Positions 1 through 64,000 of a stretch of 64,000 nt of DNA are shown here, piece after piece. Made by a program: the position numbers and the translations under genes. The notes under the pieces are model-generated. The model was not told where the DNA came from and did not search any database. It saw only the letters and a list, made by a program, of their open reading frames with translations. The DNA comes from Candidatus Yanofskybacteria bacterium (GTDB lineage: Bacteria; Patescibacteriota; Minisyncoccia; 2-02-FULL-40-12; IGHO2-01-FULL-4-A), in contig JACPNJ010000005.1 in the NCBI GenBank assembly GCA_016185545.1, positions 167,754 to 231,753 of the forward strand, in the 5' to 3' direction. Every line of letters starts with the position of its first letter. Within the stretch, counting starts at the first letter, position 1.

Positions 1-156
1 ATCAAGATTCATTCCCTCCATTATTGCTTTGGTTAAATCCCGACCGCTTAAGTCAGCAAATTCCAAGTTGAACTTACGCAAGTCTTGGCCGATAAAAGAG
101 TCGTACGGATATGATAAGAGCAATTCTCTTGTGTGGCGGTGCAGAATTTTTATCAT
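1..156 (-). CDS. pentapeptide-repeat protein (5' partial; runs off window start)
   Basis: minus-strand ORF MIKILHRHTRELLLSYPYDSFIGQDLRKFNLEFADLSGRDL... continues to position 1; A(D/N)LxG pentapeptide repeats; lies 12 nt after the TAG stop of the upstream pentapeptide gene, in the same frame. Confidence 0.45.
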   Translation of the reverse strand, partial: MIKILHRHTRELLLSYPYDSFIGQDLRKFNLEFADLSGRDLTKAIMEGMNLD

Positions 157-168
157 TCGTCCCCTTTT

Positions 169-525
169 CTAAAACTTTGTATTTTCATCCCAGCGCCAAT
201 AAGATGTTCTGGCGCCATTTTTTTGAGCGCCAGTCAGATCAGCCCCACATATATTTATTCTTTCCATGTCCGCTCCTTCAAGGTTGGTGCCGATAAACTT
301 TGCGCCTTGGCATTGGGCATAAACCAGGCAGGTTTTCTGGCCAGACATATCCGCGCCGGAAAAATCAGCTTCACGGCAATGGGCGCCTCCGAGATTAATA
401 TTTCTCATGTCCCGGCCGTGGAAATCAGCCCGGCCCAAGTGTTTATTACTCAAATCAGCCCCCACCAGAGAGTCACCCGGAAAAACAAAAATAACCTTTC
501 CGTCCAAGTTTTTTATTTCAACCAC
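169..525 (-). CDS. pentapeptide-repeat protein
   Basis: 118 aa with repeated A(D/N)LxGA(D/N) pentapeptides (GADLSNKHLGRADFHGRDMRNINLGGAHCREADFSGADMSG). Confidence 0.6.
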   Translation of the reverse strand: MVEIKNLDGKVIFVFPGDSLVGADLSNKHLGRADFHGRDMRNINLGGAHCREADFSGADMSGQKTCLVYAQCQGAKFIGTNLEGADMERINICGADLTGAQKNGARTSYWRWDENTKF

Positions 526-602
526 AGAAAATTCCTTTCTTTATTAAATAACTATCATCCAAACAAGATAAACCAATTACCAACAAAAGTCAAAAATATC
601 TA

Positions 603-634
603 TTTGAAAAATAAAACAACGATCGCTCGTTGTT
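603..634 (-). terminator. rho-independent terminator after the GT2 gene
   Basis: 8-bp stem aacaacga/tcgttgtt followed on the minus strand by ttttattttt, directly after the stop at 634. Confidence 0.7.
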
Positions 635-1398
635 TAAGATTGCGTATTTTTAACCAGACGTTTCGGCTGGAATCGAACCAGCCAAAATAATCTCAAAAGC
701 GTTTTACCAACTTCGATAAAGTTATGCGGCTTAAGAACGAAGCCGCTTGGTTTCCCACGACTTAAAATGACTGGAATCTCCTTATATGTTAGATCAGGAT
801 GTGATTTAACAGCAGATACAAAGGCCTCAACATTATAGGCCAAACCGTTATTCCTCAAATCCAGTGATCGCAGAAGCTCCCTTTTATAAATAGAAGTTCC
901 ATTATAATAAATCACCTTAAGACCAAAAAGAAAATTGCACAGTCGGGTAAAAATTCGTGAAAGTATTCGTCTGAATAGCGTGCGCCATTCCATATTTGCC
1001 GTATATGATAATATAACATCTGCCTCGCCGATATGTGAAAAAATGGACGTAACCACTCCTTCATTAATCTCGTCGTCACAAAGGATGCAAGTTATATATT
1101 CTTTTGTGGCCAGATCAACTCCTTGCCTGTACTTAAATCCAAGATTAACATATCTGGCGTTATGAATATCTTTTATATTAGAATATCTAACCGCCAGTGC
1201 TTTAGCCACAGCAGGCGTTGCGTCGCAAACACCAGTTTTGTCGGTATTTGTAATGATTAAAATCTCTAAATCTTCAAAACCTAACTTGTTCAGAACGCCA
1301 ATCACTATTTCGGTAAATGGCTCCAGAATCCCGGCCTTTTTATAAGCCGGGACAATCACGGTTAATGACGGCATATTTTTTACATGTGTGTTTTGCAT
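634..1398 (-). CDS. family 2 glycosyltransferase
   Basis: N-terminal LTVIVPAYKKAG... GT2 (GT-A) signature; 254 aa. Confidence 0.7.
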   Translation of the reverse strand: MQNTHVKNMPSLTVIVPAYKKAGILEPFTEIVIGVLNKLGFEDLEILIITNTDKTGVCDATPAVAKALAVRYSNIKDIHNARYVNLGFKYRQGVDLATKEYITCILCDDEINEGVVTSIFSHIGEADVILSYTANMEWRTLFRRILSRIFTRLCNFLFGLKVIYYNGTSIYKRELLRSLDLRNNGLAYNVEAFVSAVKSHPDLTYKEIPVILSRGKPSGFVLKPHNFIEVGKTLLRLFWLVRFQPKRLVKNTQS

Positions 1399-1399
1399 A

Positions 1400-2077
1400 T
1401 TAGACGGATATCCTTAACTTATTGGCAACTTCGTTAATCAGCCTAGAGGTCCAGAGGTCAAAAACAATCTCGCCACTTTTTCTCATCTCAATTATTTCAA
1501 CAAGCGGCCTAACCACCAAAAGAGTAAATTCATTCTCTTGAGGCTCGCCATAAATTCTATCTGGCGGTAGATCATTCTTATTTATTTCTACAACTCCACC
1601 CCAACCGAAAGCATTAATTAGAGAAGGGAGCAAATATTCTTTAAAAACCACCTGAATATCTTCAAGATTTACTTTAACTCCAACCTCTTCTTCAAGTTCC
1701 CTAGCCATTGATTTTAACACGCCTTCAGGTCCGATTATGCCGCCGGGCGCTTCCCATGTAACAATCTCAACCGCATTCCTAAACTGAGCCACCAGAACAA
1801 TATAACATTTGCCCTCGGATACAAAATACGGCAGGACATTCGCCCCGCTTGGCCCTTCAACCGCCGGTAAAATTACGGTTCTGCTGAATTTACCGCCAAT
1901 CGTAATACGGGCCTGTTTTTCTACAAAACAAACAAGATTCCATCGTAAAAGTTCTTTTATGTCAACTATCTCGCCCGTTATACTCAGCATTGTATCTCCT
2001 TTCAATGATATCTCTCCACCGTTGTTTAGGGATCTCATTCTGATTATTTCAGCAAACGGTTTGATTATCAATGGCAA
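1400..2077 (-). CDS. Nudix hydrolase
   Basis: Nudix box GGIIGPEGVLKSMARELEEEVGV. Confidence 0.65.
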   Translation of the reverse strand: MPLIIKPFAEIIRMRSLNNGGEISLKGDTMLSITGEIVDIKELLRWNLVCFVEKQARITIGGKFSRTVILPAVEGPSGANVLPYFVSEGKCYIVLVAQFRNAVEIVTWEAPGGIIGPEGVLKSMARELEEEVGVKVNLEDIQVVFKEYLLPSLINAFGWGGVVEINKNDLPPDRIYGEPQENEFTLLVVRPLVEIIEMRKSGEIVFDLWTSRLINEVANKLRISV

Positions 2078-2091
2078 ACAGATTGACGGTC

Positions 2092-3015
2092 CTAAGCGGA
2101 TAAATTATTTTCGGCCTGTATTACTTGATTTAATTCGTTGTCTGAAATGTGGTGGACATGTTTGTCGCTTGGAAATCTTTTTTCTTTTACGGCTTTGACA
2201 TACCATCGAAAAGCATCCAGGGTCGCTTCTCCGACGGTAATGCCCTGTCTCTCCGTAAGATATTTTTCAAAGTGGATCGGCGGATTACCCGGCCATTCAA
2301 AAAATCCAAGCAAATCCGAACTGATAACAAGCTGGCCGTCAAGTTTGCGGCCGGCGGCGATGCCAAATACTGGAATATTAACTTTTGATTTCAGCATTTC
2401 GGCCACCTCTTCAGTAACCGCTTCAATTAAAATCATGCAGGCACCCGCTTTTTCGGCTTCAACGATTACTTTGCTTAATTCCAAAAAACTTTCTCTTGTC
2501 TTACCTTGAGTTCTGTAACCCCCGAGCATTTCAGCTTTATTCGGATTTAAGCCGATATGGGCTACCACCAGGCAAGCATTGGCAACGGCTTCAATGCGAT
2601 CAATATAGTTAAGATTGATTTCTTCTTTTACCGCATTGCAACCCCCTTCCTTGATAAAGCGCAAGGCATTGCGTACCGCTTCTTCTTTTGAAACCTCATA
2701 CGAACCAAGCGGCATATCGCCGACAACGAACAATCTGTCCGTACCTCTTCTCACCGCTTGGGTAAACATAATCATCTCGTCCATTGTCTCCGGTAAAGTA
2801 TTGGCCCGACCCTGCAGGGTCATACTCACAGAATCACCGACAATAATCATATCCCCGCCAGCTCTATCAAATAAACGGGCATGTAGAGCATCATAAATGC
2901 TCAGGGCACAAATAATTTCGGGGTCCGGCCTCTTTTTTTTCATGTCATGCAAAGTCTTAATAGTCACCCGTTTGGTTTTTGACTGAAGGGGAATGGCGCT
3001 TTTTTCGTCAGACAT
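2092..3015 (-). CDS. panB: 3-methyl-2-oxobutanoate hydroxymethyltransferase (ketopantoate hydroxymethyltransferase)
   Basis: PanB motifs MIIVGDSVSMTLQG, VVGDMPLGSY, VVAHIGLNPN. Confidence 0.7.
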   Translation of the reverse strand: MSDEKSAIPLQSKTKRVTIKTLHDMKKKRPDPEIICALSIYDALHARLFDRAGGDMIIVGDSVSMTLQGRANTLPETMDEMIMFTQAVRRGTDRLFVVGDMPLGSYEVSKEEAVRNALRFIKEGGCNAVKEEINLNYIDRIEAVANACLVVAHIGLNPNKAEMLGGYRTQGKTRESFLELSKVIVEAEKAGACMILIEAVTEEVAEMLKSKVNIPVFGIAAGRKLDGQLVISSDLLGFFEWPGNPPIHFEKYLTERQGITVGEATLDAFRWYVKAVKEKRFPSDKHVHHISDNELNQVIQAENNLSA

Positions 3016-3106
3016 TATTCTTCTCCTTTATGTAAAAGAGCGTCAATTCACAAAACAAGTAAACCAAATGTGTGTTTAAAAGTCAAAAACCCCTAATGGG
3101 GTTTAT

Positions 3107-4768
3107 CTAATCAAGTATTTTAAAAGGTTCGTCTTTCTTTTGCGGCTTTGGCGGCGGGGGTATCAGCCCGCCTTGCGGCAAACCGCCTAGCATCGGCGTT
3201 GTCGCTTGAGACATTGTTCTCTTGGGCTCGTAAAGACGCTCGCCGGGAGCATGTTTCTTGTACTCCAACTCTATGCTTCTGCGGATATTTAGCAGAAGAC
3301 TTACAATTGAAAATTTCATCGGATATATTTTGAAAACATTCAGATAACCCTTAACGAAAAAATAAAAAATGAAATAAAGTTTTGCCAGAGGCAGTTTGAA
3401 CAGAAATTCGGCAAATTTCCTGGAATATAAGAACGGGAAAGCAAGAAATACCGTTCCCAGCAACGACATGTTGCTTTGCATTCTTTTTTCCAGTGGGGTA
3501 AAACAATTTAACGGACTCTCGTTTTGATAACTTGCGTTAAGATTACCGAAATCAGAATAATCAAACCAGCCGTTTTCTACCACATAGTCGGAAAGTTCAC
3601 AGCCCGGATAAGGATAAACGGGCGAGAATTCTCCGAAAGTAACTTTGGATTTTATATTCAACTCCAAAGAATCAAAATCGTAATCAATCGCCGTTTTTCC
3701 CTGCTCGGTCATTACTTCACTTTTTATCGGAATGGCCAAGATTGAATTGGCAAAAGTTTTGACGCCCATTTCATTGCAAAGCGCGAAGGCCTCTTCAATT
3801 TCAGGCCGGGTCATGTGGCGTTTTATGATTTTTTCTCTGATATAATCGTTGCCCGACTCAATGGACATTGTTAATGAATGAAGGCCGGCTTTCTTCAGGG
3901 CGGTAAGATTCTCTCTGGTCAAAACGTTGCATCGCGTTAAGCAGAAAAACGGCAGGCCGACTTCTTGAGGGTAAATTTCGGCAAATTCAGCAAGCCAAAA
4001 ATCAACGCTCCGGCTTAAAATAAACATATCGTCATAAAATTTAATGAACTGGGTAGGATACCTGTGTTTTAATTCTTTAAGTTCGGCGCATAATCGTCTA
4101 GGAGAATATCTTCTGTATATCGAACCCAAACCGCGCTGCTGGATGTTCGTTTTGGGTTCAAAACAATAAGTACATTCAAACGGACAGCCCCACGAACTCA
4201 TGAAACAGCGCATTGGAAATTTGCCTAAATGCGTTTTGCTGTAAACAATCTCTCTGTCATAAAAAGGTAGCCCATCCAGAGGGTGAGTTAATTTGTGTCT
4301 GAAACGATTCCGATTCGCTTCCGTTTCGTTTTTCCATTTGGAAAGCCAAGTCTCTCTGGTAAAAATATTAGGAATATTACCGGCATCTTCTCCGGCCTGT
4401 AAAGCTTTAAGCAGTTTTGGCCAAGCAACATCGCATTCGCCTACACCAATCGCGTTTAAATCGCTTTCTTCAATAATATCGGGATTGAAGGTCGGATGAG
4501 GCCCACCCATAATTGTAATAATATTTTTGGAATAATCCTTTACTTTGTCGTTAGCTTTCAGAAAAAATTGCTGTTCGCCAGTTTTTACACTGCAATGTGC
4601 GACTATATCCGGTTTGATACGCTTTAATTCTTCGCCCAAGTCGTCCTGACTCAAAACGGTTAAAAATGTCGCGAATCCTTCCCGTTTTGCCAAGGCTGAC
4701 ATCAGCATTACACCCATCGGGTCAATGTAATCAACGTTATTTACAACAAAAAGAATTTTGTCGGCCAC
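3107..4768 (-). CDS. B12-binding domain radical SAM enzyme (class B radical-SAM methyltransferase-like)
   Basis: N-terminal B12-binding-like fold, then a CxxxCxxC cluster (WGCPFECTYCFEP); 553 aa with a Pro-rich C-terminal tail. Confidence 0.75.
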   Translation of the reverse strand: MADKILFVVNNVDYIDPMGVMLMSALAKREGFATFLTVLSQDDLGEELKRIKPDIVAHCSVKTGEQQFFLKANDKVKDYSKNIITIMGGPHPTFNPDIIEESDLNAIGVGECDVAWPKLLKALQAGEDAGNIPNIFTRETWLSKWKNETEANRNRFRHKLTHPLDGLPFYDREIVYSKTHLGKFPMRCFMSSWGCPFECTYCFEPKTNIQQRGLGSIYRRYSPRRLCAELKELKHRYPTQFIKFYDDMFILSRSVDFWLAEFAEIYPQEVGLPFFCLTRCNVLTRENLTALKKAGLHSLTMSIESGNDYIREKIIKRHMTRPEIEEAFALCNEMGVKTFANSILAIPIKSEVMTEQGKTAIDYDFDSLELNIKSKVTFGEFSPVYPYPGCELSDYVVENGWFDYSDFGNLNASYQNESPLNCFTPLEKRMQSNMSLLGTVFLAFPFLYSRKFAEFLFKLPLAKLYFIFYFFVKGYLNVFKIYPMKFSIVSLLLNIRRSIELEYKKHAPGERLYEPKRTMSQATTPMLGGLPQGGLIPPPPKPQKKDEPFKILD

Positions 4769-5193
4769 ATTTCACCTTCTCTCCAGCCATAATTTAATTT
4801 TCAAAAAACTTGTTATTGAGAGTAACACGAACTATCATATTTATCAAATTCTTCAGGGGTCAAAAATTACAAACCAAGCTCACCCCCCTAATTTTTCTTC
4901 CTGTATCATGCCTTCATTACAAATTGCGGTCACTGGCTAAATTGTCGGACACAGACCAGTTCTCCGTTTGCCGCTTGCCCGCCTAAATTTTGCTTCGCAA
5001 AACTTGGGCGGGCTGACGCGTTTTCCGACTAGTCCTAGTGTTACCCGACAATTCTTAACGCCAGTTCCCTTATTTGTATAATCGGCAGATAATGTCAGAA
5101 AAATAAGGGGGTTCCGCTTAGGTTGGGTTTGTAATTTTTTAATTTTAGAGTAATTTTGGAGATTAATTTTGGAGATTCAATCTCCAAAGAGTG

Positions 5194-5354
5194 GGCTTGG
5201 TGGGCAATGCCTCATAGCACCGTCAAAAGAGTGGGTTGCACGGTTTGCGAGCAGTATAATAGTAAAACACTGCGAGCAAAATCCACGCTTTTGACGGAAT
5301 GCAGTCCGCTCGCTGGGCGGACAAATGGTGCTATGAGACATTGCCCACCAAGCC
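5194..5354. repeat. long imperfect inverted repeat / structured non-coding element
   Basis: 'gggcttggtgggcaatgcctcatagcaccgtcaaaag' pairs with 'cttttgacgg...ggtgctatgagacattgcccaccaagccc' (~29 + 10 bp arms); internal hairpins; tandem 'aattttggagatt' x2 just upstream; no ORF. Confidence 0.55.
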
Positions 5355-5391
5355 CCGTTTAGCATTTATTAAAATGTTGTATAATAAAAAT

Positions 5392-5778
5392 ATGGAAAAC
5401 GTAAATCTAACCACAATGTTTGCCTCTGCTATTATACTCTCGGGGATTTTTGTTCTTAATTTGATTGTAGGTATGTACTACGGTTTTGGCGTTCGGCATT
5501 ACTGGTTTTTCCAGACATTGCATTTTTTGGGCGGGTTTTTTGTGGCTATGTTTTTCTCAAGCCTTTTCAACTCCACCGTTTTGATTTTAATAGGTCTTGG
5601 CGTCATCAGCATTTTGTGGGAATCGGCGGAGTTTTTGATTGCGTCTATTCCGACGCTTTCAAAATACGTAAAAGAGCAGTTCCGGCTTAAAAATGTGGAC
5701 TACAAATGGGCGGACGCCTTATTTGATCTTGCTTTAAATTCCACCGGCGCGATTCTGTTTATCTATATTTTTAAATGA
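5392..5778 (+). CDS. small integral membrane protein (hypothetical)
   Basis: hydrophobic segments; start moved to Met MENVNLTT because the 5' part of the ORF overlaps the inverted-repeat structure. Confidence 0.45.
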   Translation: MENVNLTTMFASAIILSGIFVLNLIVGMYYGFGVRHYWFFQTLHFLGGFFVAMFFSSLFNSTVLILIGLGVISILWESAEFLIASIPTLSKYVKEQFRLKNVDYKWADALFDLALNSTGAILFIYIFK

Positions 5779-6299
5779 CCAAGTGTATTTTTCTTGACCG
5801 TGATGGCGTGCTTGTTAAGAGCGTTTTAAGGAACGGGCAATTGGACGCGCCGTTTAATTTGGCTGAATTCGAAATTGTAAAGGATGCGCCGGACGCAGTA
5901 ACAAATTTTAAAAAATTGGGTTATCTTTGTATCGTAATTTCTAATCAGCCGGGTATCTCTCTAGGCCAGATTAGCCAGACGGAAGTTGAACTAATGAATC
6001 AAAAACTTCTAGCCCAATTGCTATTGGACGATATCTACATTTGTCCCCACTCTCATCTTGAGAATTGCGAGTGTCAAAAACCAAAAATCGGCCTTTTTTT
6101 AAAAGCAATCCAGAGATGGGAGATTGATCCCAAAATCTCGTTTATGATCGGAGACCGAGATACAGATATTCAAGCGGCCAAAAAAGTTGGTTGTCGCAGT
6201 ATTTTAATAACTGGCGGAGACGATTCTGGATTAACCGAGCCCGATTTTTATGCGACCAGTTTGACTGAGGCGGTTTTGGTGGTAGCTCAAAATAGCTAA
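5775..6299 (+). CDS. gmhB: D-glycero-D-manno-heptose 1,7-bisphosphate phosphatase-like HAD-IIIA phosphatase
   Basis: FLDRDGVL HAD motif I and the CxH...CxC zinc motif (CPHSHLENCECQKPK) typical of GmhB/histidinol-phosphatase-like enzymes. Confidence 0.7.
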   Translation: MTKCIFLDRDGVLVKSVLRNGQLDAPFNLAEFEIVKDAPDAVTNFKKLGYLCIVISNQPGISLGQISQTEVELMNQKLLAQLLLDDIYICPHSHLENCECQKPKIGLFLKAIQRWEIDPKISFMIGDRDTDIQAAKKVGCRSILITGGDDSGLTEPDFYATSLTEAVLVVAQNS

Positions 6300-6325
6300 G
6301 AAAAAAACTGAGCTTTTAAGCTCAG
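6298..6325 (-). terminator. rho-independent terminator (minus strand)
   Basis: hairpin ctgagcttttaagctcag preceded on the plus strand by an A7 tract (a U tract on the minus strand). Confidence 0.55.
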
Positions 6326-6497
6326 TCTGTAAAAGAAAAAAGTGTATAAGCTATGCGGGTTTTGTGCGGGTTTGTGATTTTCAAGTGATGGATCGGCGGC
6401 TGTACGGTACTATCCACGAACATCATCAATTACAGGGTCGAATCTTAGACAGCTAACAAATTAAAACTCCATTTCTCGCGAGAAATAGTGTCGTTTA

Positions 6498-6833
6498 TTA
6501 TGGGTTACCAAGTGCGTTCCAAAATTTTGCACTCATCTCTTTAGCACTAATTTTAGGATAAACCCCAATCCTGCCGTAATGGAGTATCAAAAAAGTACGA
6601 TCATCACAAGGAATTACTTTTAAATTTTCTGGTCGAACATCATTTTCATCTAAAAACCTCATTAGTCTATTACTTTTAACCCCCGAGGAATTCAGATCAT
6701 TGACATCCAAGAAAAAACCGTGCCACTTTATTTTTTTTCTATTTTTCTCTGCGACTTTTCCATTACCCAAACTTTTTTCTTTCATAGTTTGTTTCACTGT
6801 TTGTTTCACTTTTTCCTCTTTATTCAATTGCAA
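6498..6833 (-). CDS. hypothetical protein (TTG start)
   Basis: 111-aa ORF lying directly downstream (on the minus strand) of promoter-like repeat R1. Confidence 0.4.
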   Translation of the reverse strand: MQLNKEEKVKQTVKQTMKEKSLGNGKVAEKNRKKIKWHGFFLDVNDLNSSGVKSNRLMRFLDENDVRPENLKVIPCDDRTFLILHYGRIGVYPKISAKEMSAKFWNALGNP

Positions 6834-6917
6834 AAGACCAATCTGCCGGGGCTTTTATGGCTCCCCAGCATCATAAGTAGGTTAGCATACGAGCCTATGG
6901 CGTGTCAAGAGTAAAAG
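6818..6917 (-). promoter_or_regulatory. repeat R1 copy 1 (promoter-like cassette)
   Basis: ~95-bp sequence duplicated at 8404-8500; the minus strand carries TTGACA-N18-TAACCT. Confidence 0.5.
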
Positions 6918-7924
6918 GTAATGTGCAAGCACATATGGCGGTTTTCTCCTAACATGGAGAAATGGCCATATCTATGTCAAAAACAATCAAAGAAGAACGT
7001 TTAAGATGGGTACAGCCCATAGTCAGAAAAGAGGTAAAGTTGGTTGATGCGGCAAGGGTTTGTCTCTACGGCAAGCGTACTCTTGAGAGATGGGTTGCCG
7101 CATACAAAAAGAATGGTGAAAGCGGTTTAGAACCCAGGTCTACAGCACGCAAGACCCAAAACAACGAGACACCGATTCGTATTAAAGAGCATGTAATTGC
7201 GCTCCGCAAACAAACCCATAAATGCGCTTTGAAATTGTACTGGCACATGAAGAAGGAGGGATTGATTGTTCCAGCAAGAACCATCGGTAAAATCCTTAAA
7301 CAAGAAGGGCTGGTGCGAAAGTATCGGGTTAAACGAGTAAAGTATAAATATCTCAAAGCCACGCTCAAACCAGGCGAACTTGTGGAAATAGATGTTAAAT
7401 ATGTTCCCGGAGCTGTTGCGGGACGCCAATACTTTCAATATACCGCTGCCGACAAGGCTTCGCGGTGGAGACATCTTGAAATTTATGACGAGCAGGTCAA
7501 TCATCACAGCGTTTTGTTCCTTTCAGAAATAATCAGAAGGGCGCCATTTCATATTTTAGCAATCAAAACGGACAACCATTCAACATTTACTAATTACTAC
7601 ACCGGTACCAACAAAAGAAGCGACCTCTTGGTAAAGTCGCTTCATGCACTGGATATTGCCTGCCGAGAATATGGCATCAGACATTATTTAATTGACCCGG
7701 GCAAGCCGGCACAGAATGGCACAGTAGAACGAAGCCATCGTGAAGACCAAGAAAAGCTTTATGATAAACATTCGTTCGTTTCTGAAAAAGAGTTGCGCTA
7801 CCGCGTCAGATTGTGGAATATGTACTACAACAACCTTGAACACTGCGGGTTGAACGGAAAAACGCCAAATGAGTTTATCGCAAATTATCAACTAACCCAT
7901 CCGCCAAATGTGCCTGCCTAGAAC
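6918..7924 (+). mobile_element. IS481-family insertion sequence
   Basis: ~1 kb; terminal inverted repeats 'aatgtgcaagcacatatggcgg' vs the reverse complement of 'ccgccaaatgtgcctgcctagaac'; single DDE integrase-type transposase; interrupts an R1-R2 cassette that is intact at 8404-8529; short A-rich target duplication. Confidence 0.75.
6962..7921 (+). CDS. IS481-family transposase (integrase catalytic core, DDE)
   Basis: N-terminal HTH followed by an rve core with D (VEIDVKYV), D (IKTDNHSTF) and E (NGTVERSH). Confidence 0.85.
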   Translation: MAISMSKTIKEERLRWVQPIVRKEVKLVDAARVCLYGKRTLERWVAAYKKNGESGLEPRSTARKTQNNETPIRIKEHVIALRKQTHKCALKLYWHMKKEGLIVPARTIGKILKQEGLVRKYRVKRVKYKYLKATLKPGELVEIDVKYVPGAVAGRQYFQYTAADKASRWRHLEIYDEQVNHHSVLFLSEIIRRAPFHILAIKTDNHSTFTNYYTGTNKRSDLLVKSLHALDIACREYGIRHYLIDPGKPAQNGTVERSHREDQEKLYDKHSFVSEKELRYRVRLWNMYYNNLEHCGLNGKTPNEFIANYQLTHPPNVPA

Positions 7925-7957
7925 AAAAAAACAAAACCGCCAAATGGCGGCAAATCA
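7925..7957 (-). terminator. repeat R2 copy 1 (rho-independent terminator)
   Basis: minus strand: ccgccatttggcgg hairpin followed by ttttgtttt. Confidence 0.6.
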
Positions 7958-8042
7958 GTTGGTTAGTAATTTTTGATAAAGTAGGCCCAAGCGAAGTCGT
8001 AAAGACACTCCATAATAAAAAACGAGGTGTTTCCTCGTTCAA

Positions 8043-8390
8043 TTAATTCAACCTGTTTACTATAAAAGTTTTATCTAGTTTTTCTCCTAACATGGGGGAA
8101 TATTTTTTTGTTTTCCAGAAACCAGGTTTTTCTTTAGAAACCTTCCACCTGCTACCATTAGATAAAGTGACTATCCAATAATCTATTTCCCTAGTTATTG
8201 CAAATTGAGGGACGGTTGTTTCTATAAAACTATATGACTCAATTTTTGTTATGCTGTATTTGGAGTTTTCTAGAAGTACTCTTTGTATTACTTGACCGTT
8301 TCTCACAAAATAATAAAATGCTGGAATAGCAAATATAAGAAAAAATATCAGCATTTTTGCCCAAGGATTAATACTATTAAGTTTTAACAC
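8043..8390 (-). CDS. hypothetical membrane-anchored protein (GTG start)
   Basis: 115 aa with an N-terminal hydrophobic helix; downstream of R1 copy 2. Confidence 0.4.
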   Translation of the reverse strand: MLKLNSINPWAKMLIFFLIFAIPAFYYFVRNGQVIQRVLLENSKYSITKIESYSFIETTVPQFAITREIDYWIVTLSNGSRWKVSKEKPGFWKTKKYSPMLGEKLDKTFIVNRLN

Positions 8391-8403
8391 AATATCCTCC
8401 TTT

Positions 8404-8500
8404 TTTATTCAATTGAAAAAGATCAACCTGCCGGGGCTTTTATGGCTCCCCAGCATCATAAGTAGGTTAGCATACGAGCCTATGGCGTGTCAAGAGTAAA
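8404..8500 (-). promoter_or_regulatory. repeat R1 copy 2 (promoter-like cassette)
   Basis: near-identical to 6818-6917. Confidence 0.5.
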
Positions 8501-8529
8501 AAACAAAACCGCCAAATGGCGGCAAATCA
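8501..8529 (-). terminator. repeat R2 copy 2 (terminator; contiguous with R1 here)
   Basis: identical to 7925-7957; follows the stop of 8549..8863 on the minus strand. Confidence 0.6.
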
Positions 8530-8548
8530 TTTTTCTTTTCAAGATGAT

Positions 8549-8863
8549 TTACACCAATCTTTTTCCAATAGCCTTGACGGTGCGCTCAAGAATCTTAATC
8601 CTATGCTGCAAATCTAAAATATCACCTTCTTCAAAGCGAGTTAAGACCTCATAGATATCATCAATTTTAGCTTCTATTTTACCCGTACGAGATTGAAATT
8701 CTTCCTTTGTCACCATTCTCTGTTCCACTGATTCAAAACCCCTGGCCACCATATTTGCCAGATCATCAAGGGTTACCCCTTTTTTATTCTTGTTTGGCAT
8801 ATATGTAAATATATCTAGTGGTCGCCAACTTGCAAGATTGACAAGTAAGTATATGTTTTGCAA
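8549..8863 (-). CDS. hypothetical protein
   Basis: 104-aa ORF; likely start at the internal Met MPNKNKKG; coiled-coil-like. Confidence 0.4.
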   Translation of the reverse strand: MQNIYLLVNLASWRPLDIFTYMPNKNKKGVTLDDLANMVARGFESVEQRMVTKEEFQSRTGKIEAKIDDIYEVLTRFEEGDILDLQHRIKILERTVKAIGKRLV

Positions 8864-9065
8864 ATTAAAAAGCGGCTGACTGCACCGCTTGTTTATTTAT
8901 CTCTTATTTGATAAGCCCTTCTCTACATTTCCCACCAATTGCGAGGTTACCGAAGTAACCTGATGAAAAGTAATGCGTTGTTTTGCCAAACCATAGGTGA
9001 ATAATATGGCAAAAAGCAAAAAATGTGCACCTATTAAATCCATAACATCTTTTGTAATTTTGAAA

Positions 9066-9096
9066 ATAAAAAAACCCGGCTCATTGGCTGGGTTTA
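9066..9096 (-). terminator. rho-independent terminator after the TPP enzyme gene
   Basis: minus strand: cccagccaatgagccggg hairpin followed by tttttttatttt. Confidence 0.6.
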
Positions 9097-10923
9097 AATT
9101 CCTTGCATCCCCTCTTCTTCATTATTTTTCAAAATATCAATTAACATGACTTCTCTTAATTCTTCCCGTGGCAAAAGCGGGTGCTGGTCTTCAAGCGGAT
9201 TACCGAATTCCAGCCGCGGAGCGATTTTCTGGTGTTCATCCAACATCACATCGCAAACAACCGGACCGTTATAATCCATGGCTTCTCTTATGCTTGATTC
9301 CATTTCGGCATGGTTATTAATTCTGAAAGCGGCAACATCATAAGCCCGGGCAACTTTTACAAAATCAGGACAACTATAACCATCGCGGGACGACACCGCC
9401 AAGTACCTTTTTTCAAGCTCTTCCACGCTGGCAATACCAAACCAAGACTCAATTGTCTGTTTAATGATTCCGTAACTGCGATTATTCAAAACAAAAACTT
9501 TAATCGGCAGTCCCAGCCGCTTAATCGTTTCCAATTCCTGTATGTGAACCTGGAATCCCCCGTCGCCGATTATGCAAACTACCGGTTTTTTATCATTGGC
9601 AAGACAGACGCCGATACTCGCGGCAAGCGAATAGCCCATTGAAGACAAGCCCATATTGGAAAAAACCCTTTGGCCTTCTTTTACCTCAAAGGCCTGCATT
9701 GTCCAAATAAGATTTCCGCCGCAATCGGTAATTACTGAAACGGAAGCATTCAGCATATTGGAAAGGATCTTTAAAAAAACATAAACATTGACCGAATCTT
9801 TTTGCTGATAATATTCAGGTAAAACTTCAGTGTATTTGACTTTATAATCCGTTGTTTGATTGCGCCACTCACCAATATTAAGCTTCGGGAGATATTTGTT
9901 TTGACCGAACAAAAGATCAAAGAAGTCGCGCAGGTCGCATTTGATAGGTAAATCAATTTTGACTCGCGCTCTTTCCAGCTCAAATTCATCAATATCAACC
10001 ATGATTTTTTTGGCGGCTCGCGCGAATGTATGCGGGCTCCCGCCGGTTTGCCTGACATTTAACCGCGCTCCAAGAGCAATAACCAAATCGGCGTTTTGAA
10101 TGGTAAAATTAGCCCGTCTGTTGCCATAACTGCCTATATTGCCCAGATAAAGCGGATGATTGTGCGGCATATTATCAAAAGCGGCCCAAGTAGCAACCGT
10201 GGGAATACTAAGTGATTCAACAAATTTTCGCGCTTGTCCAATTGTACCAGATAGTCTTAAACCGCCGCCAAGCAAAACAACAGGACGTTTGGCTTTTTTG
10301 ATTATGGTTAAGGCTTCAGCAACTTTACCGGCAAGTTTATCAAGCTCATTTTGCGGCGTATAACACGTGACCTGATAAATACCAATAAGTTTTTCCGGTT
10401 CAATATTGGCTTTCTGCACATCCAAAGGTATCTCAAGAAGCACCGGTCCCGGTCTGTCTTCGTTAGCAATAAGAACGGCTTTCTCCAGGTAATATCTTAT
10501 CTTCTCCGGGTCTTCGACATATTGGGCATACTTGGTAATAGAACCGGCGATAGTAACCATGTCTACAATCTCTCGGCCATGCGAAGCTACTTCTTTGTTG
10601 CGGTTCCATCTTTCTCTGACTACCTGCCCACAGATAAAGATACACGGAATGGAATCGTTCCAACACCCATCAATACCATTAAGCAAATTAAGGGCGCCGG
10701 GAGCATTGGTGGTTATTACCGCTCCAAGACCGCAATCCGCAAATCGCGAATATCCTTCTGCCGCCATAGCCGCCACTTGTTCATGATTAACGCATACGTG
10801 TTTTAACCGTGGTTCGTGGTGCAGTGAATCTATCAGATTTACCGCGTAACCGCCGGTAACCACAAAGACATGTTTTAGTCCCAAATCAGCCAAAAAATGA
10901 ATCACATAATCAGAAAGTTTCAT
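9094..10923 (-). CDS. thiamine-diphosphate-dependent acetolactate-synthase-like enzyme
   Basis: N-terminal TPP pyrimidine-binding domain (HVFVVTGGYAVNLIDSL), central domain and C-terminal TPP-binding domain (GDGGFQ); 609 aa with a C-terminal extension. Confidence 0.75.
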   Translation of the reverse strand: MKLSDYVIHFLADLGLKHVFVVTGGYAVNLIDSLHHEPRLKHVCVNHEQVAAMAAEGYSRFADCGLGAVITTNAPGALNLLNGIDGCWNDSIPCIFICGQVVRERWNRNKEVASHGREIVDMVTIAGSITKYAQYVEDPEKIRYYLEKAVLIANEDRPGPVLLEIPLDVQKANIEPEKLIGIYQVTCYTPQNELDKLAGKVAEALTIIKKAKRPVVLLGGGLRLSGTIGQARKFVESLSIPTVATWAAFDNMPHNHPLYLGNIGSYGNRRANFTIQNADLVIALGARLNVRQTGGSPHTFARAAKKIMVDIDEFELERARVKIDLPIKCDLRDFFDLLFGQNKYLPKLNIGEWRNQTTDYKVKYTEVLPEYYQQKDSVNVYVFLKILSNMLNASVSVITDCGGNLIWTMQAFEVKEGQRVFSNMGLSSMGYSLAASIGVCLANDKKPVVCIIGDGGFQVHIQELETIKRLGLPIKVFVLNNRSYGIIKQTIESWFGIASVEELEKRYLAVSSRDGYSCPDFVKVARAYDVAAFRINNHAEMESSIREAMDYNGPVVCDVMLDEHQKIAPRLEFGNPLEDQHPLLPREELREVMLIDILKNNEEEGMQGI

Positions 10924-10984
10924 GAGCCTTTCTCCTCAAATTGTTAAATAACATTTGGTGCTAATATAACACAAAAAATACGGA

Positions 10985-11012
10985 AGGCAATAAAACCACC
11001 GTTTGGTGGTTT
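10985..11012. terminator. bidirectional terminator-like hairpin
   Basis: aaccaccgtttggtggtt flanked by A-rich and T-rich runs. Confidence 0.5.
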
Positions 11013-11548
11013 TAATTAAAAACTTCGGCATATCTTTCTTCCAGCCATCTTGTGATATTTATTTCTGTTTGCGTCCAAAAGTGCCATGGTAAACTGCAAT
11101 AGCCTAACTTTTTCATCTCGCGCCATGCATCTTTGACATCCCAACCCATCACTCCAACTCTGTATACAAAGCATAGGCACCCGGTGCGATCTCTGCCGAG
11201 AACGCAATGAACCAAGACCGGTTGATTTGACTTGCGGGAAACAAATTCAATGAATTTGTTTATTTCATCATCGCTGGGAGCACGACCTGATATGGGAATT
11301 TGCAGAACGGCAAGCTTGTGAGCCGATGCCCAATCAAATTCCCAATCTTCGGCATGTTTTAATAAAATAATAATAGAATTTATGCCATATTTTTCCACAA
11401 AATAAGACAATGCCTCCGGCGTGGGTTGAGACGATCGATACAGCTTCCCCGCTTCCACCTCGTAAAATCTAAATCTTTTTTCATACGACAACCAAGGAAT
11501 AAAATGTTTCAAACGCGTAACCACTTCGCGAAACATTGATTTAAGCAT
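11012..11548 (-). CDS. dual-specificity / tyrosine protein phosphatase
   Basis: CX5R P-loop VHCVLGRDRTG. Confidence 0.7.
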   Translation of the reverse strand: MLKSMFREVVTRLKHFIPWLSYEKRFRFYEVEAGKLYRSSQPTPEALSYFVEKYGINSIIILLKHAEDWEFDWASAHKLAVLQIPISGRAPSDDEINKFIEFVSRKSNQPVLVHCVLGRDRTGCLCFVYRVGVMGWDVKDAWREMKKLGYCSLPWHFWTQTEINITRWLEERYAEVFN

Positions 11549-11550
11549 TT

Positions 11551-12291
11551 CTACCCGCCTCTCCGAGAAAAGTATATTTTTTTAATGAGTTTGAGCACCG
11601 TCTTGGCAACGCTTATAATATTATCAATTCTCGTAGCATTAGTCCGTCCGTATTTACGGAGACCACGGGTATAAAACGGCGCTTCCGCATAGGAAAGGCG
11701 GTATTTTTTCAAAAGCATCACCAAGATCTCGGCCATATAAGCAAAATCATTGGCATCGGGGTTAAGCTCACGAAGTATTTTGGTCGGGATAATCGTCGTA
11801 CCGTTGTAGTAGCGAAGGCACAAATCGAAAATTAAATTCATGAATACGGTAAATGTTTTGGATATCAGGCGGCGCTTGAACGGCCGACGACTCATATCGG
11901 CTTGATAACCGATAACGATATCGGCGCGCTCCAGGCAATCAAAAAGGTTTTTCAAAGAATCGCCATGCAGGGTGTTTTTACCGGGCACCATCATAAAGTA
12001 ATCAAACCGCGCCGTTGCTAATCCTTGCTTATATTTTAAACCCAGATTGATGAAAGCTTGATTGTGAATAACACGCACTTTCTGATTTTGGCTTGCTAAC
12101 TGATTGGCAAGCTCTGGCGTGCCATCACTTGAACCGTCCGGCTCAAACGAGTCCACAATTATAATTTCCCAATCCACAACTTTGCCCTCTTGGACAAAAG
12201 TCATCATGTTTTCGTTAACATACCTGACCGCACCCTCCAAATTACCCGCTTCTTTGTGAGCGGGCATCACCACGCTCACAGAAACGGCCAT
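11551..12291 (-). CDS. family 2 glycosyltransferase
   Basis: VSVVMPAHKEAGNL N-terminus; GT-A fold. Confidence 0.7.
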   Translation of the reverse strand: MAVSVSVVMPAHKEAGNLEGAVRYVNENMMTFVQEGKVVDWEIIIVDSFEPDGSSDGTPELANQLASQNQKVRVIHNQAFINLGLKYKQGLATARFDYFMMVPGKNTLHGDSLKNLFDCLERADIVIGYQADMSRRPFKRRLISKTFTVFMNLIFDLCLRYYNGTTIIPTKILRELNPDANDFAYMAEILVMLLKKYRLSYAEAPFYTRGLRKYGRTNATRIDNIISVAKTVLKLIKKIYFSRRGG

Positions 12292-12418
12292 AAGACTCTC
12301 CTGTTGAATTATTTGTCAACGAACTTGACACAATAAATATCACAAAAGTGGCATATTGCCAATACGTCAAAATTATTATAAACTCACAAAAGCTATTTCA
12401 CAAAAAACAGGAGATGAA

Positions 12419-13630
12419 ATGGAAACTAGGCAAATTGACACACAATTTGATAGTCAAAAAATTATATATCATCCGGCTTGGCTGAAACGGTGGCTAAACG
12501 ACCCCTTTTCAGCGCCGCCGATTTATATGGAAATATCGCCTATCGGTCTTTGTAACCATCGCTGCACCTTCTGCGCCAAAGAAGTGATGGGGTATCCCGA
12601 CAGAAGTATCCCAAAAGAGAGGCTACTTTGGTTTGTCCAAGAACTGGCATATTTAAGATCTCATGATCCTGATGGCTTAGGCGTGAAAAGCCTAATGCAT
12701 GCTGGTGAAGGAGAACCGACACTCTATAAAGACCTTGCTGAAGTTATCGTGGAAACTACCAAATGCGGTATAGAAAGCGCGCTCACTACCAATGCCACCG
12801 GTTTAACGGAAAAATTTCTTGACACCGCTCTCCCGCATTTAAGCTGGATTAAGGCCAGCGTTAATGCCGGCAAGAAGGAGACCTATACAAAAATACACAA
12901 AGCCAAACCGAACCATTGGGATACCGTCTGGCGTAATCTTGAACGAGCAATAGAGATACGAGTAAAATTCGGTTATTCGTGCGAAATCGGTTGTCAAACG
13001 GTGCTTCTGGTAAATGACACAACAGACTTAGATGGCACAGTAGTGCCCGCCAACTGGCAAGAAGCTACTGATTTAGCAAAGAAGGCAAAAGAAACGGGCC
13101 TTGACCATGTGGTGATTAAGCCCTATGGCCAAAATCCATATAGCTTGGGAACCATGCAAAGATACGGCAACATGAAATATAACGGATTCTTAAAAGAACT
13201 GGAAGAAATGGACAAAGAACTACAGAAATTAAATAACGAAAATTTTAAAGTTGTTTTCAGATGGAATACTATACTTAGCTATGAAAAACCAAAACGGGAA
13301 TACGAAAAATGTCTGGCGACACCCATGTCCTGGGCATATCTCCAATCAGACGGCATGCTCATCAGTTGTGCCGCCCATAATAGCAACCCGGACTTTGACC
13401 TCGGCAACATAAAAGACAAAACCTTTAAAGAAATCTGGTGGGGCGAGCGCCGCCGCCGACACATTGAATTTATGAAAAATTTTGACATCTCCGCCTGCCG
13501 TAAAAATTGTAGGATGAATTTTGTAAACGAAGCCCTCTGGAATTTAGAAACGAAACGCCAATCCGGATTGGTAAGTATACAAGAAACTTTTCCGCCCGAT
13601 TCCTTACCCAAAAATGTTAATTTTATCTGA
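12419..13630 (+). CDS. radical SAM / SPASM-domain enzyme
   Basis: CNHRCTFC (Cx3Cx2C) cluster plus a C-terminal Cys-rich SPASM region; the ORF is open from 12356 (TTG) but AGGAG precedes the ATG at 12419. Confidence 0.7.
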   Translation: METRQIDTQFDSQKIIYHPAWLKRWLNDPFSAPPIYMEISPIGLCNHRCTFCAKEVMGYPDRSIPKERLLWFVQELAYLRSHDPDGLGVKSLMHAGEGEPTLYKDLAEVIVETTKCGIESALTTNATGLTEKFLDTALPHLSWIKASVNAGKKETYTKIHKAKPNHWDTVWRNLERAIEIRVKFGYSCEIGCQTVLLVNDTTDLDGTVVPANWQEATDLAKKAKETGLDHVVIKPYGQNPYSLGTMQRYGNMKYNGFLKELEEMDKELQKLNNENFKVVFRWNTILSYEKPKREYEKCLATPMSWAYLQSDGMLISCAAHNSNPDFDLGNIKDKTFKEIWWGERRRRHIEFMKNFDISACRKNCRMNFVNEALWNLETKRQSGLVSIQETFPPDSLPKNVNFI

Positions 13631-13648
13631 TGAAAGGAGCGAACAATT

Positions 13649-14230
13649 ATGCAACCGGTGCTGATTGTTTTTCTTGGAGTCCAGCTTTCAGGTAAAACAA
13701 CTCTGGCCCAAACAGTATCCCAAGAAACCGGCATTCCTTTTATCAATCTGGACCAAGTGAGAAAAGAACTATTTGGACCAGTTCTATCGGGACCAAAAGA
13801 TTGGCAAAATGCAGAAAAAGAAACCATAGAGAATGCGAAAACTGCGCAGGGCTATGAACGTCTTTTTACAATCATGGGAAACAGTGCCAAGCAAGGCAAA
13901 TCATTGATAGTAGAAATGCCATCGCTTACAAAAAAATGGGGCCTTGGCACCAGAGAAGATCAGCTTAAACAAATTGTTGAATTATCTTCGGCAAAATTAA
14001 AAATAATATGGTGCTACATTGCCAACAATGAAGAATCAGAAGTTAAAAAGAGATCCGATGAAAGATTAGAGGACATCCAAGCGGCTCCGATACGACCGGA
14101 AGATTATTATATGTTTAAAGCAAGATACGCAAGATGCGGAGGAAGGCCCGCGCTTGAACATTTAGCCATAGACACTTCGCAACCACAAGAAGTCTGTCTG
14201 GCGCAAATACGAAAATATCTGGACGCGTAA
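13649..14230 (+). CDS. P-loop kinase (AAA_33 / zeta-toxin-like fold)
   Basis: Walker A GVQLSGKTT. Confidence 0.55.
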   Translation: MQPVLIVFLGVQLSGKTTLAQTVSQETGIPFINLDQVRKELFGPVLSGPKDWQNAEKETIENAKTAQGYERLFTIMGNSAKQGKSLIVEMPSLTKKWGLGTREDQLKQIVELSSAKLKIIWCYIANNEESEVKKRSDERLEDIQAAPIRPEDYYMFKARYARCGGRPALEHLAIDTSQPQEVCLAQIRKYLDA

Positions 14231-14244
14231 GTCCTCCAAAAAAA

Positions 14245-14280
14245 AGAACCCGTTTTATAAGCGGGTTTTTATATTTTTTA
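14245..14280 (+). terminator. rho-independent terminator
   Basis: aacccgttttataagcgggtt hairpin followed by tttatatttttt. Confidence 0.75.
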
Positions 14281-14291
14281 CAAACTACCGA

Positions 14292-14462
14292 TTACCAGTT
14301 ACTAATATACCCGTCAATCGTCTTCTTGAGTCCCTTTCTGAAATCGGTTTTTGCTTTAAAACCGAATTCTTTTTTTGCCCTGTTGACATCAAGCATTCGG
14401 CGCGGCTGGCCATCGGGCTTGGTTTTGTCCCAAACAATTTTTCCTTTATATTGCGTAACCAT
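14292..14462 (-). pseudogene. C-terminal remnant of a GDP-L-fucose-synthase (Fcl)-like gene
   Basis: minus-strand translation [56 protein letters not shown] aligns with the C-terminus of the fcl gene at 17329..18258 ([38 protein letters not shown]); only the last ~57 codons are present. Confidence 0.6.
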
Positions 14463-14558
14463 AGTAGTTTCCTCAACGTCATAATAAAATAATACAGCCG
14501 TTTAACTGTTATTGGACTGTTTTTATTTAATTTGATATATTAGCTTCACTCAATTAAA

Positions 14559-15272
14559 ATGATAGATACAGCAATAATCTTAGCGGGTGGAAGAGGGCTA
14601 CGACTAATGCCCCAAACGGCCGAACAGCCAAAAGCTATGGTTAAAGTTTTGGGTCGCCCGATGATTGAATGGATAATACTTTGGCTTAAAAAAAATAAAA
14701 TAACGAACATAATCGTAAGTGTAGATTACAAAAAGGTAAAGTTGATGAAATATCTGGGAAATGGTAAAAAGTTTGGAGTAAATATATGCTATAACGACCA
14801 CGCGGGAGCGTCAGAAACAGGAGATGCATTTCGCAGTGTCTTTTTAAATATAAAATCTTTGCCAGATGTTTTTGTAGCGATGAATGGGGATCAAATTACA
14901 AATCTTCCAATCAAAAAACTTGTTGCCCACCACAAGAAACATGACCCGATAGCAACCATAGTGACCTGCCCTATAAAAAGTCCATACGGAATAGTCACTC
15001 ACAACAACCTTAATCACTTGGTCAAAGATTTCAAAGAAAAGCCTATTCTGCCGAATATTTACATGAATACCGGTATTTACATTTTCAACAAAAAAATCAT
15101 TAAGTATCTGCCGCAAAAAGGGTCAGTAGAGAGAACGACTTTCAAAAAATTAATCAGAGAACAAAAACTCAAAGCTTATATTCATAGGGGACTATTCGTC
15201 ACGATAAACGACAACAAAGACCTGCAAGATACTGAAAGTATTTTAACCAAATCAAAAATTAATTTTTTATGA
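14559..15272 (+). CDS. sugar-1-phosphate nucleotidyltransferase (GDP-heptose/mannose-1-P guanylyltransferase-like)
   Basis: N-terminal AIILAGGRGLRLMP nucleotidyltransferase motif. Confidence 0.7.
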   Translation: MIDTAIILAGGRGLRLMPQTAEQPKAMVKVLGRPMIEWIILWLKKNKITNIIVSVDYKKVKLMKYLGNGKKFGVNICYNDHAGASETGDAFRSVFLNIKSLPDVFVAMNGDQITNLPIKKLVAHHKKHDPIATIVTCPIKSPYGIVTHNNLNHLVKDFKEKPILPNIYMNTGIYIFNKKIIKYLPQKGSVERTTFKKLIREQKLKAYIHRGLFVTINDNKDLQDTESILTKSKINFL

Positions 15273-15274
15273 AT

Positions 15275-15381
15275 CCCGTTAGAAATTAATCCTAACGGGA
15301 ATAAAAGGTATTTTATTAATATAAGATTGTGAGCTTGCCACCTGTTTAAAGTGGTGGACAGTCCGCAAAACTTCTAACGGG
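15275..15381 (+). repeat. family A palindromic junction element, copy A1
   Basis: terminal inverted repeats cccgttagaa.../...acttctaacggg; inner stem ccacctgtttaaagtggtgg; sits between the TGA of the upstream gene and an ATG. Confidence 0.8.
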
Positions 15382-15669
15382 ATGAATCCCGTACGAACCA
15401 AAACGTTCTATTATGCATATGTAATACAAAGCAATAAAGATGGGCGTTTTTATACAGGTTTTACGGTGGATTTACGGAAGCGCCTTAAGGAGCATAATGA
15501 AAGTAAGTATATTTCTTGGACAAAAGGAAGGGGACCGTTTGACCTAATTTATTATGAAGCCTGCAAAAACAAAGAAGATGCCAGGCAAAGAGAAAAATAT
15601 CTTAAAACAGGACGAGGCAAGCGCTTTATTAAAGAAAGATTAAGGCGCTTCCTGGTTCGTACGGGATGA
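15382..15669 (+). CDS. GIY-YIG nuclease superfamily protein (YhbQ/COG2827-like, 95 aa)
   Basis: YYAYVIQSNKDGRFYTGFTVDLRKRLKEHN = GIY-YIG motif block; the ORF runs exactly between the 12-bp inverted repeats. Confidence 0.8.
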   Translation: MNPVRTKTFYYAYVIQSNKDGRFYTGFTVDLRKRLKEHNESKYISWTKGRGPFDLIYYEACKNKEDARQREKYLKTGRGKRFIKERLRRFLVRTG

Positions 15670-15671
15670 AA
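15382..15671 (+). mobile_element. inverted-repeat-bounded GIY-YIG unit flanked by ATGAA direct repeats
   Basis: ATGAAT-CCCGTACGAACC...GGTTCGTACGGG-ATGAAA; perfect 12-bp inverted repeat; 5-bp direct repeat. Confidence 0.65.
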
Positions 15672-16619
15672 GTATTAATAACCGGCATAACCGGATTTAT
15701 CGGAAGCGAACTTGCGCGCAAACTCTTAAAAGACGGGGACTTTGAAATCGCCGGTCTTTTGCGTACTTCTTCAAATCAGAAAAGAGTTGATGCTATAGAC
15801 GACATAATTAATAATATCAGGGTTTTTTATGCTAACTTCAATGACCACCATGCCATACGCAATGTAATAAAAACTTTCCGCCCTAATTATATACTTCACA
15901 TTGGCGCTCAAACTGCCGTGCGAGATTCTTTTGAAATGCCCCATGAGTTCAATGAAACAAACTATCTTGGCACCATCAATCTGATTCATGCGGCTCTTGA
16001 AGTGGCTGATTTTAAAAAATTTATATTCGCTTCCACGATGGAAGTCTACGGATTTCAGAAAGCTCGGAAGCCGTTTAGAGAAGATCTGCCGTTAAACCCG
16101 GGTAGTCCCTATGCTGCATCCAAGGCCGCCTGCGAACATTATCTGCGAATGGCTAATCAGGCTTTCGGCCTCCCCTATCTCATATCACGCGCCTGTAATA
16201 CGTATGGCAGAAAACATAACTCCGGATACATAGTTGAACATATCATTACATCCATGCTAGACCGAAAAAAGGTATACATAGGCACACCCAAAGCAGTACG
16301 CGATTTGATGCATGTAGATGACCATGTAAATGCCTACGTGACCCTGTTGAAATCTAATGTTGTTAATGAAACCTTTAACTTCGGCACCGGATCGGGCCTG
16401 ACCATGTTGGAGCTAGCCAACATTATCAAAAAAAGACTGGGTTACAAAGACAAAATAATCGCAAGATTTCCTTCGTGGTATCTTTTTCGTCCTTTGGCCG
16501 AGGAATATTTATCAATAGACAGTTTGAAAGCCAAAAAAATTCTTGGATGGGAACCGAGAATTTCTCTTGATAAGGGTCTGATTTCAACAATTGCATATTG
16601 GAAAAAGGTTAAAAAATAA
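15666..16619 (+). CDS. NAD-dependent sugar epimerase/dehydratase (extended SDR)
   Basis: ITGITGFIGSEL Rossmann motif; YAASK catalytic motif. Confidence 0.75.
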   Translation: MKVLITGITGFIGSELARKLLKDGDFEIAGLLRTSSNQKRVDAIDDIINNIRVFYANFNDHHAIRNVIKTFRPNYILHIGAQTAVRDSFEMPHEFNETNYLGTINLIHAALEVADFKKFIFASTMEVYGFQKARKPFREDLPLNPGSPYAASKAACEHYLRMANQAFGLPYLISRACNTYGRKHNSGYIVEHIITSMLDRKKVYIGTPKAVRDLMHVDDHVNAYVTLLKSNVVNETFNFGTGSGLTMLELANIIKKRLGYKDKIIARFPSWYLFRPLAEEYLSIDSLKAKKILGWEPRISLDKGLISTIAYWKKVKK

Positions 16620-16624
16620 AAAAG

Positions 16625-16650
16625 CGCTTTTGTAAGCGCAATGGCAACCA
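16625..16650 (-). terminator. rho-independent terminator (minus strand)
   Basis: gcgcttacaaaagcgc hairpin followed by ttttttatttttt on the minus strand, directly after the stop at 16673. Confidence 0.6.
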
Positions 16651-16672
16651 TTGACAATATCACATCATGCGG

Positions 16673-17260
16673 TTAGTACAATTTTGGTTGGATTGAATTC
16701 CAATATTTTATTTGACACGAAATAAGCTCTTTGGGACAACTATTGAACCATTTTCCACAAGTAGGCTTGGCATTTATAATTTCGCAAAGCATAAAATATG
16801 CTGAATCGTGCGACCTGTGATTATCTGGATTATTAAAGCAATCTATCTTCCTGACAACCCTTACTTTAATACCCAGCTCTGCGTCAGCGATTCTTTGTGC
16901 AGCCTCATCCAAGCTCTCTCCGGGACCCAAACATCCGCCAGGAAAATGCCATCCCTTGAAATACTTATCGTCTCGCCACGTGAGAAGAATGCGGCCTTCA
17001 TTTATGATAGCTAGATCAACATTTGTCCTTACGAGAAGCCGCGTCAATGGGACAAAGACGGGACCCCATATGCCCTTGTGAATCGGCGGTAAGTGCTGTA
17101 ATAACTCCGCCAATACCATCTTGCCCAGATCATTAAGCTCGTTGCTATTGCCTATCAAGTTTTTGCAAATGTTGTTTATATTTTCTTGCGTCGCCATCTC
17201 ACAGCCTCCAATTTTTAAATTACATATCCCAAATTTAACATTTATTATTTTAAAAGTCAA
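16673..17260 (-). CDS. Nudix hydrolase (GDP-mannose mannosyl hydrolase-like; adjacent to fcl)
   Basis: Nudix box GGCLGPGESLDEAAQRIADAELGI; its position next to fcl mirrors gmm-fcl. Confidence 0.6.
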   Translation of the reverse strand: MTFKIINVKFGICNLKIGGCEMATQENINNICKNLIGNSNELNDLGKMVLAELLQHLPPIHKGIWGPVFVPLTRLLVRTNVDLAIINEGRILLTWRDDKYFKGWHFPGGCLGPGESLDEAAQRIADAELGIKVRVVRKIDCFNNPDNHRSHDSAYFMLCEIINAKPTCGKWFNSCPKELISCQIKYWNSIQPKLY

Positions 17261-17319
17261 ACCTACGCATGCATCATGTAATAAAAATGTGCCAGATTGG
17301 TTTAAATAGTCATTATTAA

Positions 17320-18258
<939 letters not shown>

Positions 18259-18260
18259 AT

Positions 18261-18381
18261 CCCGTACGAGACACAATGAGTAAACACACAAAAATGGCCG
18301 GTGGCCGGAGTGTCTTTACTGGATAAAATGATAAACTAACTAGGCACGGTTGCGACAGAGTCGCAACCTGTCTCGTACGGG
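18261..18381 (+). repeat. family B palindromic junction element, copy B1
   Basis: terminal inverted repeats cccgtacgagaca.../...tgtctcgtacggg; internal ggttgcgacagagtcgcaacc hairpin; TGA-element-ATG placement. Confidence 0.8.
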
Positions 18382-19431
18382 ATGAAAATATGTTATCTAA
18401 ATATAACCAGGGAAATCCCCCAGCGGGATGTAGTTTATATAAACGGGTTAAAGGAAAATGGTGTTGAAGTAATAGAAATTTTAGATAATTCGCCAAAGTT
18501 AAAAAAATTCTGGCATATTTTTAAAAAACATCGCGCCTTAAACAACAACTACGACATTTTGTGGGTCGGATATTCTGCCCACATACTTGCGCCCTTCGCC
18601 CGTTTAATTTCCAGAAAAAAAATAGTTTTCAACGCACTCTGCTCATTGTACGAGGGACTGATTATATCGCGCAAACAAGCGCCACGGTTTTCACCAAAAG
18701 CTTTTTTGGTTTGGTTACAGGATTTTTTGTCATTTCATTGTTCCTCGTTAATACTTGTGGAAAGCGAGGAACAAAAAAAATTCCTTATCAAAAAGTTTTT
18801 TCTGAAAGAAAAAAAACTGCAAAAAGCTTGGACGGGAGTTAATGACAGGGACTTTTTTTATAATCCGGCAATCAAAAAATCGCCTGTCTTTTCTATAATT
18901 TTTCGCGGCGGATTTCTTCCCGAATCAGGAATTGAACACGTTGCTGAAGCCGCCTCACTTCTTCAAGATGAGAACATACGATTCAGAATTATAGGCACCG
19001 GTGTTATGGAAGATGCCCTAATCAACAAGCTCGCTACTTTTAATTCTAAAAATGTTGAATTTATTTCCGAAAAAATCAAAAGAGTCAGCCGCCCCGAACT
19101 TAACATTAAAATGCAGGAATGCCACATATCGTTAGGCCAGTTATCTGACCACGACCGCCTGAATAGAACCATTCCTCATAAGGCATTCGAGAGTATGGTT
19201 ATGAAAATTCCATATTTGACCGCGCGCAATAAAGCCGTACTGGAATTATTCGCCGAAAACGAAACTTGCTTTTGCTGTAACCCGGCTGACTCTCGTGATT
19301 TGGCCGATAAAATTATTTGGATAAAAAATAATTATGAAACGGCTCAAAAAATCGCCGAAAACGCTTATCAATTATACTCACGCGAACTAACCCCGAAAAT
19401 ACTTGCGAAAAAGGTATTAGAATTGTTTTGA
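18382..19431 (+). CDS. family 1 (GT4-like) glycosyltransferase
   Basis: GT-B C-terminal domain FISEKI...; 349 aa. Confidence 0.6.
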   Translation: MKICYLNITREIPQRDVVYINGLKENGVEVIEILDNSPKLKKFWHIFKKHRALNNNYDILWVGYSAHILAPFARLISRKKIVFNALCSLYEGLIISRKQAPRFSPKAFLVWLQDFLSFHCSSLILVESEEQKKFLIKKFFLKEKKLQKAWTGVNDRDFFYNPAIKKSPVFSIIFRGGFLPESGIEHVAEAASLLQDENIRFRIIGTGVMEDALINKLATFNSKNVEFISEKIKRVSRPELNIKMQECHISLGQLSDHDRLNRTIPHKAFESMVMKIPYLTARNKAVLELFAENETCFCCNPADSRDLADKIIWIKNNYETAQKIAENAYQLYSRELTPKILAKKVLELF

Positions 19432-19444
19432 TATTTGATAATTT

Positions 19445-20746
19445 TTGGATACACTACCAAATATAATCATGCCAAATAAAAACAAAATCGCAGAAAGGAA
19501 AACCTGTCGAATCTCCGGCGAAAAACTACGGTCGCTTTTTTCTTTGGGCAAAACCTATATTTCTGACTTTGTGTCACCTGACAAAAAACCGCATTTACCG
19601 CCGATCGATCTTAAACTTTGCCTTGCTCACAAATCAGGATTAGTTCAATTGGCCCATACAGCCCCAAGCGATGAAATGTATAGACACTATTGGTATAGAT
19701 CGGGCACTAATGCCACTATGACCAAAGAACTTGAAGAGATCGCACGCTCAATACAGAACCTTATCAAAACCAAACCGGGTGATGTTTTTATTGATATCGG
19801 CTGTAATGACGGCACTCTTTTGAGTTTTTTGGATAAAGGACTCATTCGAATCGGCTTTGACCCGGCTCAAAACGGTTTTAAGGAGCTTTCGAGCGAACAT
19901 GCTAATTTAATAATTGATGACTACTTTAGTTATAACGCTCTAAAAAAAAGCAAATACGGCAACAATAAAGCCATGGCAATAACATCTATTGCGATGTTCT
20001 ATGACCTGGAAGACCCAAATAAATTTGTGCGAGGCATTGCTCAAACCTTGCACAAAGACGGCTTGTGGGTACTGCAAATGAGCTACCTGCCGTTAATGCT
20101 CGAACAACTTGCTTTCGATAATTTGTGTCATGAGCATTTAGAATATTACAGCCTTGAATCCTTAAAATATTTATTGGATAAACATGGCCTAAAAATAGTA
20201 GACTGCCAGTTCAATGATGTTAATGGGGGAAGTTTTCGGGTGTATATCAGAAAAAACAATGCCGACGAATCAAGATTTTCCACTGCCCCATATCGATCAG
20301 TGGCTTCTTATCGAGTACTGTCGACTCTAAGCCACGAAAGATCTTTGAATCTCAAAAGCAAGAAAACCTACTTTGATTTCTACAAAAAATCTCTTGATTT
20401 AAAAAGGCAAACTGTGAGTTTTATAAAAAAGGAGAAAGCCAGGGGTAAAACCATTTGGGGCTACGGCGCCTCAACCAAGGGTAACACACTCTTACAGTGG
20501 TTTGGTTTGGATGGCTCGCTCATAGATGCCATCGCCGAAAGATCACCGGCCAAATTCGGCCTCAAAACCGTAGGCACCAACATTCCCATCACATCCGAAG
20601 AAGAGATGAGAAAAGCCCAACCCGACTATCTTTTAATCATGCCGTGGCATTTTATAAAAGAATTTAAGCAAAGAGAGGCAGAGTATTTAAAAAAAGGCGG
20701 CAAGTTCATCGTCCCATGCCCCAAGTTTGAAATAATTAGTATATGA
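19445..20746 (+). CDS. SAM-dependent sugar C-methyltransferase (TylCIII/NovU-like)
   Basis: N-terminal CRISGEKL...LGKTYISDF block; methyltransferase motif VFIDIGCNDGTLL; C-terminal C-methyltransferase-type domain. Confidence 0.6.
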   Translation: MDTLPNIIMPNKNKIAERKTCRISGEKLRSLFSLGKTYISDFVSPDKKPHLPPIDLKLCLAHKSGLVQLAHTAPSDEMYRHYWYRSGTNATMTKELEEIARSIQNLIKTKPGDVFIDIGCNDGTLLSFLDKGLIRIGFDPAQNGFKELSSEHANLIIDDYFSYNALKKSKYGNNKAMAITSIAMFYDLEDPNKFVRGIAQTLHKDGLWVLQMSYLPLMLEQLAFDNLCHEHLEYYSLESLKYLLDKHGLKIVDCQFNDVNGGSFRVYIRKNNADESRFSTAPYRSVASYRVLSTLSHERSLNLKSKKTYFDFYKKSLDLKRQTVSFIKKEKARGKTIWGYGASTKGNTLLQWFGLDGSLIDAIAERSPAKFGLKTVGTNIPITSEEEMRKAQPDYLLIMPWHFIKEFKQREAEYLKKGGKFIVPCPKFEIISI

Positions 20747-20917
20747 CTTACGCGCTTGAGCCACGAAGCCCAAGAAATGTAGGGCTTGGCGTGGCTCAAG
20801 CCACAAGGGTTTACCCAATTTCTTCGTTAAAAGGCTCCGGTTTGGCTCACCATACCTCTAGTATGGCTCGCCCAATCCTCGCCTTTTGCCTCGAACTTGG
20901 CTAAACGCATAAGTCCT

Positions 20918-20945
20918 ATAGCAATGTCCAGTTCAACTGGACATT
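20918..20945 (+). terminator. rho-independent terminator-like hairpin
   Basis: atgtccagttcaactggacat followed by tttattaat. Confidence 0.5.
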
Positions 20946-20948
20946 TTA

Positions 20949-21344
20949 TTAATACTTCTCATACGATTTTTCCTGAACAATATCGGACTTTAATAGCAGA
21001 TTAATTTCTCTCCAAACCGCCGCTCTTTCATCATTATTTTTAAAAGCGGCGCGGGCTGCTTCTATGAATTCCGGCCCAAAATCGCCATTGCGTTCGCAGA
21101 ACCGCTTTTTATCTTCAATATCCCAGCCCTTGGCGCTTAACTGGCGCAGTTTATCAAAAAGCCGTTTGAGTTCACCTGATGGCTGAATGCGTTTATTAAA
21201 AACTGCCAGATGTGTTTTGAGTTCGTGTTTGACGTTTTTTAGTTTTTCTTGATCCTTGATTCTTTCTGATTTCACTTCCAAAATCGCGATTTTATCCATC
21301 AATTCAGCCGGAGAAATAGGTATTAAGATTTTATTTTGTGTCAT
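20949..21344 (-). CDS. hypothetical protein
   Basis: 131-aa ORF; no motif recognised. Confidence 0.45.
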   Translation of the reverse strand: MTQNKILIPISPAELMDKIAILEVKSERIKDQEKLKNVKHELKTHLAVFNKRIQPSGELKRLFDKLRQLSAKGWDIEDKKRFCERNGDFGPEFIEAARAAFKNNDERAAVWREINLLLKSDIVQEKSYEKY

Positions 21345-21348
21345 GGTT

Positions 21349-22440
21349 TTACCCTTTTTTATTTAGATTACTTAATATAACATCAATTTCTTTTTTAGCC
21401 ATGTCAAGTGTTATATTTTTCACATCGCCATCGGTACCCTTGAGAACGCGATTAAGTGATCCTGGCGGGCGGTGATACTCTCGCTCATCGGTGGGCCCAA
21501 CTAAGACAAGGTTAGCCACATCAAAGGCATCAGCCGTTACCATTGGGCCGGAATCATTGCCTATGACAAGATCACACTTTGAAATCGCGGCCTTAAATTC
21601 ATCTAGGTTTTGATTAAGCAGGTTAACCGCCGGAACGCCGTCTAAAACCGCGAGCATTGCTGTTATCGGCCCCTCATCTTTACCGGCACCAACAAGCAAA
21701 ATCTTAGCGTTTTGTTCTTCGTAAAAAAATTTAGCTAATTCAGCAAATCTTTCCGCCGGCCACCAGCGCTCGGGCACCGCGCCACCCGGCGCAAAAGCAA
21801 CAATAAAATCGTCCACCGACATATTATTTTGAGTGAAAACATTGTTGATTTTATTTTCAGCTTCTTTGGAAAAATATAACCGGAAATGAGCATCGCCGGT
21901 ATTGGCATTAATTGGCTCCAGCAACTTAAGATATTGTGGCGGGACATATTGACCGGTATAAAACGGCGATGTGATTGCAAATGTTTTTAGAATTGAATAA
22001 GAAACCGAAGTATCTCCTTTGCCGCTCTCGAGTGAAAAAGTAGAAATGGTTTTAATGCCGGCAAGGTATAGCAGAGCAAAACCCATTGTACTGCCAAGAT
22101 TGGCCAAACAAGCAAAATCAATTTTTTCTTTTTTTAATAGTTTAACGACGGTCCAAAAGTTATTTTCGTAATTTATATATTTATCTATATCCGGGTTGTG
22201 TCTGATCACTTCTTCTACCCGACCAGCACCAATAACATATAGTCTGCTATCTGGATACCTGGTCTTAATGGCCCTGAACATGGGCGTGATATAAACAACA
22301 TCGCCCATGTGCGGTTTCCAGCGCAAGATAAGAATCCTTTTGGGGTTTGAGGTAATTTTTTTTGCTCTGCCGCGGAATAAATAATATAAAAGACACAATA
22401 ATAAACTGCCAAGATTTGTAAATTTACTGGATAATTTCAT
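21349..22440 (-). CDS. family 9 glycosyltransferase (ADP-heptose:acceptor heptosyltransferase-like)
   Basis: ILILRWKPHMGDVV and LVIGNDSGPMV GT9 motifs. Confidence 0.75.
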   Translation of the reverse strand: MKLSSKFTNLGSLLLCLLYYLFRGRAKKITSNPKRILILRWKPHMGDVVYITPMFRAIKTRYPDSRLYVIGAGRVEEVIRHNPDIDKYINYENNFWTVVKLLKKEKIDFACLANLGSTMGFALLYLAGIKTISTFSLESGKGDTSVSYSILKTFAITSPFYTGQYVPPQYLKLLEPINANTGDAHFRLYFSKEAENKINNVFTQNNMSVDDFIVAFAPGGAVPERWWPAERFAELAKFFYEEQNAKILLVGAGKDEGPITAMLAVLDGVPAVNLLNQNLDEFKAAISKCDLVIGNDSGPMVTADAFDVANLVLVGPTDEREYHRPPGSLNRVLKGTDGDVKNITLDMAKKEIDVILSNLNKKG

Positions 22441-22547
22441 CCCGTTAGAAGTTTTGCAAACCGGCCACCACTTTGAACAGGTGGCAAACTCACAAATTTT
22501 ATATCAATAAATGCCCTTTATTCCCGTTAGGATTAACTTCTAACGGG
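22441..22547 (-). repeat. family A element, copy A2
   Basis: near-identical reverse complement of A1. Confidence 0.8.
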
Positions 22548-22549
22548 AT

Positions 22550-23407
22550 TCATTTCCTTAAAGTTACGCAAGCCACTGCTCTGGCGGCGGCCACCCCGTC
22601 ATCGTTAATTTTTTTGCCGGTACGGATGTTAAAATATTCCAAACCATCGCATTGCTCCTGTTCACTTATCTGCCAACCATCTTTTGAGTACTTATAGAAA
22701 ACAGTATTAAATTCGGCGGCGCCGAAAGCATCGGCAACTTTTTGCACCATTTGTGAATTAAACTGCTGAAAAAAACCATGGTTTTCGTATCGGCCGAACG
22801 GTACGGTAATAAAAAGTGTTCCGCCCGGCTTCAACATTCTTTTCATTTCAAGAACCGCCGGCAGATAATCGCCGCTGTTTTCCTTGAACCGGTTTTCACC
22901 GGTATATATTTGCGTGTTATCCATTCCTATATGCTCAAGAGTGGAGACACAGGAAATTATATCAAAATTATCGCTTTTGAATGGTGCTTTTCTTATATCG
23001 CTATAAACATACGATACTCCTTTATTCCAAAAACAATTTGATTCCGGATTGAGATTCATTATAAAAAGATTCTTGGGGACAATATTTTTATGTTCAATAA
23101 TTTCCTTAAAATTAAGGGCCGAACCGGCATCCAACATTTCCACACGGTCACCACCGATTTGGGAAATAACCCATGGAATTTCAATGATTCTTTCATCAAT
23201 TCCAATGCCATATTTTTCGGGCAACTTCCCATTATTTTTAAACAGTCTCGATAGTTCATTATTTTTAAGAACTGCGCCAATTTCACGCCATTTATATTCA
23301 AAATAACCCCTGCTCCAAGGCTTGCGGCCGTGCAATTCGTAGGATAATAAATTTCTTCTAGCAATTAAACTTTTTGCAAAATATCTTAATTTTTTGTTAA
23401 ACCCCAT
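22550..23407 (-). CDS. SAM-dependent methyltransferase
   Basis: class I methyltransferase fold (LDAGSALNF...KPGGTLFITVP). Confidence 0.6.
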   Translation of the reverse strand: MGFNKKLRYFAKSLIARRNLLSYELHGRKPWSRGYFEYKWREIGAVLKNNELSRLFKNNGKLPEKYGIGIDERIIEIPWVISQIGGDRVEMLDAGSALNFKEIIEHKNIVPKNLFIMNLNPESNCFWNKGVSYVYSDIRKAPFKSDNFDIISCVSTLEHIGMDNTQIYTGENRFKENSGDYLPAVLEMKRMLKPGGTLFITVPFGRYENHGFFQQFNSQMVQKVADAFGAAEFNTVFYKYSKDGWQISEQEQCDGLEYFNIRTGKKINDDGVAAARAVACVTLRK

Positions 23408-23512
23408 CCCGTTAGAAGTTTTGCAGACCGTCCACCACTTTAAACAGGTGGCAAGTTCACAAGCCTTATATCAATAAATACTTTTTCCCCGTTAGGCTTA
23501 ACTTCTAACGGG
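23408..23512 (-). repeat. family A element, copy A3
   Basis: same termini and interior as A2. Confidence 0.8.
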
Positions 23513-23513
23513 A

Positions 23514-24725
23514 TTAAGCAATACAAATGAAAACTTTACTAAAAATCTCGTTAATCGGCTTCTGATATTTTATCACGAAAAGTTCGCCGTTGTCGTAAAT
23601 TTGGAACACGGTTTTATTGAGGCCCAAGAGCGGTTCCCAAATTTTATTATAAAACCAGCTTGCTTTGGTAAACCGGAAATCGTCATTGTTTGAATAAATC
23701 TGGTTTTCGGAATTGTAGTGGTAGTTGAAGTCCCTTTCGGTTATAAACCCGAGCTGCCTGTTACGCCGATGATATGACAGAAAACAATTTTCAAGAAAAT
23801 CCACTTGGGAAAAAGATATTATCATATCATCCGGATTGACATTCATTTTTTTAACGGCCAAAGCGATTTTGAAATTATTAAATAATTTGCGCGGTTCCAA
23901 TGAATAAAAGATTCTTGGAAAAAATTTAATCTCATCAAAGTACTCCCTTATATCGTCTGGTTTTACAAAATCCCAGCGAGGATGGCGGGAAACGACCAAG
24001 TTTATCTTGGTACTAGGCAAAAAAGACCTTATAAAACGCGCCAGGGATACCGCACTAACCACAAACTCCGTATGCGAAAGGACAAACCAAACTTTACCGT
24101 GAAAATCGGAAAATAGTTCGCGTATATTACGCTCAAAAAGTTCATCTTTTGCGGTGGCTATTCTATTTTCAACAAGCTCTTGTTTGAGGTCGGTTATAAA
24201 AAGTGAGCTTGGCACTTTTGCAAAATATGTTTCGGTAGTCTCAAAGTACTTGTCATTATAGACATTTTTAAAAAGCCGATAAAATAGGTAAGCATTCAGA
24301 CCGAAGCTATAGGCGGAAACCGCCGATGTTGAGTTCACGGCAAAAACACATTTAATTTTTGGAAGATTTTGCCACAAAAACAGTTCAGCCGTTGTTTTGT
24401 CTTGGATTAAATTAAAACCATTTAAGTTTAAAAATAATTGTTTTTTTTCATCAGATGGATGCGGTTTATAATAAAGATCGTACCCACCAAAATTCCGGCG
24501 AATATAATCAAGGCACTCGTTGCATTTAGCAACATAAAACTCCTTGTCTGCAAAACCTGAAGCCAGAATGCCTTTCATATCACTGCCCATAAAAACAACC
24601 ATTTTCGCGCTAAAACCGCTTTTAGAATCCGGTTCTTTTTTGTTTAAACTCAACAAATGAGGCAGTGAAATCCTGACGACATTATTTATTTTTTTATTTA
24701 TACCGACAAATTTTCTTATATCCAT
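23514..24725 (-). CDS. hypothetical GT-B-like transferase with a KPHP motif (paralog of 36483..37706)
   Basis: shares CLDYIR...YDLYYKPHP..FLNL with 36483..37706; HP motif as in CMP-sugar/CDP-alditol transferases. Confidence 0.45.
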   Translation of the reverse strand: MDIRKFVGINKKINNVVRISLPHLLSLNKKEPDSKSGFSAKMVVFMGSDMKGILASGFADKEFYVAKCNECLDYIRRNFGGYDLYYKPHPSDEKKQLFLNLNGFNLIQDKTTAELFLWQNLPKIKCVFAVNSTSAVSAYSFGLNAYLFYRLFKNVYNDKYFETTETYFAKVPSSLFITDLKQELVENRIATAKDELFERNIRELFSDFHGKVWFVLSHTEFVVSAVSLARFIRSFLPSTKINLVVSRHPRWDFVKPDDIREYFDEIKFFPRIFYSLEPRKLFNNFKIALAVKKMNVNPDDMIISFSQVDFLENCFLSYHRRNRQLGFITERDFNYHYNSENQIYSNNDDFRFTKASWFYNKIWEPLLGLNKTVFQIYDNGELFVIKYQKPINEIFSKVFICIA

Positions 24726-24845
24726 CCCGTATGAGACAGGCTGTGATTCTGTCGCAACCGTACCTAGTTAGTTTATCATTGTATCCCGTAAAGACACTTC
24801 GGCCACCAGACCTTCTTGTGTGTTTACCCTTCGTGTCTCGTACGG
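24726..24845 (-). repeat. family B element, copy B2
   Basis: cccgtatgagaca...tgtctcgtacgg; the interior matches the reverse complement of B1. Confidence 0.8.
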
Positions 24846-24871
24846 AATCCATGAGTAAATCTCCGAAAGCC

Positions 24872-26107
24872 CTATTTAGTTTTATAAGCAATGAAGTCTA
24901 CGTGACGAACACCGCATGCACCCTTGAAGAGGTGTTTACATGAATCAATATATGCCTTGACTTCATGTAGGTCTGAATTTTTAACCAAATATACAAATTG
25001 CTTCGCTTCTTTAATAAATTCTGATAACCGAGTTTGCAATGGCTCTAAAACCGATACTTCCTCAAAAGACATATCAACCGCATCAGCTAAATTATTAAAT
25101 TTATCCGCATTAAGTTGAGACTTGGAATTGAAATTTGCAACATAACTGGTCAAGTCTGATAATTCCTTTGAATATTTAAGATAGCCCCCGCCTAGCGCTT
25201 TAACATTTTCCAAATCACCATCTTTTTGTAACAGCCATACGGTTTCTGCAAGAGCAGGCATTCCCGGTATTTCGGCAACATCAAACTTTAACTTATGATG
25301 CACGGAATCTCCAATTACTGGCATTAAAAATGGCGGATAACTTGAATAAAGTTTCAAATTATTTTCTTTTAGCCATTTTAATGTCTCCGCTACGGAAGGA
25401 TCGTCTTGGCTTTGAATTACCCAACGGTCAAATATTATTGCTCTTCGGGTCCGTTTGATAGCCACCTGACTTCGGTCAATATCTTCCTTAAAAAGTTTTT
25501 CACATACATCCACCATATCATCCGGCGATTTGGCATAGTGATACACAGCAAAACGCTGAAGCATGTTTTGAAAACCACCTGCTTTATTAGGATCCCCAAA
25601 AATTAGAAAACCGCCCGGTTTAAGAAATTTGGCAATTTTCTTGAACGCTCCCCGGTTATCTGCAGTATGACTCAAAACTCCTCTACAATGGACGATATCG
25701 TACTTTACAGATGAATCATAATCAAAAATAGATGATTTGATAAACTTGTGCGTACCGCCATTAGAATAGCGCTTAAAAACTTTTTTTGCTATGGCAAGCG
25801 CTTGATCGTTCATCTCTACAAGCGTGCATTTGGCGCCCCATCGCGCTAAAGAAATCGTATTCTCTCCGGTACCAGCACCGAAGTCAATAAGATTGGCATT
25901 AGCAAACATTTTCGGCGGAAATTTAAACAAATCTCTATACATGTATAGCACATTAGCCGTATACTGACGGAATTCTTTTTCTGATTTATCAGAAAAATAA
26001 ATTGAGGGGATTTCCTCCTGAAATGTGCCGAGGGTAGCTTGTTCGACCCGCTTGATTTTAGCAAGTCTTATAGTTTTACTCTTGTGTTTAGTTGATATTT
26101 TTTTCAT
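24872..26107 (-). CDS. SAM-dependent methyltransferase
   Basis: LIDFGAGTGENTISLA motif I; 411 aa. Confidence 0.6.
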   Translation of the reverse strand: MKKISTKHKSKTIRLAKIKRVEQATLGTFQEEIPSIYFSDKSEKEFRQYTANVLYMYRDLFKFPPKMFANANLIDFGAGTGENTISLARWGAKCTLVEMNDQALAIAKKVFKRYSNGGTHKFIKSSIFDYDSSVKYDIVHCRGVLSHTADNRGAFKKIAKFLKPGGFLIFGDPNKAGGFQNMLQRFAVYHYAKSPDDMVDVCEKLFKEDIDRSQVAIKRTRRAIIFDRWVIQSQDDPSVAETLKWLKENNLKLYSSYPPFLMPVIGDSVHHKLKFDVAEIPGMPALAETVWLLQKDGDLENVKALGGGYLKYSKELSDLTSYVANFNSKSQLNADKFNNLADAVDMSFEEVSVLEPLQTRLSEFIKEAKQFVYLVKNSDLHEVKAYIDSCKHLFKGACGVRHVDFIAYKTK

Positions 26108-26213
26108 CCCGTTAGAAGTAGCAACAGCGACAAAAGTTTTAATTACGGCCGCAGTGTCTACTTGAAAAAAAATAACTTTAATTCGTGAACCCGCTAGGTC
26201 TACTTCTAACGGG
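26108..26213 (-). repeat. family A variant element, copy A4
   Basis: same 12-14-bp termini cccgttagaagtag/ctacttctaacggg; different interior. Confidence 0.7.
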
Positions 26214-26226
26214 ATACATTATTAAA

Positions 26227-27360
26227 TTAATCGCAGTAGCTTTCAAGCTTACTATCCCGAACCGTATCAAGAGTACTGCAATGAATACCACCCATAAAAT
26301 AAGAATGCCTGAATGATATCGGGATAGGAGTAATTCCGTGTTTCTCAAGTATTTTCATAAGAGGAATCTGAATTTTATCTACAATGACATGCCCGGGATC
26401 AATGGATAAAAAATTCATTCCAATCCAAGGAGAACTGATGGAGCCAAGGCCGGATTTAACTCCCAGCTTTTCAAGTTCCAGATGAGCCGGTTTTCTGACC
26501 TTTTCGTGAATATCCAAGGTCCTCTGTGGCGTCGGAACAATATCGGAAAAATATATCTTGTCCCATTTTTCAAAAACCGGCGGACAGGTCTCGGGACTGA
26601 CCCGTGTAGCATTCAGCATAACCAGACCCGGACGCAATGCCATGGCTGTTGAATCTATGTGGCTTGAGCGATAGATCTCGCTCGTAGTATGGACCCTATA
26701 TTCATCACCCAAAACACTCTGGAGCCATTTGGCGCCGATATTATTACCGGACCGAGAAACAAGATATAAAAGATCCTTGCCCATTCTTAAAGTATTAGCG
26801 GCTTCAAATAATATCTCATCTTCAGTCAGTCGTGTGTATTTTTGTCCGTCATCATATTGGGATTTACCCTCAACGGTATAAACTTCCATGTGGTCGCCTG
26901 GCACGCGCGGCTTAGGACCGGCTACCCACCTAAAACCGCCTTCTTTAAAATACTCGTACAAAACCGGATATAAACCCATGGCTTCAAAATACCTGTGCTG
27001 TTCCTGCGACGGTGATTCAATGACATTACCGCCGACCACTAAATGCAGATCCCTCATATTATAGACATGGTCACCGACTGCGGAGAAAAATGGTGTCGTA
27101 AATAATTTATTGTTATGGGAAATATCGGGACGAAACACTTTCACGCCAAACGATTTTAAAACATTACAAAGCCCCTCTAAATCTTCGTTAATTTCATCAG
27201 TAAGCCACTGGGGATAAGCCTGGCGGGCTAATTTAACTGATTTTTCTAAAAGATCTTCTGAAACTAAGCCATGTTTAAATACCAAGGGAGCATGGCCATC
27301 TCCCCGGCCAACAATTATTTCTCTCAATTTATCCCACTCATTGTGGCTGTTTATTTTCAT
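26227..27360 (-). CDS. amidinotransferase-family protein
   Basis: N-terminal INSHNEWDKLREIIVG (amidinotransferase signature) and C-terminal GGIHCST catalytic-Cys motif. Confidence 0.65.
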   Translation of the reverse strand: MKINSHNEWDKLREIIVGRGDGHAPLVFKHGLVSEDLLEKSVKLARQAYPQWLTDEINEDLEGLCNVLKSFGVKVFRPDISHNNKLFTTPFFSAVGDHVYNMRDLHLVVGGNVIESPSQEQHRYFEAMGLYPVLYEYFKEGGFRWVAGPKPRVPGDHMEVYTVEGKSQYDDGQKYTRLTEDEILFEAANTLRMGKDLLYLVSRSGNNIGAKWLQSVLGDEYRVHTTSEIYRSSHIDSTAMALRPGLVMLNATRVSPETCPPVFEKWDKIYFSDIVPTPQRTLDIHEKVRKPAHLELEKLGVKSGLGSISSPWIGMNFLSIDPGHVIVDKIQIPLMKILEKHGITPIPISFRHSYFMGGIHCSTLDTVRDSKLESYCD

Positions 27361-27483
27361 CCCGTTAGAGGCAGGTTACGCTCTTTGAGCGTAACCGTAC
27401 CCAAATAGTTTAAATGATAATTCCCGTTTGTATGTTTCTTGCACCGCTATTCTTGATTAATTGCCTGTTGTGCCTCTAACGGG
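27361..27483 (-). repeat. family A variant element, copy A5
   Basis: termini cccgttagaggc/gcctctaacggg; internal ggttacgctctttgagcgtaacc hairpin. Confidence 0.7.
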
Positions 27484-28584
27484 ACGAGTCATCATTCTCA
27501 TTATATTAGCATGGTCTTCTCTGGCAATCTCGTATTTGCTTTTATTCAACTGGCTTGGATCATCCCGTACGAGACAGGTTGCGACCCTGTCGCAACCGTG
27601 CCTAGTTAGTTTATCATTATCTCCAACAGGGACACTCCGACCACCGGCCTTTTTTGTGTGTTTATTCGTCGTGTCTCGTACGGGATCATCCCTAGGAAAC
27701 ATATTGGATTTAAAACCGCATTCAACGCCCAATTGACTTAAAATCTTAAGAGTACTGTCATTGTAAGAATTGGCAGGATGGGCCATGTCCACGGGCGGCC
27801 TGCCGCAAACTCTTTGTATGTGTTCATAATTTTTTTGATACTCTTCTTGCTGTCGTTCAAAAGGAAGTTCGGCAAGCATCATGGGGTGTGAATATGAATG
27901 CAGTCCGATTACATGGCCTTGCCTATTTAAGTAAGCAAGGTTTTCATTTGACATCCATATGTTTTTAGAAAGATCGGCCAAATTCAACCCTTGGTCTTGA
28001 ATAATCGCATCCATAATTATTTCAAATTCCTCACGGCTTAACACGCGATCCCTAATCAAACGAAAGCGCATGTCATTGGTTGAGTAAAACGGGAAAGTCT
28101 TGGAATACCTTACCATATCGGTCTCTTCTAAAACTTTCCTGGCATTATTTCCAAATTTTGATTGAAAAATTTTATCAAAAAAAATATTGTAAAAGTCATC
28201 AATATCTTTAAAAAACTTAGAGCGAAAAACCCGATAAATTTCAAATTTGCCAAGGCCGCCCTCAAATACACTGGAATAGACGAACCAAAATGCTTTTAGG
28301 TTGTACTTGTCCAAAACCGGCAAGACAACATCAAATTGACATAATAGCCCATCATCCAGGGTTATGCAAACATCCCGATTGGTTAATTGGTTCGCCCCCA
28401 ATCGCTTAAGCCATTCTTTAGGATCAAGTATCCGATCTAATCCTACAAACATAAGAATGGCTTCAAAATCCGACATTGATATCGAACCTTGCCCTTTGTA
28501 ATGTTTCCGTTCGTCATGAAAATGATGGAACATTATCCCGTGAGCAACCGAACTGAGATATTTTTTTTTAGATAATTCGCTCAA
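27457..28584 (-). CDS. polysaccharide deacetylase (NodB-homology domain); the 3' ~230 nt of the ORF reads through elements B3 and A5
   Basis: ITLDDG NodB motif and HSYSHP His motif; the frame stays open through the repeat elements, so the true C-terminus is uncertain. Confidence 0.6.
   Translation of the reverse strand: MSELSKKKYLSSVAHGIMFHHFHDERKHYKGQGSISMSDFEAILMFVGLDRILDPKEWLKRLGANQLTNRDVCITLDDGLLCQFDVVLPVLDKYNLKAFWFVYSSVFEGGLGKFEIYRVFRSKFFKDIDDFYNIFFDKIFQSKFGNNARKVLEETDMVRYSKTFPFYSTNDMRFRLIRDRVLSREEFEIIMDAIIQDQGLNLADLSKNIWMSNENLAYLNRQGHVIGLHSYSHPMMLAELPFERQQEEYQKNYEHIQRVCGRPPVDMAHPANSYNDSTLKILSQLGVECGFKSNMFPRDDPVRDTTNKHTKKAGGRSVPVGDNDKLTRHGCDRVATCLVRDDPSQLNKSKYEIAREDHANIMRMMTRPVRGTTGN
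27564..27684 (-). repeat. family B element, copy B3
   Basis: cccgtacgagaca...tgtctcgtacggg; in tandem with A5. Confidence 0.8.
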
Positions 28585-29725
28585 TTTTTTTAATATCTAA
28601 ATAATCCTCGGAAGAAAAACTTAAACCCGAGGTAATTTTTTGAAAGCCCTCGTAAAAACGCGGCTCACTGACAAGGTTATGAATATTGGCAGTTGGTACA
28701 AGAATCAACATTTCATTATTAACCCATGCTTCTTTATTGGAGTCGTTGGAACCCATAAGAGCTTCGTGCAGTTTGTCGCCGACACGATCTCCAATGTATT
28801 TTATTTTTATCACAGCCCCAGAAGACCGCTGCTTCAGTCGTGGATGATTGGGTCTTCTGGGGCTGGATTCCGCCCCACGGTCAAGCCGCCAAGCTTGACT
28901 GTGGGTGATGGTACCACGGGCTTGGCCGTGGGGCTCCATTTTTTTTCCAGAGTAATATTTTTTTATAAATATACTGGCTAGATCTCCCAAGCGGATTGAC
29001 GGCATTTTCAAAATAAAAATTTCACCGCCCGAACAAAGCTGGGCCGCTTTCAGAGTCAAACTAACGGCTTGTTTTATGGACATGAGAAAGCGGGTCGCGT
29101 CTTTGTTGGTAACATTAATCGCGCCGCTGGCTTCTACTTGTTTTACCCACATCGGCAGTACTGAACCATCGGCCCAGGCAACATTGCCGAATCTTACACA
29201 GGCAAGCTTCATTTTATCTCCCAGAAAAAAACTGGAATTTATAAAAAGCTTCTCCATCATAAGCTTGGAAGCGCCAAGCACATTTAAGGGGTTGGCAACT
29301 TTATCCGTGGAAATGGCAATAATTTTTTCAACACCGGCGTGCAAAGCCGCGTCAATAATATTATGTGAACCGACAATGTTAGTTTTCATCGCTTCTGACG
29401 GATTATACTCGCAAAACGGAACATGTTTTAAGGCGGCGGCGTGAAAAACTATGTCTACATTTTTAAAAGCAAGATGTAAACGCTCTTGGTCTCTTATGTC
29501 TCCAATCAACATCCTTAAGTTTTTTGGGTAACGAAGCGCCTCCAATAGGTGGTATTGGCGTGTTTCATTTCTGGATAAAACCCTGATCTGCTTCGGCTTG
29601 GACTTTAAAAGCTGGCGAACCAGTTCTGCGCCAATACTACCAGTGCCTCCAGTTACCAAAATGGTTTTATTTTGAAACTCGTTAATCATAGAAAACAACT
29701 TAAAAATGCAAACCTCAAATCTCAA
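28568..29725 (-). CDS. UDP-GlcNAc 4,6-dehydratase (PseB/FlaA1/CapD-like), with an in-frame 43-aa insertion
   Basis: ILVTGGTGSIG...VLSRNE...HAAALKHVP...YIGDRVGDKLHEAL; 385 aa versus ~335 for homologs. Confidence 0.75.
   Translation of the reverse strand: MRFEVCIFKLFSMINEFQNKTILVTGGTGSIGAELVRQLLKSKPKQIRVLSRNETRQYHLLEALRYPKNLRMLIGDIRDQERLHLAFKNVDIVFHAAALKHVPFCEYNPSEAMKTNIVGSHNIIDAALHAGVEKIIAISTDKVANPLNVLGASKLMMEKLFINSSFFLGDKMKLACVRFGNVAWADGSVLPMWVKQVEASGAINVTNKDATRFLMSIKQAVSLTLKAAQLCSGGEIFILKMPSIRLGDLASIFIKKYYSGKKMEPHGQARGTITHSQAWRLDRGAESSPRRPNHPRLKQRSSGAVIKIKYIGDRVGDKLHEALMGSNDSNKEAWVNNEMLILVPTANIHNLVSEPRFYEGFQKITSGLSFSSEDYLDIKKIERII
28811..28939 (-). repeat. GC-rich triple-hairpin element inserted in-frame in a coding sequence
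   Basis: 129 nt at ~62% GC versus ~40% background; stems gccccagaagacc/ggtcttctggggc, cccacggtcaagc/gcttgactgtggg, ccacgg/ccgtgg. Confidence 0.6.
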
Positions 29726-30150
29726 AATGTAATTTAAAATTCCAAACTATTTTCTGCCTTTCATGGTTAGTACGCCAGCGCCAATAATTTTAGAAATTTC
29801 TTCGGCTTCTTTAAGCAATGGGTTAATTTGATTTCTTAAATTAGGCGTACTTTCAATGAGCAAAATCAACCAATATTTTGTCTCATTAGAACTCTTAAGA
29901 GCAATCTGAAAAAATTTTAAATAATCCAATTTTGAGCTAGCGGCTCGAGCTTCGAAAACGTTGGCTCCAACTGAAGTTGCAGATCGAATCAGTTGATCGG
30001 CTATCGCCCACAAATTCCTACTTTTTCTTACTTCTCCACAAAGTTTAATTATTGCTAAAGAAAAATCAATAAGCCGTTTATTAAATTGCATTTTAAAATT
30101 TACATTTTCATTTTGCATTTTGAGATTTGAATTTTGAATTGGGTAATTTT
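29703..30150. mobile_element. inverted-repeat-bounded module carrying a four-helix-bundle (23S rRNA IVS-type) protein gene
   Basis: AT-rich inverted-repeat arms with core caaatctcaaaatg (29703-29746; 30092-30150, reverse complement) flank the ORF. Confidence 0.55.
29747..30118 (-). CDS. four-helix-bundle protein (23S rRNA intervening-sequence protein family)
   Basis: WAIADQLIRSATSVGANVFEA...YLKFFQIALKSSNETKYWL is characteristic; the first 9 codons lie in the inverted-repeat arm, so the probable start is MQFNK (~30091). Confidence 0.7.
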   Translation of the reverse strand: MQNENVNFKMQFNKRLIDFSLAIIKLCGEVRKSRNLWAIADQLIRSATSVGANVFEARAASSKLDYLKFFQIALKSSNETKYWLILLIESTPNLRNQINPLLKEAEEISKIIGAGVLTMKGRK

Positions 30151-31270
30151 AACTATACTTTTTCAGGACATTAGCAAGGGTATGTGAAATATACTTAATA
30201 TCTTTCTCTTTCAATCCTATATAAAAAGGCAGGGCCAGCGACGACTGACTGACCGCTTCCGAAACAGGAAAGTCCCCTTCTTTGAAACCAAATTTGTCTT
30301 TATAAAAACTGAACAGGTGAATAGACGGCAAATATGGCTTAGTGCTTATTCCTATTTTTTGTAAATCTTCTATAACTCGGTTTCTATCGGTTTTCTTATT
30401 TTTTATCTTTATCACATACACAAACCAGGTAGGATTATTACCTTCGGCTATCTTTGGGGCCTCTACAAGACCAGAAAACGTCTCTAAATGCTTGCTATAC
30501 CAGCCAGCGAGCGCTTGTCTATGTTTTATCATAAAATCGAGCTTCTGCAATTGGGCAGTACCCAAAGCCGCACTCATTTCGTCCATTCTATAATTATATC
30601 CAAGATACTGATGGTCTAACCATTGCATATTCTCGGCTCGACCCTGATTGCGCAAGCTCGCACAAAGCTCATATATTTTCCTGTTGTTTGTTACGACCAT
30701 CCCGCCTTCAGCTGTGGTTATTTGCTTATTGGGGTAGAAAGCAAAAACAGCCGATTCGCCAAAAGTGCCGACCTTTTTCCCCTTATATTCAGCACAAATG
30801 CTTTCGCAGGCATCTTCAATTATTTTAAGTTTATGTTTTTTGGCAATTTTAATTATCGGGTCCATGTCCACCGCCTGGCCGAAAATATGGACTACCAAAA
30901 TGGCTTTTGTTCTTTTAGTAAGACGTTTCTCAATTTCGGCCGGTTCCATGTTATAAGTAACAGGGTCTATATCAACAAAAACCGGCTTCGCGCCGACATA
31001 CAAAATACAATTTGCTGACGCAATAAAAGAAAATGGGGTAGTTATCACTTCGTCGCCTGGACCGATACCAGCAGCGATCATTGCTAGATGCAGACCGGCC
31101 GTACCGCTTGATACGGCACAGGCGTATTTTGTGCCGATTTTTCTGGCAAACAACATTTCAAATTCTTTATACTTGGGGCCTAAGCTTAAATTTCCAGAAC
31201 GCAAAACTTCGAGAACTGTTCGTTCTTCTGATTTCGTTATGTAAGGTTTTGCCAGTTGATATTTAGACAT
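30149..31270 (-). CDS. DegT/DnrJ/EryC1/StrS-family PLP-dependent sugar aminotransferase
   Basis: AFYPNKQITTAEGGMVVTN (Lys/PLP motif); 373 aa. Confidence 0.8.
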   Translation of the reverse strand: MSKYQLAKPYITKSEERTVLEVLRSGNLSLGPKYKEFEMLFARKIGTKYACAVSSGTAGLHLAMIAAGIGPGDEVITTPFSFIASANCILYVGAKPVFVDIDPVTYNMEPAEIEKRLTKRTKAILVVHIFGQAVDMDPIIKIAKKHKLKIIEDACESICAEYKGKKVGTFGESAVFAFYPNKQITTAEGGMVVTNNRKIYELCASLRNQGRAENMQWLDHQYLGYNYRMDEMSAALGTAQLQKLDFMIKHRQALAGWYSKHLETFSGLVEAPKIAEGNNPTWFVYVIKIKNKKTDRNRVIEDLQKIGISTKPYLPSIHLFSFYKDKFGFKEGDFPVSEAVSQSSLALPFYIGLKEKDIKYISHTLANVLKKYS

Positions 31271-31303
31271 TTTGATATTTAAAAACCCAACTAAAAAGTC
31301 GGG

Positions 31304-31705
31304 TTATTTTAATTTACTCACTATCTTGGCCGGACATCCGAAAGCAATAACGTTTGGGGGTAAATTCTTGGTAACTAAACTGCATGCCCCAACGGTCGTA
31401 TTTCTTCCAACCCTTACTCCGGGCAATACGACACTATGGGCCCCGATTCTGCAACCTTCTTCCAACACGACTCTTCCCCTTTTCCCGTCTATTGTTGACA
31501 CTGAATATATATGGCAACCGCCACCGATCTCAACCCGATCTCCTATCTCAACCCCAGCCTGAGCGTTGATATAGGTAAAAGCCCCGATGTCAGTCTCTTT
31601 GCCCAATTTTAAGCCGGAAAGACCCTGAACCATCCAATTCCATTTAGTTAACTTGCCTTCTTTAATTATCGGTTTTTTCCAATTTTTAAATCTTTGTTTT
31701 GCCAT
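31304..31705 (-). CDS. left-handed beta-helix (hexapeptide) N-acetyltransferase (PglD/NeuD/LegH-like)
   Basis: hexapeptide repeats IGDRVEIGGGCHI...IGAHSVVLPGVRVG. Confidence 0.7.
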   Translation of the reverse strand: MAKQRFKNWKKPIIKEGKLTKWNWMVQGLSGLKLGKETDIGAFTYINAQAGVEIGDRVEIGGGCHIYSVSTIDGKRGRVVLEEGCRIGAHSVVLPGVRVGRNTTVGACSLVTKNLPPNVIAFGCPAKIVSKLK

Positions 31706-31716
31706 ATACCGTCCTC

Positions 31717-32874
31717 TTAGTATGTTATTTGCTTTGTTAATAATCTGGAGTTGATATTAATATTTTCCAGTATTTTTGCAACTCTCGGACCGGTCTTGCC
31801 ATCCCCCCAAGGATTTTTAATTTTCTTGAGCCGCTTTAAATATGCTTGATCATTAATAGATTTATAAACGGCTTTTTCTATTTCTTTCTTGTTATAGCCA
31901 ACGTCAATAACATTGGCACCGCGTTGCCGTCCCGTCTGACGAGTACCGACATTCACCACCGGGGTTTGGAAAGAAGACGACTCTATTATAGCGCCGCTTG
32001 AATTCCCCACCCAAACCGCGGTTTCCCGTTCCAGAGCAAGAAATTGCTTGTATTCCAAACTTGGAAATATATGAAAAAGCGGATTGTTTTTTTCTTTTTC
32101 TATGACACTTATAATTTTTCTGCCGCCGGCATCAGCGTGGGGATAAGTTATCACAACAGGCAAATTGAATTTTTTTACTGCCGCCAAGGTTTCTTCCATC
32201 TGCAGACCGGCGTTTTCTACTTCTTCGCTGACGGGGTGCTGAGTCACCAAAATAACATTCTTGCTTGGATCAAGATTCAATTTTTTAAAAAATTCCTTTT
32301 TTGTCGGCAGTTTCTCATTTAATATTACGTCCAATGCCGGCGCGCCCACAATATGGATTCTCCATTTTTCCTCGCCCATTTTTTGAATACGGTCAGCCGA
32401 TTCTTGAATCGCCGGAAAATGAATATGTGATAATTTCGTAATGGCGTGGCGGGCCAGCTCATCAACGGTGGAAGTTTTGTCGCCTCCATGAACATGGCCG
32501 GTGGGAATTCCAAGGTATAAGCAAGCCATGGCCGTGCAAAGCATCTCCGGCCTATCACCAAGAGTCAAAACAAAATCAGGCCTATTTTTGCTAAAAGCCC
32601 CTACCAATCTACTTAAAAAAACGCCTGTAAATTTCGTCATGCCCGGTCTGTCACCTGTTTCAAATCTTGCTTCTATATTTATTGCATTGGGAAATTCTTT
32701 TCTGACATACTGCACTGTTTCTCCAAATTCCGGCATCAGATGAGTCCCCGCGGCATAAACTTGTAAATCAAGCTGCTTGCTTCGGCTAATGGCCTTGAGT
32801 ATTGGGGTCATCAATCCAAAATCAGCGCGAGTACCGGATATATATGCAATTTTTTTCTTATTTTTTAAAATCAT
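31717..32874 (-). CDS. neuC: UDP-N-acetylglucosamine 2-epimerase (hydrolysing), NeuC/LegG-like
   Basis: YISGTRADFG...HVHGGD signature. Confidence 0.8.
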   Translation of the reverse strand: MILKNKKKIAYISGTRADFGLMTPILKAISRSKQLDLQVYAAGTHLMPEFGETVQYVRKEFPNAINIEARFETGDRPGMTKFTGVFLSRLVGAFSKNRPDFVLTLGDRPEMLCTAMACLYLGIPTGHVHGGDKTSTVDELARHAITKLSHIHFPAIQESADRIQKMGEEKWRIHIVGAPALDVILNEKLPTKKEFFKKLNLDPSKNVILVTQHPVSEEVENAGLQMEETLAAVKKFNLPVVITYPHADAGGRKIISVIEKEKNNPLFHIFPSLEYKQFLALERETAVWVGNSSGAIIESSSFQTPVVNVGTRQTGRQRGANVIDVGYNKKEIEKAVYKSINDQAYLKRLKKIKNPWGDGKTGPRVAKILENININSRLLTKQITY

Positions 32875-33913
32875 TTTTTGATATTAAAACATCGGCTTTT
32901 ATATCTTTTACTGCTTTACTGCCTAAAACTTTAAAATAATATTTTGGCTCAAGTCCGGTTCCAGGACGTTTTATGCCTATATTATTGGCAGTAAATAACT
33001 CCCCTCTTTTTGTATCCTTTATAGAAACAATGCTTTTTCTGGCTATGTTCCTTAATGAAAGTTCCTCTGGGGTTGGTTTTTTAACCCGAGATCCCAGTAT
33101 AGCTCCGGTATTTTTAATAGCCGAGATCATTTGACGCAGTTCTTCCGATTCAACAGAGGCATTGTGGTCGGGACCTGGCATATTTTTATCCAAGGTCATA
33201 TGCTTTTCTATTAAAACAGCACCTAGGGTAGCAGCCATAATCGGTACATTAATTCCCAAAGTGTGGTCGGAGTATCCAACTAGAACGCCGAATTTTTCTT
33301 TTAACGCGGCCATTGCCCGAAGATTTACATTTTCAGGCGGACAGGGATATTCAGTGGTGCAATGGAGGAGGATTATTTTATTGTTGCCAGTTTTTTTAAT
33401 ATGGCTTACGGCTCTTTTCACTTCTTCCGTGGTTGCCATTCCAGTGCTTATAATCATCGGCTTGCCTATTTTTGCGGCATATTCCAATACAGGAAGATTC
33501 GTCAAATCACCAGAGCCAAACTTAAAAGCCGGGACTCCTAAGTCATTAAGAAAACCAACGGATTCAAATCCTCCATGGGGAGTAGATAAAAAAATGATGC
33601 CAATTTTTTTACAATGGGCCATAATAGGTTGGTAAAATTTTTCGTTTAGTTCCAGTTTTTTGAGCATTGCCACCTGGCTTTCAATTTTTCCGATGTTTTT
33701 TATTTGGTAAGCAGCCATGGGAACGCTAGCCAGAGCTACTTGTTCGGCTTTGAAAGTTTCAAATTTTACCGCATCCGCGCCCGAATTTTTTGCGACATCA
33801 ATCAATTTAAGAGCCAGCTCAATAGAGCCATTATGATTAACCCCGGCTTCAGCAATAACAAAAACCGGTTTATTAAAACCGACTTCTTTATTTCCGATTT
33901 TTATCGTCTCCAT
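32858..33913 (-). CDS. neuB: N-acetylneuraminate-synthase-family nonulosonic acid synthase (NeuB/LegI/PseI) with a C-terminal SAF domain
   Basis: VFVIAEAGVNHNGS...DAVKFE. Confidence 0.85.
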   Translation of the reverse strand: METIKIGNKEVGFNKPVFVIAEAGVNHNGSIELALKLIDVAKNSGADAVKFETFKAEQVALASVPMAAYQIKNIGKIESQVAMLKKLELNEKFYQPIMAHCKKIGIIFLSTPHGGFESVGFLNDLGVPAFKFGSGDLTNLPVLEYAAKIGKPMIISTGMATTEEVKRAVSHIKKTGNNKIILLHCTTEYPCPPENVNLRAMAALKEKFGVLVGYSDHTLGINVPIMAATLGAVLIEKHMTLDKNMPGPDHNASVESEELRQMISAIKNTGAILGSRVKKPTPEELSLRNIARKSIVSIKDTKRGELFTANNIGIKRPGTGLEPKYYFKVLGSKAVKDIKADVLISKNDFKK

Positions 33914-33955
33914 AATTACCGATTACCAATTACTGATTACTAATTACCGGTTCCC
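33914..33955. repeat. array of five (N)ATTAC(C/T) heptamer direct repeats in the SDR-neuB intergenic spacer
   Basis: attacc-g-attacc-a-attact-g-attact-a-attacc. Confidence 0.5.
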
Positions 33956-34738
33956 CTATATCGTCCACCCGCCGTCAACGACAATATTCTGGCCGGTAAT
34001 ATAAGCGGAAGCATCGGATAACAAAAACAGCAGCGCTCCGGCAACATCTTCCTGTTTGGCCATGCGGCGCGGCGCCAATTTGACTTTCCCAACATATCTT
34101 TTTACAAACGATTCCGGCTGATTATCAAACACCCCCCCGGGAGATATGGCGTTAACCCGGATGCCGTGCGGCCCCAAGTAAGACGCAAGATATCTAGCCA
34201 GGTTGACGATGCCGCCCTTTATTGCCGCGTATTCCACCGGCATGGTCATATGCGTCCCTTCGTAAATTTCAAATTTAGGAGCGGCTATTCCATAGATTGA
34301 GCCCATCAATACGATACTGCCTCCCTTTTGTTCTTTCATTGTCCGCGACACTTCCTTGGTCATCAGGAAATATCCCCCCAAATGAGTTGACAGGTTGTCG
34401 CAAAAATCCTCATAAGTCACATCTTCAAACTTTCTCCCATAATTTTTGTTTCTGGGATAAGCGCAATTTACCAGAGCATCAATTCTTCTAAATTTTTTGA
34501 GAATATTTTTAATGGCTCTTTTAACGCTCGCCGGTTTGGTAATGTCGCATTGCTGAAATAAAATATTTTTATTTTTGGTATCACGGACAAGGCGGCCAGC
34601 GAGATTTTTGCCCGTTTTAGGATTGGTATCAATGATAACCACCTTGGCCCCGTTTTCGGCGCAAGCTCTGCAAAAAGCCGAGCCAATTAGACCGGCCCCG
34701 CCGGTAATAACACAAACTTTCCTCGCGATATTAAACAT
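33956..34738 (-). CDS. short-chain dehydrogenase/reductase
   Basis: VITGGAGLIGSA Rossmann motif. Confidence 0.7.
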   Translation of the reverse strand: MFNIARKVCVITGGAGLIGSAFCRACAENGAKVVIIDTNPKTGKNLAGRLVRDTKNKNILFQQCDITKPASVKRAIKNILKKFRRIDALVNCAYPRNKNYGRKFEDVTYEDFCDNLSTHLGGYFLMTKEVSRTMKEQKGGSIVLMGSIYGIAAPKFEIYEGTHMTMPVEYAAIKGGIVNLARYLASYLGPHGIRVNAISPGGVFDNQPESFVKRYVGKVKLAPRRMAKQEDVAGALLFLLSDASAYITGQNIVVDGGWTI

Positions 34739-35678
34739 TGTTTTGTTTTAACGCTAGGGCATTTTTCAAATCCCCTAGCGCCTCGTTAAAATTACTATGC
34801 TTCACGCGTTTTAAAACTTTTTTAATAAAAAACGATAGCTCGTTAAGATACATTTTATTTCCGTCAACTTTAACATTTATAAACGATTCTCTTTTCGGCA
34901 ATCTTACGGCTATTTCGTTTTTTAAACTGTCCCAAGTGGCTGTTCCCTTGTCTCCGATTATTTCGCAGTATCTCCGACCCGGATATCGAAGGTAATCTTG
35001 GTGAATTGAAACCACGGTTCCTGTTTTTGACTCAAATACTCCTTCGGCTATATCCTCCGATTTTATATTAAACATTCCCGCTCTTTTTACCAGTCCGGCT
35101 TTAAATTTTATATTTTCATCAATCAGCCAAGCCGGATAATTTATTTCGTGAATCAGGTCCAGCACTACGCCTCCGCCCCTTTGGGCATCATACGAATATA
35201 TTTTTTTATAATCTCTTTTTCGCCAAGTCCTTAAATCTTGGCCGACTGAAGCTCTTATAAAAACCGGCCGGCCGATTATTTTCTTTTTTATTATCTTTTT
35301 TAATTCAATAATCGGTTTATGAAACTGGAGGCAATAGCCGACAAAAAATACCGGCGTCCTGCTTAGAAGTTTTTTTATTTCATTTGCTTTTTTCAAATTA
35401 TGAAATAGCGGTTTCTCAACAAATATTCCTTTTGGCTTTTGCTTTAGGCATTTAATTATCGCGTCAGCGTGTTTGTATGTTTCATTGGTTATGAAAAATA
35501 CATCGGCCGTATTTTTGAAAAATTCATTTTCTGATTTAAAAATTTCGTCCTTTAAAAATAAATCAGTCCTTTTGGTTAGAATTTTAACCTTGACCCTTGG
35601 ATAGAGTTTTTTAATATTCCGGTAATGCCTTCCACCGATTGAACCGAATCCAATTATGCCAATAGTTTTTATCATCAT
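34731..35678 (-). CDS. Gfo/Idh/MocA-family oxidoreductase
   Basis: N-terminal IGIIGFGSIGGRH NAD-binding motif. Confidence 0.7.
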   Translation of the reverse strand: MMIKTIGIIGFGSIGGRHYRNIKKLYPRVKVKILTKRTDLFLKDEIFKSENEFFKNTADVFFITNETYKHADAIIKCLKQKPKGIFVEKPLFHNLKKANEIKKLLSRTPVFFVGYCLQFHKPIIELKKIIKKKIIGRPVFIRASVGQDLRTWRKRDYKKIYSYDAQRGGGVVLDLIHEINYPAWLIDENIKFKAGLVKRAGMFNIKSEDIAEGVFESKTGTVVSIHQDYLRYPGRRYCEIIGDKGTATWDSLKNEIAVRLPKRESFINVKVDGNKMYLNELSFFIKKVLKRVKHSNFNEALGDLKNALALKQNNV

Positions 35679-35680
35679 CT

Positions 35681-35768
35681 AAATTCAAAAAGCAAATCTC
35701 AAATCTCAAAATCTAATTTATAATTAAAAACTTTCATTTTGGATTTTGAGATTGAAATTTTGAATTTT
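35681..35768. repeat. 'caaatctcaaaat' AT-rich palindromic hairpin (empty copy of the 4HB-module inverted repeat)
   Basis: gcaaatctcaaatctcaaaatc ... gattttgagattg. Confidence 0.65.
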
Positions 35769-36476
35769 TTTCTCTATTTTCTTTTTGTGGGCAAATATAG
35801 TTTCCGCCAAAATCCAATCTTCTATGCCGTCCAAATCAATTGAGCGCCATTTCGGACAGACAACGCCGCGGGTATCGGCATTAATAAATTTTCTGGTTTT
35901 TATAAATTCATTGATTCTTATCATATAGACCATACAGCCATTGAGCAAATAACCGGCGGGCCAAACCTGCCTATTGGTGCTTTCTTTTTCAATTTTATTT
36001 GCCAAAATTAATTTGCCTTGGTCATCTAAATGATAAAGACGCGGATGCGTGTCACATATTGTACAGACGGATCTGACCTTGGAATCTAGCATCCGTTTCC
36101 AGCATTTTTTGATATCGGATATTTCTCTCAATGGCGAAGTTGTTTGTAAAAGAGTTATTATATCCGGCTCATAACCATCCTCTTCTTTTAGTCTTTTAAG
36201 TAGAAGTAAAACGGCGTCAACGACAGGCGATTTATCACCAGCCAACTCCTTGGGCCTTAAAAACGGCACCTCGGCGCCGTATTTTCTGGCCACTGCGGCG
36301 ATTTTCTCATCTTCTGTATCTACAACAATCCTATCAAACAAGCCGGTTTCCCTGGCTTGCTCTATGGCATGTGCAATTAGCGGTTTACCATGAAAAATTT
36401 TGATATTCTTGCCGGGTATGCCTTTAGACCCGCCTCTGGCCGGAATAATGGCTAAATTTTTTATTGATTTTTGCAT
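35724..36476 (-). CDS. neuA: acylneuraminate cytidylyltransferase (CMP-nonulosonic acid synthetase, NeuA/LegF/PseF-like)
   Basis: AIIPARGGSKGIPGKNI...TSPLR; the last ~14 codons are encoded by the palindromic repeat. Confidence 0.8.
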   Translation of the reverse strand: MQKSIKNLAIIPARGGSKGIPGKNIKIFHGKPLIAHAIEQARETGLFDRIVVDTEDEKIAAVARKYGAEVPFLRPKELAGDKSPVVDAVLLLLKRLKEEDGYEPDIITLLQTTSPLREISDIKKCWKRMLDSKVRSVCTICDTHPRLYHLDDQGKLILANKIEKESTNRQVWPAGYLLNGCMVYMIRINEFIKTRKFINADTRGVVCPKWRSIDLDGIEDWILAETIFAHKKKIEKKIQNFNLKIQNESF

Positions 36477-36482
36477 AGCTAA

Positions 36483-37706
36483 TTATTTGACTTGAAATTT
36501 TCCGTTTTCAAATAGATAAACCTTGTCATACACATCATTAAGCGGTTTCTCATAACGGCTGATATTTAAAACGGTTCCGTCTCCGTATTTCAAATACAGT
36601 GTCCTATTCAGTCCCAATAACGGCTCCAGAATTCTGTTATAAAAAATATTTGATTTAATCTGATAAAATTTGTCATCACTCAAAACTTCCGATCTTTTAA
36701 CGCTATACATCCATTCCGGATTGAGTTTATTCTGACAAGATATTTTCATGGCCTTCTTATTGTAAGAAATCAGGCAATTTTCCAAAAAACCGGAATGGGT
36801 AAAACCGAAAATAATGTCTTCACTGCCAATCGGTAATCTTTTGGCCGAAAAAGCGATCTTAACGGCATCAAAAATCTTTCGCGGCCTAAAAGAATAAAAG
36901 GTTCTTTTAAATGTATGGACCGCATCAAAATACGGCCCAACCTCCTCAATATTCATCTTACCCCACCTATTATGACGATAAATAATTAAGTTGGTGTTAC
37001 GGTTGGAACTAATGCTTTTTATCAAACTGGTCATAGCAATTATAGTGGGCAGGAATCCGGGGTCGGCAATAATAAACCAAATAGCGCCCTTTTTTGAAGA
37101 AATCGCGTTTCTAATCTCTTTTTCCAATAATTCATTTTTTGCGGGAATGATTTTATTCTGGGTCAACTTTTCATCAAAATTGTTTATAAAAAATTGAGGC
37201 GGCATTTCTTTGAAATAATCCTCATAAAAACCGGCTCGCGCTTCACCCATGGCCGTTTTAAATAATCGGGAAAAAACATAAGAATTTAATCCCATGGCAT
37301 AAGCCGGTACGGAAATCCAGGAAAACGGAGAAAAGACGCACTGAATCTTATCAAGATTTTTCATAAGAAAAAATTCGCTGATTGAAGTATCCTCAATGAA
37401 TTTAAAAGACGCTAGGTTAAGGAAATCTCGTTCATCTTTCTCCGCCGGATGCGGCTTATAATAAAAGTCATAACCCGCGCATTCTTTTCTAATGTAATCG
37501 AGGCATTTGTTTTCAATGTCTATGTAATTTTTTTGGTCTAATTCGGGAAAAAGACGAAAATCAAGGCCCATAAAAATGACCATTTTCTTTTCGTCTTTTC
37601 CTTGGCCTAAATTGTTAAAAACAGGATAGGGCGTTTTAAAAACGGCAATATTATTTTTTGCTGTGTTCAGTTTTTTCAATTTTCTGATGTCTTTGGCTAA
37701 AAACAT
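36483..37706 (-). CDS. hypothetical GT-B-like transferase with a KPHP motif (paralog of 23514..24725)
   Basis: CLDYIRKECAGYDFYYKPHPAEKDERDFLNL. Confidence 0.45.
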   Translation of the reverse strand: MFLAKDIRKLKKLNTAKNNIAVFKTPYPVFNNLGQGKDEKKMVIFMGLDFRLFPELDQKNYIDIENKCLDYIRKECAGYDFYYKPHPAEKDERDFLNLASFKFIEDTSISEFFLMKNLDKIQCVFSPFSWISVPAYAMGLNSYVFSRLFKTAMGEARAGFYEDYFKEMPPQFFINNFDEKLTQNKIIPAKNELLEKEIRNAISSKKGAIWFIIADPGFLPTIIAMTSLIKSISSNRNTNLIIYRHNRWGKMNIEEVGPYFDAVHTFKRTFYSFRPRKIFDAVKIAFSAKRLPIGSEDIIFGFTHSGFLENCLISYNKKAMKISCQNKLNPEWMYSVKRSEVLSDDKFYQIKSNIFYNRILEPLLGLNRTLYLKYGDGTVLNISRYEKPLNDVYDKVYLFENGKFQVK

Positions 37707-37715
37707 GAGTAGAAT

Positions 37716-37800
37716 AATTTAAACCTCAAATCTCAAAACTCAAAATTTAAATTTTGAATTTTAAATTACATTTTGAGATTTGAGATTTGCATTTTGAATT
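37716..37800. repeat. 'caaatctcaaaat' AT-rich palindromic hairpin (second empty copy)
   Basis: aacctcaaatctcaaaactcaaaattt ... cattttgagatttgagatttgcatttt. Confidence 0.65.
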
Positions 37801-37876
37801 CATTAAAAATACGGCTCTTTTAATGCCGTATTAATTTACCATAAAAACAAGGGTATGGCTAGATCAAAATATACTC

Positions 37877-38839
37877 TTACTCCAGGGTATTTTTTCTCCT
37901 TAATTTGGCCTCAATGGGTTTTTCTGAATCCAATAAAACTTTTGCGGGTTGGCCCAAATAAATAGGTAAATCCCTAAGCTGTACCGTCAATCTGCCCAAA
38001 CCGTATAATTCAAGACTGGCCGCTTGGTCTGTCCCCCACATAGCCCTATCCAGCGTAATGTGCCGCTCAATGACGCAGGCGCCTAATGAGGCGGCGACCA
38101 ATGAAGAATATACCCCGACCTCATGACCGGAGTAGCCGATATGAACCTTGGGGTATTTTTTAATCAGCCGGGGAATATTGGCTAAATGCAATTCATTGTC
38201 TTTACCGGGGTAAGTGGAGGTGCAATGCAAAATTACAAGATTTTCTTTCCCTAAAAATTTAACGATTTTTTCAATTCTCTCATCGTCGGTCATACCAACC
38301 GAGACTATAATAGGCTTACCCTTGGCTTTGATATGGGCCATCAGATTCCTGTCCAGGTTACATGCAGAAGCGATTTTGTAACAGGGCAGGTCAAACTGTT
38401 CAAGAAAGTCAACGCTTCCTTCATCCCATGGTGAAGCAAACCATAAAATTCCTTTCTGCCGGCAATATCGGTCAATTTCCCGATATTCTTTTTGCGTCAG
38501 CTCCAAAGCCCATTTAAGATCCCCGTTCGTAGAATTTTCAAAATCGGAATTGGTCAGTCGCTTGACGGCTTCATCGGAAAGGACTCCTCGTCTAACGGCA
38601 TTTCTCAACACGCCTTCGTTAACTTGGCGCGGCTTTGCCAATTCTTCAGCGGTATAGACAACCGGCACGGTTCTTTTTTGAAATTTAACCGCGTCACATC
38701 TCTGCGCAACTGCCCCGTCAATAAGCTTTTTAGCAATCTCAATATCGCCGTTATGGTTTATTCCAATCTCCGCAACTATAAAAACCGGCTGGTTGTATCC
38801 AATCTCTTTGCTTCCTATTTTCAACATCTCGGCTCCCAA
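37877..38839 (-). CDS. NeuB-family (sialic-acid-synthase-like) enzyme without a SAF domain
   Basis: VFIVAEIGINHNGD...DAVKFQKR. Confidence 0.7.
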   Translation of the reverse strand: MGAEMLKIGSKEIGYNQPVFIVAEIGINHNGDIEIAKKLIDGAVAQRCDAVKFQKRTVPVVYTAEELAKPRQVNEGVLRNAVRRGVLSDEAVKRLTNSDFENSTNGDLKWALELTQKEYREIDRYCRQKGILWFASPWDEGSVDFLEQFDLPCYKIASACNLDRNLMAHIKAKGKPIIVSVGMTDDERIEKIVKFLGKENLVILHCTSTYPGKDNELHLANIPRLIKKYPKVHIGYSGHEVGVYSSLVAASLGACVIERHITLDRAMWGTDQAASLELYGLGRLTVQLRDLPIYLGQPAKVLLDSEKPIEAKLRRKNTLE

Positions 38840-38975
38840 TTTTTTGTCAAAGAAACAATAAAGTCATCAAAGCAACCTAGAAATTTAAGTCAATCTTGAC
38901 TAAAAAAATTATTCTGTTTTTGCTTCTCGTTCGGTAAAATAAAACCGCGCAAATGCGTGGTTTATTAGTAAAAAC

Positions 38976-39554
38976 TTATAGTTCACTTTCTACCAAAGAA
39001 CAGAGCAGATGTATAATCATCTGGTGAACCTCTTGGATTAAGGCGGTATTGGTTGCTGGCACGATAATTGCAACATCAACCAGCGATAATAGATTTTTAG
39101 TTTTTTGACTGAATAATCCGATTGATTTGGCACCATGATTTTTAGCGGCCAGGAAAGCATTATAAATATTTAAAGAATGACTGCTACCGGCAGTTACATC
39201 ACTCGTGGTTAATCCTATTACCAAATCACCTGGACAACATAGCGCTTCAATCTGTCTTGAAAAAACCAACTCAAATCCATCATCATTGCTTTGGGCCGTC
39301 AAAATTGAGGAATTGGTAGTTATGGCAATAGCGGGAATAGCTCGCCGGTTTTTTTCAAACTTGCAAACCAACTCAGCTGCAAAATGTTGGGCTTGAGCTG
39401 CCGAACCGCCGTTGCCTAAAATTAAAACCTTTTTACCTGAATTGATAGTCTTTTTAATAAGTTCATGGGCATTTAAAATCTGCTGCTTAAATTCTAACGA
39501 TTCGCTTATTTTCTGATATAAAAGTTTCCTTTGAACCAAAAGCTCATCCAACAT
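38976..39554 (-). CDS. gmhA: SIS-domain sedoheptulose-7-phosphate isomerase-like
   Basis: VLILGNGGSAAQAQHFAAEL... Confidence 0.7.
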   Translation of the reverse strand: MLDELLVQRKLLYQKISESLEFKQQILNAHELIKKTINSGKKVLILGNGGSAAQAQHFAAELVCKFEKNRRAIPAIAITTNSSILTAQSNDDGFELVFSRQIEALCCPGDLVIGLTTSDVTAGSSHSLNIYNAFLAAKNHGAKSIGLFSQKTKNLLSLVDVAIIVPATNTALIQEVHQMIIHLLCSLVESEL

Positions 39555-39704
39555 GATTAAACTCCTTTTTTAAAAGTGCTGTTCTTCTGCTGATTGCATT
39601 ATTTTTACACGACAAACCGATTACTAGCAATATCTTGACTTGTTTCAACAAAATGGTAGATTATTTAGAATGCGGAATTGGTCTTTTAAAAACAGGAGAA
39701 AATT

Positions 39705-40934
39705 ATGGGTTGGAGATTTAAGGGCAATGAGCTCAAATACTTAAAAGAAGTTCTGGATTCCGATTTCAAACTTACCGGTGGAAGCATGGTTAAAAGATTT
39801 GAAGACAAGTTCAAGCAAGTATTCGGCATGCCGTACGCGATAGCTACCACATCAGGGACGGCCGCGCTTCATCAAGCTCTTCTTGCCTGCGGCATTCGTC
39901 CTGGCGACGAGGTGATCGTACCGCCTCTGACGCCGCTTATGTGCACTTTGGCGGTAATTTATTGTCGAGCCAAACCGGTTTTCGCCGATGTCAGGCCTGA
40001 TACATTTTTACTTGATCCAGAGGATGTCAAAAGAAAAATAACACCCAAAACTAAAGTCATCATGCCCGTCCATCTGTGCGGTCATATATGCGATATGGAC
40101 GAAATCATGTCCGTAGCAAGAGGGGCTGATCTTCGGGTAATTGAAGATTGTGCTCAATGTTGTTTTGGGCTAGATCATAAAGATCGCGTAGCGGGAACAA
40201 TCGGCGACATCGGTATTTTCAGTTTTGGCGAATATAAAATGCTTTCAAGCGGCGAAGGAGGCGCACTTATAACAAAAAATGTTGGTCTTGCCGAGAAGAT
40301 TCGCAAAGTAGGACATTTGGGTTTTAAAAATGTTTCCGCTGAAAGCGCTGGATCAGTAGGCAAAAACCCGTTGAGAATTCAGGACCCAAGCTTTTTGAGA
40401 CACGACTCCATAGGTTTAAATTATATAATGTCAGAATTTACGGGAGCCGTGGCCATGGCTCAATTGGAAAGAATCCATTGGTTCCTAAATAAAAGAATTG
40501 CCATGGCGGCTTGGTATGATCAAGCCATAAGGAATTGTGAATGGCTAATAAAACCGCAATCTGCACCACCTGGTTCTAAGCCGACATTTTGGACTTACGC
40601 AGTTTTGTTTGAAGGCCAGAAAAAACTTGGAATCAGTTGGTATGAATTCAGAGATAAGTTTATTCATTTCGGCGGAGATAAAATCAGGGCGGCTCTGGCC
40701 TTGGTTTATAATGATCCGGCAATTTTTAATCTTAGCCGGACCGGATGTTTATTTCATGACCAGTACGAGCAAGGAAAGGACCTGAAAGATTTTCTAAAAG
40801 ATAATCAATACTGCCCTAACGCCGAATATCTTCAGCCACGATTAATGTATTTCACGACCAATCAAAAAAATCAAAGGGGGATGCAAAAGCAAGCTGAAGC
40901 ACTACGCAAAACAATAGAATATTTTGGAATTTAA
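39705..40934 (+). CDS. DegT/DnrJ/EryC1/StrS-family aminotransferase
   Basis: ATTSGTAALHQAL...GDEVIVPPLT...SFGEYKMLSSGEGG. Confidence 0.75.
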   Translation: MGWRFKGNELKYLKEVLDSDFKLTGGSMVKRFEDKFKQVFGMPYAIATTSGTAALHQALLACGIRPGDEVIVPPLTPLMCTLAVIYCRAKPVFADVRPDTFLLDPEDVKRKITPKTKVIMPVHLCGHICDMDEIMSVARGADLRVIEDCAQCCFGLDHKDRVAGTIGDIGIFSFGEYKMLSSGEGGALITKNVGLAEKIRKVGHLGFKNVSAESAGSVGKNPLRIQDPSFLRHDSIGLNYIMSEFTGAVAMAQLERIHWFLNKRIAMAAWYDQAIRNCEWLIKPQSAPPGSKPTFWTYAVLFEGQKKLGISWYEFRDKFIHFGGDKIRAALALVYNDPAIFNLSRTGCLFHDQYEQGKDLKDFLKDNQYCPNAEYLQPRLMYFTTNQKNQRGMQKQAEALRKTIEYFGI

Positions 40935-40955
40935 AACCGGCATAAAACCGGTTTT

Positions 40956-42005
40956 TTAAATACAGTATTTTTTAAATTCCGACATCGCAACAATTCTTTT
41001 TTGCTGTGAGCTTTGCCAACAGGCCTCAATCACCGCAAGCGCATTTAATGCTTCCTGATAGCCGGTTTCAACATTTTTTTTCTTGCCTTCAATAACATCA
41101 AAAAACTCATTGATTTCTTCGGCTATCGTGTCAATTGGATTTAAATCAATTTCTAATTCAGGTGATGACACCTTGTTTATATCCCTTCCATTTCGTAGCC
41201 ACATCTGATCACCGAGAATATTTATAATGCCATCCGTTCCATAGATATTAAATACGTCCACCGACGGCATATTATAATTGGCCTCAATGAACGCGGTCGC
41301 GTCTTTTTCCAAACAAAGCATAGTAGCATTAGAATCGGGTACGGCTGATAGTCTGGATATGTTTTTAAGCACTGACGAAACAGAATCAACTCTTCCTGCC
41401 AGGTAATGAATGGCTTCAATTAAATGAATGCCGACCGTAATCAAGGGCCCTTCTCGGTGGCGAGTTTTCTGGAAACGCCAGTTAGATTGGTCCATTTGAT
41501 AGGCAATCCCCTTTGAATCGTTGGCATAGATGCTTACAACTTCACCAATAACCCCGTCGGATATTAACTCCTTGGCTTTTCTTATTGGTGCTTCACGCCG
41601 CTTATTGTGTCCCACCATGAATACTTTGTCTTTTTGCAAAAGCGCTTTTAACGGCAATGCTTCGTGATAATAGCCGGCGATGGGTTTTTCAACAAAAACG
41701 TGTTTTTTTGCTCGCAGGCAATGCTCCAAATAAAAAGCGTGGCTGTCATTGGGCGTTGTAATAAATACAATATCAGTGTCAGGATCAGCTAACGCTTCGC
41801 TTAAATCCCAGCTTGCCTCTGAACCGAAATGTTTTATTGCCTCCACTTTATCTGGATAAAAAAATGATATTTCCACTTTTTCCGACCAATCTATTACAAT
41901 ACGGCCAATCTTTTGGGCAAAGTTGCCATATCCTATCCATAGTATTTTGTGTTTCATGTCCTGTTTCATGTGCCTCCCTTCTAAAACCCGCAACAGCGGT
42001 TGCAA
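40956..42005 (-). CDS. Gfo/Idh/MocA-family oxidoreductase
   Basis: ILWIGYGNFAQK NAD-binding N-terminus. Confidence 0.65.
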   Translation of the reverse strand: MQPLLRVLEGRHMKQDMKHKILWIGYGNFAQKIGRIVIDWSEKVEISFFYPDKVEAIKHFGSEASWDLSEALADPDTDIVFITTPNDSHAFYLEHCLRAKKHVFVEKPIAGYYHEALPLKALLQKDKVFMVGHNKRREAPIRKAKELISDGVIGEVVSIYANDSKGIAYQMDQSNWRFQKTRHREGPLITVGIHLIEAIHYLAGRVDSVSSVLKNISRLSAVPDSNATMLCLEKDATAFIEANYNMPSVDVFNIYGTDGIINILGDQMWLRNGRDINKVSSPELEIDLNPIDTIAEEINEFFDVIEGKKKNVETGYQEALNALAVIEACWQSSQQKRIVAMSEFKKYCI

Positions 42006-43237
42006 GGCGAGTAATTATTCTTCAATTTTGCCAAGTGGTCAGTCCTCATTTTTTGGAGTTTTTCACCAAGCCAAATAGATCTAACCGCATGGTCTTGATC
42101 TAGCTTTCCCAAACAAAGCATTGATTTGTAGTCCTCGTCGCATGGATTAATCCTGCCATCCCACAGAATATAGAGTCTTTCCCACAAAAAAGAACATGGG
42201 GAGTTTTCGGTAGGACGCAGGGGGCTTTCATAAATTCCCAAACGTTCAGTTGCTCTTTCGCTTGCGAATTCATCCGCTAACCCGTTCCAGAAAACCTTTG
42301 CTTGCTCAATATCCTGACTTTTTTTAAAAACAACCATTGACACTCTGGATAAAGTCGGGGAATTTGGAAACACATTTTTCTTCAATTCCGTAAATCGCTT
42401 GAGATTTTTAGTCACCTCTTCAAATTTAGCTCCTCGGCGGATTTCTTCATAACTCTCTTTCGTATGCGCGTCAATTGAAAAAACTATGAGCGCCGGACCT
42501 GCTTCAAGCAGTTCCCTCGCCATTTTGTCCGTTAGTTTGGTCGCATTAGTGTTAATCTTTACGTCAATGATGCCTTTTTGAGTGGCATAAGCGACCATCT
42601 TGGAAAAATCAGGATGAAGGGTCGGTTCGCCCCTTCCGGCAAAAACCATAGAACATAAGCCGGCTTCTGACGCCTCATCTACAACAGCTTTAAATAAACC
42701 AAAGTCCATCCAGCCCATATGCGATCTTTCCGAAGTAAAACTCTTGTCTGACCACCAACACATCTCACACCTTAAGTTACAAATACTGGTTGGCTCTATC
42801 ACCAAAACAATCGGAAAATGATCAAGTATCTTCTGCGCCGGGTATTGGCAAAATTTATACCGATAAGCCAGATATTTTATCCTAGTAGAAGCATCATGAT
42901 ACGAAAGCGAGCGCGCCAATTCAGATGTAGCAAAAGAGTTTTTCTTAAAATTATCGGATCTGCCGGCAAATTCATGGAAACTGTGGTTTTCTAGAAAACT
43001 GATAATGCCCTCAAGCACTGTCTTTGGGTAAGACGAGGCGGAAGCATTAATTTCAGCCCGCACGATGCTAATTAGCTCTCGAATAGACGACTCGGTTAAT
43101 GGAGTATTGGCAGTGGAGCAATGAAATCGAAGCTCGTCTTCAGAATATAAGCTGTTGCTTGAATCTGACATCACGCCTTCCTTTCCTGTTGTCAAAATAT
43201 CTTGGTTAATTATAATATATTTTGCCCAAAATGGCAA
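41981..43237 (-). CDS. radical SAM / SPASM-domain enzyme
   Basis: CNLRCEMC (Cx3Cx2C) plus a C-terminal Cys-rich SPASM region. Confidence 0.7.
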   Translation of the reverse strand: MPFWAKYIIINQDILTTGKEGVMSDSSNSLYSEDELRFHCSTANTPLTESSIRELISIVRAEINASASSYPKTVLEGIISFLENHSFHEFAGRSDNFKKNSFATSELARSLSYHDASTRIKYLAYRYKFCQYPAQKILDHFPIVLVIEPTSICNLRCEMCWWSDKSFTSERSHMGWMDFGLFKAVVDEASEAGLCSMVFAGRGEPTLHPDFSKMVAYATQKGIIDVKINTNATKLTDKMARELLEAGPALIVFSIDAHTKESYEEIRRGAKFEEVTKNLKRFTELKKNVFPNSPTLSRVSMVVFKKSQDIEQAKVFWNGLADEFASERATERLGIYESPLRPTENSPCSFLWERLYILWDGRINPCDEDYKSMLCLGKLDQDHAVRSIWLGEKLQKMRTDHLAKLKNNYSPCNRCCGF

Positions 43238-43264
43238 CTTTACGTTATTTTTGCAGAAAATAAA

Positions 43265-43291
43265 AAAGAGTAGGGAAATCCTACTCTGGAA
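43265..43291 (-). terminator. rho-independent terminator (minus strand)
   Basis: agagtaggatttccctactct followed by tttttatttt on the minus strand. Confidence 0.65.
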
Positions 43292-43873
43292 CTATTGAGG
43301 GGAAAGCGTAAACGGATCTACTCCCCGACACTCAAGTATGAAATTTGCAAAATCTCGAATGGCCCCATTACCACCGGGACGTTCAGAAATAAAATGGGCA
43401 ATGTCTTTAACAATCTTCTCGGCAGATATTGGCGCTGCCCTTAAAGCCACGCGCCGTAGCAATGGAACGTCAACCAGATCATCTCCCATAAAGGCGGCAT
43501 CATCAAAAGATAGTCCAACCTCGGCTAAATATTCCTCAGCAGCAATGATTTTTTTGGTCCCCCCCATGCCAGTATACAATTTTACGTGATGCCAACCTCC
43601 ATCACCAGGATTTTTTTCCGAAGATGGTAGTTTATTAAGTTTTGCCACTACATCAGAAATGGCTTTAGCAGACTCGTCTTTCTCGTTAGTAATGAAACAA
43701 ACTCTAATACCTATGGCTCTAAGCAAAGAGGTCCCCTGTCCATCATAATAGCTACGCCATTTTCCTTTGTGTGTGGCGCCTTCCAAAACTTGATTGTTGG
43801 TAAAAACACCATCCACATCCGAAAAAAATATTTTGACTCTCTCAACTAGCTTTTTATCTGCATTAAAAACCAT
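43292..43873 (-). CDS. KdsC-family HAD phosphatase (sugar-acid phosphate phosphatase)
   Basis: FFSDVDGVFT HAD motif I; YrbI/KdsC-like layout. Confidence 0.65.
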   Translation of the reverse strand: MVFNADKKLVERVKIFFSDVDGVFTNNQVLEGATHKGKWRSYYDGQGTSLLRAIGIRVCFITNEKDESAKAISDVVAKLNKLPSSEKNPGDGGWHHVKLYTGMGGTKKIIAAEEYLAEVGLSFDDAAFMGDDLVDVPLLRRVALRAAPISAEKIVKDIAHFISERPGGNGAIRDFANFILECRGVDPFTLSPQ

Positions 43874-44069
43874 GGGTATTTTTACCTCCTTTTTTAAAAA
43901 ACAATCTTCTATAACTTAGCAAATACCCAAAAACTTGTCAAATCATGGGTCGCTACAGTCGTCTTGCCTTTATGAAAACTTAAAGGTATACTTAAAAAGT
44001 CTACGCAGTTCGGCTGACCAAAGGGTCTTTTAAAATATGTACTGCTTAAAACCAAGAAAGGGGAAATCT

Positions 44070-45161
44070 ATGGATAATATTTATGTTTTTAAACCAAATA
44101 ATCACAGCAAGTGGCAGATTAGCTGGAACCCGGTTTCAAGTGCTGTGGTAGAAGAGATTAAAAAGGTTCTACTTGAAGGATACGGCCTTTTTGACACAGT
44201 AGAGGTTTGCCAGGTTGATGAGTGGGAAAAGATGAGCAATAACTTTAAAATTATACTCGCCACAGAAAACGGTTTTAAAAAATTCCTGCTTAGAAAAAAT
44301 ATAGTTATTAAATCTGAACATAATCTTGATATGATGGAAAAACTGTCTTCTTTCTTGCGACAAGATGGAGAAATCCCAACTCCACGAATTATCAAAACCA
44401 GCAATGAAAGTTTCTTCTTTCATTATCAAGGATTTTTCTACCAGCTTTTTGAATTCATTGGGGGTGATCATTTCCGAGGAACAAAAGAAGAGCTGGCTGA
44501 TTTTGCAGAAAATCTTGCTCATGTTCACACAGCTTTATCCCATTTTCCCTTTGCTGAAGAAATGAAAATCTTGAAGTCAGCAATCCTTATGCCGTGGAAT
44601 GCGGCTGGCTGGAAAGAAATATTTTCTTGTTGCCAGAGAAAAAGTACAGAAATTGATTTAGCTGTTGTGTCTGCTCAAGATTTAATCCTCAAAGCATCTG
44701 CCTGTGCAAAGATAGACTCCTCAAAAAATACCAGAAAACAGGTTATAAAGGGCGACCAACATCCGCTTAATACTTTATATGAGAATAATAAGCTTACGGC
44801 GTTACTTGATTTTGCTGATGCTGAATTCGGCGAGCTGGTCAAAGATATTGGCAATGCCTGCCATAGATTCGTGCGCCAATTTGTAGTTTTTCGGGAAGGC
44901 GATTGGCAAAAAACACTCCCACTCGGACTTGAGGTTTTTTTCAATCATTATCAATCAATTAACCCGCTAACGGAAGAGGAAAAGCTATCAGTTCCTTCGG
45001 CTATATTAGATGGCCTTCTTCAAAAAATTTATACACGATTATATTTTTACTATATGACTACTGAATCAGAAAAATATGATGACATAGCGGAAGTTAGAAA
45101 GTTATTAGGATTGCTTAAAGAAGCTTGCATAATAAATGAATATATAGCAAAGAAAATATAA
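44070..45161 (+). CDS. APH/choline-kinase-fold phosphotransferase
   Basis: Brenner-like KGDQHPLN and DFADAEFG motifs; AAGGGG SD before the ATG at 44070. Confidence 0.6.
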   Translation: MDNIYVFKPNNHSKWQISWNPVSSAVVEEIKKVLLEGYGLFDTVEVCQVDEWEKMSNNFKIILATENGFKKFLLRKNIVIKSEHNLDMMEKLSSFLRQDGEIPTPRIIKTSNESFFFHYQGFFYQLFEFIGGDHFRGTKEELADFAENLAHVHTALSHFPFAEEMKILKSAILMPWNAAGWKEIFSCCQRKSTEIDLAVVSAQDLILKASACAKIDSSKNTRKQVIKGDQHPLNTLYENNKLTALLDFADAEFGELVKDIGNACHRFVRQFVVFREGDWQKTLPLGLEVFFNHYQSINPLTEEEKLSVPSAILDGLLQKIYTRLYFYYMTTESEKYDDIAEVRKLLGLLKEACIINEYIAKKI

Positions 45162-45190
45162 AATCGGCATTATGCCGATTTTTGTTTATT
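45162..45190 (+). terminator. rho-independent terminator
   Basis: aatcggcattatgccgatt followed by tttgtttatt. Confidence 0.8.
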
Positions 45191-45201
45191 AAAAATTAAT
45201 A

Positions 45202-46035
45202 CTACCAAGAAGTAAACCCACCATCTAAAACCAAAGTAGTTCCGGTCATATATGAAGCCGCCCCGGAAGCCAGGAAAAGTATTGCTCCGTTATATTCATC
45301 TACATTGGCCATTCTACCAAGAGGTACGCGCTGACTGTAACTTTCTATGAATTCTTTATCGCTGGCCGGATTGAGAACTCCACCGAACGCGACTGCCACC
45401 ACTCTTATCCCGCGAGGAGCCCATTGTATGGCTAAATCTCGGGTCATTGCCACAAGAGCGGCCTTAGAGGCACCATAAGAAGCGTCTTTAACGAATTTAT
45501 TTTTACCAATTTTTTGCCTATAATCGTAAATCCTTTGATCGGGAGCAACCAGGGCATATTGTGATACAATATTTATAATTACTCCGTTTTTTTCTGCCTC
45601 AATAATTCTTTTGCCAATTATCTTTGCGCAAATCGCCGCGCCGGTCACATTCACTTTAAAAACTCGCTCCCACAAATCAATGGGATATTCCTCAAAAGCT
45701 TCTCCCGCGCCCTGTGGATTATTGGGCGATGCTTTCCAGCCGGCATTATTAATTAGTATAGTGGGAATGCCCCACTGTTTTTCTATGGCTATTAAACCCT
45801 TTTTTACGCTATTCTCGCTGGTGATATCTACTTTTAAAAAAAGAAGCGGATACTCTCGGGCTAATTCTTCCAATTCTTGGTTTGGTTTTTCAGTTATATC
45901 AAATGTTGCCACCTTTGCGTTCGCCTGAACCAAGGTTTTGGCAAATTGACTACCCAGTTTGCCAAGACCGCCGGTTATAATAACAACTTGCCCGTTCAAA
46001 TCAAACAGATTGAAAGGATATGCCAACTCTCTCAT
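45202..46035 (-). CDS. short-chain dehydrogenase/reductase
   Basis: VIITGGLGKLGSQ Rossmann motif. Confidence 0.7.
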   Translation of the reverse strand: MRELAYPFNLFDLNGQVVIITGGLGKLGSQFAKTLVQANAKVATFDITEKPNQELEELAREYPLLFLKVDITSENSVKKGLIAIEKQWGIPTILINNAGWKASPNNPQGAGEAFEEYPIDLWERVFKVNVTGAAICAKIIGKRIIEAEKNGVIINIVSQYALVAPDQRIYDYRQKIGKNKFVKDASYGASKAALVAMTRDLAIQWAPRGIRVVAVAFGGVLNPASDKEFIESYSQRVPLGRMANVDEYNGAILFLASGAASYMTGTTLVLDGGFTSW

Positions 46036-46616
46036 AATAAGCCCTCCTTCGTTGATGATTTAAAAGCAAAGCTAGAAGCGTACCATTCTACATATTTACA
46101 CCAAGTTCCCTGTGCTGTCATTAAAATCTCAATTGCTTCAGACACAGCTCCGCATCCGCCTTTAGATTTTGTGATTATATGGGCAATTTTTTTATTTTCA
46201 TTTGAACCGTCTTCTGGCGTCATGGCGACACCGACCTGTTTCATGACGTGCAAATCGCACCAATCATCACCAATATACATTATGTTTTCTGGACTTGCGT
46301 CATATTCTTTTTTCATAAACTCAAAAAAATCTATTTTTTGTTCGATGAGTTCCGCTTTAAATACAAGGCGCACGCCGGTAACTTCTTTGCTACGCCTGAT
46401 AACCGCAGCGCATTTGCGTCCGGTAAACCAAGCAATTTTTAAACCGCTTCTCATGGCTACCATCATCCTTGGTTTGTCTTTTGCCCAAAAAGCTTTGGTT
46501 TCTTCAGGATGGTCACTCAGATAAATCTTACCGTCCGTGAGCACCCCATCTACATCTGTAACAATTACCCTGATTTTCTTTAATTTATTCTTAAGATTTT
46601 GGGCGTTAAGTTCCAC
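46032..46616 (-). CDS. KdsC-family HAD phosphatase
   Basis: VIVTDVDGVLTDGKIY...IGDDWCDL. Confidence 0.7.
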   Translation of the reverse strand: MELNAQNLKNKLKKIRVIVTDVDGVLTDGKIYLSDHPEETKAFWAKDKPRMMVAMRSGLKIAWFTGRKCAAVIRRSKEVTGVRLVFKAELIEQKIDFFEFMKKEYDASPENIMYIGDDWCDLHVMKQVGVAMTPEDGSNENKKIAHIITKSKGGCGAVSEAIEILMTAQGTWCKYVEWYASSFAFKSSTKEGLL

Positions 46617-46793
46617 GGTTGCCTCCCAGGATTTAAGTTATTAAAGTTCTCTCTTTAATTTTAAAGATACGGCCTGACATTAAATTTGTCAAGATTTTTA
46701 TTTTACAAAACATACAGTATATGTTATTCTAAAGATAACTGTTCTTTCACAAATACACACCGCACATTAGAAAAAACAAGGGGTGGAGAGAAT

Positions 46794-47855
46794 ATGGGGA
46801 TTTTTAGGTTTTGGTCGTCTGTCGGCTGGCTGATAGTTCTTGGAACAGTAGCCATAGCGTTCATTAACATTATAAACAGGGCGATTATGAAAAAGAAGTG
46901 CGCTTCACCATTGCAATTTCTTGTGCTTTGGTACGCTACTACTACAGTTCTTTTTGGCACTATCTACATATTGTTTTGGGGATTAAACGCCCCGGATTTG
47001 TTACCAGGGTTTTGGATAGCACTTGGGGCTGGCGTTCTGGTTGGTCTCGGAATCCATTTTTGCGAAGCCAGAGCCGCAACTATTGATGCGGGGGAAACAT
47101 CACTCACCGCTCCTTTTCAAGCAATGACACCCGGCCTTATTGCAATTGTTGCGCTGACTTTGGGAGAATTTCCGAGCAAACTTGGCATCTTGGGAATCTT
47201 TTTTATGGCATCCGGCTCCTGGATTTTATTGGTCCAAAAAAAATCCTCCGGCGTTTACGAATATTTGGGGCCATTAAGGCAACTGCGATTTTTATTGCCC
47301 CCAGCAATTAAAAGGAAAATAAATGCCGGACCATTGCCACTGGAACTGAAAAATAAGGCTTTGGCCGTGCGGCTATCTATCATTTCTGCATGCATGGGTA
47401 CATTCGGATTATTAATGGATGGTCTTTATACGCGGCGAGCCGTTACTCTACAAGGATTAGCTCTCGCTTGCATGGTGTATATGGCCAGCTCCGCGGTTTT
47501 GTTTTTGTTTTGGTATTTAATTAAAAACGATGCCACGCCAGAGCAGAAAAGAGGAGCTTTATCTTTTTTTATCAAATATCCCGGACTTCTGCTTTTACTC
47601 GGCATAAGCACAGCCTGGATAGCACACGTCTTTTTAATTTTACCGGCATTTTCCAGCACTTATGTGGCATATGTTGGAACGCTTAAACGATTGAGCATCA
47701 TTATTTCTGTCATTCTCGGACGCATTCTTCTTGGTGAGGGCCAATTTAGAAAACGCTTCTTGGCGGCCTGCCTTGTTTTATTTGGAGCAATACTTATATC
47801 AACTGATGACTTACCGACGCTTCTTTCGGTAAAGATAGAAGGGTTTGGATTTTAA
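46794..47855 (+). CDS. polytopic membrane protein (possible DMT/EamA-like permease)
   Basis: ~10 hydrophobic segments; GGAG SD 5 nt before the ATG at 46794; the upstream in-frame ORF portion lies in the promoter region. Confidence 0.55.
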   Translation: MGIFRFWSSVGWLIVLGTVAIAFINIINRAIMKKKCASPLQFLVLWYATTTVLFGTIYILFWGLNAPDLLPGFWIALGAGVLVGLGIHFCEARAATIDAGETSLTAPFQAMTPGLIAIVALTLGEFPSKLGILGIFFMASGSWILLVQKKSSGVYEYLGPLRQLRFLLPPAIKRKINAGPLPLELKNKALAVRLSIISACMGTFGLLMDGLYTRRAVTLQGLALACMVYMASSAVLFLFWYLIKNDATPEQKRGALSFFIKYPGLLLLLGISTAWIAHVFLILPAFSSTYVAYVGTLKRLSIIISVILGRILLGEGQFRKRFLAACLVLFGAILISTDDLPTLLSVKIEGFGF

Positions 47856-47861
47856 AACTAG

Positions 47862-47895
47862 TGACCTGCGATAAGCGGGTCTTTTAATCAGAAAA
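47862..47895 (+). terminator. rho-independent terminator
   Basis: gacctgcgataagcgggtc followed by ttttaat. Confidence 0.6.
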
Positions 47896-47918
47896 GTTTC
47901 CTAGGCAAAAATCTTATA

Positions 47919-48635
47919 TTATTTCCAATAGGTTACATCGTAACTACAGAGAATGAGTTTACCAAGATCTGGCTTATATTTGTATTCCGTAACACCGCAA
48001 TTTGCCGGGTCGGTTTTAGAAATCAGCCCAGTCTTCTCAAACGATAATTCTTCGTTTACCATGCGAAAAGCATCAGTTGTCCTTGCATGGCTTACAACTA
48101 ATACTTTTTTATCTGGATAATCTAATCGCAGTTTAACTAAAAACACGTTAATCCGCGTACACACATCCGCAACGCTTTCGCCACCAGGCGGCACCGCAAA
48201 CATGGGATGGCTATTATCCCAATAATTCTTTCTCCAAGGAAAATGTTTTCGTACTTCTTCTGCCAGCATATTCCGCGTATAGCCGCCCGCGCGTTCGCGA
48301 AGCAATATATCAGAATGTGCCCGTGATTCAATTTTGACACGATCTCTTCCATAACCTTCTAAAATATACTTGACCGTTTCCTCGGCACGAACATATCCCG
48401 AATGAAATACGACATCAAACAGACCATATGCCTTTCGTAATGCTACCCCTGTCTGACGCGCTTGTTCAATACCACGCTCAGTAAGCGAAATGTTTTCATC
48501 AGAAAGTTCGCCTGCGACAATTTTTTCGGCTTGATCTTTAAAGAAAACTCCCTTCTTTTTAGTATTACGGGCAGATTCGGCATGCCGCACTAAAACTAAT
48601 AATTTTGGGAAATTAATTTTTTTCATTTTTTCCAC
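47919..48635 (-). CDS. histidine-phosphatase (phosphoglycerate-mutase-like) family protein
   Basis: LVLVRHAESARN RHG motif. Confidence 0.65.
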   Translation of the reverse strand: MEKMKKINFPKLLVLVRHAESARNTKKKGVFFKDQAEKIVAGELSDENISLTERGIEQARQTGVALRKAYGLFDVVFHSGYVRAEETVKYILEGYGRDRVKIESRAHSDILLRERAGGYTRNMLAEEVRKHFPWRKNYWDNSHPMFAVPPGGESVADVCTRINVFLVKLRLDYPDKKVLVVSHARTTDAFRMVNEELSFEKTGLISKTDPANCGVTEYKYKPDLGKLILCSYDVTYWK

Positions 48636-49429
48636 AGACCTCGCGTTTTAATATTTTCTACTGCCAAATCGGCCTTGTTTTTTTGATTGCCAAGGAAATC
48701 TTTTTGTCTAAAAAAATTAATATCTGCCAATTCCGGCTTTTTTTCTATTAGTTCAATGATTTCTTTTGTGGGAGTAAGGTTTCGATCTGTTCCAAGTTCA
48801 TTAAAAATCGTTTTAAAAAAATCTAGATCCTCCGGATAATCCAGAGTCATCCTGATATTTTTGTTGTAATAAATCGAATTTTCCACGAATAAATCCCTAA
48901 TGTCAAATAGACCGGTCTCTGTAAAATACTTGGACATTTGATCGCCGGTATGCATGCCCTTAATCTCACAAGCCTTTTTAATGGCCGAACGTGAAATGCC
49001 CTTGGTGAAAGAACCGCAAACTAAACCCTCTGGGGCTTTTATATAATCACAGGGGTTGCTAATGATTTGTTCTACGGCAAGATCTATGAGTTCGGGATCG
49101 CAAAAAAGATCGTCGCCATCAAAATTAATCAAATAATCTATTTTGAATTTTTCTGCTGCGCCAAGCCATCTGACAAACTTGTCTTGTAAAGGACCCCTGT
49201 AACTTTCTATTTTTTCTTTTCTCGCGATTTCTTCCAGAATATTGTCTTCCGAACAATCGCTAGTGCACAAAACTATTAAATCTATTTTTTTTGCCAGCTT
49301 AGCTCTATCAATATCATGCTCAATCACTTTTCTACCTTGGATCGGCAAAAGCATCTTCTGCGGCAATCTGGTTGAACTCGTCCTGGCTGTAATAAAAAGT
49401 CCGAATTTTAGTTTTTTGTTTTTAGACAT
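48623..49429 (-). CDS. cytidylyltransferase (CTP_transf_3/SpsF-like)
   Basis: FITARTSSTRLPQKML. Confidence 0.6.
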   Translation of the reverse strand: MSKNKKLKFGLFITARTSSTRLPQKMLLPIQGRKVIEHDIDRAKLAKKIDLIVLCTSDCSEDNILEEIARKEKIESYRGPLQDKFVRWLGAAEKFKIDYLINFDGDDLFCDPELIDLAVEQIISNPCDYIKAPEGLVCGSFTKGISRSAIKKACEIKGMHTGDQMSKYFTETGLFDIRDLFVENSIYYNKNIRMTLDYPEDLDFFKTIFNELGTDRNLTPTKEIIELIEKKPELADINFFRQKDFLGNQKNKADLAVENIKTRGLWKK

Positions 49430-50753
49430 GGCTGTTTGTTATTTGGTTCACTAATTTTTCCAGTTCCAAGGGATAATTGGGAGTATCCGGCGATATAAAA
49501 TCAAAAATATTGGCATATTTAACACCATCGGCCTCTGATATTTGCGAAAATGATTCCGTGAAAATTTTTTCCAAATCATCGGTGTTTTCAATCAGATAAA
49601 TATTTTTAAATTTATTAATATCTTTGAAGTGCGTATGGCGGGCAAGCAGATTTTTGGGATTGGTAAAGTGAACGCCGTCATCATAAACCGGCACAAAAAC
49701 TTTTTTTCCAAACAGCAATCCTTCAATCATCATCGTGGAAAGCGGGCAAATCATAAACTCCATATTGGCCAAGAGTTTCGGATAATACTTCAGGTCTGGC
49801 ATAAAAACATCATTGAACTCGTCCATTTCATCGCGTTTATAATAAAGTTTGGCTTGCTCATCTATCACAATGTGCTTGAAGTCATACTCAAAAAAAGTAT
49901 CGGCACATTTGCGATGCTTTCTCCAGGGGTGAGGACGATAGATAATTTTGATGCCAATCCCTTTTCGGTCAATTATTTCTTCCAGCTTCTTCAGCGTAGA
50001 AAGCTCATCAAACGGCGCGGCAATTCCGGCAAAAAGAATATATTTAAAATTATATGGCGAGGGTAGGTCGCGTCCATCACGATTCATATATTCCATAAAA
50101 CGTGGAGTGCCCAATGGAAAAACATGGCTTCTTTCCATATTGTGAATGCGAACGGCATCCTCAACCGCTTGCTTTCCCCAAACTACTAGATAATCGGGTC
50201 TCCTGGTAAGAACAGTTTTGCTTGTTAAATTATCCCAATTGTCAATAAGTAAGCAGGTCGGAATTTTTTTCTTTTTTGCTATTCTGATAATTTCAAAGGA
50301 TAGGCCGTCATAGCCGCCAGACGGTAAAAGTATGGCTTGCGGGTTTATCACTGAAAGAATCCCCTCCAGATTTTTGTCCCGAGTAATTTTAAAAACAAAA
50401 AATTTAACTAAGTTATATATAACGGGTAAAGAGGCCAGCTTATAATAAAATTTGCGGCGTCGACTGGATAATTGCTCAAATCGGAAAGCAAAGGAACTGC
50501 TTTTATGCCTGTATCTCCACGCATCTACGTAGAAAAAATGGCGATACCAAGATTTGTATCTCTCCGGATAAAGATACGGCACCAATTGTTCTCTTTTTAT
50601 ACCGAGAAAGTCTTTAACCATTAACTTTTCATGGACAATAAAAACACACCTATCTTTGATCTTATACAACGCGGGAGAGGAAATAAAGTTACGATAATAT
50701 TCGGGTGTAGAAATGACAACAAGTATTGTTGAATTTTTATGCGGATTGACCAA
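49422..50753 (-). CDS. hypothetical transferase-like protein with an RPHP motif
   Basis: 443 aa; IIYRPHPW HP motif as in the two KPHP paralogs. Confidence 0.4.
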   Translation of the reverse strand: MVNPHKNSTILVVISTPEYYRNFISSPALYKIKDRCVFIVHEKLMVKDFLGIKREQLVPYLYPERYKSWYRHFFYVDAWRYRHKSSSFAFRFEQLSSRRRKFYYKLASLPVIYNLVKFFVFKITRDKNLEGILSVINPQAILLPSGGYDGLSFEIIRIAKKKKIPTCLLIDNWDNLTSKTVLTRRPDYLVVWGKQAVEDAVRIHNMERSHVFPLGTPRFMEYMNRDGRDLPSPYNFKYILFAGIAAPFDELSTLKKLEEIIDRKGIGIKIIYRPHPWRKHRKCADTFFEYDFKHIVIDEQAKLYYKRDEMDEFNDVFMPDLKYYPKLLANMEFMICPLSTMMIEGLLFGKKVFVPVYDDGVHFTNPKNLLARHTHFKDINKFKNIYLIENTDDLEKIFTESFSQISEADGVKYANIFDFISPDTPNYPLELEKLVNQITNSHV

Positions 50754-50760
50754 TGTTATA

Positions 50761-51513
50761 TTAGACGCTTACCTTCGGCAAAAGGTTATGATTTTGTTCA
50801 ACCAAATGCTCGGCAACTATCCAATCTTCGGGCCTATTTATATCAAAACCTTCATGGCCTTCGGTAAAAAACGGGATAATCTCATCGCCGGCAATTGCAC
50901 CTTTTTCTAAAACCGTCCTGCACCAAGCTATTTCAATACTGGCGTTTTGGGCGTAAACCTCCGGCAATGACTGATATTGCATACTGTGCCAAGGCACCTC
51001 GTGCTTGGCCGGATTAACCAGCACTGGCTTCATCCGATTCGCGGCTAAATCAACATGCCACATCTTAGCCGGATGCTGTTTGCACTTTTCCACGGCTCTC
51101 AATGAATCAGCCCGATTATCTGATAAAAATTGCCGCCAAGCCCGATGGATAGTTTCCGACTGACGGAAGGGACTTGTCGGACGCAATATAGAAAAACAAT
51201 CGGCTACATTGCCTTTTTTGAAAAGTTTGCCCAATAGGTGCTTGACCCAATCTATATCCGGCGAATGGTCACCGGCAAATTTAGCGGGACGCAGAAAAGG
51301 AATTTCCGCTCCGTATTTTTGGGCAATATCGGCAATCTCACGGCTATCGGTGGAAACAATAACTTTTGCGAATATCCCCGAATCAATCGCTGCCCGAATC
51401 GTATAAGCCAAAAGCGGATGCCCGCCAAGCAACTTGATGTTTTTATTAGGTATTCTTTTTGAACCTGCCCGGGCCGGAATTAACGCCCAGCAAGTTGGAG
51501 TTTTTGAAGACAT
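50761..51513 (-). CDS. acylneuraminate cytidylyltransferase-family (CMP-sugar synthetase)
   Basis: ALIPARAGSKRIPNKNI...RPTSPFR. Confidence 0.8.
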   Translation of the reverse strand: MSSKTPTCWALIPARAGSKRIPNKNIKLLGGHPLLAYTIRAAIDSGIFAKVIVSTDSREIADIAQKYGAEIPFLRPAKFAGDHSPDIDWVKHLLGKLFKKGNVADCFSILRPTSPFRQSETIHRAWRQFLSDNRADSLRAVEKCKQHPAKMWHVDLAANRMKPVLVNPAKHEVPWHSMQYQSLPEVYAQNASIEIAWCRTVLEKGAIAGDEIIPFFTEGHEGFDINRPEDWIVAEHLVEQNHNLLPKVSV

Positions 51514-51697
51514 TGTCTTTGTAAATTAATCACAAATTAGGATATTTTTCAATATCGGGCGTAACCTTAAACTTGACCCCGTAAGAGGCAGAGGCACGCT
51601 GCGTGCCCTCGCGGCCTTGTTCGGGGTTGACCTAACGTCCAATATCATGTAAACATAGCTCATCTTTAACAACTAAATAAATTGAGGTAGAGTAGAA

Positions 51698-52510
51698 ATG
51701 GAAGAAAGAAGCAACATCAGTCAAAAATTTGACCTTACCGGCCGGATCGCTATAGTTACCGGCGGCTTAGGAATGTTGGGAAACCAGTTTGCGGATACTC
51801 TGACTACAGCTGGCGCAACCGTGGCACTGGTAGACATCAAACAGCAAAATAAATCAGCAGATTCGCGCAAATTTTCTCACCAAGCGGATATTACCAAATT
51901 TGATGAAGTCAAAACTGCTTTGAGTCAGATTAGAAAAGATCTTGGCGTTCCTTCAATACTAATCAATAGTGCTGGACTTGATTCTCCTCCCGACGCGCCC
52001 ATCAATGTAAACGGCCCCTTCGAAGATTATACTGAAGAAACTTGGGATGCCGTTATTGATTCGCATCTTAAGGGAGCCTTCCTGGTTTCTCGGGAATTCC
52101 TTCGCCATTTCAGGTCAGCCGGATTAAATAAGGGCAGTATAATCAATATTTCTTCGGATCTGGGATTGGTTGCCCCAAATCAAAAAATATACGAATATCG
52201 CCGCAAAAAAGGTGAAAACTTTTATAAGCCCGTCGCTTACTCTGTGGCAAAGGCCGGCATGATTGGATTTACGAAGTGGTTGGCCGGATACTCTGCTCCA
52301 CTTGGAATCAGGGTAAATGCCCTTGCACCGGGAGGAGTTTATAATCAACAAGATCCGGAATTCGTCCAAGCGTACAATCAAAGAACAATGCTAGATAGAA
52401 TGGCAAACATTGATGACTATAACGGAGCAATACTTTTTCTTGCATCTGACGCTTCCGAGTATATGACTGGGACCATTCTTTCCGTTGATGGCGGTTCAAC
52501 TGCCCTTTAG
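51698..52510 (+). CDS. short-chain dehydrogenase/reductase
   Basis: AIVTGGLGMLGNQ. Confidence 0.7.
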   Translation: MEERSNISQKFDLTGRIAIVTGGLGMLGNQFADTLTTAGATVALVDIKQQNKSADSRKFSHQADITKFDEVKTALSQIRKDLGVPSILINSAGLDSPPDAPINVNGPFEDYTEETWDAVIDSHLKGAFLVSREFLRHFRSAGLNKGSIINISSDLGLVAPNQKIYEYRRKKGENFYKPVAYSVAKAGMIGFTKWLAGYSAPLGIRVNALAPGGVYNQQDPEFVQAYNQRTMLDRMANIDDYNGAILFLASDASEYMTGTILSVDGGSTAL

Positions 52511-52523
52511 AAAGGAACTGGCA

Positions 52524-54434
52524 ATGACTGAAAAAAACAAGCTCTATTTCCTACCGCTTGAAGAAATGCGCAGAATCAGGCAAATTGCAACCGACCGTTT
52601 CACTCTTTGCAAGATTTTATCCCAAGCACTTAGAATCAACATACTCTATATGATAAAGTATGCCGGCTCAGGCCACATCGGCACAAGTTTCAGTTCAATT
52701 GATATTATGCTTTGGTTGTGGTTTATGGAAATGAGAAATGCCAACCAGCCGTGGCTATCATATTCCGACACGTTTTTTTCTTCCAAAGGCCATGACGCTC
52801 CGGCGCTTTATTCAATTCTGACCGCTTTGGAAAAAATAGATTTTGACTACATCCACAAATTTCGCAGGTTAGGCGGTCTCCCCGGCCATCCTGATATCCA
52901 TACGCCATTTATCGCGACCAATACCGGTTCTCTAGGTATGGGCATATCTAAAGCCAGAGGAATGGCAATTGCTAACAGATTAAATGGAAAACGGGGCGGG
53001 TTTTTTGTCTTAACGGGTGATGGCGAATTGCAAGAAGGCCAGATTTGGGAATCTCTGCAACCAACGGCAAATGGCCGTTTTGACAAAATAACCGTAATTG
53101 TTGATTTTAACCGCATCCAGTCGGATACGGCAGTCAAAAACACAAGCTGTCTTGGAAATATTGTTCAAAAATTTAAGGCCTTTGGCTGGCAAGTCGAAAC
53201 CTGTAATGGTCATAATTTTATTAACCTCGCCGCAGCTTTCAATAGAACCAGAAATAATGCGGGAATCCCCCATATAATTATTGCCAACACCTATAAGGGT
53301 AGCGGTGTTTCTTTTATGGAACGGCTTGGTGATGACGGCTTGTACCACTATCACGGTGGGGCGCCAACAGATGAAGATTATGTAGCGGCATTAAATGAGT
53401 TGCTAGCAAACGCAAATCAAAAACTTCAAGAAATAGGCGAGCCCCCGCTGTCATTGCAAGCAGCTGAAAAACCGACTGCTGTTGCTACAATAACAAATCT
53501 GGATAACTTGATAGCAGCTTATGGCGACGAACTATGCAAACTCGGGTCCGAGAAAAACAACATTGTTGTTTTGGATGCCGATTTGGCAAAGGATTGCGGT
53601 TTATTGAAATTCAAGAAACAATTCCCAGACAAGTTTATTGAGTGTGGCATCGCCGAACAAGACATGGTTTCAGTTGCCGGCGGTTTGGCTTTACGCGATA
53701 AATTACCGATTGTCCATTCATTCGCCTGTTTTCTCTCAACGAGACCCAACGAGCAAATTTACAACAATGCCACCGAGGGCAATAAAATCATTTATGTCGG
53801 CTCTCTAGCCGGATTGTTACCGGCAGGACCTGGACACTCTCACCAGTCCGTCCGCGATATTTCATGTTTGGGTGCAATTCCTGGCCTGACCCTGATAGAA
53901 CCGTGCAATGAACAAGAAACACGCGTAGCTTTGCGTTGGGCAGTCGAAGAAAACGAAGAAAGCACCTACATACGCCTAGTCAGTATTCCAAGAAAATTAA
54001 CTTATAACTTGCCATGCAATTATAGAATGAAAAAGGGTTGCGGCGTGAGATTGCGCGATGGATCGCAAGTTGCGTTGATTGCTTACGGACCGGTTATGCT
54101 GGAAAAAGCGGTAGGTGCCGCCAGGCTACTTGATAATGGGTACATGAGTATCGCTGTATATAATTTCCCGTGGCTTAATTTTATAGATACCGAATGGCTG
54201 GTTAAAGAACTATATACTTTCAAAACTTTGGTTACAATAGACGACCATTATGTAAATTCTGGATTAGGCGCACTGATTACGGCCGAAATAGCGCGAACAT
54301 TTGTTAGGGTACCAAAGATTATAAATCTCGGCTTAAATGAAATTCCCGCTTGCGGACAAAATGATGAAGTATTGCAATATCATCAACTGGATGGATTATC
54401 AATTGCAGAAAAAATTACAAAAGCATTAAAATAA
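52524..54434 (+). CDS. transketolase (fused N- and C-terminal halves)
   Basis: TPP-binding GHIGTSFS, GDGELQEG; pyrimidine-binding and C-terminal domains; the ORF is open from 52485 but AGGAA precedes the ATG at 52524. Confidence 0.7.
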   Translation: MTEKNKLYFLPLEEMRRIRQIATDRFTLCKILSQALRINILYMIKYAGSGHIGTSFSSIDIMLWLWFMEMRNANQPWLSYSDTFFSSKGHDAPALYSILTALEKIDFDYIHKFRRLGGLPGHPDIHTPFIATNTGSLGMGISKARGMAIANRLNGKRGGFFVLTGDGELQEGQIWESLQPTANGRFDKITVIVDFNRIQSDTAVKNTSCLGNIVQKFKAFGWQVETCNGHNFINLAAAFNRTRNNAGIPHIIIANTYKGSGVSFMERLGDDGLYHYHGGAPTDEDYVAALNELLANANQKLQEIGEPPLSLQAAEKPTAVATITNLDNLIAAYGDELCKLGSEKNNIVVLDADLAKDCGLLKFKKQFPDKFIECGIAEQDMVSVAGGLALRDKLPIVHSFACFLSTRPNEQIYNNATEGNKIIYVGSLAGLLPAGPGHSHQSVRDISCLGAIPGLTLIEPCNEQETRVALRWAVEENEESTYIRLVSIPRKLTYNLPCNYRMKKGCGVRLRDGSQVALIAYGPVMLEKAVGAARLLDNGYMSIAVYNFPWLNFIDTEWLVKELYTFKTLVTIDDHYVNSGLGALITAEIARTFVRVPKIINLGLNEIPACGQNDEVLQYHQLDGLSIAEKITKALK

Positions 54435-54436
54435 GC

Positions 54437-54515
54437 TCCCTACCGGGGGCTTTTGTTTGTATTTATCCCCACACTCTCATGTAAATGTGGGGGTTTACTT
54501 TTTTTAAAAATTAAT
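54437..54515 (+). terminator. tandem rho-independent terminators
   Basis: gctccctaccgggggc followed by ttttgtttgtattt, then ccccacac...tgtggggg followed by tttactttttttaaa. Confidence 0.7.
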
Positions 54516-54557
54516 GTACGGTTTAGCAAAAGTTCATTTAAAAAATGAGGGAAATCA

Positions 54558-56015
54558 GTGAAATATCCTGAAAAAATTCACCACTGGATAGCCGACAATG
54601 ATGTTATTCTGTCGGGCACAGAAACATATTTGCCCAAATACAATCCGTCAAACGGGTCTCAACTAGGTTTGGTCGCCGAGGGTAAAGAACATCAAATAAT
54701 TTTTATGACCGCAGTGGTGGCTTTTGAAAATTGGTCACATACACCTGTTGTTAAAAGGGGCGAAATTTTAAGAACGGCAACCCAGCTTATGGAATCACGC
54801 AAACAAGAAATAGTTGGAATTGTCGCTCTTGAAACAGGGAAATCGCCCAAAGATGCCGCAGGTGAAACACGAGCTGCCATTGAGCTGGGTTATTTTATAG
54901 CCGGTGAGGGTAGACGATTTTACGGCCAGACAACGACAAGCGCAGTCCCCAACAGATTCGCCTACACAACGCGCCAACCGGTGGGAGTCTGCGCTTTAAT
55001 TACTTCCTTTAATACTCCTATCGCCAATGCGGCTTGGAAAGCGTTTCCGGCATTATTGTGTGGAAATACAGTAATTATGAAGCCATCGGAATATACACCA
55101 TATACTGCCATATGGTTTGCTAAAATATTAAAAGAAGCAGGATTGCCAATAGGAGTTTTTTCAGTAATTCAGGGCGGCACTCAAACAGGCGGATTTTTGG
55201 TCAGCAATAAGGATGTTAATCTTGTCAGTTTTACGGGTTCAGTAGCAACAGGCAAGGAAATTGCCGAAATAGCCAGCAAAAGACTTGCCAGGGTTTGTCT
55301 GGAACTCGGTGGTAAAAATCCTCTCGTTGTTTGTGATGACGCCGATATTGATTGGGCGGTTGAATGCGCCGTTTTGTCGGCATTCAGCAATGCCGGCCAA
55401 CGATGCGCCTCGGCGAGCAGAATTATTGTTTTTGACTCAATTTACGAAAAATTCAAACAAAAAATGTGCGACAAAACATTGGCACTTAAAATCGGGCCTA
55501 CCGATGAAGATGATTTTGGACCGGTTATCAGTTTGACCCAACTCAAAAAAGTTTTAAACGCTGTTAATGAAGCAACGAGCGGGAAGGAAATTTTACTTAC
55601 CGGCGGTAGCCGTTTCTTTCACTGCGATTATCCGAACGGTTACTATATTCAACCGACTATTCTAGAAAATATTCCAGCAAATGATCCGATATCGCAAGAA
55701 GAATTATTCGGACCGATAACATGCTTGTATAGAGTAAAAGATCTAGCGGAAGCAATAGTGCTTGCCAACAACTCTAAATTCGGCCTAACTGGCGCCATTC
55801 ACACTAGCAGCATCCACCGTAAGGAATATTTCAAAAACCACTATCGTGCCGGTGTGGTTTCAATTAACGGCCAGACTTACGGAAGCGAGCCGCATTTACC
55901 GTTCGGCGGATTGCGCGATTCAGGCAATGGCTGGCGCGAACCCGGCGCTCAAGCGCTTGACGCTTATTCAGAATGGCAAACTGTTTACGAAAAATACGAC
56001 CCGAACCTTGTTTAA
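54558..56015 (+). CDS. aldehyde dehydrogenase-family protein (GTG start)
   Basis: ELGGKNP and GQRCASASR catalytic Glu/Cys motifs; GAGGG SD upstream. Confidence 0.8.
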   Translation: MKYPEKIHHWIADNDVILSGTETYLPKYNPSNGSQLGLVAEGKEHQIIFMTAVVAFENWSHTPVVKRGEILRTATQLMESRKQEIVGIVALETGKSPKDAAGETRAAIELGYFIAGEGRRFYGQTTTSAVPNRFAYTTRQPVGVCALITSFNTPIANAAWKAFPALLCGNTVIMKPSEYTPYTAIWFAKILKEAGLPIGVFSVIQGGTQTGGFLVSNKDVNLVSFTGSVATGKEIAEIASKRLARVCLELGGKNPLVVCDDADIDWAVECAVLSAFSNAGQRCASASRIIVFDSIYEKFKQKMCDKTLALKIGPTDEDDFGPVISLTQLKKVLNAVNEATSGKEILLTGGSRFFHCDYPNGYYIQPTILENIPANDPISQEELFGPITCLYRVKDLAEAIVLANNSKFGLTGAIHTSSIHRKEYFKNHYRAGVVSINGQTYGSEPHLPFGGLRDSGNGWREPGAQALDAYSEWQTVYEKYDPNLV

Positions 56016-56040
56016 AAAACCCCAATCGGGGTTTTTAAAT
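56013..56040. terminator. bidirectional rho-independent terminator
   Basis: aaaccccaatcggggttt flanked by A and T runs between convergent genes. Confidence 0.8.
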
Positions 56041-57078
56041 ATGTTCAAAACTTATAGCTTCATCTTTTATGAGCGCAACTTTTAGAACCTTATCATAAAA
56101 ATATTCAGCACAATACGGTTCCAGGCCGTCACCCGGCGATTTAAACGCCAAGTCGCCTTCGCTCAAAATATGACCGGCCGATAAGTCACGGGCGGCAACA
56201 ATTTTCTTGCCCATTTTCAAACGGGCCGGTTTTTCTTCAGGATAAAAATTCTTGGTGCCATCACCAAGCGCGGCATGCGTCCGTCTCAAATCACGAACCA
56301 ATCTGCGCATACCCACCGGTTCAATGGAAAAGGCATGGTCAGTGCCTTTAGTGGTATGATTTAGTGTAAAATGTTTTTCTAAAATTCTGGCCCCCAAAAC
56401 ATAAGCGGCAATCGGAAGAGCGATACCATTATAATGGTCGGATAGTCCAATAATGGCTTGCGGAAATTTTTTTAAATATGTACCAATTACATTCAAATCA
56501 AGTTTTTCAGGTTCGGTAGGATAAATAGCCGTGCATTGAAGCAGGGCAATCTGATTGTTGATTGGTAGAACGGCCTTGAATGCCCTTTCCACGTCCACCA
56601 TCTGCGCGGCGCCGGTGCTAATTATCATCGGTTTACCGAAACTGGCAATATGCTTAAGCAGTGGGGTATTGGTCAAATCACCGGAGGCAATTTTAAAACA
56701 TGGAATATCTAATTCACGCAAAAAATCAGCACTGGTAAAATCAAATGCCGTCGCGAAGAAAACCAAACCCAGTTCTTCAGCATATCGCTTGAGTTCTCGA
56801 TACTCCGCATCGCCCAATTCTAGGGCTTCGCGATGGAGCCCATAAGTGGGACCAAAAGCATTTTCTGAATTATACGGGAGATTGTAAAATTCTTCGGTAT
56901 AAAGCTCGCGGTTACACCGTTTTTGTAATTTTACGGCGTCAACTCCGCAATCTTTTGCCGCTTTAAACATTCGCTTGCAAATTTCTAAACTGCCCTGATG
57001 GTTATGCCCGATTTCCGCGATTATAAAACAGGGAGAACGGTTATTGATTATTCTATTTCCTATGAGAAGTTCCGTCAC
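56035..57078 (-). CDS. NeuB-family nonulosonic acid synthase (third copy, with SAF domain)
   Basis: CFIIAEIGHNHQGS...DAVKLQKR. Confidence 0.8.
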   Translation of the reverse strand: MTELLIGNRIINNRSPCFIIAEIGHNHQGSLEICKRMFKAAKDCGVDAVKLQKRCNRELYTEEFYNLPYNSENAFGPTYGLHREALELGDAEYRELKRYAEELGLVFFATAFDFTSADFLRELDIPCFKIASGDLTNTPLLKHIASFGKPMIISTGAAQMVDVERAFKAVLPINNQIALLQCTAIYPTEPEKLDLNVIGTYLKKFPQAIIGLSDHYNGIALPIAAYVLGARILEKHFTLNHTTKGTDHAFSIEPVGMRRLVRDLRRTHAALGDGTKNFYPEEKPARLKMGKKIVAARDLSAGHILSEGDLAFKSPGDGLEPYCAEYFYDKVLKVALIKDEAISFEHI

Positions 57079-57188
57079 TTGAACTCCGTTTTTAAATAAC
57101 TACTAAATCACTATTAGAACGTAAAACGAACTCGGAATTGAGTAAAGATTGACGATTTTTAAAAATAGTTTATGGTAAAAATCTGATT

Positions 57189-58451
57189 TTAATCATGAAT
57201 GGCCTTCGTTGTCCAAGCCAACTTGGGCCTGATTATCCCATTATAAGACGAGGTATAAAATGGCGTAACCGATGGCACTGGACCTTCATATACTTTAAAC
57301 GTCAGCAGATTGTCTTCTTTAATATGCCTAATCTTAGCCACGGTTTTGGTCCAAACAAAAAATCCAACGCGATAAATGCCGGCAATCAATAAGTTTTTGG
57401 GGACAACGATCTTTTTTTCATATTCGCCTTTTAAGTACTTCCGATTTAATTCGTCCGTGGTTGAAAACAACACTTCTCCGGATTCGTTGTACAAGTACAA
57501 GAACGGCGTCAACGGTGTAGTTTCATCCGTTACTGAAATTTTAACTTTTATTATTATATCGTCTTGTAATTCAAAACTGTCTTTTTGTTCTCCCTCTACC
57601 CCCTCCAAACCGATAGAAAGCAAACGAACAGATTCGTCACCTGGTGCAGTTAGAGGGTTATCCCAATTCCTGCTACCAACAGTCCTGTGGTCCGACCTCA
57701 AATATCGGTCTATCGCCGTATGGGCATCGGCGTCAATCACAATCTTGCCTTCCTTAAGCACGATAACCCTTTTACAAAGCCGTGAAATTGATTCCATGTT
57801 GTGGCTTACGAATAAAATAGTCCTATCTTCCTGCTGTGTTACTTCCTCCATCTTGCTTAAAGATTTTTTTTGAAATTCAGCATCGCCAACCGCCAGAACT
57901 TCGTCAACAACCAAAATATCAGGGTCCATGTGAGCCGCCACGGAAAAAGCCAGCCTTACGCTCATGCCGGATGAGTAACGTTTAACCGGTATGTCAATGA
58001 ATTTTTCCACACCGGCAAAAGAAACAATTTCATCAAATTTTTCTTCTATTTCCTTTTTTTTCATACCCAAAATTGAACCGCTAAAAAAGACATTTTCCCT
58101 GCCCGTTAACTCCGGATGAAAACCGGTTCCCACTTCAAGCAGAGAAGCCAGTTTGCCTCCGATTCTTATTTCGCCTTTGGTTGGTGGTGTGATCCGGCTT
58201 AAAATTTTAAGAAGGGTTGACTTACCGGCGCCGTTGGGACCGATTATTCCCACTATTTCACCCTTATTAATTGAAATATTTATGTCTTTCAGAGCCCAGA
58301 ATTCTCCTTTCTTAAAGTCTTCTTCGCCGCCAAAAATCCTGAAAGGATTTTGGAAAAAAGATGCAATTACATCGCGCAACGCAAGATACCTGCGCTGACG
58401 ATGCGCGATGTTATATTTTTTAGAAACATTGTTGATTTCAATAATCGGCAT
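57189..58451 (-). CDS. ABC transporter ATP-binding protein, Wzt/TagH-type, with a C-terminal substrate-binding extension
   Basis: Walker A GPNGAGKST, LSGGQ-like, Walker B ILVVDE; an extra ~170-aa C-terminal domain. Confidence 0.8.
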   Translation of the reverse strand: MPIIEINNVSKKYNIAHRQRRYLALRDVIASFFQNPFRIFGGEEDFKKGEFWALKDINISINKGEIVGIIGPNGAGKSTLLKILSRITPPTKGEIRIGGKLASLLEVGTGFHPELTGRENVFFSGSILGMKKKEIEEKFDEIVSFAGVEKFIDIPVKRYSSGMSVRLAFSVAAHMDPDILVVDEVLAVGDAEFQKKSLSKMEEVTQQEDRTILFVSHNMESISRLCKRVIVLKEGKIVIDADAHTAIDRYLRSDHRTVGSRNWDNPLTAPGDESVRLLSIGLEGVEGEQKDSFELQDDIIIKVKISVTDETTPLTPFLYLYNESGEVLFSTTDELNRKYLKGEYEKKIVVPKNLLIAGIYRVGFFVWTKTVAKIRHIKEDNLLTFKVYEGPVPSVTPFYTSSYNGIIRPKLAWTTKAIHD

Positions 58452-58475
58452 GAATTAAAAGATGGAAGCTCGGGA

Positions 58476-59291
58476 TTAGACAATGTCGGCAAAATATTTT
58501 TCGGTGTTTCTGAAAACCACAATTCCAACCATGAAAATAGCCATGCCAACCGCTCCCGATATGGCGAGTAGTGTCCAATTGACGGGCGAGCCGCCCAAAA
58601 TGGCCGACCGGGCCGCTTTTATCACTCCGGTCATGGGATTAGCCGCAAGTATCCAGGAATATTTGTGCAAAATACTGGAAGGATAAATAACCGGAGTTAC
58701 AAAAAGCAATGTTTGAATAAAAAATGGAAGGGCATACCGCACATCTCTATATTTGACGTTAATCGCCGCAAGTATCATGCCTCCGCCGACTGAAATTAAG
58801 AAAGTGATTAACAACAGCAGGGGCAAAATTAAAAGGCCGGCTAAATTTGGCAGATATCCGTAATATATCATCAGGATTACGAGCATCCCCGAAGCAATAA
58901 AAAAATCCACAAACTGGGTAACCGTAGATGATATGGGCATGAGCAAGCGTGGAAAATAAACTTTGGTGATGATACCCTGATTGCCGACTAAACTGTTGCT
59001 TGCGCCGGATAAAGACGCGGAAAAAAACTGCCACAAAAGAAGTCCGACGAAAACAAATATGGGATAAGGAATGCCGTCCGATGGCATTTTGGCAAAATTA
59101 CCAAAAAAAATGCTAAAAATAACCATTGTGATAAAAGGCTGGAAAAGCGCCCACAAAATACCGATGGCCGTTTGTTTGTAACGAATCTTGATATCACGCC
59201 ATGTAAAAAAATAGAGAAGCTCGCGATAATCCCAAATCTCAGCGATCTCGCGCCAAGAAAATTTCTTTTTTGGTTTTATGATTATTTCCAT
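58476..59291 (-). CDS. ABC-2 type polysaccharide export permease (Wzm/TagG-like)
   Basis: 6 transmembrane segments; ABC-2 family; adjacent to the Wzt gene. Confidence 0.75.
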   Translation of the reverse strand: MEIIIKPKKKFSWREIAEIWDYRELLYFFTWRDIKIRYKQTAIGILWALFQPFITMVIFSIFFGNFAKMPSDGIPYPIFVFVGLLLWQFFSASLSGASNSLVGNQGIITKVYFPRLLMPISSTVTQFVDFFIASGMLVILMIYYGYLPNLAGLLILPLLLLITFLISVGGGMILAAINVKYRDVRYALPFFIQTLLFVTPVIYPSSILHKYSWILAANPMTGVIKAARSAILGGSPVNWTLLAISGAVGMAIFMVGIVVFRNTEKYFADIV

Positions 59292-59296
59292 AGCCT

Positions 59297-59330
59297 AATT
59301 CAAAATGCAAACCTCAAATCTCAAAATTAC
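59297..59330. repeat. single arm of the 'caaatctcaaaat' repeat family
   Basis: caaaatgcaaacctcaaatctcaaaattacag. Confidence 0.5.
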
Positions 59331-60997
59331 AGACTTGCAGTTTTTCTGCAATCATAGATCCGAGCCGGAATTTTACCAGAATATTCCTCATAAACCTTTC
59401 TACATGACGAAAAATATTTTACATAAGGGCTGTCGGAATGCAAGCGAGGAATTTCAATTATTAAATAATGGCCTTTGAAATTTTTAAGAATATCGGTATA
59501 ACTTGACTCAAATTTCGGCGCGGCATAAAGTCGTCTTTGATATTTGTCTATTTTTAACAATTCGCGGTAGCCGATGTTGTTATAAGTGATTACTTTTTCT
59601 ATATCCGGATCGTTTTTTATAAAGTCAACGGCATTTTTTAATACTACAGTGGGGCTACCGTTGATCTTGCCAAATAGGTACTCTTCAACAAAAATACCGT
59701 TATAGAAAAATCCAAGAATTAGAATTATCGCTAAAAATGACTTTTGCCATTTTGTCTTTATAAACGACAAAATTACCAGAATTAACGCTATTAGCCAAGC
59801 CAATGCCATAAACAACCAGGAAACATAAAAACCCATCGGCCCCGAACCGCCGATGAACGGAAACAGGAAATTCCATTTTAAACTCAAAATTCGGTTAAAC
59901 CATTCTGTTTTGGGATATAGTGCTGGTACAAAATGAGGCAAAAACTGCAGGAAAAACAAAGCCAATCCGATAGCACAACCAAACACTATGACCCTCCACT
60001 TGTTATAGACGCTCTGCCCTTCAAAAATGTTGCTCACAACAACACCTGAAATAACAGACAAAGGCACAATCATGAATTGAAAATAACGATCCAGCGCGCC
60101 AGATGAAAAATCAAAAAGTACCAAATAAAAAATCAGGCCGAGGATAAGAAAAATTATAAAAAGACGCAATTTTCTCGCCAAATCTTTTGTTAAAAATAAA
60201 AGAGGCAATAAGAGAAGCGGCGAACTGTAAAGCAGGGCTTTGAAAAACTGAATTGAAATCTGGAGATAATTTCTGTCAGAAAAAACGACAAAATGCTTCC
60301 AATAAGAAAGTGGCCTTGAAATGTCGGCATTAGGCAAAATATGCATAATACCCAAAATCAATAAAAATAATGAGGCAAGTATGCCAATACCAATTGAGGC
60401 AAACTTAAACAATTTCCGACGGGATAACAGGTGTTTTTGCGAATACAAAAAATCCAAGGCAATGGCGCCAAGCGCTATAACAAAGCTAACTTTTGTTAAG
60501 GAACCGAGAAAAATAAAAACCGCCAAAACGCTCCCCAAAATCAGTTTTTTCTTTAAATTTATGCTTTCTCTCCATTTATAATAAAAAAGGGCTGAAAGTA
60601 AAAAAAAGAAGGGCAAAACCTGCCCATCGGTATCAATCATCAAAGAAGCCAAAACGCTAAAAAAACCGGCGCTAAAAAATAAAACGCTCCAAAGAGCGGC
60701 TTTTGTGGAAAACCTGCGTTTTACCAGAACAAAAAGAAGCCAAAAATTAGCAATGCCGAACAAAAACGGCAAATGGCGCAAATTATCTTCACCAAACGCC
60801 TTTACCGCCACAAAAAAAATTAAGGGGGTAAGCGGCGGATGAACAAACCCGCCTAAACCCCCTAATCCCGCACTGCCAAAGCCAGGCCAAACCCGTTCAT
60901 CCTGATGATATGGTAAGTCCAAACCTGGAATTCTTAAAATCAAAAACAAAATAAAAATTATAACCAGTATTGCACGCGTATTCATCTTTTGAAGCAT
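59327..60997 (-). CDS. GT-C fold membrane glycosyltransferase (ArnT/PMT, GT39/GT83-like)
   Basis: ~12 transmembrane segments; DE motif in the first loop (HQDERVWPG). Confidence 0.6.
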   Translation of the reverse strand: MLQKMNTRAILVIIFILFLILRIPGLDLPYHQDERVWPGFGSAGLGGLGGFVHPPLTPLIFFVAVKAFGEDNLRHLPFLFGIANFWLLFVLVKRRFSTKAALWSVLFFSAGFFSVLASLMIDTDGQVLPFFFLLSALFYYKWRESINLKKKLILGSVLAVFIFLGSLTKVSFVIALGAIALDFLYSQKHLLSRRKLFKFASIGIGILASLFLLILGIMHILPNADISRPLSYWKHFVVFSDRNYLQISIQFFKALLYSSPLLLLPLLFLTKDLARKLRLFIIFLILGLIFYLVLFDFSSGALDRYFQFMIVPLSVISGVVVSNIFEGQSVYNKWRVIVFGCAIGLALFFLQFLPHFVPALYPKTEWFNRILSLKWNFLFPFIGGSGPMGFYVSWLFMALAWLIALILVILSFIKTKWQKSFLAIILILGFFYNGIFVEEYLFGKINGSPTVVLKNAVDFIKNDPDIEKVITYNNIGYRELLKIDKYQRRLYAAPKFESSYTDILKNFKGHYLIIEIPRLHSDSPYVKYFSSCRKVYEEYSGKIPARIYDCRKTASL

Positions 60998-61050
60998 ACT
61001 TGAAGTATAAAATACTGGCGATTTTAGTCAATCTATGTTTTAATTGGCTA

Positions 61051-61791
61051 ATGTGGCAAAACAAAACCATCTCGGTTATAATCTCAACTTACAGGGAAAA
61101 AAATTCCGTTAGAAAGGTCGCGGATGATTTTTTTAATACAGGATGTGTTGATGAGGTAATAGTGGTTAATAATAATGCGGAACCAGGAACAGATGATGAA
61201 ATCCGCAAAACCAGGTCACGACTTATACATGAACCCAAACAGGGTTACGGCTACGGTTACCGGCGGGGTATCAAGGAAGCCACTAGCGATTATGTCGTTT
61301 TGTGTGAAGCCGATAATACCTACGCCGCGGAAGACCTGGAACGGTTTTTAGTCTTTGCCAAGGATTTTCCGATTGTAGTCGGATCACGTACCAATCGCAG
61401 TACGATTTTTGATACCAAAACCATGAATCTCTTAAGAAGACTGAGCAATGTAATCTATGCCAAAGTTATAGAGATTATCTACTCCACCACGACCTTAACT
61501 GACGTCGGCTGCACCTATAAACTTTTTCATAAAGAGGCTTTGCGGAAACTTGAACCGCAATTCCAAACCACCAATTCGCTTTTCGCGACCGAACTTGTTC
61601 TTCTTGCGGCCGTAAATCGCATTCCATTCGTGGAAATACCGGTTACATTCCGTGAGCGGATTGGGATTTCAGGAACAATTCCCCATTTTGGCAAACTCAT
61701 TGAATGGGCAATCCGTATTTGGATTTTCATCTGGACCTACTGGTGGAAATGGCAGTGGAAAAAACTTTTCCTACGCAACTCAAATTTCTAA
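61051..61791 (+). CDS. family 2 glycosyltransferase
   Basis: ISVIISTYREKN...; start set at Met 61051 to avoid overlap with the convergent upstream gene (the ORF is open from 60970). Confidence 0.65.
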   Translation: MWQNKTISVIISTYREKNSVRKVADDFFNTGCVDEVIVVNNNAEPGTDDEIRKTRSRLIHEPKQGYGYGYRRGIKEATSDYVVLCEADNTYAAEDLERFLVFAKDFPIVVGSRTNRSTIFDTKTMNLLRRLSNVIYAKVIEIIYSTTTLTDVGCTYKLFHKEALRKLEPQFQTTNSLFATELVLLAAVNRIPFVEIPVTFRERIGISGTIPHFGKLIEWAIRIWIFIWTYWWKWQWKKLFLRNSNF

Positions 61792-62913
61792 AATGTTGCG
61801 GTGAGAATTTATCACCTTATCCCAGGTTTGGTTTAACGCCATTTCATCTACAACCGTTTTGGCTCTCTTATAAAATTCTGCGTTAAAAAACTGGCTCATT
61901 TTTAATTGAAACTCCTGTTCGTTTTGCGGGTCAAACAAAAATTCGTCTGGTAATTTGACCGACAAACCGTTCTCGCGGCTTAAAAGCACCGGCTTTCCCA
62001 AAGACAAACATTCTAAAATAAAATTGGGATTAAACTCGGTAAGAGCCGGCCCAATACCCACCCACGAAGAACAGATATATTCAAACAATTTATCCTGATT
62101 TATTTTGGGAATAATTTCTATATGACCCGCGGAGGGCAAGCTAGTTATAATCTTTTCCAGTTTTTCTTTGTCCGGACCCGCGCCTATTAAAATCAATCTG
62201 CCCTTATTCAATTTGACTCTCACTCGGTCAAAAACCATGATTACCAACTCCAGATTTTTATATGCCACAAAGCGTCCGGCAAATAAAACAGTCGGCTCAT
62301 TGCCTAACTCAACATTTAGTGGCTGTCGCCTAAAAACCGGATTCGGTATAATTGTAATTTTGCCGGCTGGAATTTTATAAAATTTCTGATAGATATCCGA
62401 TAGAAATGGGGTATAAAAAACAATTTTATCAAATTTCGGCAGGACGAATTTAATGATCCTAAAAAGCCACGGACGGTCAGCTAGATAAAGTCCTTGTTTA
62501 TAATAATCCGCGAAAGAAACCAAGCGCTGGCCTCTCTCAACAATTCTTTCCCAAATCGGATCGCCGGGAACGCGTATCAGTATCTTTTTGACTAGCATTT
62601 TACCAACAATAAAAACTGGGAGGCCAGCCGTAGCCAAATTGAAGGCGTAGAGCGTTCTCGCGCTAATGGCTTCTTTGAAAATAGTCAGAAGATATTTCGT
62701 GCGCCTCAAAAATGGATTTAACTTATTTGAAATTCTTATTACCCTAAATGGAAACTGCTCTTGTCCGTCGTAATCGCCATAGGAAACAACGACGACCCGC
62801 CAGCCGTCTTGATGTAAAGCTTCAGCGATTTTGCGGACATGTATTGCCGGTCCACCAACGTCAGGAAAAAAAATTCCGGTCGCCAATACAATTTTACTTG
62901 ATTTTTCAGGCAT
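61780..62913 (-). CDS. family 1 (GT4-like) glycosyltransferase
   Basis: GT-B C-terminal domain with the EFNPNFILECLSLGKPVL motif. Confidence 0.65.
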   Translation of the reverse strand: MPEKSSKIVLATGIFFPDVGGPAIHVRKIAEALHQDGWRVVVVSYGDYDGQEQFPFRVIRISNKLNPFLRRTKYLLTIFKEAISARTLYAFNLATAGLPVFIVGKMLVKKILIRVPGDPIWERIVERGQRLVSFADYYKQGLYLADRPWLFRIIKFVLPKFDKIVFYTPFLSDIYQKFYKIPAGKITIIPNPVFRRQPLNVELGNEPTVLFAGRFVAYKNLELVIMVFDRVRVKLNKGRLILIGAGPDKEKLEKIITSLPSAGHIEIIPKINQDKLFEYICSSWVGIGPALTEFNPNFILECLSLGKPVLLSRENGLSVKLPDEFLFDPQNEQEFQLKMSQFFNAEFYKRAKTVVDEMALNQTWDKVINSHRNILEI

Positions 62914-62914
62914 T

Positions 62915-64000
62915 TTATTGCATTTTAAATACTAAGTTCACAGTGGCCAACACTTCATCGGCCGCTTCGACGCAATTACCGATTTTGCCGGAGAATATAG
63001 AAACAGTTTTATCGTCAATCTTGGAAACCACAGTCGGTCTCTCATCGGTTTTTTCTTTATGAGGCAGGACCGTCCGAAAAGTGAACATTGAACCGACATG
63101 TGTTGCTTTAACCAAGCCTGGGATAAATTCCGAACCGGATTCAATGAATTTTTTAAAATTAGTAACCGATGGGTTGCTTACTATTCCCCTATTCAGTAGG
63201 GGTTTGAATTTTTTATCAAATTCCGGTTTTTTACCAATGTTAGTTTGATGAATCGCATGCACCACATTTCCCAACAAAAACATGCCAGTCTTACCAAGAG
63301 GGTCAACGCACATGAACGGTCCGTCCATTACGACAAGACATTTGCGATTGAACTCGCGAGGCAGACGAACAACCGGTTTTTCGCAAAGTTCAAACTGATA
63401 ATTTTTGCGTTGTGTTTGCGGAAGCAGTTCATTAATCGACGCGTAAGTCGCAATAACCGCAAAATTGTATTTTTTTAATTTATTCTGATTTGCAATCTCG
63501 CCCAATCTCACATTAACTTTTGCTTTCTTCAATTTCTGCCAGCAAATTTTTCGTAGAGCTGTCGGATCAATTCTTTTTTCTTCACCCCTAGCGGATAATT
63601 CAAGTTTGTCGTGATTAACAAGGTTCGGCTTGGCCATAACATATTCTAAACCTATTTTTCGGCAGACATTTTTGTATTCGTTCGCCGAAACCAAACTGCC
63701 TTGCTTGGCAATACAATAATAATGTTCTTCGTTGTCGATTGTTGCTCCGCCATATTCTTTCAAAAAACTCCTTTCAGCTCTCAGGCAATCACGCATTGTT
63801 TCCGCACTGCGCGGATAATGGTAACCGCGATGCAGACGAAACTGGTTAATTCCCGATGCTGCCTGTAAAATGTCTTTTTCTTTTTCAAAAAGGTCAACAT
63901 TAAAACCCGCTCTCGCCATATGCACTGCTGCCGTTACGCCAAAAATACCGCCTCCCACAACGGCAATTTTAGCTTTTTTTTTTGTGGCTTGACTCTTTTC
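62915..64000 (-). CDS. FAD-dependent oxidoreductase (5' end beyond the window)
   Basis: KIAVVGGGIFGVTAA dinucleotide-binding motif is encoded at 63950-64000 with no start codon in the window. Confidence 0.55.
   Translation of the reverse strand, partial: EKSQATKKKAKIAVVGGGIFGVTAAVHMARAGFNVDLFEKEKDILQAASGINQFRLHRGYHYPRSAETMRDCLRAERSFLKEYGGATIDNEEHYYCIAKQGSLVSANEYKNVCRKIGLEYVMAKPNLVNHDKLELSARGEEKRIDPTALRKICWQKLKKAKVNVRLGEIANQNKLKKYNFAVIATYASINELLPQTQRKNYQFELCEKPVVRLPREFNRKCLVVMDGPFMCVDPLGKTGMFLLGNVVHAIHQTNIGKKPEFDKKFKPLLNRGIVSNPSVTNFKKFIESGSEFIPGLVKATHVGSMFTFRTVLPHKEKTDERPTVVSKIDDKTVSIFSGKIGNCVEAADEVLATVNLVFKMQ

Follow-up and report, generated by a model that had tools for sequence, protein, structure and literature searches.

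A YerE-like ThDP enzyme and a transketolase-like CMP-ulosonic acid cassette as two likely glycan-tailoring modules in a Candidatus Yanofskybacteria genome

Gene content of the glycan island

The DNA analyzed here comprises 64 kb of a 339-kb contig from the MAG of an uncultured, ultra-small Candidatus Yanofskybacteria bacterium (Patescibacteria/CPR), and is referred to as the window. Profile searches assigned glycan functions to nearly every scanned gene, including sugar-nucleotide, ulosonic-acid, glycosyltransferase, methyltransferase and export functions, in agreement with the glycan island described in the original prediction. NeuB and CTP_transf_3 genes are present in three copies each, together with an ABC exporter of the Wzm/Wzt type. 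By the same searches, no rpe, rpi or tal is present in the 64 kb, and no pentose-phosphate or ilv genes are found there.

The three ORFs at the centre of that prediction were all found, at 9094–10923 on the reverse strand and at 52524–54434 and 54558–56015 on the forward strand. The first encodes a ThDP-dependent enzyme of 609 amino acids, in which the TPP_enzyme_N, M and C domains are recognized with E values of 1e-28 to 1e-41. The second encodes a transketolase-like ThDP enzyme with the Transketolase_N, pyr and C domains of Pfam. Its longest ORF spans 52485–54434 and has a TTG start. The ATG at position 52524 is preceded by an AAAGGA motif, lies 13 nt downstream of the stop codon of a short-chain dehydrogenase (SDR) gene, and yields a protein of 636 amino acids identical to that deposited at NCBI (P0121); it is therefore the better start, as originally placed. 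The third ORF encodes an NAD(P)-dependent aldehyde dehydrogenase of 485 amino acids that matches the full Aldedh model with 484 bits. It reaches no equivalog, the best being 2,5-dioxovalerate dehydrogenase with 383 bits against a cutoff of 750.

Sequence relationships of the ThDP-dependent enzyme

The product of 9094–10923 displays the three-domain organization of the decarboxylase superfamily, with a canonical GDG...NN ThDP motif and the catalytic glutamate within an HEQ motif. It shares the Pfam architecture, the ThDP motif and the catalytic glutamate with the large subunits of AHAS (IlvB/IlvI/IlvG), to which it is 28–30% identical, but it scores below every curated cutoff for these enzymes. 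The best model, TIGR00118, gives 371 bits where 538 are required, and the other ALS models remain far under their cutoffs. A comparison with PDB entries yields 348 bits for JanthE and 313 bits for PpYerE, against about 243 bits for AHAS and at most 244 bits for AHAS, Gcl and others, and the identity to JanthE and PpYerE is 33–35%. A 6-residue insertion is common to the three proteins and absent from plant AHAS in the alignment.

In a neighbor-joining tree of 22 sequences, which was computed without YpYerE and ErwE, the enzyme groups with JanthE, PpYerE and CPR homologues. It lies outside the AHAS clade (EcIlvB, EcIlvI, AtAHAS), which is recovered with a bootstrap value of 94/100. The BLASTP scores descend in steps, from 533–556 bits for CPR homologues partnered with a PanB-like protein, through 372–405 bits for CPR homologues partnered with an aldolase, to 351 bits for JanthE, 312 bits for PpYerE and 248–258 bits for AHAS. 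A regulatory subunit is lacking as well: the downstream ORFs at 8549–8863 and 8043–8390 have no ACT or ALS_ss_C match that would identify an ilvN or ilvH, and no IlvH/IlvN-like gene occurs in the flanks of the metagenomic relatives (0/80). The gene context is that of glycan synthesis, as opposed to the branched-chain amino acid synthesis of AHAS. The view that the protein is of the YerE type and not an IlvB thus agrees with the missed cutoffs, with the best solved relatives, with the position outside the AHAS clade, and with the absence of an adjacent ilvN. By sequence, the protein looks like a YerE-like, sugar-branching enzyme and not an AHAS. Some of its homologues are named 'acetolactate synthase' by JGI.

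The characteristic fold of the YerE-like lyases (YpYerE, ErwE, MMAR_2332, PpYerE (PDB code 5AHK) and JanthE (PDB code 8RPH)), composed of the three domains of the decarboxylase superfamily, is common to the window enzyme. Both occur in surface-glycan clusters with NDP-sugar 4,6-dehydratase genes, and the PanB-like protein of the window may build a functionalised 2-oxo acid. PpYerE and JanthE are the nearest solved relatives, yet their low identity and the position of the window enzyme in a CPR-rich clade of its own set it apart, and its canonical GDG motif is replaced by CDG in JanthE. The partner that would form the donor also differs, being a PanB-type hydroxymethyltransferase (together with a B12-radical SAM enzyme) here and a pyruvate aldolase of the BphI/HpaI type in YerE-like systems, with an aldolase in the ErwE and MyGE clusters. 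Krug et al. (2024) have reportedly surveyed YerE-like clusters in silico.

Genomic neighbourhood of the ThDP-dependent enzyme

The ThDP gene forms an operon on the reverse strand with the upstream genes of a dual-specificity/Tyr-phosphatase-like protein (11012–11548) and a GT2 glycosyltransferase (11551–12291), both assigned with Pfam, and the order GT2–(phosphatase)–TPP recurs in loci L008, L009 and L102. Divergent from this operon, on the forward strand, Pfam identifies a radical SAM/SPASM enzyme (12356–13630) and an AAA_33 kinase-like protein (13649–14230), which are conserved neighbours of the module in L008 and L009/L010. Beyond the other end of the operon, the reverse strand encodes a PanB-like 2-oxo-acid hydroxymethyltransferase (2092–3015) and a B12-binding radical SAM enzyme (3107–4768), recognized with Pfam and NCBIfam. 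They are separated from the ThDP gene by an insertion block (5775–9093) that contains a GmhB-like HAD gene (5775–6299), small ORFs and an IS481-family transposase gene (6962–7921; Pfam/NCBIfam), and for which tblastx detected no counterpart in the sister genome L008.

The PanB-like protein retains all catalytic residues of EcPanB, and scores 209.4 bits with the true PanB model TIGR00222, barely above the cutoff of 207.55. Its gene adjoins the TPP gene in L009/L010, L100 and L101, and in 9 of the 80 metagenome loci. The published order is an aldolase, then the YerE-like enzyme and then a reductase (PMC9306805, PMC12247030). An aldolase of the BphI/HpaI type is missing at the window module, and DmpFG/HpcH aldolases are found in the relatives L006 and L100. 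Directly beside the window ThDP gene there is no DegT/E1-type dehydrase and no clear YerF-type reductase.

Further along the forward strand lie the genes of a sugar-1-phosphate nucleotidyltransferase (14559–15272), an NDP-hexose 4,6-dehydratase-like protein (15666–16619) and a GDP-fucose-synthase-like epimerase/reductase (17329–18258), all of them found with Pfam and below the NCBIfam cutoffs; a NUDIX gene (16673–17260; Pfam) is located on the opposite, reverse strand. To judge from these assignments, the genes from 14559 to 18258 are candidate suppliers, able to provide the ThDP enzyme with a 4-keto-6-deoxy acceptor. Among the 80 metagenomic relatives, a 4,6-dehydratase-like gene accompanies the ThDP gene in 48, a DegT gene in 42 and an NTP-transferase gene in 22. 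The order NTP–dehydratase–DegT–TPP is recurrent in this set and fits the logic of yersiniose synthesis, and a TPP–DegT fusion protein was also observed (P0036).

Active site of the transketolase-like enzyme

The transketolase-like enzyme (52524–54434, forward strand) falls short of the curated transketolase cutoffs, with 395 bits against 488 for NF004559 and 155 bits against 682 for TIGR00232. Its top match in the PDB is human TKT, with 223 bits. The protein is annotated as 'transketolase' by NCBI. Its residues were mapped onto human TKT, EcTktA and EcDXS, and are given here in the human numbering. The three transketolase domains, the ThDP-binding residues and the catalytic His and Glu are common to canonical transketolases (human TKT, E. 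coli TktA and the short bacterial enzymes, fused or split), and His37, His77, His110, Asp155, Asn185, His258 and Glu366 are all kept. A DXS-like function was ruled out, since His110 is retained at the position occupied by Phe in EcDXS.

By contrast with canonical transketolases, five ligands are exchanged: Ser345 to Asp, His416 to Leu, Asp424 to Pro, Arg474 to Ser and Arg318 to Ile. The range across homologues is S345D, H416L/Y/F/M, D424P, R474S/I/N/T and R318I/V/S. The column of Arg318 is alignment-sensitive; faster MAFFT misplaces this residue, and the assignment was taken instead from L-INS-i and the position of the motif. The exchanged pattern occurs in all cassette-linked homologues, whereas canonical short transketolases retain the R, S, H, D and R, and both Asp424 and Arg474 are absent from 120 of the 120 best homologues. 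The enzyme has thus intact cofactor-binding and ketol-handling residues, and has lost the canonical residues that bind phosphate and hydroxyl groups.

Organization and distribution of the CMP-ulosonic acid cassette

The transketolase-like gene is located within a CMP-ulosonic acid cassette and not among pentose-phosphate genes. In the local version of the cassette (50761–57078), the SDR, transketolase-like and aldehyde dehydrogenase genes are flanked by those of a CMP-synthetase and a NeuB-family enzyme. The CMP-ulosonic-acid synthetase (CTP_transf_3; 50761–51513, reverse strand; Pfam) is PseF-like (151 bits; cutoff 206), and its orthologues, 33–65% identical, lie directly upstream of the transketolase gene in cassette loci. 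A classical SDR (51698–52510, forward strand; Pfam, NCBIfam) is the first gene of the SDR–transketolase–aldehyde dehydrogenase operon; its orthologues are present within cassette loci, and in L002 it is fused to the CMP-synthetase. Orthologues of the aldehyde dehydrogenase in cassette loci are 42–60% identical. The NeuB-family ulosonic acid synthase (NeuB and SAF domains; 56035–57078, reverse strand; Pfam) reaches 296 bits with NeuB_NnaB, for which the cutoff is 400, and its orthologues, 43–68% identical, head the cassette in other genomes.

A phosphatase of the KdsC family for sugar-acid phosphates is encoded at 46032–46616 on the reverse strand. It passes only the model of the broad KdsC subfamily (TIGR01670, 128 bits against 107), and gives 91 bits against 180 with the Kdn-9-P phosphatase model. 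A Hydrolase_3 gene is found between the NeuB and SDR genes in L006 and L007, and the window gene is a candidate for the same HAD step, presumably displaced from the cassette in this genome. The NeuB-family synthase, KdsC-family phosphatase and CTP_transf_3 genes, all present in the window, are contiguous in L006 and L007. This core is common to the phosphorylated-precursor pathways of Kdn and Kdo. The cassette differs from both in the addition of the co-conserved SDR, aldehyde dehydrogenase and transketolase-like genes, which belong to neither pathway, and in a NeuB and a CMP-synthetase that miss the specific equivalog cutoffs.

In many phyla, the cassette appears as a co-oriented series of NeuB, KdsC-type phosphatase, SDR, aldehyde dehydrogenase, CMP-synthetase and transketolase genes. 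SDR and aldehyde dehydrogenase genes lie within four genes of the transketolase in all six CPR contexts, with compact co-oriented operons in L006 and L007. These contexts are six individual loci, as no CPR genomes are among the matches listed in the genome scan with the transketolase profile. Among those listed matches, at least three of the four cassette genes occur within 8 kb in 23 of 38 loci with a non-canonical transketolase and in none of 42 canonical ones. The remaining 15 of the 38 listed loci are without the full cassette; some are short contigs, and the non-canonical loci of Ignavibacteria and of some Actinomycetes have no cassette genes at all. In L002, a KDPG-type aldolase replaces NeuB. 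A literature search on a transketolase/NeuB/aldehyde dehydrogenase/cytidylyltransferase cassette, on transketolases with ulosonic or nonulosonic acids, and on heptulosaric acid biosynthesis found nothing relevant. The cassette looks like a widespread, undescribed system for an activated acidic sugar.

Proposed chemistry of the two modules

The original prediction had joined the three genes in a single carbon-chain chemistry, which the arrangement does not favour. The ThDP enzyme and the transketolase-like enzyme lie 41 kb apart, and a common pathway for them was ruled out because each keeps conserved neighbours of its own. It is likely, on our assessment, that the region holds two separate glycan-tailoring modules, one with a YerE-like ThDP carboligase and the other with the SDR/transketolase-like/aldehyde dehydrogenase trio of a CMP-ulosonic acid cassette, both with predicted substrates. 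Neither the "acetolactate synthase" nor the "transketolase" of the island appears to be a housekeeping enzyme.

By analogy with YerE, ErwE and JanthE, the ThDP enzyme would decarboxylate a 2-oxo acid to an acyl-anion equivalent, and would attach this at the keto function of an NDP-deoxy-keto sugar to form a C-branched sugar. The PanB-like enzyme and the B12-radical SAM enzyme are anticipated to form the 2-oxo-acid donor and to modify it. Because the PanB-like protein is the conserved partner in this subclade, often together with the B12-radical SAM enzyme, the donor is probably a hydroxymethylated, and possibly methylated, 2-oxo acid rather than plain pyruvate. For the same reason, the simple two-carbon branch that had been proposed is unlikely in this subclade.

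In the second module, NeuB and the phosphatase would generate a free 3-deoxy-ulosonic acid that is then activated with CMP. The SDR may oxidise the penultimate carbon of the side chain to give a terminal ketol, from which the transketolase-like enzyme would cleave off or transfer a two-carbon unit. The resulting aldehyde would be converted to a carboxylate by the aldehyde dehydrogenase, giving a shortened CMP-ulosaric acid. We infer that the SDR, the transketolase-like enzyme and the aldehyde dehydrogenase together reshape the side chain of a CMP-ulosonic acid. The family matches of the SDR (gluconate 5-dehydrogenase/KduD-like) and of the aldehyde dehydrogenase (2,5-dioxovalerate-dehydrogenase-like) fit this chemistry, but they are non-specific, below cutoff and barely over unrelated models, and are therefore given little weight. 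We tentatively propose, as one possibility, that the trio constitutes an undescribed pathway of several phyla, in which a transketolase-derived enzyme devoid of sugar-phosphate binding acts on a CMP-activated ulosonic acid, cutting or remodelling its exocyclic side chain, and in which the product is an acidic surface sugar of a new class (a Dha-like 3-deoxy-ulosaric acid).

The transketolase-like enzyme could also work in the reverse direction: it would take two carbons, as a hydroxyacetyl or glycolaldehyde unit, from a donor such as hydroxypyruvate or a ketose and attach them to an aldehyde or keto group made by the SDR on the (CMP-)ulosonic acid, thereby extending or branching the sugar. The retained ketol-handling residues and the missing phosphate-binding residues are consistent with this, and the linkage to the cassette is equal to that of side-chain shortening. 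There is a parallel in miharamycin and amipurimycin synthesis, for which a hydroxyacetylation of keto sugars by transketolases has been proposed (PMC12247030); these likewise represent transketolase-family enzymes recruited from central metabolism to sugar tailoring. These known candidates are, however, split-gene enzymes of putative function from Streptomyces nucleoside-antibiotic clusters, whereas the window type is fused, is spread over many phyla and is linked to the genes of NeuB and a CMP-synthetase. Addition of a two-carbon unit would leave the strictly co-conserved aldehyde dehydrogenase without an obvious role, and the compact cassettes L006 and L007 show no evident enzyme for making the donor. 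We regard this direction as doubtful.

A housekeeping assignment, in which an ordinary acetolactate synthase, a transketolase of the pentose phosphate pathway and an aldehyde dehydrogenase of general function happen to be located amid the glycan genes of a small, dense genome, is very unlikely. It is in line with the NCBI and JGI names mentioned above, and with the counting of transketolase in CPR metabolic reconstructions (PMC7143001). It conflicts with the failure of both ThDP proteins at all curated AHAS and transketolase cutoffs, with the missing ilvN at the locus and in the 80 relatives, with the transketolase pocket devoid of phosphate-binding residues, and with the absence of pentose-phosphate and ilv genes from the window. 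The same transketolase type and cassette are, moreover, found in phyla with large genomes. The remodelled pocket and the cassette partners sustain the non-housekeeping role that was predicted for the transketolase and aldehyde dehydrogenase. If the genome is without another transketolase, the enzyme may serve the pentose phosphate pathway.

Since the PanB-like protein scores some 2 bits over the true PanB cutoff and its catalytic residues are complete, a role in pantoate synthesis was weighed, with the ThDP enzyme and its partner as the remnant of a route to CoA precursors from AHAS through 2-oxoisovalerate to ketopantoate. The pairing of an ALS-like protein with PanB does resemble the valine–pantoate branch. 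However, ilvC, ilvD, ilvN, panC and panE are absent from the window and from the related loci examined, the pair always has glycan genes around it, for GT2, epimerase, dehydratase and radical-SAM enzymes, and the ThDP enzyme groups with YerE-like proteins instead of AHAS, which makes this route highly improbable.

Least probable of all is the predicted supply of sedoheptulose-7-phosphate for heptose synthesis in the island, rejected because the transketolase lacks Arg318, Ser345, His416 and Arg474, the residues by which canonical transketolases bind the phosphate of the substrate: although GmhA-like (38976–39554), GmhB-like (5775–6299) and GT9 heptosyltransferase-like (21349–22440) genes are present in the window and HldE-like genes in relatives, the enzyme is locked into a cassette with NeuB, phosphatase, SDR, aldehyde dehydrogenase and CMP-synthetase, and heptose genes are wholly absent from the compact cassette of L007.

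Implications

YerE-like enzymes are sought as biocatalysts for tertiary alcohols. A large CPR clade in which they are paired with a PanB-type enzyme for making the donor would extend the donors known to be used, as well as the range of branched-sugar structures. The cassette around the transketolase-like enzyme offers a concrete lead, open to testing, towards an activated acidic sugar that would be new, and it would add a new type of reaction to those of the transketolase fold; its compact six-gene operons offer a way to heterologous reconstitution. If the proposed side-chain remodelling is correct, the 'transketolase' of many CPR lineages is a glycan enzyme, and reconstructions of the pentose phosphate pathway may be misassigned. 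The annotations 'transketolase' and 'acetolactate synthase' in CPR genomes should accordingly not be read automatically as central metabolism. CPR genomes are tiny, yet at least 64 kb are given to surface glycans in this MAG.

Gene content of the glycan island

Pfam and NCBIfam scans of approximately 60 ORFs in the 64-kb window show that essentially the entire stretch is devoted to glycan biosynthesis. All three ORFs named in the original prediction exist. The ThDP enzyme (9094–10923, minus strand) comprises 609 residues with TPP_enzyme_N, M and C domains, and the aldehyde dehydrogenase (ALDH; 54558–56015, plus strand) is full-length. The longest ORF of the transketolase-like (TK-like) enzyme begins with a TTG (52485). 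The start given in the original prediction, an ATG at 52524, is preferred, because it lies 13 nt downstream of the SDR stop codon, is preceded by an AAAGGA motif, and gives a 636-aa protein identical in extent to the one deposited for the same MAG (P0121).

A legionaminic-acid-type block occupies positions 28568–36476, and a protein of the 23S rRNA-intervening-sequence family (PF05635; 29747–30118) is embedded within its operon. Besides this block, the window contains two more NeuB genes and two more CMP-synthetases. The three NeuB paralogues and three CTP_transf_3 genes within 64 kb (28568–36476, 37877–38839, 48623–51513 and 56035–57078) represent a very large outlay on acidic surface sugars for a tiny CPR genome. 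Further genes encode NDP-sugar dehydratases and epimerases, methyltransferases of the C- and O-type, glycosyltransferases of families GT1, GT2 and GT9, and a PMT_2 protein. The window also contains a Wzm/Wzt-type exporter and three radical-SAM enzymes, of which two are radical-SAM/SPASM and one binds B12.

The region 37877–46616 constitutes a second ulosonic-acid block, also conserved in the CPR locus L001. It includes a NeuB that lacks the SAF domain, a GmhA-like SIS isomerase, DegT and GFO/IDH/MocA proteins, a radical SAM/SPASM enzyme, two KdsC-type phosphatases, an APH-type kinase and an SDR, and it may produce an amino-ulosonic acid that is derived from a heptose or unusual in some other way. 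A 443-aa protein (49422–50753) is encoded between two CMP-synthetase genes and is 86% conserved in L001. It has no Pfam match, is 25% similar to an L002 gene product with a faint Glyphos_transf match, and may be the transferase that uses the CMP-sugar.

Family placement of the ThDP enzyme

The ThDP enzyme falls below all curated AHAS/ALS cutoffs (best score 371 bits against 538). Its top solved relatives are JanthE (8RPH, 348 bits) and PpYerE (5AHK, 313 bits), with plant and E. coli AHAS at approximately 243 bits. JanthE has been described as YerE-like (PMC12188165); enzymes of this class act in LPS biosynthesis, where they join 2-oxo-acid donors to NDP-deoxy-keto sugars (PMC12247030). HMMER alignments reveal a canonical GDG...NN ThDP motif and a six-residue insertion past the GQV motif that is common to the window enzyme, JanthE and PpYerE, and that plant AHAS lacks. 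A neighbor-joining tree places the enzyme in a group with 14 CPR homologues, JanthE, PpYerE and a Curtissbacteria enzyme; AHAS sequences form a clade of their own (94/100 support) that excludes this group. BLASTP scores are 533–556 bits against PanB-partnered CPR enzymes, 372–405 against aldolase-partnered ones, 351 against JanthE, 312 against PpYerE, 248–258 against AHAS and 183 against glyoxylate carboligase.

An ACT or ALS_ss_C signature is absent from both small ORFs downstream of the gene (Pfam/NCBIfam), so that no ilvN is adjacent, and tblastn found an ilvH/ilvN-like gene at none of 80 metagenome loci, many of them short. Acetolactate synthase was consequently rejected on cutoffs, missing regulatory subunit and tree position, and the enzyme is assigned to the YerE-like type, as originally predicted. 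This sequence-based placement is well supported; it is not final, since identities are modest (33–35% to YerE-like enzymes vs. 28–30% to AHAS) and the comparison set left out YpYerE and ErwE.

Gene neighbourhood of the ThDP enzyme

The 80 metagenome loci were collected by a CPR-clade profile search of contigs followed by tblastn with reference proteins; many span only 2–5 kb, and the neighbour counts are therefore minima. A 4,6-dehydratase-like gene occurs near the ThDP enzyme in at least 48 loci, a DegT-family gene in at least 42 and a sugar-1-phosphate nucleotidyltransferase in at least 22. Nucleotidyltransferase–dehydratase–DegT–ThDP enzyme is a recurrent gene order that parallels the yersiniose route, whose E1 3-dehydrase is a DegT-family enzyme. 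In one metagenome homologue (P0036, 1015 aa), a YerE-like ThDP enzyme and a DegT-family aminotransferase or dehydrase are naturally fused. In the window, the ThDP gene has an NDP-sugar nucleotidyltransferase, a 4,6-dehydratase-like gene and an epimerase/reductase at distances of 3.6–7 kb.

The subclade of the window enzyme has a conserved local module of its own, AAA_33 kinase–radical SAM/SPASM ⇄ GT2–(phosphatase)–ThDP enzyme–PanB-like–B12-radical SAM (sister genome L008, and L009/L010). In L100, L101 and nine of the 80 metagenome loci, too, a PanB-like gene is the immediate neighbour of the ThDP gene. The window PanB-like protein (2092–3015) barely reaches the PanB model and retains every catalytic residue of E. 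coli PanB. L100 is particularly instructive, as it carries two adjacent ThDP genes, one with DmpF/DmpG/HpcH-type aldolases and the other with a PanB-like gene; the aldolase-plus-ThDP pairing is the published ErwE-type arrangement (PMC9306805). If the PanB-like protein takes the aldolase's role in that scheme, it would supply a hydroxymethylated 2-oxo acid, which the ThDP enzyme would then join onto a 4-keto-6-deoxy sugar. The simple two-carbon branch originally envisaged is unlikely for this subclade, given its conserved partner. What sets this YerE-like enzyme apart is its PanB-type partner; the accessible literature on the class yielded no mention of such partners or of CPR members.

A 3.3-kb block (5775–9093) divides the ThDP gene from the PanB-like and B12-radical SAM (3107–4768) genes. 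It holds an IS481-family transposase (6962–7921), a HAD phosphatase resembling GmhB and three small ORFs that match no family, and has no counterpart in the L008 locus, itself 85–90% identical to the window. At 14302–17260, three genes (nucleotidyltransferase, 4,6-dehydratase-like and NUDIX) stand where L008 has an HldE-like gene, and 14302–14451 resembles a residual 3' fragment of the epimerase gene, which suggests cassette swapping within the island. In related CPR islands, E1_dh alpha/beta pairs adjoin epimerase genes (L002, 16897–18812; L004, 14086–16105). These pairs are PDH-E1-like, of the alpha-KADH2 class known for branching sugars, and CPR islands thus hold all three ThDP classes tied to sugar tailoring.

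Conservation of the TK-like cassette

The TK-like enzyme and ALDH are part of a conserved cassette distinct from the ThDP-enzyme module, and a single chemistry shared by the three enzymes, as first proposed, is not sustained. In the window, the cassette comprises a CMP-synthetase (50761–51513), the SDR (51698–52510), the TK-like enzyme (52524–54434), ALDH and NeuB (56035–57078). The best 120 homologues of the TK-like enzyme are 55–82% identical, and all source-named ones belong to CPR lineages. SDR and ALDH genes lie within four genes of the TK-like gene in all six CPR contexts inspected (window, L001, L002, L004, L006 and L007), and a CTP_transf_3 gene is present in five. L006 and L007 display a compact co-oriented operon, NeuB(+SAF)–Hydrolase_3 HAD–SDR–ALDH–CTP_transf_3–TK, which in L007 stands isolated from any larger glycan island.

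A genome scan with a TK profile returned, among the matches listed, relatives 38–55% identical in Melainabacteria, Verrucomicrobiota, Chloroflexota, Chromatiales, Methylobacter, Actinomycetota, delta-proteobacterial lineages, Acidobacteriota, Elusimicrobia and Dehalococcoidales. The cassette order upstream of TK recurs in most of those listed (tblastn with window proteins). In the L002 context of a complete Sungiibacteriota genome (4854–6449 and 9195–9890), the CMP-synthetase and SDR form a single fusion protein, and the position immediately upstream of the TK-like gene is taken by a KDPG/KHG-type aldolase; a NeuB was not detected within 10 kb. No description of the cassette was found in the searchable literature.

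Substrate pocket of the TK-like enzyme

The pocket was aligned with human TKT, E. coli TktA and E. coli DXS. The TK-like enzyme retains the cofactor and catalytic residues H37, H77, H110, D155, N185, H258 and E366, as well as the His at position 428. By contrast, five residues that hold the substrate phosphate and adjacent hydroxyl in canonical yeast, E. coli and human structures are replaced in the window enzyme and all cassette-linked homologues: R318 by I/V/S, S345 by D, H416 by L/Y/F/M, D424 by P and R474 by S/I/N/T. The R318 column falls in a variable linker whose position differs between alignments; the other four are stable. D424 and R474 are missing from all 120 top homologues. The short transketolases of Clostridia, Streptococcus and Bacteroidota (at most 35% identical) retain R, S, H, D and R. 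Among the 80 loci listed from the genome scan, at least three of four cassette genes lie within 8 kb in 23 of 38 with a non-canonical pocket and in none of 42 with a canonical one.

Judged by these residues, the enzyme is not built as a sugar-phosphate transketolase, whatever other copies the genome holds. The remodelling addresses the housekeeping question more directly than gene-copy counting and, with the cassette linkage, upholds the predicted non-housekeeping role; heptose supply, also suggested, is disfavoured by a pocket devoid of the canonical substrate-phosphate residues. Lineages with cassette-linked orthologues are expected to own a normal transketolase too. A complete Microgenomates genome is reported to carry "transketolase genes" that share an operon with an aldolase (PMC7143001), a plural which may mean that CPR pentose-phosphate transketolases can be of the split type. 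A non-canonical pocket (xD[F/Y]PI) also occurs in L032, L034, L039 (Ignavibacteria/Melioribacteraceae), L041, L042, L081 (Actinomycetota/Gaiellales), with no cassette gene within 8 kb, and these loci may reflect a third role for enzymes of this kind.

Proposed cassette chemistry

By family assignment, the cassette contains NeuB, a KdsC-type phosphatase and a CMP-synthetase, the same core as in the phosphorylated-precursor Kdn and Kdo routes. This core implies that NeuB and the phosphatase would generate a free 3-deoxy-ulosonic acid, which would then be CMP-activated. The KDPG-type pyruvate aldolase in NeuB's place in L002 points to a 3-deoxy-2-oxo acid as the intermediate common to cassette variants, and the CMP-synthetase–SDR fusion links the SDR reaction with the activated sugar. 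One possible order of reactions would employ all three additional enzymes. The SDR would oxidise the penultimate side-chain carbon to give a terminal -CHOH-CO-CH2OH ketol, the donor motif recognised by transketolase. The TK-like enzyme would cleave the bond beside the ketone, and ALDH would convert the resulting aldehyde to a carboxylate, yielding a CMP-ulosaric acid two carbons shorter. The missing phosphate ligands fit a dephosphorylated substrate, and the missing D424 fits one with a pyranose ring oxygen at the corresponding oxygen.

The main rival is the reverse direction, in which the TK-like enzyme adds a two-carbon extension or a hydroxyacetyl branch. Such a reaction has been proposed for miharamycin-type transketolases; the reverse direction, however, gives ALDH no explained role. 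The specific sequence of SDR oxidation, TK-like cleavage and ALDH oxidation to a shortened CMP-ulosaric acid is put forward as a tentative and rather doubtful mechanism. Of the two modules, the TK-like cassette holds the greater interest.

Follow-up and report, generated by a model that had tools for sequence, protein, structure and literature searches.

Short palindromic elements at gene junctions in a 64,000-nt stretch of Candidatus Yanofskybacteria DNA (hereafter the window) are, judging from their sequence, almost certainly mobile MITEs that duplicate their target. They form one set, Family A, within a large MITE superfamily that occurs mainly in Patescibacteria, and their target is ATG-R-R, i.e. 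a start codon followed by two purines. A ~280-bp element with termini of the same kind, encoding a GIY-YIG nuclease, is by association probably the autonomous partner of these MITEs and could represent a novel type of very small bacterial transposon. For the explanation as a whole, combining Family A MITEs, the start-codon target and the GIY-YIG element as inferred autonomous partner, we estimate a probability of about 0.7.

Results

Two MITE families and a coding element in the window

The initial annotation had listed five copies of Family A, at coordinates that proved accurate to ±1 nt, but had overlooked a second family with three copies in the window (Family B). It had also recorded copy A1 without noticing that termini of the same kind bound the GIY-YIG ORF adjacent to it. 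Family A coordinates run, on the gene strand, from the first base of TCCCGT to the final base of ACGGG.

15274-15381, plus strand: A1, MITE of 108 nt with TTAGA-type termini; flanking duplication ATGAA 15269-15273 / ATGAA 15382-15386
22441-22548, minus strand: A2, MITE of 108 nt at the start codon of a GT9 heptosyltransferase-like gene; duplication ATGAA 22549-22553 / 22436-22440
23408-23513, minus strand: A3, MITE of 106 nt at the start codon of a methyltransferase gene
26108-26214, minus strand: A4, element of 107 nt at the start codon of a 411-aa methyltransferase gene
27361-27484, minus strand: A5, element of 124 nt with TTAGA-type termini at the start codon of a 377-aa gene
18260-18381, plus strand: B1, MITE of 122 nt with TACGA-type termini, from an epimerase stop to a glycosyltransferase start; duplication ATGAA 18255-18259 / 18382-18386
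24726-24847, minus strand: B2, MITE of 122 nt at the start codon of a 403-aa gene; duplication ATGGA 24848-24852 / 24721-24725
27564-27685, minus strand: B3, MITE of 122 nt within a polysaccharide deacetylase gene
15387-15665, plus strand: GIY-YIG coding element, 279 bp, termini TCCCGTACGAACC...GGTTCGTACGGG
15382-15669, plus strand: GIY-YIG ORF, 95 aa (MNPVRT...), Slx1/UPF0213-like nuclease

The MITEs in the window are non-coding and 106-124 nt long. Terminal inverted repeats, described initially for Family A, were found in all five copies and are perfect over 13 nt (TCCCGTTAGAAGT/ACTTCTAACGGGA). A1-A3 are alike, as had been claimed, with pairwise identities of 87-89% and the inner stem CCACC...GGTGG; A4, whose interior is unrelated, and A5 share the termini alone with them (55-65% identity overall). 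B1-B3 are 80-90% identical to one another, and together A1-A3 and B1-B3 occupy six different junctions in one genome. Searching for the 12-mer CCCGTTAGAAGT with up to two mismatches returned 14 occurrences compared with 3.8 ± 1.8 in shuffled sequence, a count reached in 0 of 100 shuffles.

On the downstream side, the claim that the ACGGG end runs directly into a start codon was confirmed in 5/5 copies, with the ATG of a long ORF following without a gap; at A1 this ORF is the GIY-YIG gene. The upstream side was less regular than proposed. A stop codon adjoins A1, A2 and A3, the NTP-transferase gene ending with the TGA within the left ATGAA of A1 (15269-15273), but at A4 13 nt separate the stop from the element and at A5 the upstream ORF enters the element. 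Likewise, the proposed ATGAA/ATGAA flanks are present at A1 and A2, whereas those of A4 are degenerate (ATGTA/ATGAA) and the duplication is lost at A3 (TTAA/ATGGG) and at A5, where a 21-nt deletion left of the element fused the deacetylase ORF to it and explains the missing duplication. In Family B the duplication is exact at B1 and B2 and 4 nt long at B3.

Exploring other genomes, we found the same termini in at least 120 genome loci, nearly all of them from Patescibacteria (CPR) and a few from Omnitrophota. A member of the A family is present in another Yanofskybacteria genome (L071), and a scan of IMG/VR for a viral vector gave 1 match. GIY-YIG domain proteins are listed among the genes predicted to have passed from Patescibacteria to other bacteria (PMC12455944). 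The left terminus of these elements reads TCCCGT(T/A)(A/C)GA-NNN and the right terminus is its complement, positions 11-13 varying between families while remaining complementary within each element. The perfect repeat is exactly 13 nt long in 88/156 elements and at least 13 nt long in 129/156.

The target is a start codon followed by two purines

To characterize the insertion site, we compared the flanks of 158 elements from the window and the fetched loci. An exact flank repeat of 4-6 nt opening with ATG was found in 115 of them, being 5 nt long in 104, 4 nt in 7 and 6 nt in 4. The 104 duplications of 5 nt comprise ATGAA (61), ATGGA (18), ATGAG (15), ATGCG (4) and others including ATGCA. A purine occupies position +3 of the target in 92% and position +4 in 97% of cases, whereas in these loci the first ATG of a long ORF is followed by two purines in 39% of cases, a control that only approximates true starts. 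An ORF that is 60 aa or longer, or that runs off the locus, begins at the right-hand ATG in 138/158 elements, compared with 25% for random ATGs. In the genome-scan set the ATG rule is in part a matter of selection, as the scan required an ATG after the right end; among elements chosen without this requirement, 13/13 adjoin an ATG (nine in the window and four in L206/L207).

These data do not agree with the earlier suggestion that the target is an ATGA stop/start overlap, given that only 17 of the 104 clean insertions (~16%) lie on an ATGA overlap with the stop of an upstream ORF and that 53 of the 104 have no same-strand ORF ending nearby. The simplest account of the start-codon bias would be a sequence preference for ATGRR combined with the elimination of gene-breaking insertions. 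Among the copies that survive, the right-hand ATG is almost always the start codon of a host gene, whose ORF is restored whole, and in an insertion at an ATGA overlap the left copy of the duplication preserves the upstream stop. B3 may be the type of exception expected to survive, intragenic with the frame left open: its target is an out-of-frame ATGAT, and it is translated in frame as a 42-aa insert in the deacetylase that is missing from 9/9 aligned homologues and from the related locus L205.

Junctions occupied in the window are empty in related genomes

Looking for empty junctions, as the initial annotation had recommended, proved informative: in related Yanofskybacteria contigs the sites of A3, A5, B2 and B3 were found empty. 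L205 lacks both B3 and A5, and L206 lacks A3 and B2, the B2 site being a single ATGGATATC. Similarly, L160 is without two elements carried by the syntenic L041. The start codon of the methyltransferase gene exists in three states in three related genomes: in the window it carries A3, in L206 it is free of any element, and in L207 it carries a truncated GIY-YIG element; the last is 92% identical to that of the window, has lost its 5' end and contains an in-frame stop. At the GT9 heptosyltransferase-like gene, the start codon carries A2 in the window and a different element in L206. A metagenome scan with the epimerase for an empty A1 site yielded best relatives of 40% identity, too distant to judge. 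The empty sites contradict an obligate presence of the elements at orthologous junctions. Together, inverted repeats, target duplications, dispersed near-identical copies and presence/absence polymorphism indicate that the initial annotation, which had offered a MITE as one of two options, was right in kind.

A GIY-YIG gene coextensive with a repeat-bounded element

The GIY-YIG ORF is exactly coextensive with the repeat-bounded element next to A1. Its first codon is the ATG of the left target copy, and its stop is the TGA contained in the ATGA of the right copy, where it overlaps the ATG of the epimerase gene (15666). With a frame that begins and ends in the duplicated target, the element would borrow the translation start of the host, and translation would be passed from the nuclease ORF to the host gene through the ATGA overlap. 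The arrangement recurs among the best 120 of 1499 homologues, of which 107 end in LTG or RTG before the stop, i.e. the right repeat translated (CTA/CGT ACG GGA TGA), and 72 begin with xPVR, the left repeat translated, with a start called at an internal Met in 39. In DNA contexts of GIY-YIG homologues, the same termini were found at six loci (L202, L209, L215, L221, L096 and L017), in the first four of which ATGAA is duplicated, each time at the start of a different host gene. Within 8-kb loci around MITEs only three repeat-bounded GIY-YIG genes were found (window, L096 and L017).

The protein matches Pfam PF01541 (E = 8.8e-17), and its homologues show little or no variation at the catalytic Y, Y, R, H and E. 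In phmmer searches it matched 1zg2 (UPF0213 BH0048; 3.7e-12) and 1ywl (4.4e-06); Foldseek likewise placed 1zg2 first, followed by Slx1 chains with E-values of 1e-4 to 3e-2, whereas I-TevI scored an E of about 1, and profile matches to 'group I intron endonuclease' and a PHROG homing endonuclease were weak. The structure model of the 94-95-aa protein consists of the nuclease core and one C-terminal helix, and nothing else.

These observations have to be weighed against the possibility that another enzyme encoded elsewhere in the genome, be it a conventional transposase or a recombination function of the host, mobilises the MITEs, the GIY-YIG gene being a passenger or an independent selfish gene with the same ends. 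To our knowledge, GIY-YIG enzymes are hydrolytic nucleases for which strand transfer is not known, and at most MITE loci no GIY-YIG gene lies within 8 kb; our inspection, in addition, covered 64 kb of a 339-kb contig and 8-kb slices of other genomes. Against this, the nuclease ORF spans the entire 279-bp element, with the repeats as its two ends, a coincidence of gene and repeats retained in the 107 of 120 diverged homologues described above. Elements of 200-4000 bp bounded by such termini, inspected for a conventional transposase, turned out to be GIY-YIG elements or pairs of separate MITEs, and in ~1 Mb of loci no other element above 200 bp with these termini and free of internal ends was found. 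The GIY-YIG remnant of L207 lies at the exact site of a MITE in the window, and the genome encodes nuclease copies of two subtypes that correspond to the two terminus subtypes, an RTG-type matching Family B termini and an LTG-type (P0021) matching Family A termini. We consider mobilisation by another enzyme unlikely.

A related proposal is that the short elements are remnants of separate GIY-YIG insertions that suffered internal deletion and were not mobilised themselves. The decay in place of the L207 element would fit, and so would the resemblance of MITE right ends to the 3' end of the GIY-YIG gene, which have GCTTCCT-NN-TCTAACGGGA in common, a likeness that also speaks for the GIY-YIG element as partner. 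Beyond the ends, element interiors bear no similarity to the gene, and A1-A3 and B1-B3 each have non-coding interiors that are common across loci with different duplications (ATGAA compared with ATGGA), indicating that the short form itself was copied; the A-family member in L071 points the same way. This makes independent decay very unlikely.

Elements are predicted to fold strongly without the signature of a conserved RNA

The second option of the initial annotation had been that the elements are structured intercistronic RNAs under selection; such RNAs would serve the host, for example in RNase processing or translational coupling, and would not be mobile DNA. Predicted folds of Family A copies reached -35 to -45 kcal/mol, with z-scores of -4.0 to -7.3 relative to shuffled sequence; over all elements tested z ranged from -2.9 to -7.8. 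A subterminal hairpin (ACGG-stem-loop-stem-CCT(A/G)) adjoins one terminus in about a third of the elements, 94/156 having none by the local hairpin criterion, and forms the canonical module at the right end of A5. The covariation anticipated for such a structure was detected, with two-sided changes in 6/7 pairs in a set pre-selected for pairing. The single orientation claimed for the elements was a prevalent one, the hairpin being solely ATG-proximal in 50 elements and solely distal in 10, about six of the latter having the canonical module. All this, as well as the location of the start codon at the base of the stem, would suit a functional RNA.

Against this stand the target-site duplications and the empty junctions of related genomes. 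The interiors are unrelated, only 37+5 similar pairs being found among 156 elements, and one copy (B3) is read in frame inside a gene. The terminal stem shows no excess of G-U over A-C mismatches (47 vs 59), so that nothing points to one RNA strand. An upstream mini-ORF has its stop at no consistent position: no conserved mini-ORF starting at the left ATG and no coupling stop were found, stops being scattered with a median of 19 codons, and element lengths are not biased to multiples of three (20/103 frame-compatible). Rfam 15 gave no match at gathering score over the whole 64 kb, and at permissive E-values the matches around the elements were weak and far below that score. A scan for tRNA and tmRNA found none. 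Promoter-like and terminator-like scans of 14.5-28.5 kb gave counts equal to those of shuffles, the sole element-related match being the terminal mini-hairpin of A2 on the antisense strand. A structured RNA is thus not supported as the primary explanation and is highly improbable as such; the elements may have a secondary effect on host expression at the RNA level.

That the repeats are artefacts of collapsed or chimeric reads, a concern raised initially and pertinent to a metagenome-assembled genome, has a negligible chance, given that A1 and the GIY-YIG element are identical in an independent Logan assembly (L001), that copies differ by 11-13% and that related elements, each with a duplication specific to its site, occur in more than 120 independent assemblies.

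Integron attC sites, which have a 5' inverse core RYYYAAC and a 3' core GTTRRRY and lie in a cassette array beside an integrase, were also considered and rejected. Here the motif order is reversed (GTTAGAA at the 5' end and TTCTAAC at the 3' end), TACGA-type elements lack GTT, and the flanking genes form an ordinary polysaccharide gene cluster with members on both strands.

Discussion

Returning to the GIY-YIG element as the partner of the MITEs, the nuclease would move the element that encodes it and, acting in trans, the MITEs as well. It probably recognises the paired termini as branched or hairpin DNA and would cleave at the junction between element and flank. Slx1 cleaves branched DNA, an activity in keeping with recognition of a stem that the termini would form; we put forward such structure-directed cleavage as a tentative and rather doubtful model. 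The 5-bp duplication suggests that the break at ATGRR is staggered by 5 nt and that the gaps are filled once the ends have been joined. Joining itself might be carried out by host functions or by a chemistry new to GIY-YIG enzymes, and, strand transfer being outside the known repertoire of these enzymes, the full transposition pathway cannot be derived from known chemistry. Whether the 94-aa Slx1-like nuclease is the transposase of an unrecognised class of DNA transposons, ~280 bp long, inserting at ATG-R-R and giving rise to MITE families across the CPR, we consider evenly balanced.

Known transposases are DDE enzymes, HUH enzymes, tyrosine and serine recombinases and Cas1. If the nuclease does move the elements, a further enzyme class would join them, and at ~280 bp its element would be the smallest autonomous DNA transposon known, setting a new lower size limit; it would also be a parasite that seizes the translation start of a host gene and leaves the gene intact. 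Annotation of CPR genomes is affected as well, the NCBI record of the deacetylase containing 42 MITE-encoded residues and an element-encoded tail. Gene callers extend ORFs into the elements. At many host genes ~120 nt of strongly folding RNA lies between the start codon and the signals upstream of it, which amounts to a natural experiment in translation initiation in organisms that here appear to rely little on Shine-Dalgarno pairing. The elements also provide cheap presence/absence markers for strain-level population genetics of uncultured lineages.

We found no description of these elements or of the nuclease element in the literature searchable here, nor of a mobile role for the Slx1/UPF0213 clade, and comparison with known systems reveals partial likenesses. 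Bacterial MITEs such as the Correia elements of Neisseria and those derived from IS630/Tc1-mariner are non-coding, ~100-150 bp long and present in many copies, with inverted repeats and a short target duplication; they are found beside genes or in the gaps separating them, are transcribed together with these genes and are able to form a long stem. The elements described here are likewise short, non-coding and palindromic, with inverted repeats and target duplication at gene junctions. They differ in that their target is ATG-R-R with a 5-bp duplication and not TA, in that the surviving copies sit on start codons and the termini covary as a stem, and in that the only coding relative carries a GIY-YIG nuclease and not a DDE transposase. 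Rickettsia palindromic elements, also ~100-150 bp, can sit in frame within genes and be translated, as is B3 with its 42-aa insert in the deacetylase, but their sequence is unrelated, and in our set in-frame intragenic copies are the exception and start codons the rule.

IS200/IS605 and REP/RAYT systems use an HUH/Y1 transposase, have asymmetric ends with subterminal hairpins but neither target duplication nor terminal inverted repeats, and insert 3' of a tetra- or pentanucleotide. They resemble the present elements in very small size, hairpins near the ends, non-autonomous hairpin derivatives and, plausibly, movement as single-stranded DNA, and are set apart from them by our 5-bp duplication, symmetric 13-nt termini and GIY-YIG protein; no Y1 transposase gene was found inside any element with these termini in ~1 Mb of loci.

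Free-standing GIY-YIG homing endonuclease genes, such as the seg genes of phage T4 and the I-TevI family, offer a parallel on the side of the protein, both being selfish nuclease genes set precisely between host genes. The nuclease described here, by contrast, comprises the catalytic domain alone, with no separate DNA-binding domain found, and its fold is nearer to Slx1/UPF0213 than to I-TevI. Unlike in allelic homing, the gene is accompanied by inverted repeats, target duplication, many non-homologous sites and non-coding derivatives. Slx1 and UPF0213/YhbQ are its best sequence and fold matches, with the catalytic residues kept; it differs from Slx1 in having neither a RING/zinc-finger domain nor an Slx4 partner, and from Slx1/UPF0213 genes in that its gene has inverted repeats at both ends and a target duplication around them.

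Short inverted-repeat elements in the window

The five Family A copies that the initial annotation had placed at 15275-15381 (A1), 22441-22547 (A2), 23408-23512 (A3), 26108-26213 (A4) and 27361-27483 (A5) were recovered within ~1 base. On the strand of the flanking genes, all five read TCCCGTTAGA...TCTAACGGG and are followed directly by ATG. With up to two mismatches, matches to the terminal 12-mer number 14 in the window compared with 3.8 ± 1.8 in shuffled sequence. A1-A3 are alike, as described (pairwise identity 87-89%), A4 and A5 have only the termini in common with them, and every Family A copy folds much more stably than shuffled controls (z -4.0 to -7.3). Using a repeat finder, we detected a second family, not reported in the initial annotation, with termini TCCCGTACGAGAC/GTCTCGTACGGG and the same junction pattern:

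18260-18381 (+), Family B copy B1
24726-24847 (-), Family B copy B2
27564-27685 (-), Family B copy B3

Within A1-A3, 5 nt past the left repeat, the terminus recurs a third time in inverted orientation as TCCTAACGGGA (15288-15299 in A1). Together with the left end it forms a 27-nt mini-hairpin followed by ATAAA (15274-15300 in A1 and the matching ends of A2 and A3), and could be what remains of a nested or minimal element.

The window also holds other repeats. An intergenic, AT-rich palindromic family, CAAATCTCAAATCTCAAAAT ... ATTTTGAGATTTGAGATTTG, is unrelated to the TCCCGT elements:

29698-29782, AT-rich palindromic repeat
30056-30140, AT-rich palindromic repeat
35682-35769, AT-rich palindromic repeat
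37713-37800, AT-rich palindromic repeat
59297-59343, AT-rich palindromic repeat

A 98-nt direct repeat (97% identical, with hairpin CTGCCGGGGCTTTTATGGCTCCCCAGCA; 6819-6916 and 8404-8501) and a 35-nt terminator-like repeat (AAAACCGCCAAATGGCGG; 7926-7960 and 8498-8532) both occupy non-coding DNA that separates short ORFs, and a 29-nt inverted repeat (97% complementary) has its arms 105 nt apart at 5193-5221 and 5327-5355.

Empty and reoccupied sites in related genomes

Empty junctions, which the initial annotation had proposed to look for, were found in four independent comparisons, which show that the elements are insertions. Locus L041 carries two elements, each with an ATGAA duplication, and the syntenic locus L160 has a single ATGAA at both places. 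Window ORF 27457-28584 (-) encodes a polysaccharide deacetylase in which B3, read in frame, inserts 42 residues that all nine aligned homologues (61-80% identity) lack. L205, a contig whose deacetylase is 80% identical and whose downstream gene is 94% identical across the 100 N-terminal residues that the contig includes, has neither B3 nor A5; with both removed, the window is colinear with L205 except for a 21-nt deletion left of A5, which explains why A5 lacks its duplication and the deacetylase ORF ends inside A5. The public annotation of this protein (P0121, 358 aa) includes the B3-encoded residues and an A5-encoded tail, PVRGTTGN; its homologues are usually ~315-330 aa long.

In L206, from another Yanofskybacteria MAG, the B2 site is a single ATGGATATC, whereas B2 in the window lies between ATGGA and ATGGA. 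The start codon of the methyltransferase gene was seen in three states: an unoccupied ATGA overlap in L206, A3 in the window, and a 5'-truncated GIY-YIG element in the L207 contig. This remnant has an in-frame stop, ATGAA on either side and 92% identity to the 3' 132 nt of the window's coding element. The start of the orthologous GT9 gene is occupied by A2 (22441-22548) in the window and, in L206 (10860-10973), by a 114-nt element that is unrelated to A2 and belongs to the other terminus subtype; therefore, one site has been hit more than once.

Distribution and target

A search of one genome per species, in which the pattern specified no more than ten terminal bases per end and the ATG, matched at least 120 loci. 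Among the loci listed, nearly all belong to Patescibacteria (Saccharibacteria, many Paceibacterota/Parcubacteria lineages, Levyibacteriota and Kerfeldbacteria), with a few in Omnitrophota and in MAGs labelled Gammaproteobacteria or Planctomycetia. IMG/VR gave one match to the element pattern, and no Rfam family matches the elements.

At these loci the flank left of TCCCGT equals the flank right of ACGGG, exactly over 5 nt in 104 of 158 elements, 4 nt in 7 and 6 nt in 4, and its sequence differs by element (ATGAA, ATGGA, ATGAG, ATGCG, ATGCA, ATGCC, ATGTA, ATGAT, ATGGG). Given that the left flank was free in the search pattern, the repeat is a genuine target duplication. Purines make up 92% of target bases at +3 and 97% at +4, compared with purine-purine after 39% of first ATGs of long ORFs at the same loci, an approximate control; at the DNA level, the element therefore favours ATG-R-R. 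A long ORF starts at the right-hand ATG of 138 of 158 elements (random ATGs, 25%), and several of the remainder are followed by another element in tandem. Although the scan pattern itself demanded an ATG after the right end, all 13 elements outside this ATG-selected set (nine in the window, four in L206/L207) also abut one. Targeting of ATGA stop/start overlaps, as the initial annotation had it, does occur but is a special case, since only 17 of 104 clean insertions overlap the stop of an upstream ORF in this way.

Head-to-tail elements with one common duplicated ATGAA between neighbours were seen at window 15274-15665 and in loci L014, L082, L109 and L114, as if the ATGAA regenerated by one insertion had been the target for the next.

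In most elements the terminal repeats show perfect complementarity over 13 nt, with positions 11-13 varying between elements yet complementary within each. Interiors are mostly unrelated: among 156 elements, only 42 pairs are similar, and 37 of these share an orientation. About a third of elements carry a hairpin beside one terminus, ACGG-stem-loop-stem-CCT(A/G)-NN-TCTAACGGGA, which 50 have solely on the ATG-proximal side and 10 solely on the opposite one (~six of these 10 with the canonical module); the module is present in A5 and Family B and absent from A1-A3. Two-sided changes occurred in 6 of 7 hairpin pairs; as this set was pre-selected for pairing, the weight lies on covariation and not on the paired percentage. 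The elements showed no excess of G-U over A-C in the terminal stem, no conserved mini-ORF and no enrichment of promoter-like or terminator-like matches.

A GIY-YIG nuclease gene with the same termini

Directly after A1, within a polysaccharide biosynthesis cluster, lies an ORF that the initial annotation had not reported:

15382-15669 (+), 95-aa ORF, GIY-YIG nuclease by Pfam

It is bounded by TCCCGTACGAACC...GGTTCGTACGGG with ATGAA on both sides, and an independent Logan assembly contains A1 and this gene unchanged. Among the best 120 of 1499 homologues (E < 1e-5), 107 end in LTG or RTG before the stop (CTA/CGT-ACG-GGA-TGA, i.e. the right repeat plus the A of the duplicated ATGA), 72 start with M-x-P-V-R (ATG-NNT-CCC-GTT/A-(A/C)GA, i.e. 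the duplicated ATG plus the left repeat), and in 39 the called start is an internal Met a few codons in. The DNA context of four diverged homologues is complete, ATGAA|TCCCGTTAGAG...CTCTAACGGG|ATGAA, with the right ATG starting four unrelated host genes; the coding elements of loci L096 and L017 have the same termini. Across the ~1 Mb of sequence retrieved, these termini bound no further element that exceeds 200 bp and lacks internal ends. A second nuclease copy, P0021, on the contig that presumably contains the window, ends in LTG; thus this genome holds an RTG-type matching Family B termini and an LTG-type matching Family A termini. Catalytic residues are conserved among homologues, and the AlphaFold model (pLDDT 86.9) predicts a GIY-YIG core with a long C-terminal helix, closest among solved structures to UPF0213 BH0048 and the Slx1 nuclease domain, with I-TevI far behind. 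The 3' half of the hairpin module plus terminus (GCTTCCT..TCTAACGGGA) matches the nuclease gene's last codons (R-F-L-x-L-T-G), which fits derivation of the short elements from the coding one.

In locus L209, a GIY-YIG element (601-885) sits between neighbouring ORFs, each with a match to PEP-utilising enzyme domains, which may be two paralogues or the parts of one gene split by the insertion. Some small GIY-YIG genes that belong to the same broad family and lack TCCCGT termini lie beside tRNA genes:

L005 1942-2265 (-), GIY-YIG gene
L014 5458-5787 (-), GIY-YIG gene
L016 7273-7548 (-), GIY-YIG gene

Those in L005 and L014 are flanked by duplicated 5' tRNA gene portions, suggesting a sister lineage that inserts in another way.

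Mechanism and comparison with known systems

The short elements are mobile and non-autonomous, with inverted-repeat termini and a 5-bp ATG-R-R duplication; surviving copies lie overwhelmingly on start codons, and the sole coding relative in the ~1 Mb covered is an element with a single gene, for a GIY-YIG nuclease, in which the duplicated target completes the ORF. We infer that the nuclease mobilises its own element and the MITEs. GIY-YIG nucleases are hydrolytic, and the joining step would fall to host functions or to a chemistry not known for such enzymes. The enzyme probably recognises the paired termini as branched or hairpin DNA and cuts at the flank junction, because the Slx1/UPF0213 clade is structure-specific and the termini covary as a stem; integration would involve a 5-nt staggered break and then fill-in. 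Non-coding copies are biased in orientation, which suggests a reaction that is directional relative to the asymmetric target. The start-codon bias probably combines target preference with loss of gene-breaking insertions. As B3 shows, an ATG-R-R within a gene can be hit, and the insertion can be kept if the frame stays open.

The right-hand duplicate restores the host start codon and the left-hand one keeps an overlapping upstream stop, leaving the host coding sequence untouched; ~120 nt of strongly folding RNA now separates the host gene from its former upstream signals. Speculatively, the stem could draw the two ATG copies together and so preserve coupling.

We give roughly an even chance that these elements are a new transposon class driven by a GIY-YIG nuclease; full-text literature, incompletely covered, yielded no description of them, and a prior one is possible. 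As MITEs they are of a known kind. What sets them apart from described bacterial MITEs is their target, a start codon and the two purines after it, their termini, which covary like a stem, and, above all, their putative parent, the GIY-YIG element. Unlike GIY-YIG homing endonuclease genes, they have termini, duplications, many non-homologous sites and non-coding derivatives, and unlike IS200/IS605-type elements, they have duplications and true inverted repeats and no HUH enzyme.

Follow-up and report, generated by a model that had tools for sequence, protein, structure and literature searches.

The nuclease unit and the junction that it occupies

Within the window (the whole 64-kb stretch of DNA that was analysed), a small gene encoding a GIY-YIG nuclease lies between the genes for a sugar-nucleotide nucleotidyltransferase and a NAD-dependent epimerase/dehydratase, and its two ends are formed by the arms of an inverted repeat. 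The locus reads ...cgggATGAAT-CCCGTACGAACCA...TGGTTCGTACGGG-ATGAAAgta, with copies of ATGAA at 15382-15386 and 15666-15670. Its features are listed below with the strand, where one applies, and the evidence for each.

14559..15272, + strand: upstream host gene, sugar-nucleotide nucleotidyltransferase (ORF list, Pfam)
15270..15273: TGAA copy 1, left flank of element A1, including the nucleotidyltransferase TGA stop (flank repeats)
15274..15382, + strand: A1, non-coding element with CCCGTTAG termini, a tandem insertion at the same site as the ORF-bearing element (inverted repeats, terminus search, fold)
15382..15669, + strand: GIY-YIG nuclease ORF, 95 aa, MNPVRT...LVRTG* (PF01541, E 8.8e-17)
15383..15386: TGAA copy 2, right flank of A1 and left flank of the ORF-bearing element (flank repeats)
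15386..15400: terminal inverted repeat, left arm ATCCCGTACGAACCA, coding N-P-V-R-T (inverted-repeat search, covariation helices 1 and 2)
15387..15666, + strand: ORF-bearing element proper, T-CCCGT...ACGGG-A, 280 nt (4-nt flank repeats, complementary outer base, empty/filled comparison at locus L165)
15476..15488: inner stem, 5' strand GGAAGCGCCTTAA, within the R-K-R-L-K codons (inverted-repeat search, helix 3 covariation)
15640..15652: inner stem, 3' strand TTAAGGCGCTTCC, contiguous with the right arm (inverted-repeat search, covariation)
15653..15667: terminal inverted repeat, right arm TGGTTCGTACGGGAT, coding (L)-V-R-T-G (inverted-repeat search, covariation)
15666..16619, + strand: downstream host gene, NAD-dependent epimerase/dehydratase, 317 aa (ORF list, Pfam)
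15667..15670: TGAA copy 3, right flank of the ORF-bearing element, giving the nuclease stop and the TG of the epimerase ATG (flank repeats)

The original prediction, made from the letters of this DNA, described the terminal repeat as perfect and 12 bp long; it is perfect, but it runs to 15 nt (15386-15400 against 15653-15667, 100% complementary). Its outermost pair, A15386/T15667, falls in the flanking TGAA copies, and the element itself starts at T15387. As had been proposed, the first and last codons of the gene are encoded by the repeat, so that the outer 15 bp of pairing of this 280-bp cassette are at once its termini and the coding sequence for the protein's conserved MNPVR... and ...TG ends. 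A second inverted repeat, 13 nt long and also perfect, lies within the ORF (15476-15488 against 15640-15652) and pairs the R-K-R-L-K codons with the L-R-R-F-L codons. The coding is dual: nucleotides that specify amino acids also build a DNA stem of 28 bp, which is held by compensatory synonymous changes. As single-stranded DNA the unit folds far better than its shuffles, with z-scores of -4.8 (top strand) and -4.3 (bottom strand).

The start and stop codons come from the junctions between flanks and element ends, again as predicted. The nuclease ATG at 15382 takes its A from the final base of A1 and its TG from the duplicated TGAA, and the right-hand TGAA provides, with its first three bases, the stop codon TGA at 15667-15669. 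At the same junction the terminal A of the element and the duplicated TG rebuild the epimerase start codon, ATG at 15666-15668. When the insertions are removed the sequence becomes TTTTTTATGAAAGTA, in which the nucleotidyltransferase gene ends and the epimerase gene begins within one canonical ATGA overlap; at this junction the upstream ATG consists of the host A and the duplicated TG. The locus records two serial insertions, A1 before or after the ORF unit, into one A/TGAA/A stop/start overlap. Insertion into such an overlap, which had been put forward for this site, holds here but is not the general rule, since in only 8 of 74 loci does an upstream ORF of 60 aa or more end in the left flank and a downstream ORF of that size begin at the right flank; the general rule of the family is that the right end adjoins a start codon, as in 45 of the 74. 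ATGA overlaps would couple translation of the ORF unit to that of the host operon. A1 now intervenes between the upstream stop and the nuclease ATG, and because of this the coupling on the 5' side is currently broken at the 15382 locus.

The predicted empty junction, with A1 and the ORF-bearing element both absent, is TTTTTTATGAAAGTATTAATAAC, and that for the element B1 described below is CAAAAACCAATGAAAATATGTTATC. Exact-protein look-ups of the epimerase found no empty site for this locus, and with the B1- and A2-adjacent genes included they found no empty or polymorphic site for any window element; they returned only the same population with identical insertions, contigs ending at the repeat, or nothing. 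Additionally, a metagenome scan with the epimerase gave no ortholog above 40% identity.

The assignment of the protein to the GIY-YIG nucleases of UPF0213/COG2827 type was borne out. The PF01541 match scores 61.6 bits against a cut-off of 22.6 and covers residues 10-77, and there is no other Pfam domain in the 95 aa; many homologs have a core of 88 aa. The closest structure matches are PDB 1zg2 (E 3.7e-12) and 1ywl (E 4.4e-6), and in hhalign comparisons the UPF0213 protein BH0048 (98.7%, 43% identity) precedes an Ssn-type protein from Shinella flanked by SRM repeats (97.3%, 34% identity). The protein probably lies outside cd10448, the conserved-domain family of the Ssn nucleases. Residues Y13, Y24, R32/R34 and E71 are invariant in 36 homologs, and Y13/Y24/E71 align without gaps to Y6/Y17/E64 of the SRM-flanked Ssn-type protein; mutation of these Tyr/Tyr/Glu residues abolishes SsnA cleavage (PMC11893778). 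Entropy by codon position (0.76/0.60/1.40 bits) indicates that the ORF is under purifying selection.

Non-coding relatives and the family across genomes

In addition to A1, seven non-coding elements were identified in the window.

18260..18382, + strand: B1, CCCGTACGAGAC termini, TGAA/TGAA flanks, in an ATGA stop/start overlap (repeat comparison, flanks)
22440..22548, - strand: A2, TTCA/TTCA flanks (read as TGAA on the gene strand), placed after the stop of 22550..23407 and before the start of 21349..22440 (terminus search, flanks)
23407..23513, - strand: A3, adjoining the start codon of ORF 22550..23407 and the TAA that ends ORF 23514..24725 (terminus search)
24725..24847, - strand: B3, degenerate, TCCA/TCCA flanks (repeat comparison, flanks)
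26107..26214, - strand: A4, adjoining the start codon of 24872..26107 (terminus search, fold)
27360..27484, - strand: A5, TTAG core and B-like inner hairpin, adjoining the start of 26227..27360 (terminus search, fold)
27563..27685, - strand: B2 (terminus search, fold, alignment)

The window therefore holds eight non-coding relatives and one ORF unit, and seven of the eight directly adjoin a start codon. All nine lie within 15.2-27.7 kb of the 64 kb, in a cluster of sugar-nucleotide and glycosyltransferase genes, and all share one orientation relative to the downstream gene, a uniformity that does not follow from a symmetric TNNA target. At three ATGA-overlap junctions (the 15270, 18256 and 22550 sites) a stop lies directly 5' and a start directly 3' of the stem. 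Within this genome, identity among the B copies is about 90%, and A1-A3 resemble one another closely. The MITE-like copies fold with z-scores of -3.6 to -7.5, with the exception of the degenerate B3 (-1.8), and family A has a natural mini-hairpin of 25 nt, TCCCGTTAGG-N8-CTAACGGGA.

The sequence CCCGTACGAACC, allowing up to two mismatches, occurs at seven sites in the window against 1.89 expected, a number reached in none of 100 shuffles, and its sites outside the ORF-bearing element are the termini of family B. That the unit shares its termini with family B, as had been suggested from the core motif, is supported further by the 13 of 15 terminal nucleotides held in common, by 82% identity over the right-end 33 nt (B1), and by the same two-tier stem, in which an inner hairpin stands beside the right arm. 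A match to CCCGTACG at 8682 falls within an unrelated ORF of the minus strand and was rejected as a chance occurrence. No further GIY-YIG copy was found in the window by tblastn. The same 339-kb contig carries a second GIY-YIG gene, P0021, with an ALTG end that implies CTCTAACGGG; judged from other loci with ALTG ends, this gene appears to be paired with family A.

Whether homologous GIY-YIG genes carry flanking inverted repeats had been posed as a decisive question, and they do: CCCGT...ACGGG termini are present at 75 of 80 homologous loci of other genomes, with element lengths of 274-292 nt. Across these 75 elements the composite 28-bp stem is paired in 94.9% of cells, compared with 85.4% in shuffles and 28-48% in slid controls, and double-sided changes number 215, against 49.5±10.7 in shuffles. 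The inner stem (helix 3) is likewise 94.9% paired, with compensatory changes at 8 of its 13 pairs. Covariation extends to pairs of synonymous sites, as in AAG/CGC versus AAA/CGT in a ratio of about 35:34, and to the protein, where residue 6 varies together with residue -4 (T-V, A-A, N-F, D/E-S). Stem mismatches on the sense strand are G-T in 24 cases and A-C in 24, an equality that fits complementarity at the DNA level and not a stem of RNA only.

These loci make up a large family centred on CPR/Patescibacteria, and homologs at 55-75% identity are spread over many phyla. Relatives also occur in pilin operons. Loci L033 and L062 carry GIY-YIG-pilin fusions whose putative prepilin-peptidase site is TG/FT. 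Phages are not the main home of the family; the viral contigs gave only six distant matches, one of them with an inverted repeat. We found no prior description of these CPR elements in the literature searched.

Target duplication, mobility and the mover

The view of the locus as a mobile inverted-repeat unit was upheld by the termini in 75 of 80 loci and by two further loci. The first, L084, comes from another sample and is 95.1% identical to the ORF element (9 synonymous and 4 non-synonymous codon differences); it stands in unrelated flanks with ATGAA on both sides, and so provides the further copy elsewhere by which mobility was to be judged. The second, L165, carries a 66-nt non-coding relative nested in another GIY-YIG gene and reads GGTGGAT/CCCGT..66 nt..ACGGG/ATGGATTTACGG, compared with GGTGGATTTACGG in uninterrupted homologs; all other homologs have the empty site. 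Furthermore, 22 short elements were found in 433 kb around the homologs and none in 324 kb of control loci. The near-identical copy elsewhere, the nested insertion, the similar A and B copies and the homologs in many phyla together indicate that the elements have moved recently and spread horizontally.

Flank repeats of 4 nt are perfect at 31 ORF elements out of 74 and at 14 of the 22 short elements. T is the first base in all 45 of them and A the last in 38, giving the pattern TNNA, mostly TGAA, among 14 different sequences that are all TNNN; a clean flank repeat is absent in about 40% of the ORF-bearing loci. Of the 29 loci at which the right flank is not ATG, 7 have perfect repeats, against 0.9 expected by permutation. 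The empty-site comparison at L165 is compatible with a repeat of 4 bp (TGGA) or 5 bp (TGGAT), and the outer T...A pair is complementary in 72 of 74 loci and so is part of the inverted repeat. The duplication is of 4 bp, TGAA here and TNNA in its general form. The proposed target duplication accordingly stands in substance, but its register of 5 bp (ATGAA) was rejected, as was a 2-bp AT duplication, on the L165 empty site and the complementarity of the core-adjacent base in 72 of 74 loci.

We consider it reasonably probable that the locus is a 280-bp mobile cassette of a CPR-centred family whose encoded nuclease mobilises the ORF unit and, in trans, the A and B elements. The part assigned to the nuclease is drawn from analogy with the Ssn nucleases, which bind a hairpin in single-stranded DNA and cleave the strand a few nucleotides to its 5' side. 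By the same token, the CPR nuclease would recognise the stem formed when the element is single-stranded and would cleave within the 4-nt flank, at the base of the stem. Cleavage there would start movement or copying of the ORF unit, and of the non-coding elements in trans, and host ligation and repair would finish the process. Several points count against this account. The nuclease activity is predicted from sequence, the unit is without a strand-transfer enzyme, and GIY-YIG enzymes hydrolyse DNA, strand transfer not being known from them. The 4-bp duplication, the failure to find empty sites for the window elements, the closer match to UPF0213 than to Ssn, the lack of an SRM match in the window, the loci that have no clean flank repeat, the single orientation of the nine elements and the broken 5' coupling at this locus also weigh against it.

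A bolder and more tentative reading is that this is the smallest autonomous bacterial mobile element, 280 bp with a hairpin-guided mobilising GIY-YIG nuclease of 88-95 aa that serves itself and its non-coding derivatives, and with ends evolved to repair the interrupted host gene. A lineage with T...A ends would rebuild start codons from its terminal A and the duplicated TG, and a lineage with C...G ends would rebuild the Gly codon of a prepilin-peptidase site, so that the nuclease of that lineage would serve type IV pilins as a "leader" that can be cleaved off. This reading, if true, would define a new mechanistic class of transposition by a hydrolytic nuclease, and would also answer whether Ssn-hairpin units are mobile.

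Movement by the encoded nuclease has to be weighed against an unlikely alternative, in which a conventional transposase, for example of DDE type, moves the ORF unit and the A and B elements in trans through the CCCGT termini, and the nuclease is a cargo protein that does something else, for example addiction or the restriction of incoming single-stranded DNA. A 4-bp duplication is a classic DDE signature, and a TNNA duplication of that size with terminal inverted repeats is typical of cut-and-paste transposons; the sole ORF of the unit is the GIY-YIG domain, with no DDE, HUH, serine or tyrosine transposase, and short elements outnumber ORF units 8 to 1 in the window. However, both arms and the inner stem form part of the nuclease coding sequence and have co-evolved with it in 75 of 80 homologs over many phyla, as a cargo gene would not be expected to do. 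Neither the window nor the 433 kb of loci contains a pair of these termini with an ORF of transposase size between them, and the long-range terminus pairs are arms of separate elements. The asymmetric position of the inner stem agrees better with a strand that folds than with two symmetric sites for protein binding, and the related Ssn enzymes act on hairpins flanking their own genes (PMC11893778).

We give little credence to a domesticated system, in which the nuclease and the dispersed hairpins would be a host device modulating transformation or recombination at surface-structure loci and the elements would be immobile. The clustering of all nine elements among sugar-nucleotide and glycosyltransferase genes is in keeping with such a device, as are the relatives in pilin operons, which parallel the clustering of the Neisseria NTS repeats near surface genes. 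Immobile elements are nevertheless hard to square with a 95%-identical copy at an unrelated locus in another sample, with an insertion nested inside another copy, with the closeness of the B copies and of A1-A3 in this genome, and with the distribution of homologs among phyla. Domesticated and mobile roles can coexist and are not mutually exclusive.

Selection of the inverted repeat as RNA, either as an mRNA stem joining upstream stop and downstream start in shunt-like coupling or as a processing site, is very improbable. The stop-stem-start arrangement at the three overlap junctions and the co-orientation of all window elements with the genes speak for it; against it, G-U-compatible mismatches are not in excess over A-C on the sense strand, a scan of the whole window at Rfam gathering thresholds returned zero families, and SsnA does not bind RNA (PMC11893778). 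Moreover, the flank duplications, the nested insertion and the dispersed copies require a process at the DNA level, of which an RNA effect could be a secondary consequence. A classical free-standing homing endonuclease, or a chance repeat round an ordinary gene, has almost no claim: GIY-YIG domains are common among homing enzymes and the NCBIfam group I intron endonuclease model gives a weak match (25.9 bits against a cut-off of 56), yet there is no DNA-binding domain, no intron and no single conserved long target, insertion contexts are many with flanking genes that differ by locus, and chance is excluded by the covariation over 75 loci and the termini in 75 of 80.

The parasite rebuilds the host start codon and links itself into ATGA translational coupling, and in this way can lie unnoticed in compact CPR operons as a harmless insertion. 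Also, the repeats break short-read CPR assemblies and produce spurious N-terminal extensions and gene fusions in annotation.

Comparison with known systems

The idea of a small nuclease tied to its own hairpins is not wholly new. The genes of the Ssn nucleases (Chenal et al. 2025, Nat Commun 16:2388, PMC11893778; CDD cd10448) are flanked by cognate hairpins, and the enzyme binds the flanking hairpin as single-stranded DNA and cuts just upstream of it, being inactive on dsDNA and RNA. The authors noted the IS-like layout of small GIY-YIG genes with cognate hairpin repeats, hypothesised mobility, and proposed that Neisseria SsnA with its NTS, which are clustered around surface genes, modulates transformation and recombination; CPR hosts are unmentioned there (PMC11893778). 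Mobility was left open, and on this point the CPR family supplies flank duplications, a nested insertion for which the empty site is identified, and near-identical copies in unrelated places.

The two systems agree in several respects. Both have a single-domain GIY-YIG protein (about 94 aa for Ssn, 95 aa here) whose catalytic Tyr/Tyr/Glu align without gaps, and a gene between inverted cognate repeats, an arrangement that we verified for Ssn on Shinella and Neorhizobium plasmids. In both the repeat is dispersed, with clustering near surface-structure genes; here there are eight non-coding elements in the window and 22 more in the vicinity of homologs elsewhere, with none in controls. The (T)TCAT-CCCG... 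layout also resembles the GTCAT-TCCCG of NTS. They also differ. The CPR clade is nearer to UPF0213 than to cd10448; its element is one long hairpin split round the ORF, with coding arms and an extra stem inside the ORF, whereas Ssn has two complete small hairpins beside the gene; and for the CPR family there is now a record of flank duplications, of a nested insertion and of exact placement at start codons. The SRM pattern HGTCWYN0-2YYVSBRHN0-5WNVSBRGN0-2RNCYNB matches on either side of the gene in the Shinella and Neorhizobium controls and has no match in the window; homologs from these SRM-flanked plasmid loci were used as stand-ins for the SsnA sequence in our comparisons.

The best sequence match is to UPF0213/COG2827 (YhbQ, YazA, BH0048, PDB 1zg2), likewise a small GIY-YIG protein of one domain, related to Slx1, for which no repeat family is known. 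Bacillaceae yazA is syntenic between trmNF and rsmI and lacks the terminal inverted repeat of CPR type, with a 9-nt repeat in one species only.

REP/BIME sequences with RAYT, and the "peel-and-paste" IS200/IS605 elements, resemble the CPR system in having a small nuclease gene between hairpin repeats, many non-coding copies, and hairpins recognised in single-stranded DNA, a property that by analogy would hold here. RAYT and IS200/IS605 enzymes are HUH Y1 transposases that work through covalent intermediates and make no target duplication, in contrast to the hydrolytic GIY-YIG domain and 4-bp duplication of the CPR elements. The Correia/NEMIS elements of Neisseria and the Rickettsia palindromic elements are inverted-repeat elements of 70-150 bp that lie at gene junctions or inside ORFs without breaking the reading frame. 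They are transcribed together with their host genes and have no known mobilising enzyme, or none at all. The target duplication of Correia elements is TA, and no partner with an ORF accompanies them, whereas the elements described here duplicate TNNA and have a coding partner that shares their termini. I-TevI and the Seg homing endonucleases share the catalytic domain and selfish behaviour. GIY-YIG homing enzymes have a separate DNA-binding domain and a single long recognition site within a conserved gene. They spread through recombinational repair and, unlike the CPR cassettes, have neither terminal inverted repeats nor a target duplication. The CPR unit is simple, one 95-aa protein and 280 bp of DNA, and its enzymes may add specificities to the single-stranded DNA cutting toolbox opened by Ssn.

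The nuclease unit, its stem and its family

Window positions 15382-15671 read ATGAAT-CCCGTACGAACCA ... TGGTTCGTACGGG-ATGAAA, and the sole sizeable ORF at the site (15382..15669, + strand) encodes a 95-aa GIY-YIG domain protein (PF01541, E 8.8e-17), MNPVRT...LVRTG*. The original prediction of an inverted repeat around this ORF was confirmed, the perfect terminal repeat measuring 15 nt rather than 12 nt (15386-15400 vs 15653-15667). A second perfect inverted repeat of 13 nt lies within the ORF (15476-15488 vs 15640-15652), and its 3' strand is directly continued by the right terminal arm, the two repeats forming a 28-bp composite stem whose strands also serve as codons. Folding of the unit as single-stranded DNA gave z = -4.8 for the top strand and -4.3 for the bottom strand relative to shuffles. 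The interpretation offered with the prediction holds for the most part. It needs correcting or limiting on four points: the duplication is TGAA (4 bp), there is an additional inner stem, adjacency to a start codon is what generally applies, and autonomy is something we infer.

Elements and neighbouring genes in the window
14559..15272, nucleotidyltransferase gene, neighbour of the ORF unit
15274-15382, +, non-coding element A1
15387-15666, ORF unit, 280-nt cassette with the 95-aa ORF
15666..16619, NAD-dependent epimerase gene, neighbour of the ORF unit
18260-18382, +, non-coding element B1
22440-22548, -, non-coding element A2
23407-23513, -, non-coding element A3
24725-24847, -, non-coding element B3 (degenerate)
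26107-26214, -, non-coding element A4
27360-27484, -, non-coding element A5
27563-27685, -, non-coding element B2

A 'GIY-YIG nuclease family protein' on a 339-kb contig of a Candidatus Yanofskybacteria MAG matches the window protein at 100% identity, and at E <= 1e-5 its relatives number at least 1,499. Scanning with a single genome for each species confirmed at least 562 relatives, the best 80 of which were examined as loci; their hosts belong to many lineages of the CPR (ultra-small bacteria, Patescibacteria) and include MAGs labelled Planctomycetota, Omnitrophota, Elusimicrobia and others. Far from being generally absent around the homologs, terminal inverted repeats (counted at 11 or more matched positions) were present in 75 of these 80 loci, with unit lengths of 274-292 nt and a terminus core that reads CCCGTTAGAG in most loci and CCCGTACGAACC in the window copy. 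Alignment of 36 relatives demonstrated the anticipated conservation of both protein ends, MNPVR-x at the N-terminus and x-(L/R)-T-G at the C-terminus, as well as covariation between residue 6 and the residue fourth from the end, in the combinations T-V, A-A, N-F and D/E-S. These correspond to the codon pairs AC/GT, GC/GC, AA/TT and GA/TC, the pattern predicted if complementarity of the DNA arms has to be preserved. Residues Y13, Y24, R32/R34 and E71 are invariant in these relatives; by codon position (1, 2, 3), column entropy is 0.76, 0.60 and 1.40 bits, and the nuclease ORF is under purifying selection.

Pairing of the 28-bp stem is also selected. Over its 28 pairs in a 75-sequence DNA alignment (alignment A2), standard pairs occupy 94.9% of cells, compared with 85.4% in shuffles and 28-48% after a shift of the partner by 1-3 columns, while double-sided changes affect 19 of the 28 pairs (10.6 in shuffles) and 215 cells (49.5±10.7 in shuffles). 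Covariation in the inner stem falls at synonymous sites, one pair splitting into 35 G-C and 34 A-T sequences, and another into 57 C-G and 15 T-A.

Insertion sites and target duplications

A copy on an ENA metagenome contig (L084), 95.1% identical to the window unit, has entirely different flanks (TTTAAAT-ATGAAT/CCCGT...ACGGG/ATGAAATTTACC) and adjoins the start of another gene. Between the two copies, 14 of 288 nt differ, altering 9 codons synonymously and 4 non-synonymously; the arms are identical. A search for empty sites, proposed with the prediction, yielded one clean filled/empty comparison: at locus L165 (606-683), a non-coding relative with a 66-nt core interrupts a GIY-YIG ORF (ACGGTGGAT/CCCGT...ACGGG/ATGGATTTACGG), where all other homologs carry the empty site ACGGTGGATTTACGG. 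The insertion added 72 nt, read as 24 in-frame codons (DPVRGKSPLATADMPLANRTSNGM) with the frame kept, and has flanks TGGA(T), so that the duplication is either TGGAT or the 4-bp TGGA, the latter with T...A as the terminal pair. This comparison excludes the 5-bp ATGAA register first proposed for the window unit, whose duplication is the 4-bp TGAA. A 2-bp AT duplication was likewise ruled out.

In 72 of 74 loci the bases adjoining the core at the two ends are complementary to each other, which makes this position part of the inverted repeat. In the register [NNNN]N/CCCGT...ACGGG/N'[NNNN], 31 of 74 ORF units and 14 of 22 short elements lie between perfect direct repeats of 4 nt. These 45 repeats comprise 14 different tetranucleotides of predominantly TNNA form, with T first in all 45, A last in 38, and TGAA in 27. 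At loci where the right flank is not ATG, 7 of 29 have perfect repeats; permuting the pairings gives an expectation of 0.9, with at most 5 across 2,000 permutations. The short elements, which are non-coding, share the same termini and measure 45-128 nt, number 22 in the 433 kb around homologs and 0 in 324 kb of unrelated control loci.

With 4-nt duplications, the window locus parses as ...TTTTTTA [TGAA] T-A1-A [TGAA] T-ORF unit-A [TGAA] AGTATT... In silico removal of A1, the ORF unit and two TGAA copies gives TTTTTTATGAAAGTATTAATAACC, in which ...I-N-F-L-stop overlaps M-K-V-L-I-T-G in a textbook ATGA overlap, and this restoration points to serial entry of two insertions into one TGAA. Exact-protein look-ups of the epimerase and a metagenome scan found no empty site for this locus. 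As foreseen, the junctions supply start and stop codons: the nuclease ORF begins with the terminal A of A1 plus the TG of a duplicated TGAA and ends at a duplicated TGA, and the epimerase ATG joins the terminal A of the ORF unit to a duplicated TG. Insertion into a stop/start overlap holds for the window locus but not as a family rule, only 8 of 74 loci having such an overlap with substantial ORFs on both sides. The rule of the family is placement immediately before a start codon: 45 of 74 loci have ATG next after ACGGG, and in 41 of 74 the right flank itself opens (with ATG or GTG) a downstream ORF of 60 aa or more. The nuclease stop directly follows ...T-G in 53 of the 74.

Non-coding relatives, fusions and other repeats

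All nine window elements, the eight non-coding ones and the ORF unit, lie within 15.2-27.7 kb in a sugar-nucleotide/glycosyltransferase cluster; their polarity relative to the downstream gene is identical, and a start codon directly adjoins every one but B2. In the minus-strand operon 21349-28584, each of five consecutive junctions contains one A- or B-type element in the same orientation directly before the downstream start. B1 and A2 lie in ATGA overlaps with TGAA duplications, and the B3 duplication is TGGA on the gene strand. The ORF 27457..28584 reads through B2 and ends within A5, its last ~75 codons being element-derived. Short-read Logan contigs from the same population (L174, L175) stop ~55 nt upstream of the gene 18382..19431, inside B1; in this genome the A/B repeats interrupt assembly.

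Of 15 terminal nt, 13 are common to family B and the ORF unit, bearing out the shared core noted originally; 33 nt of the right end are 82% identical, and both have an inner hairpin directly beside the right arm. These likenesses would fit derivation of family B from an ORF unit by internal deletion. A second nuclease, P0021, encoded on the 339-kb contig named above, ends in ALTG, an ending that corresponds to a CTCTAACGGG (family A-type) arm in every locus examined. By way of these other ALTG loci we infer that the P0021 lineage pairs with family A, so that each of two nuclease lineages would have a repeat family with the matching core.

In the lineage with C...G ends, the ORF has no stop after ...T-G and runs in frame into G/F-T-L-I-E and a hydrophobic helix, which is a type IV pilin N-terminus. 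At L033 (2995-3717) the N_methyl motif right after the GIY-YIG domain scores 22.2 bits, above the Pfam cut-off. Three consecutive pilin-like genes at L062 (309-3717) each contain an in-frame unit, arranged as leader-G-F-T / P-L-E-T-T-M...GIY-YIG...L-T-G / F-T-L-I-E, the terminal G of the element completing the Gly codon of the prepilin-peptidase site. Prepilin peptidase could release the mature pilin from such a nuclease 'leader'. A unit is also in frame at the prepilin-peptidase site of a type IV pilin-like gene at L026:3022-3759.

A 42-kb IMG/VR viral contig (L168) encodes a homolog at 52% identity that lies between CCCCGTAGGATTT and AAATCCAACGGGG and has TTTAC as its left flank; the other five viral matches, distant GIY-YIG genes, had no recognisable CCCGT-type termini when their flanks were checked by eye. 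Protein P0040, from a 684-kb contig, has an N-terminal extension, MNPVRSKNLLNSAGSPSVNRTSCG, before a second MNPVR, and the extension looks like a 72-nt mini-element read in frame upstream of an ORF unit. Unrelated to the elements, the window holds a 98-nt direct repeat (6819-6916 and 8404-8501, 97% identical, ~1.6 kb apart) and a 35-nt repeat (7926-7960 and 8498-8532, 97%, ~0.6 kb apart), both with GC-rich hairpins such as CCGCCAAATGGCGG. An AT-rich family (AAATCTCAAAAT.. / ..ATTTTGAGATTT) has intergenic copies, inverted or direct, at 29697-29748, 35681-35766, 37715-37800 and 59296-59347.

Proposed mobility and relation to Ssn and UPF0213

We favor, with moderate confidence, autonomous mobility of the ORF unit driven by its nuclease. 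The arms would pair when the region becomes single-stranded in replication, transformation or repair; the nuclease would then bind the stem and cut at the stem base within the 4-nt flank, in the way that the hairpin-cutting GIY-YIG nucleases called Ssn do beside their NTS hairpin repeats, and host functions would finish excision, copying or insertion. The symmetry of the TNNA target points to a break staggered by 4 nt. Insertions would survive where they are harmless, the terminal A of the element restoring ATG, and ATGA overlaps would link the nuclease ORF into the translational coupling of the operon. The weak points of nuclease-driven mobility are that hydrolytic nucleases are not known to carry out strand transfer, that it leaves the uniform orientation of the non-coding copies unaccounted for, and that the searches for an empty site at the window locus found none. 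Transport of the element as a passenger of a trans-acting transposase carries less weight with us and seems unlikely. A domesticated Ssn-like host function, itself compatible with nuclease-driven mobility, is more doubtful still. An RNA-level role of the stem is very improbable, since sense-strand G-T and antisense-strand wobbles account for 24 mismatches each, a balance more in keeping with strict complementarity of DNA than with an mRNA stem.

Ssn are ~94-aa single-domain GIY-YIG proteins (CDD cd10448) that bind their hairpin repeat (NTS/SRM) only as ssDNA and cut a few nt upstream; in 42% of homologs the gene has these repeats on both sides, and hundreds of repeat copies are dispersed (PMC11893778). 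Chenal et al. 2025 likened NTS-ssnA-NTS to an insertion sequence, with no mobility demonstrated and CPR unmentioned (PMC11893778). Plasmids of Shinella and Neorhizobium carry a 94-aa GIY-YIG gene between inverted CGTCATCCTCGGGCTTGACCCGAGGATCCAT hairpins that match the published SRM pattern. This Ssn-type protein aligns with the window protein without gaps over 65 residues (35% identity; hhalign 97.3%), placing Y13, Y24 and E71 against Y6, Y17 and E64, residues whose mutation kills SsnA (PMC11893778). UPF0213 is nearer to the window protein than Ssn (BH0048, PDB 1zg2: E 3.7e-12; hhalign 98.7%, 43% identity), and the SRM pattern has 0 matches in the window. Together these results make the CPR clade a relative of Ssn, with the same logic of a small nuclease and its own hairpin in a different architecture.

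The UPF0213 gene yazA of Bacillaceae is syntenic between trmNF and rsmI, and has no terminal repeat of the CPR type. It overlaps both neighbors at start/stop (L176:386-685, L177:383-658), with an ATGA-type overlap in Radiobacillus, and may be an old fixed junction insertion that lost its repeats, or a coincidence. No prior description of these CPR elements was found in the literature searched. The CPR family is best filed with the Ssn-type nuclease-plus-hairpin systems as a new variant, to which it adds clear transposon signatures and an unusually economical design.
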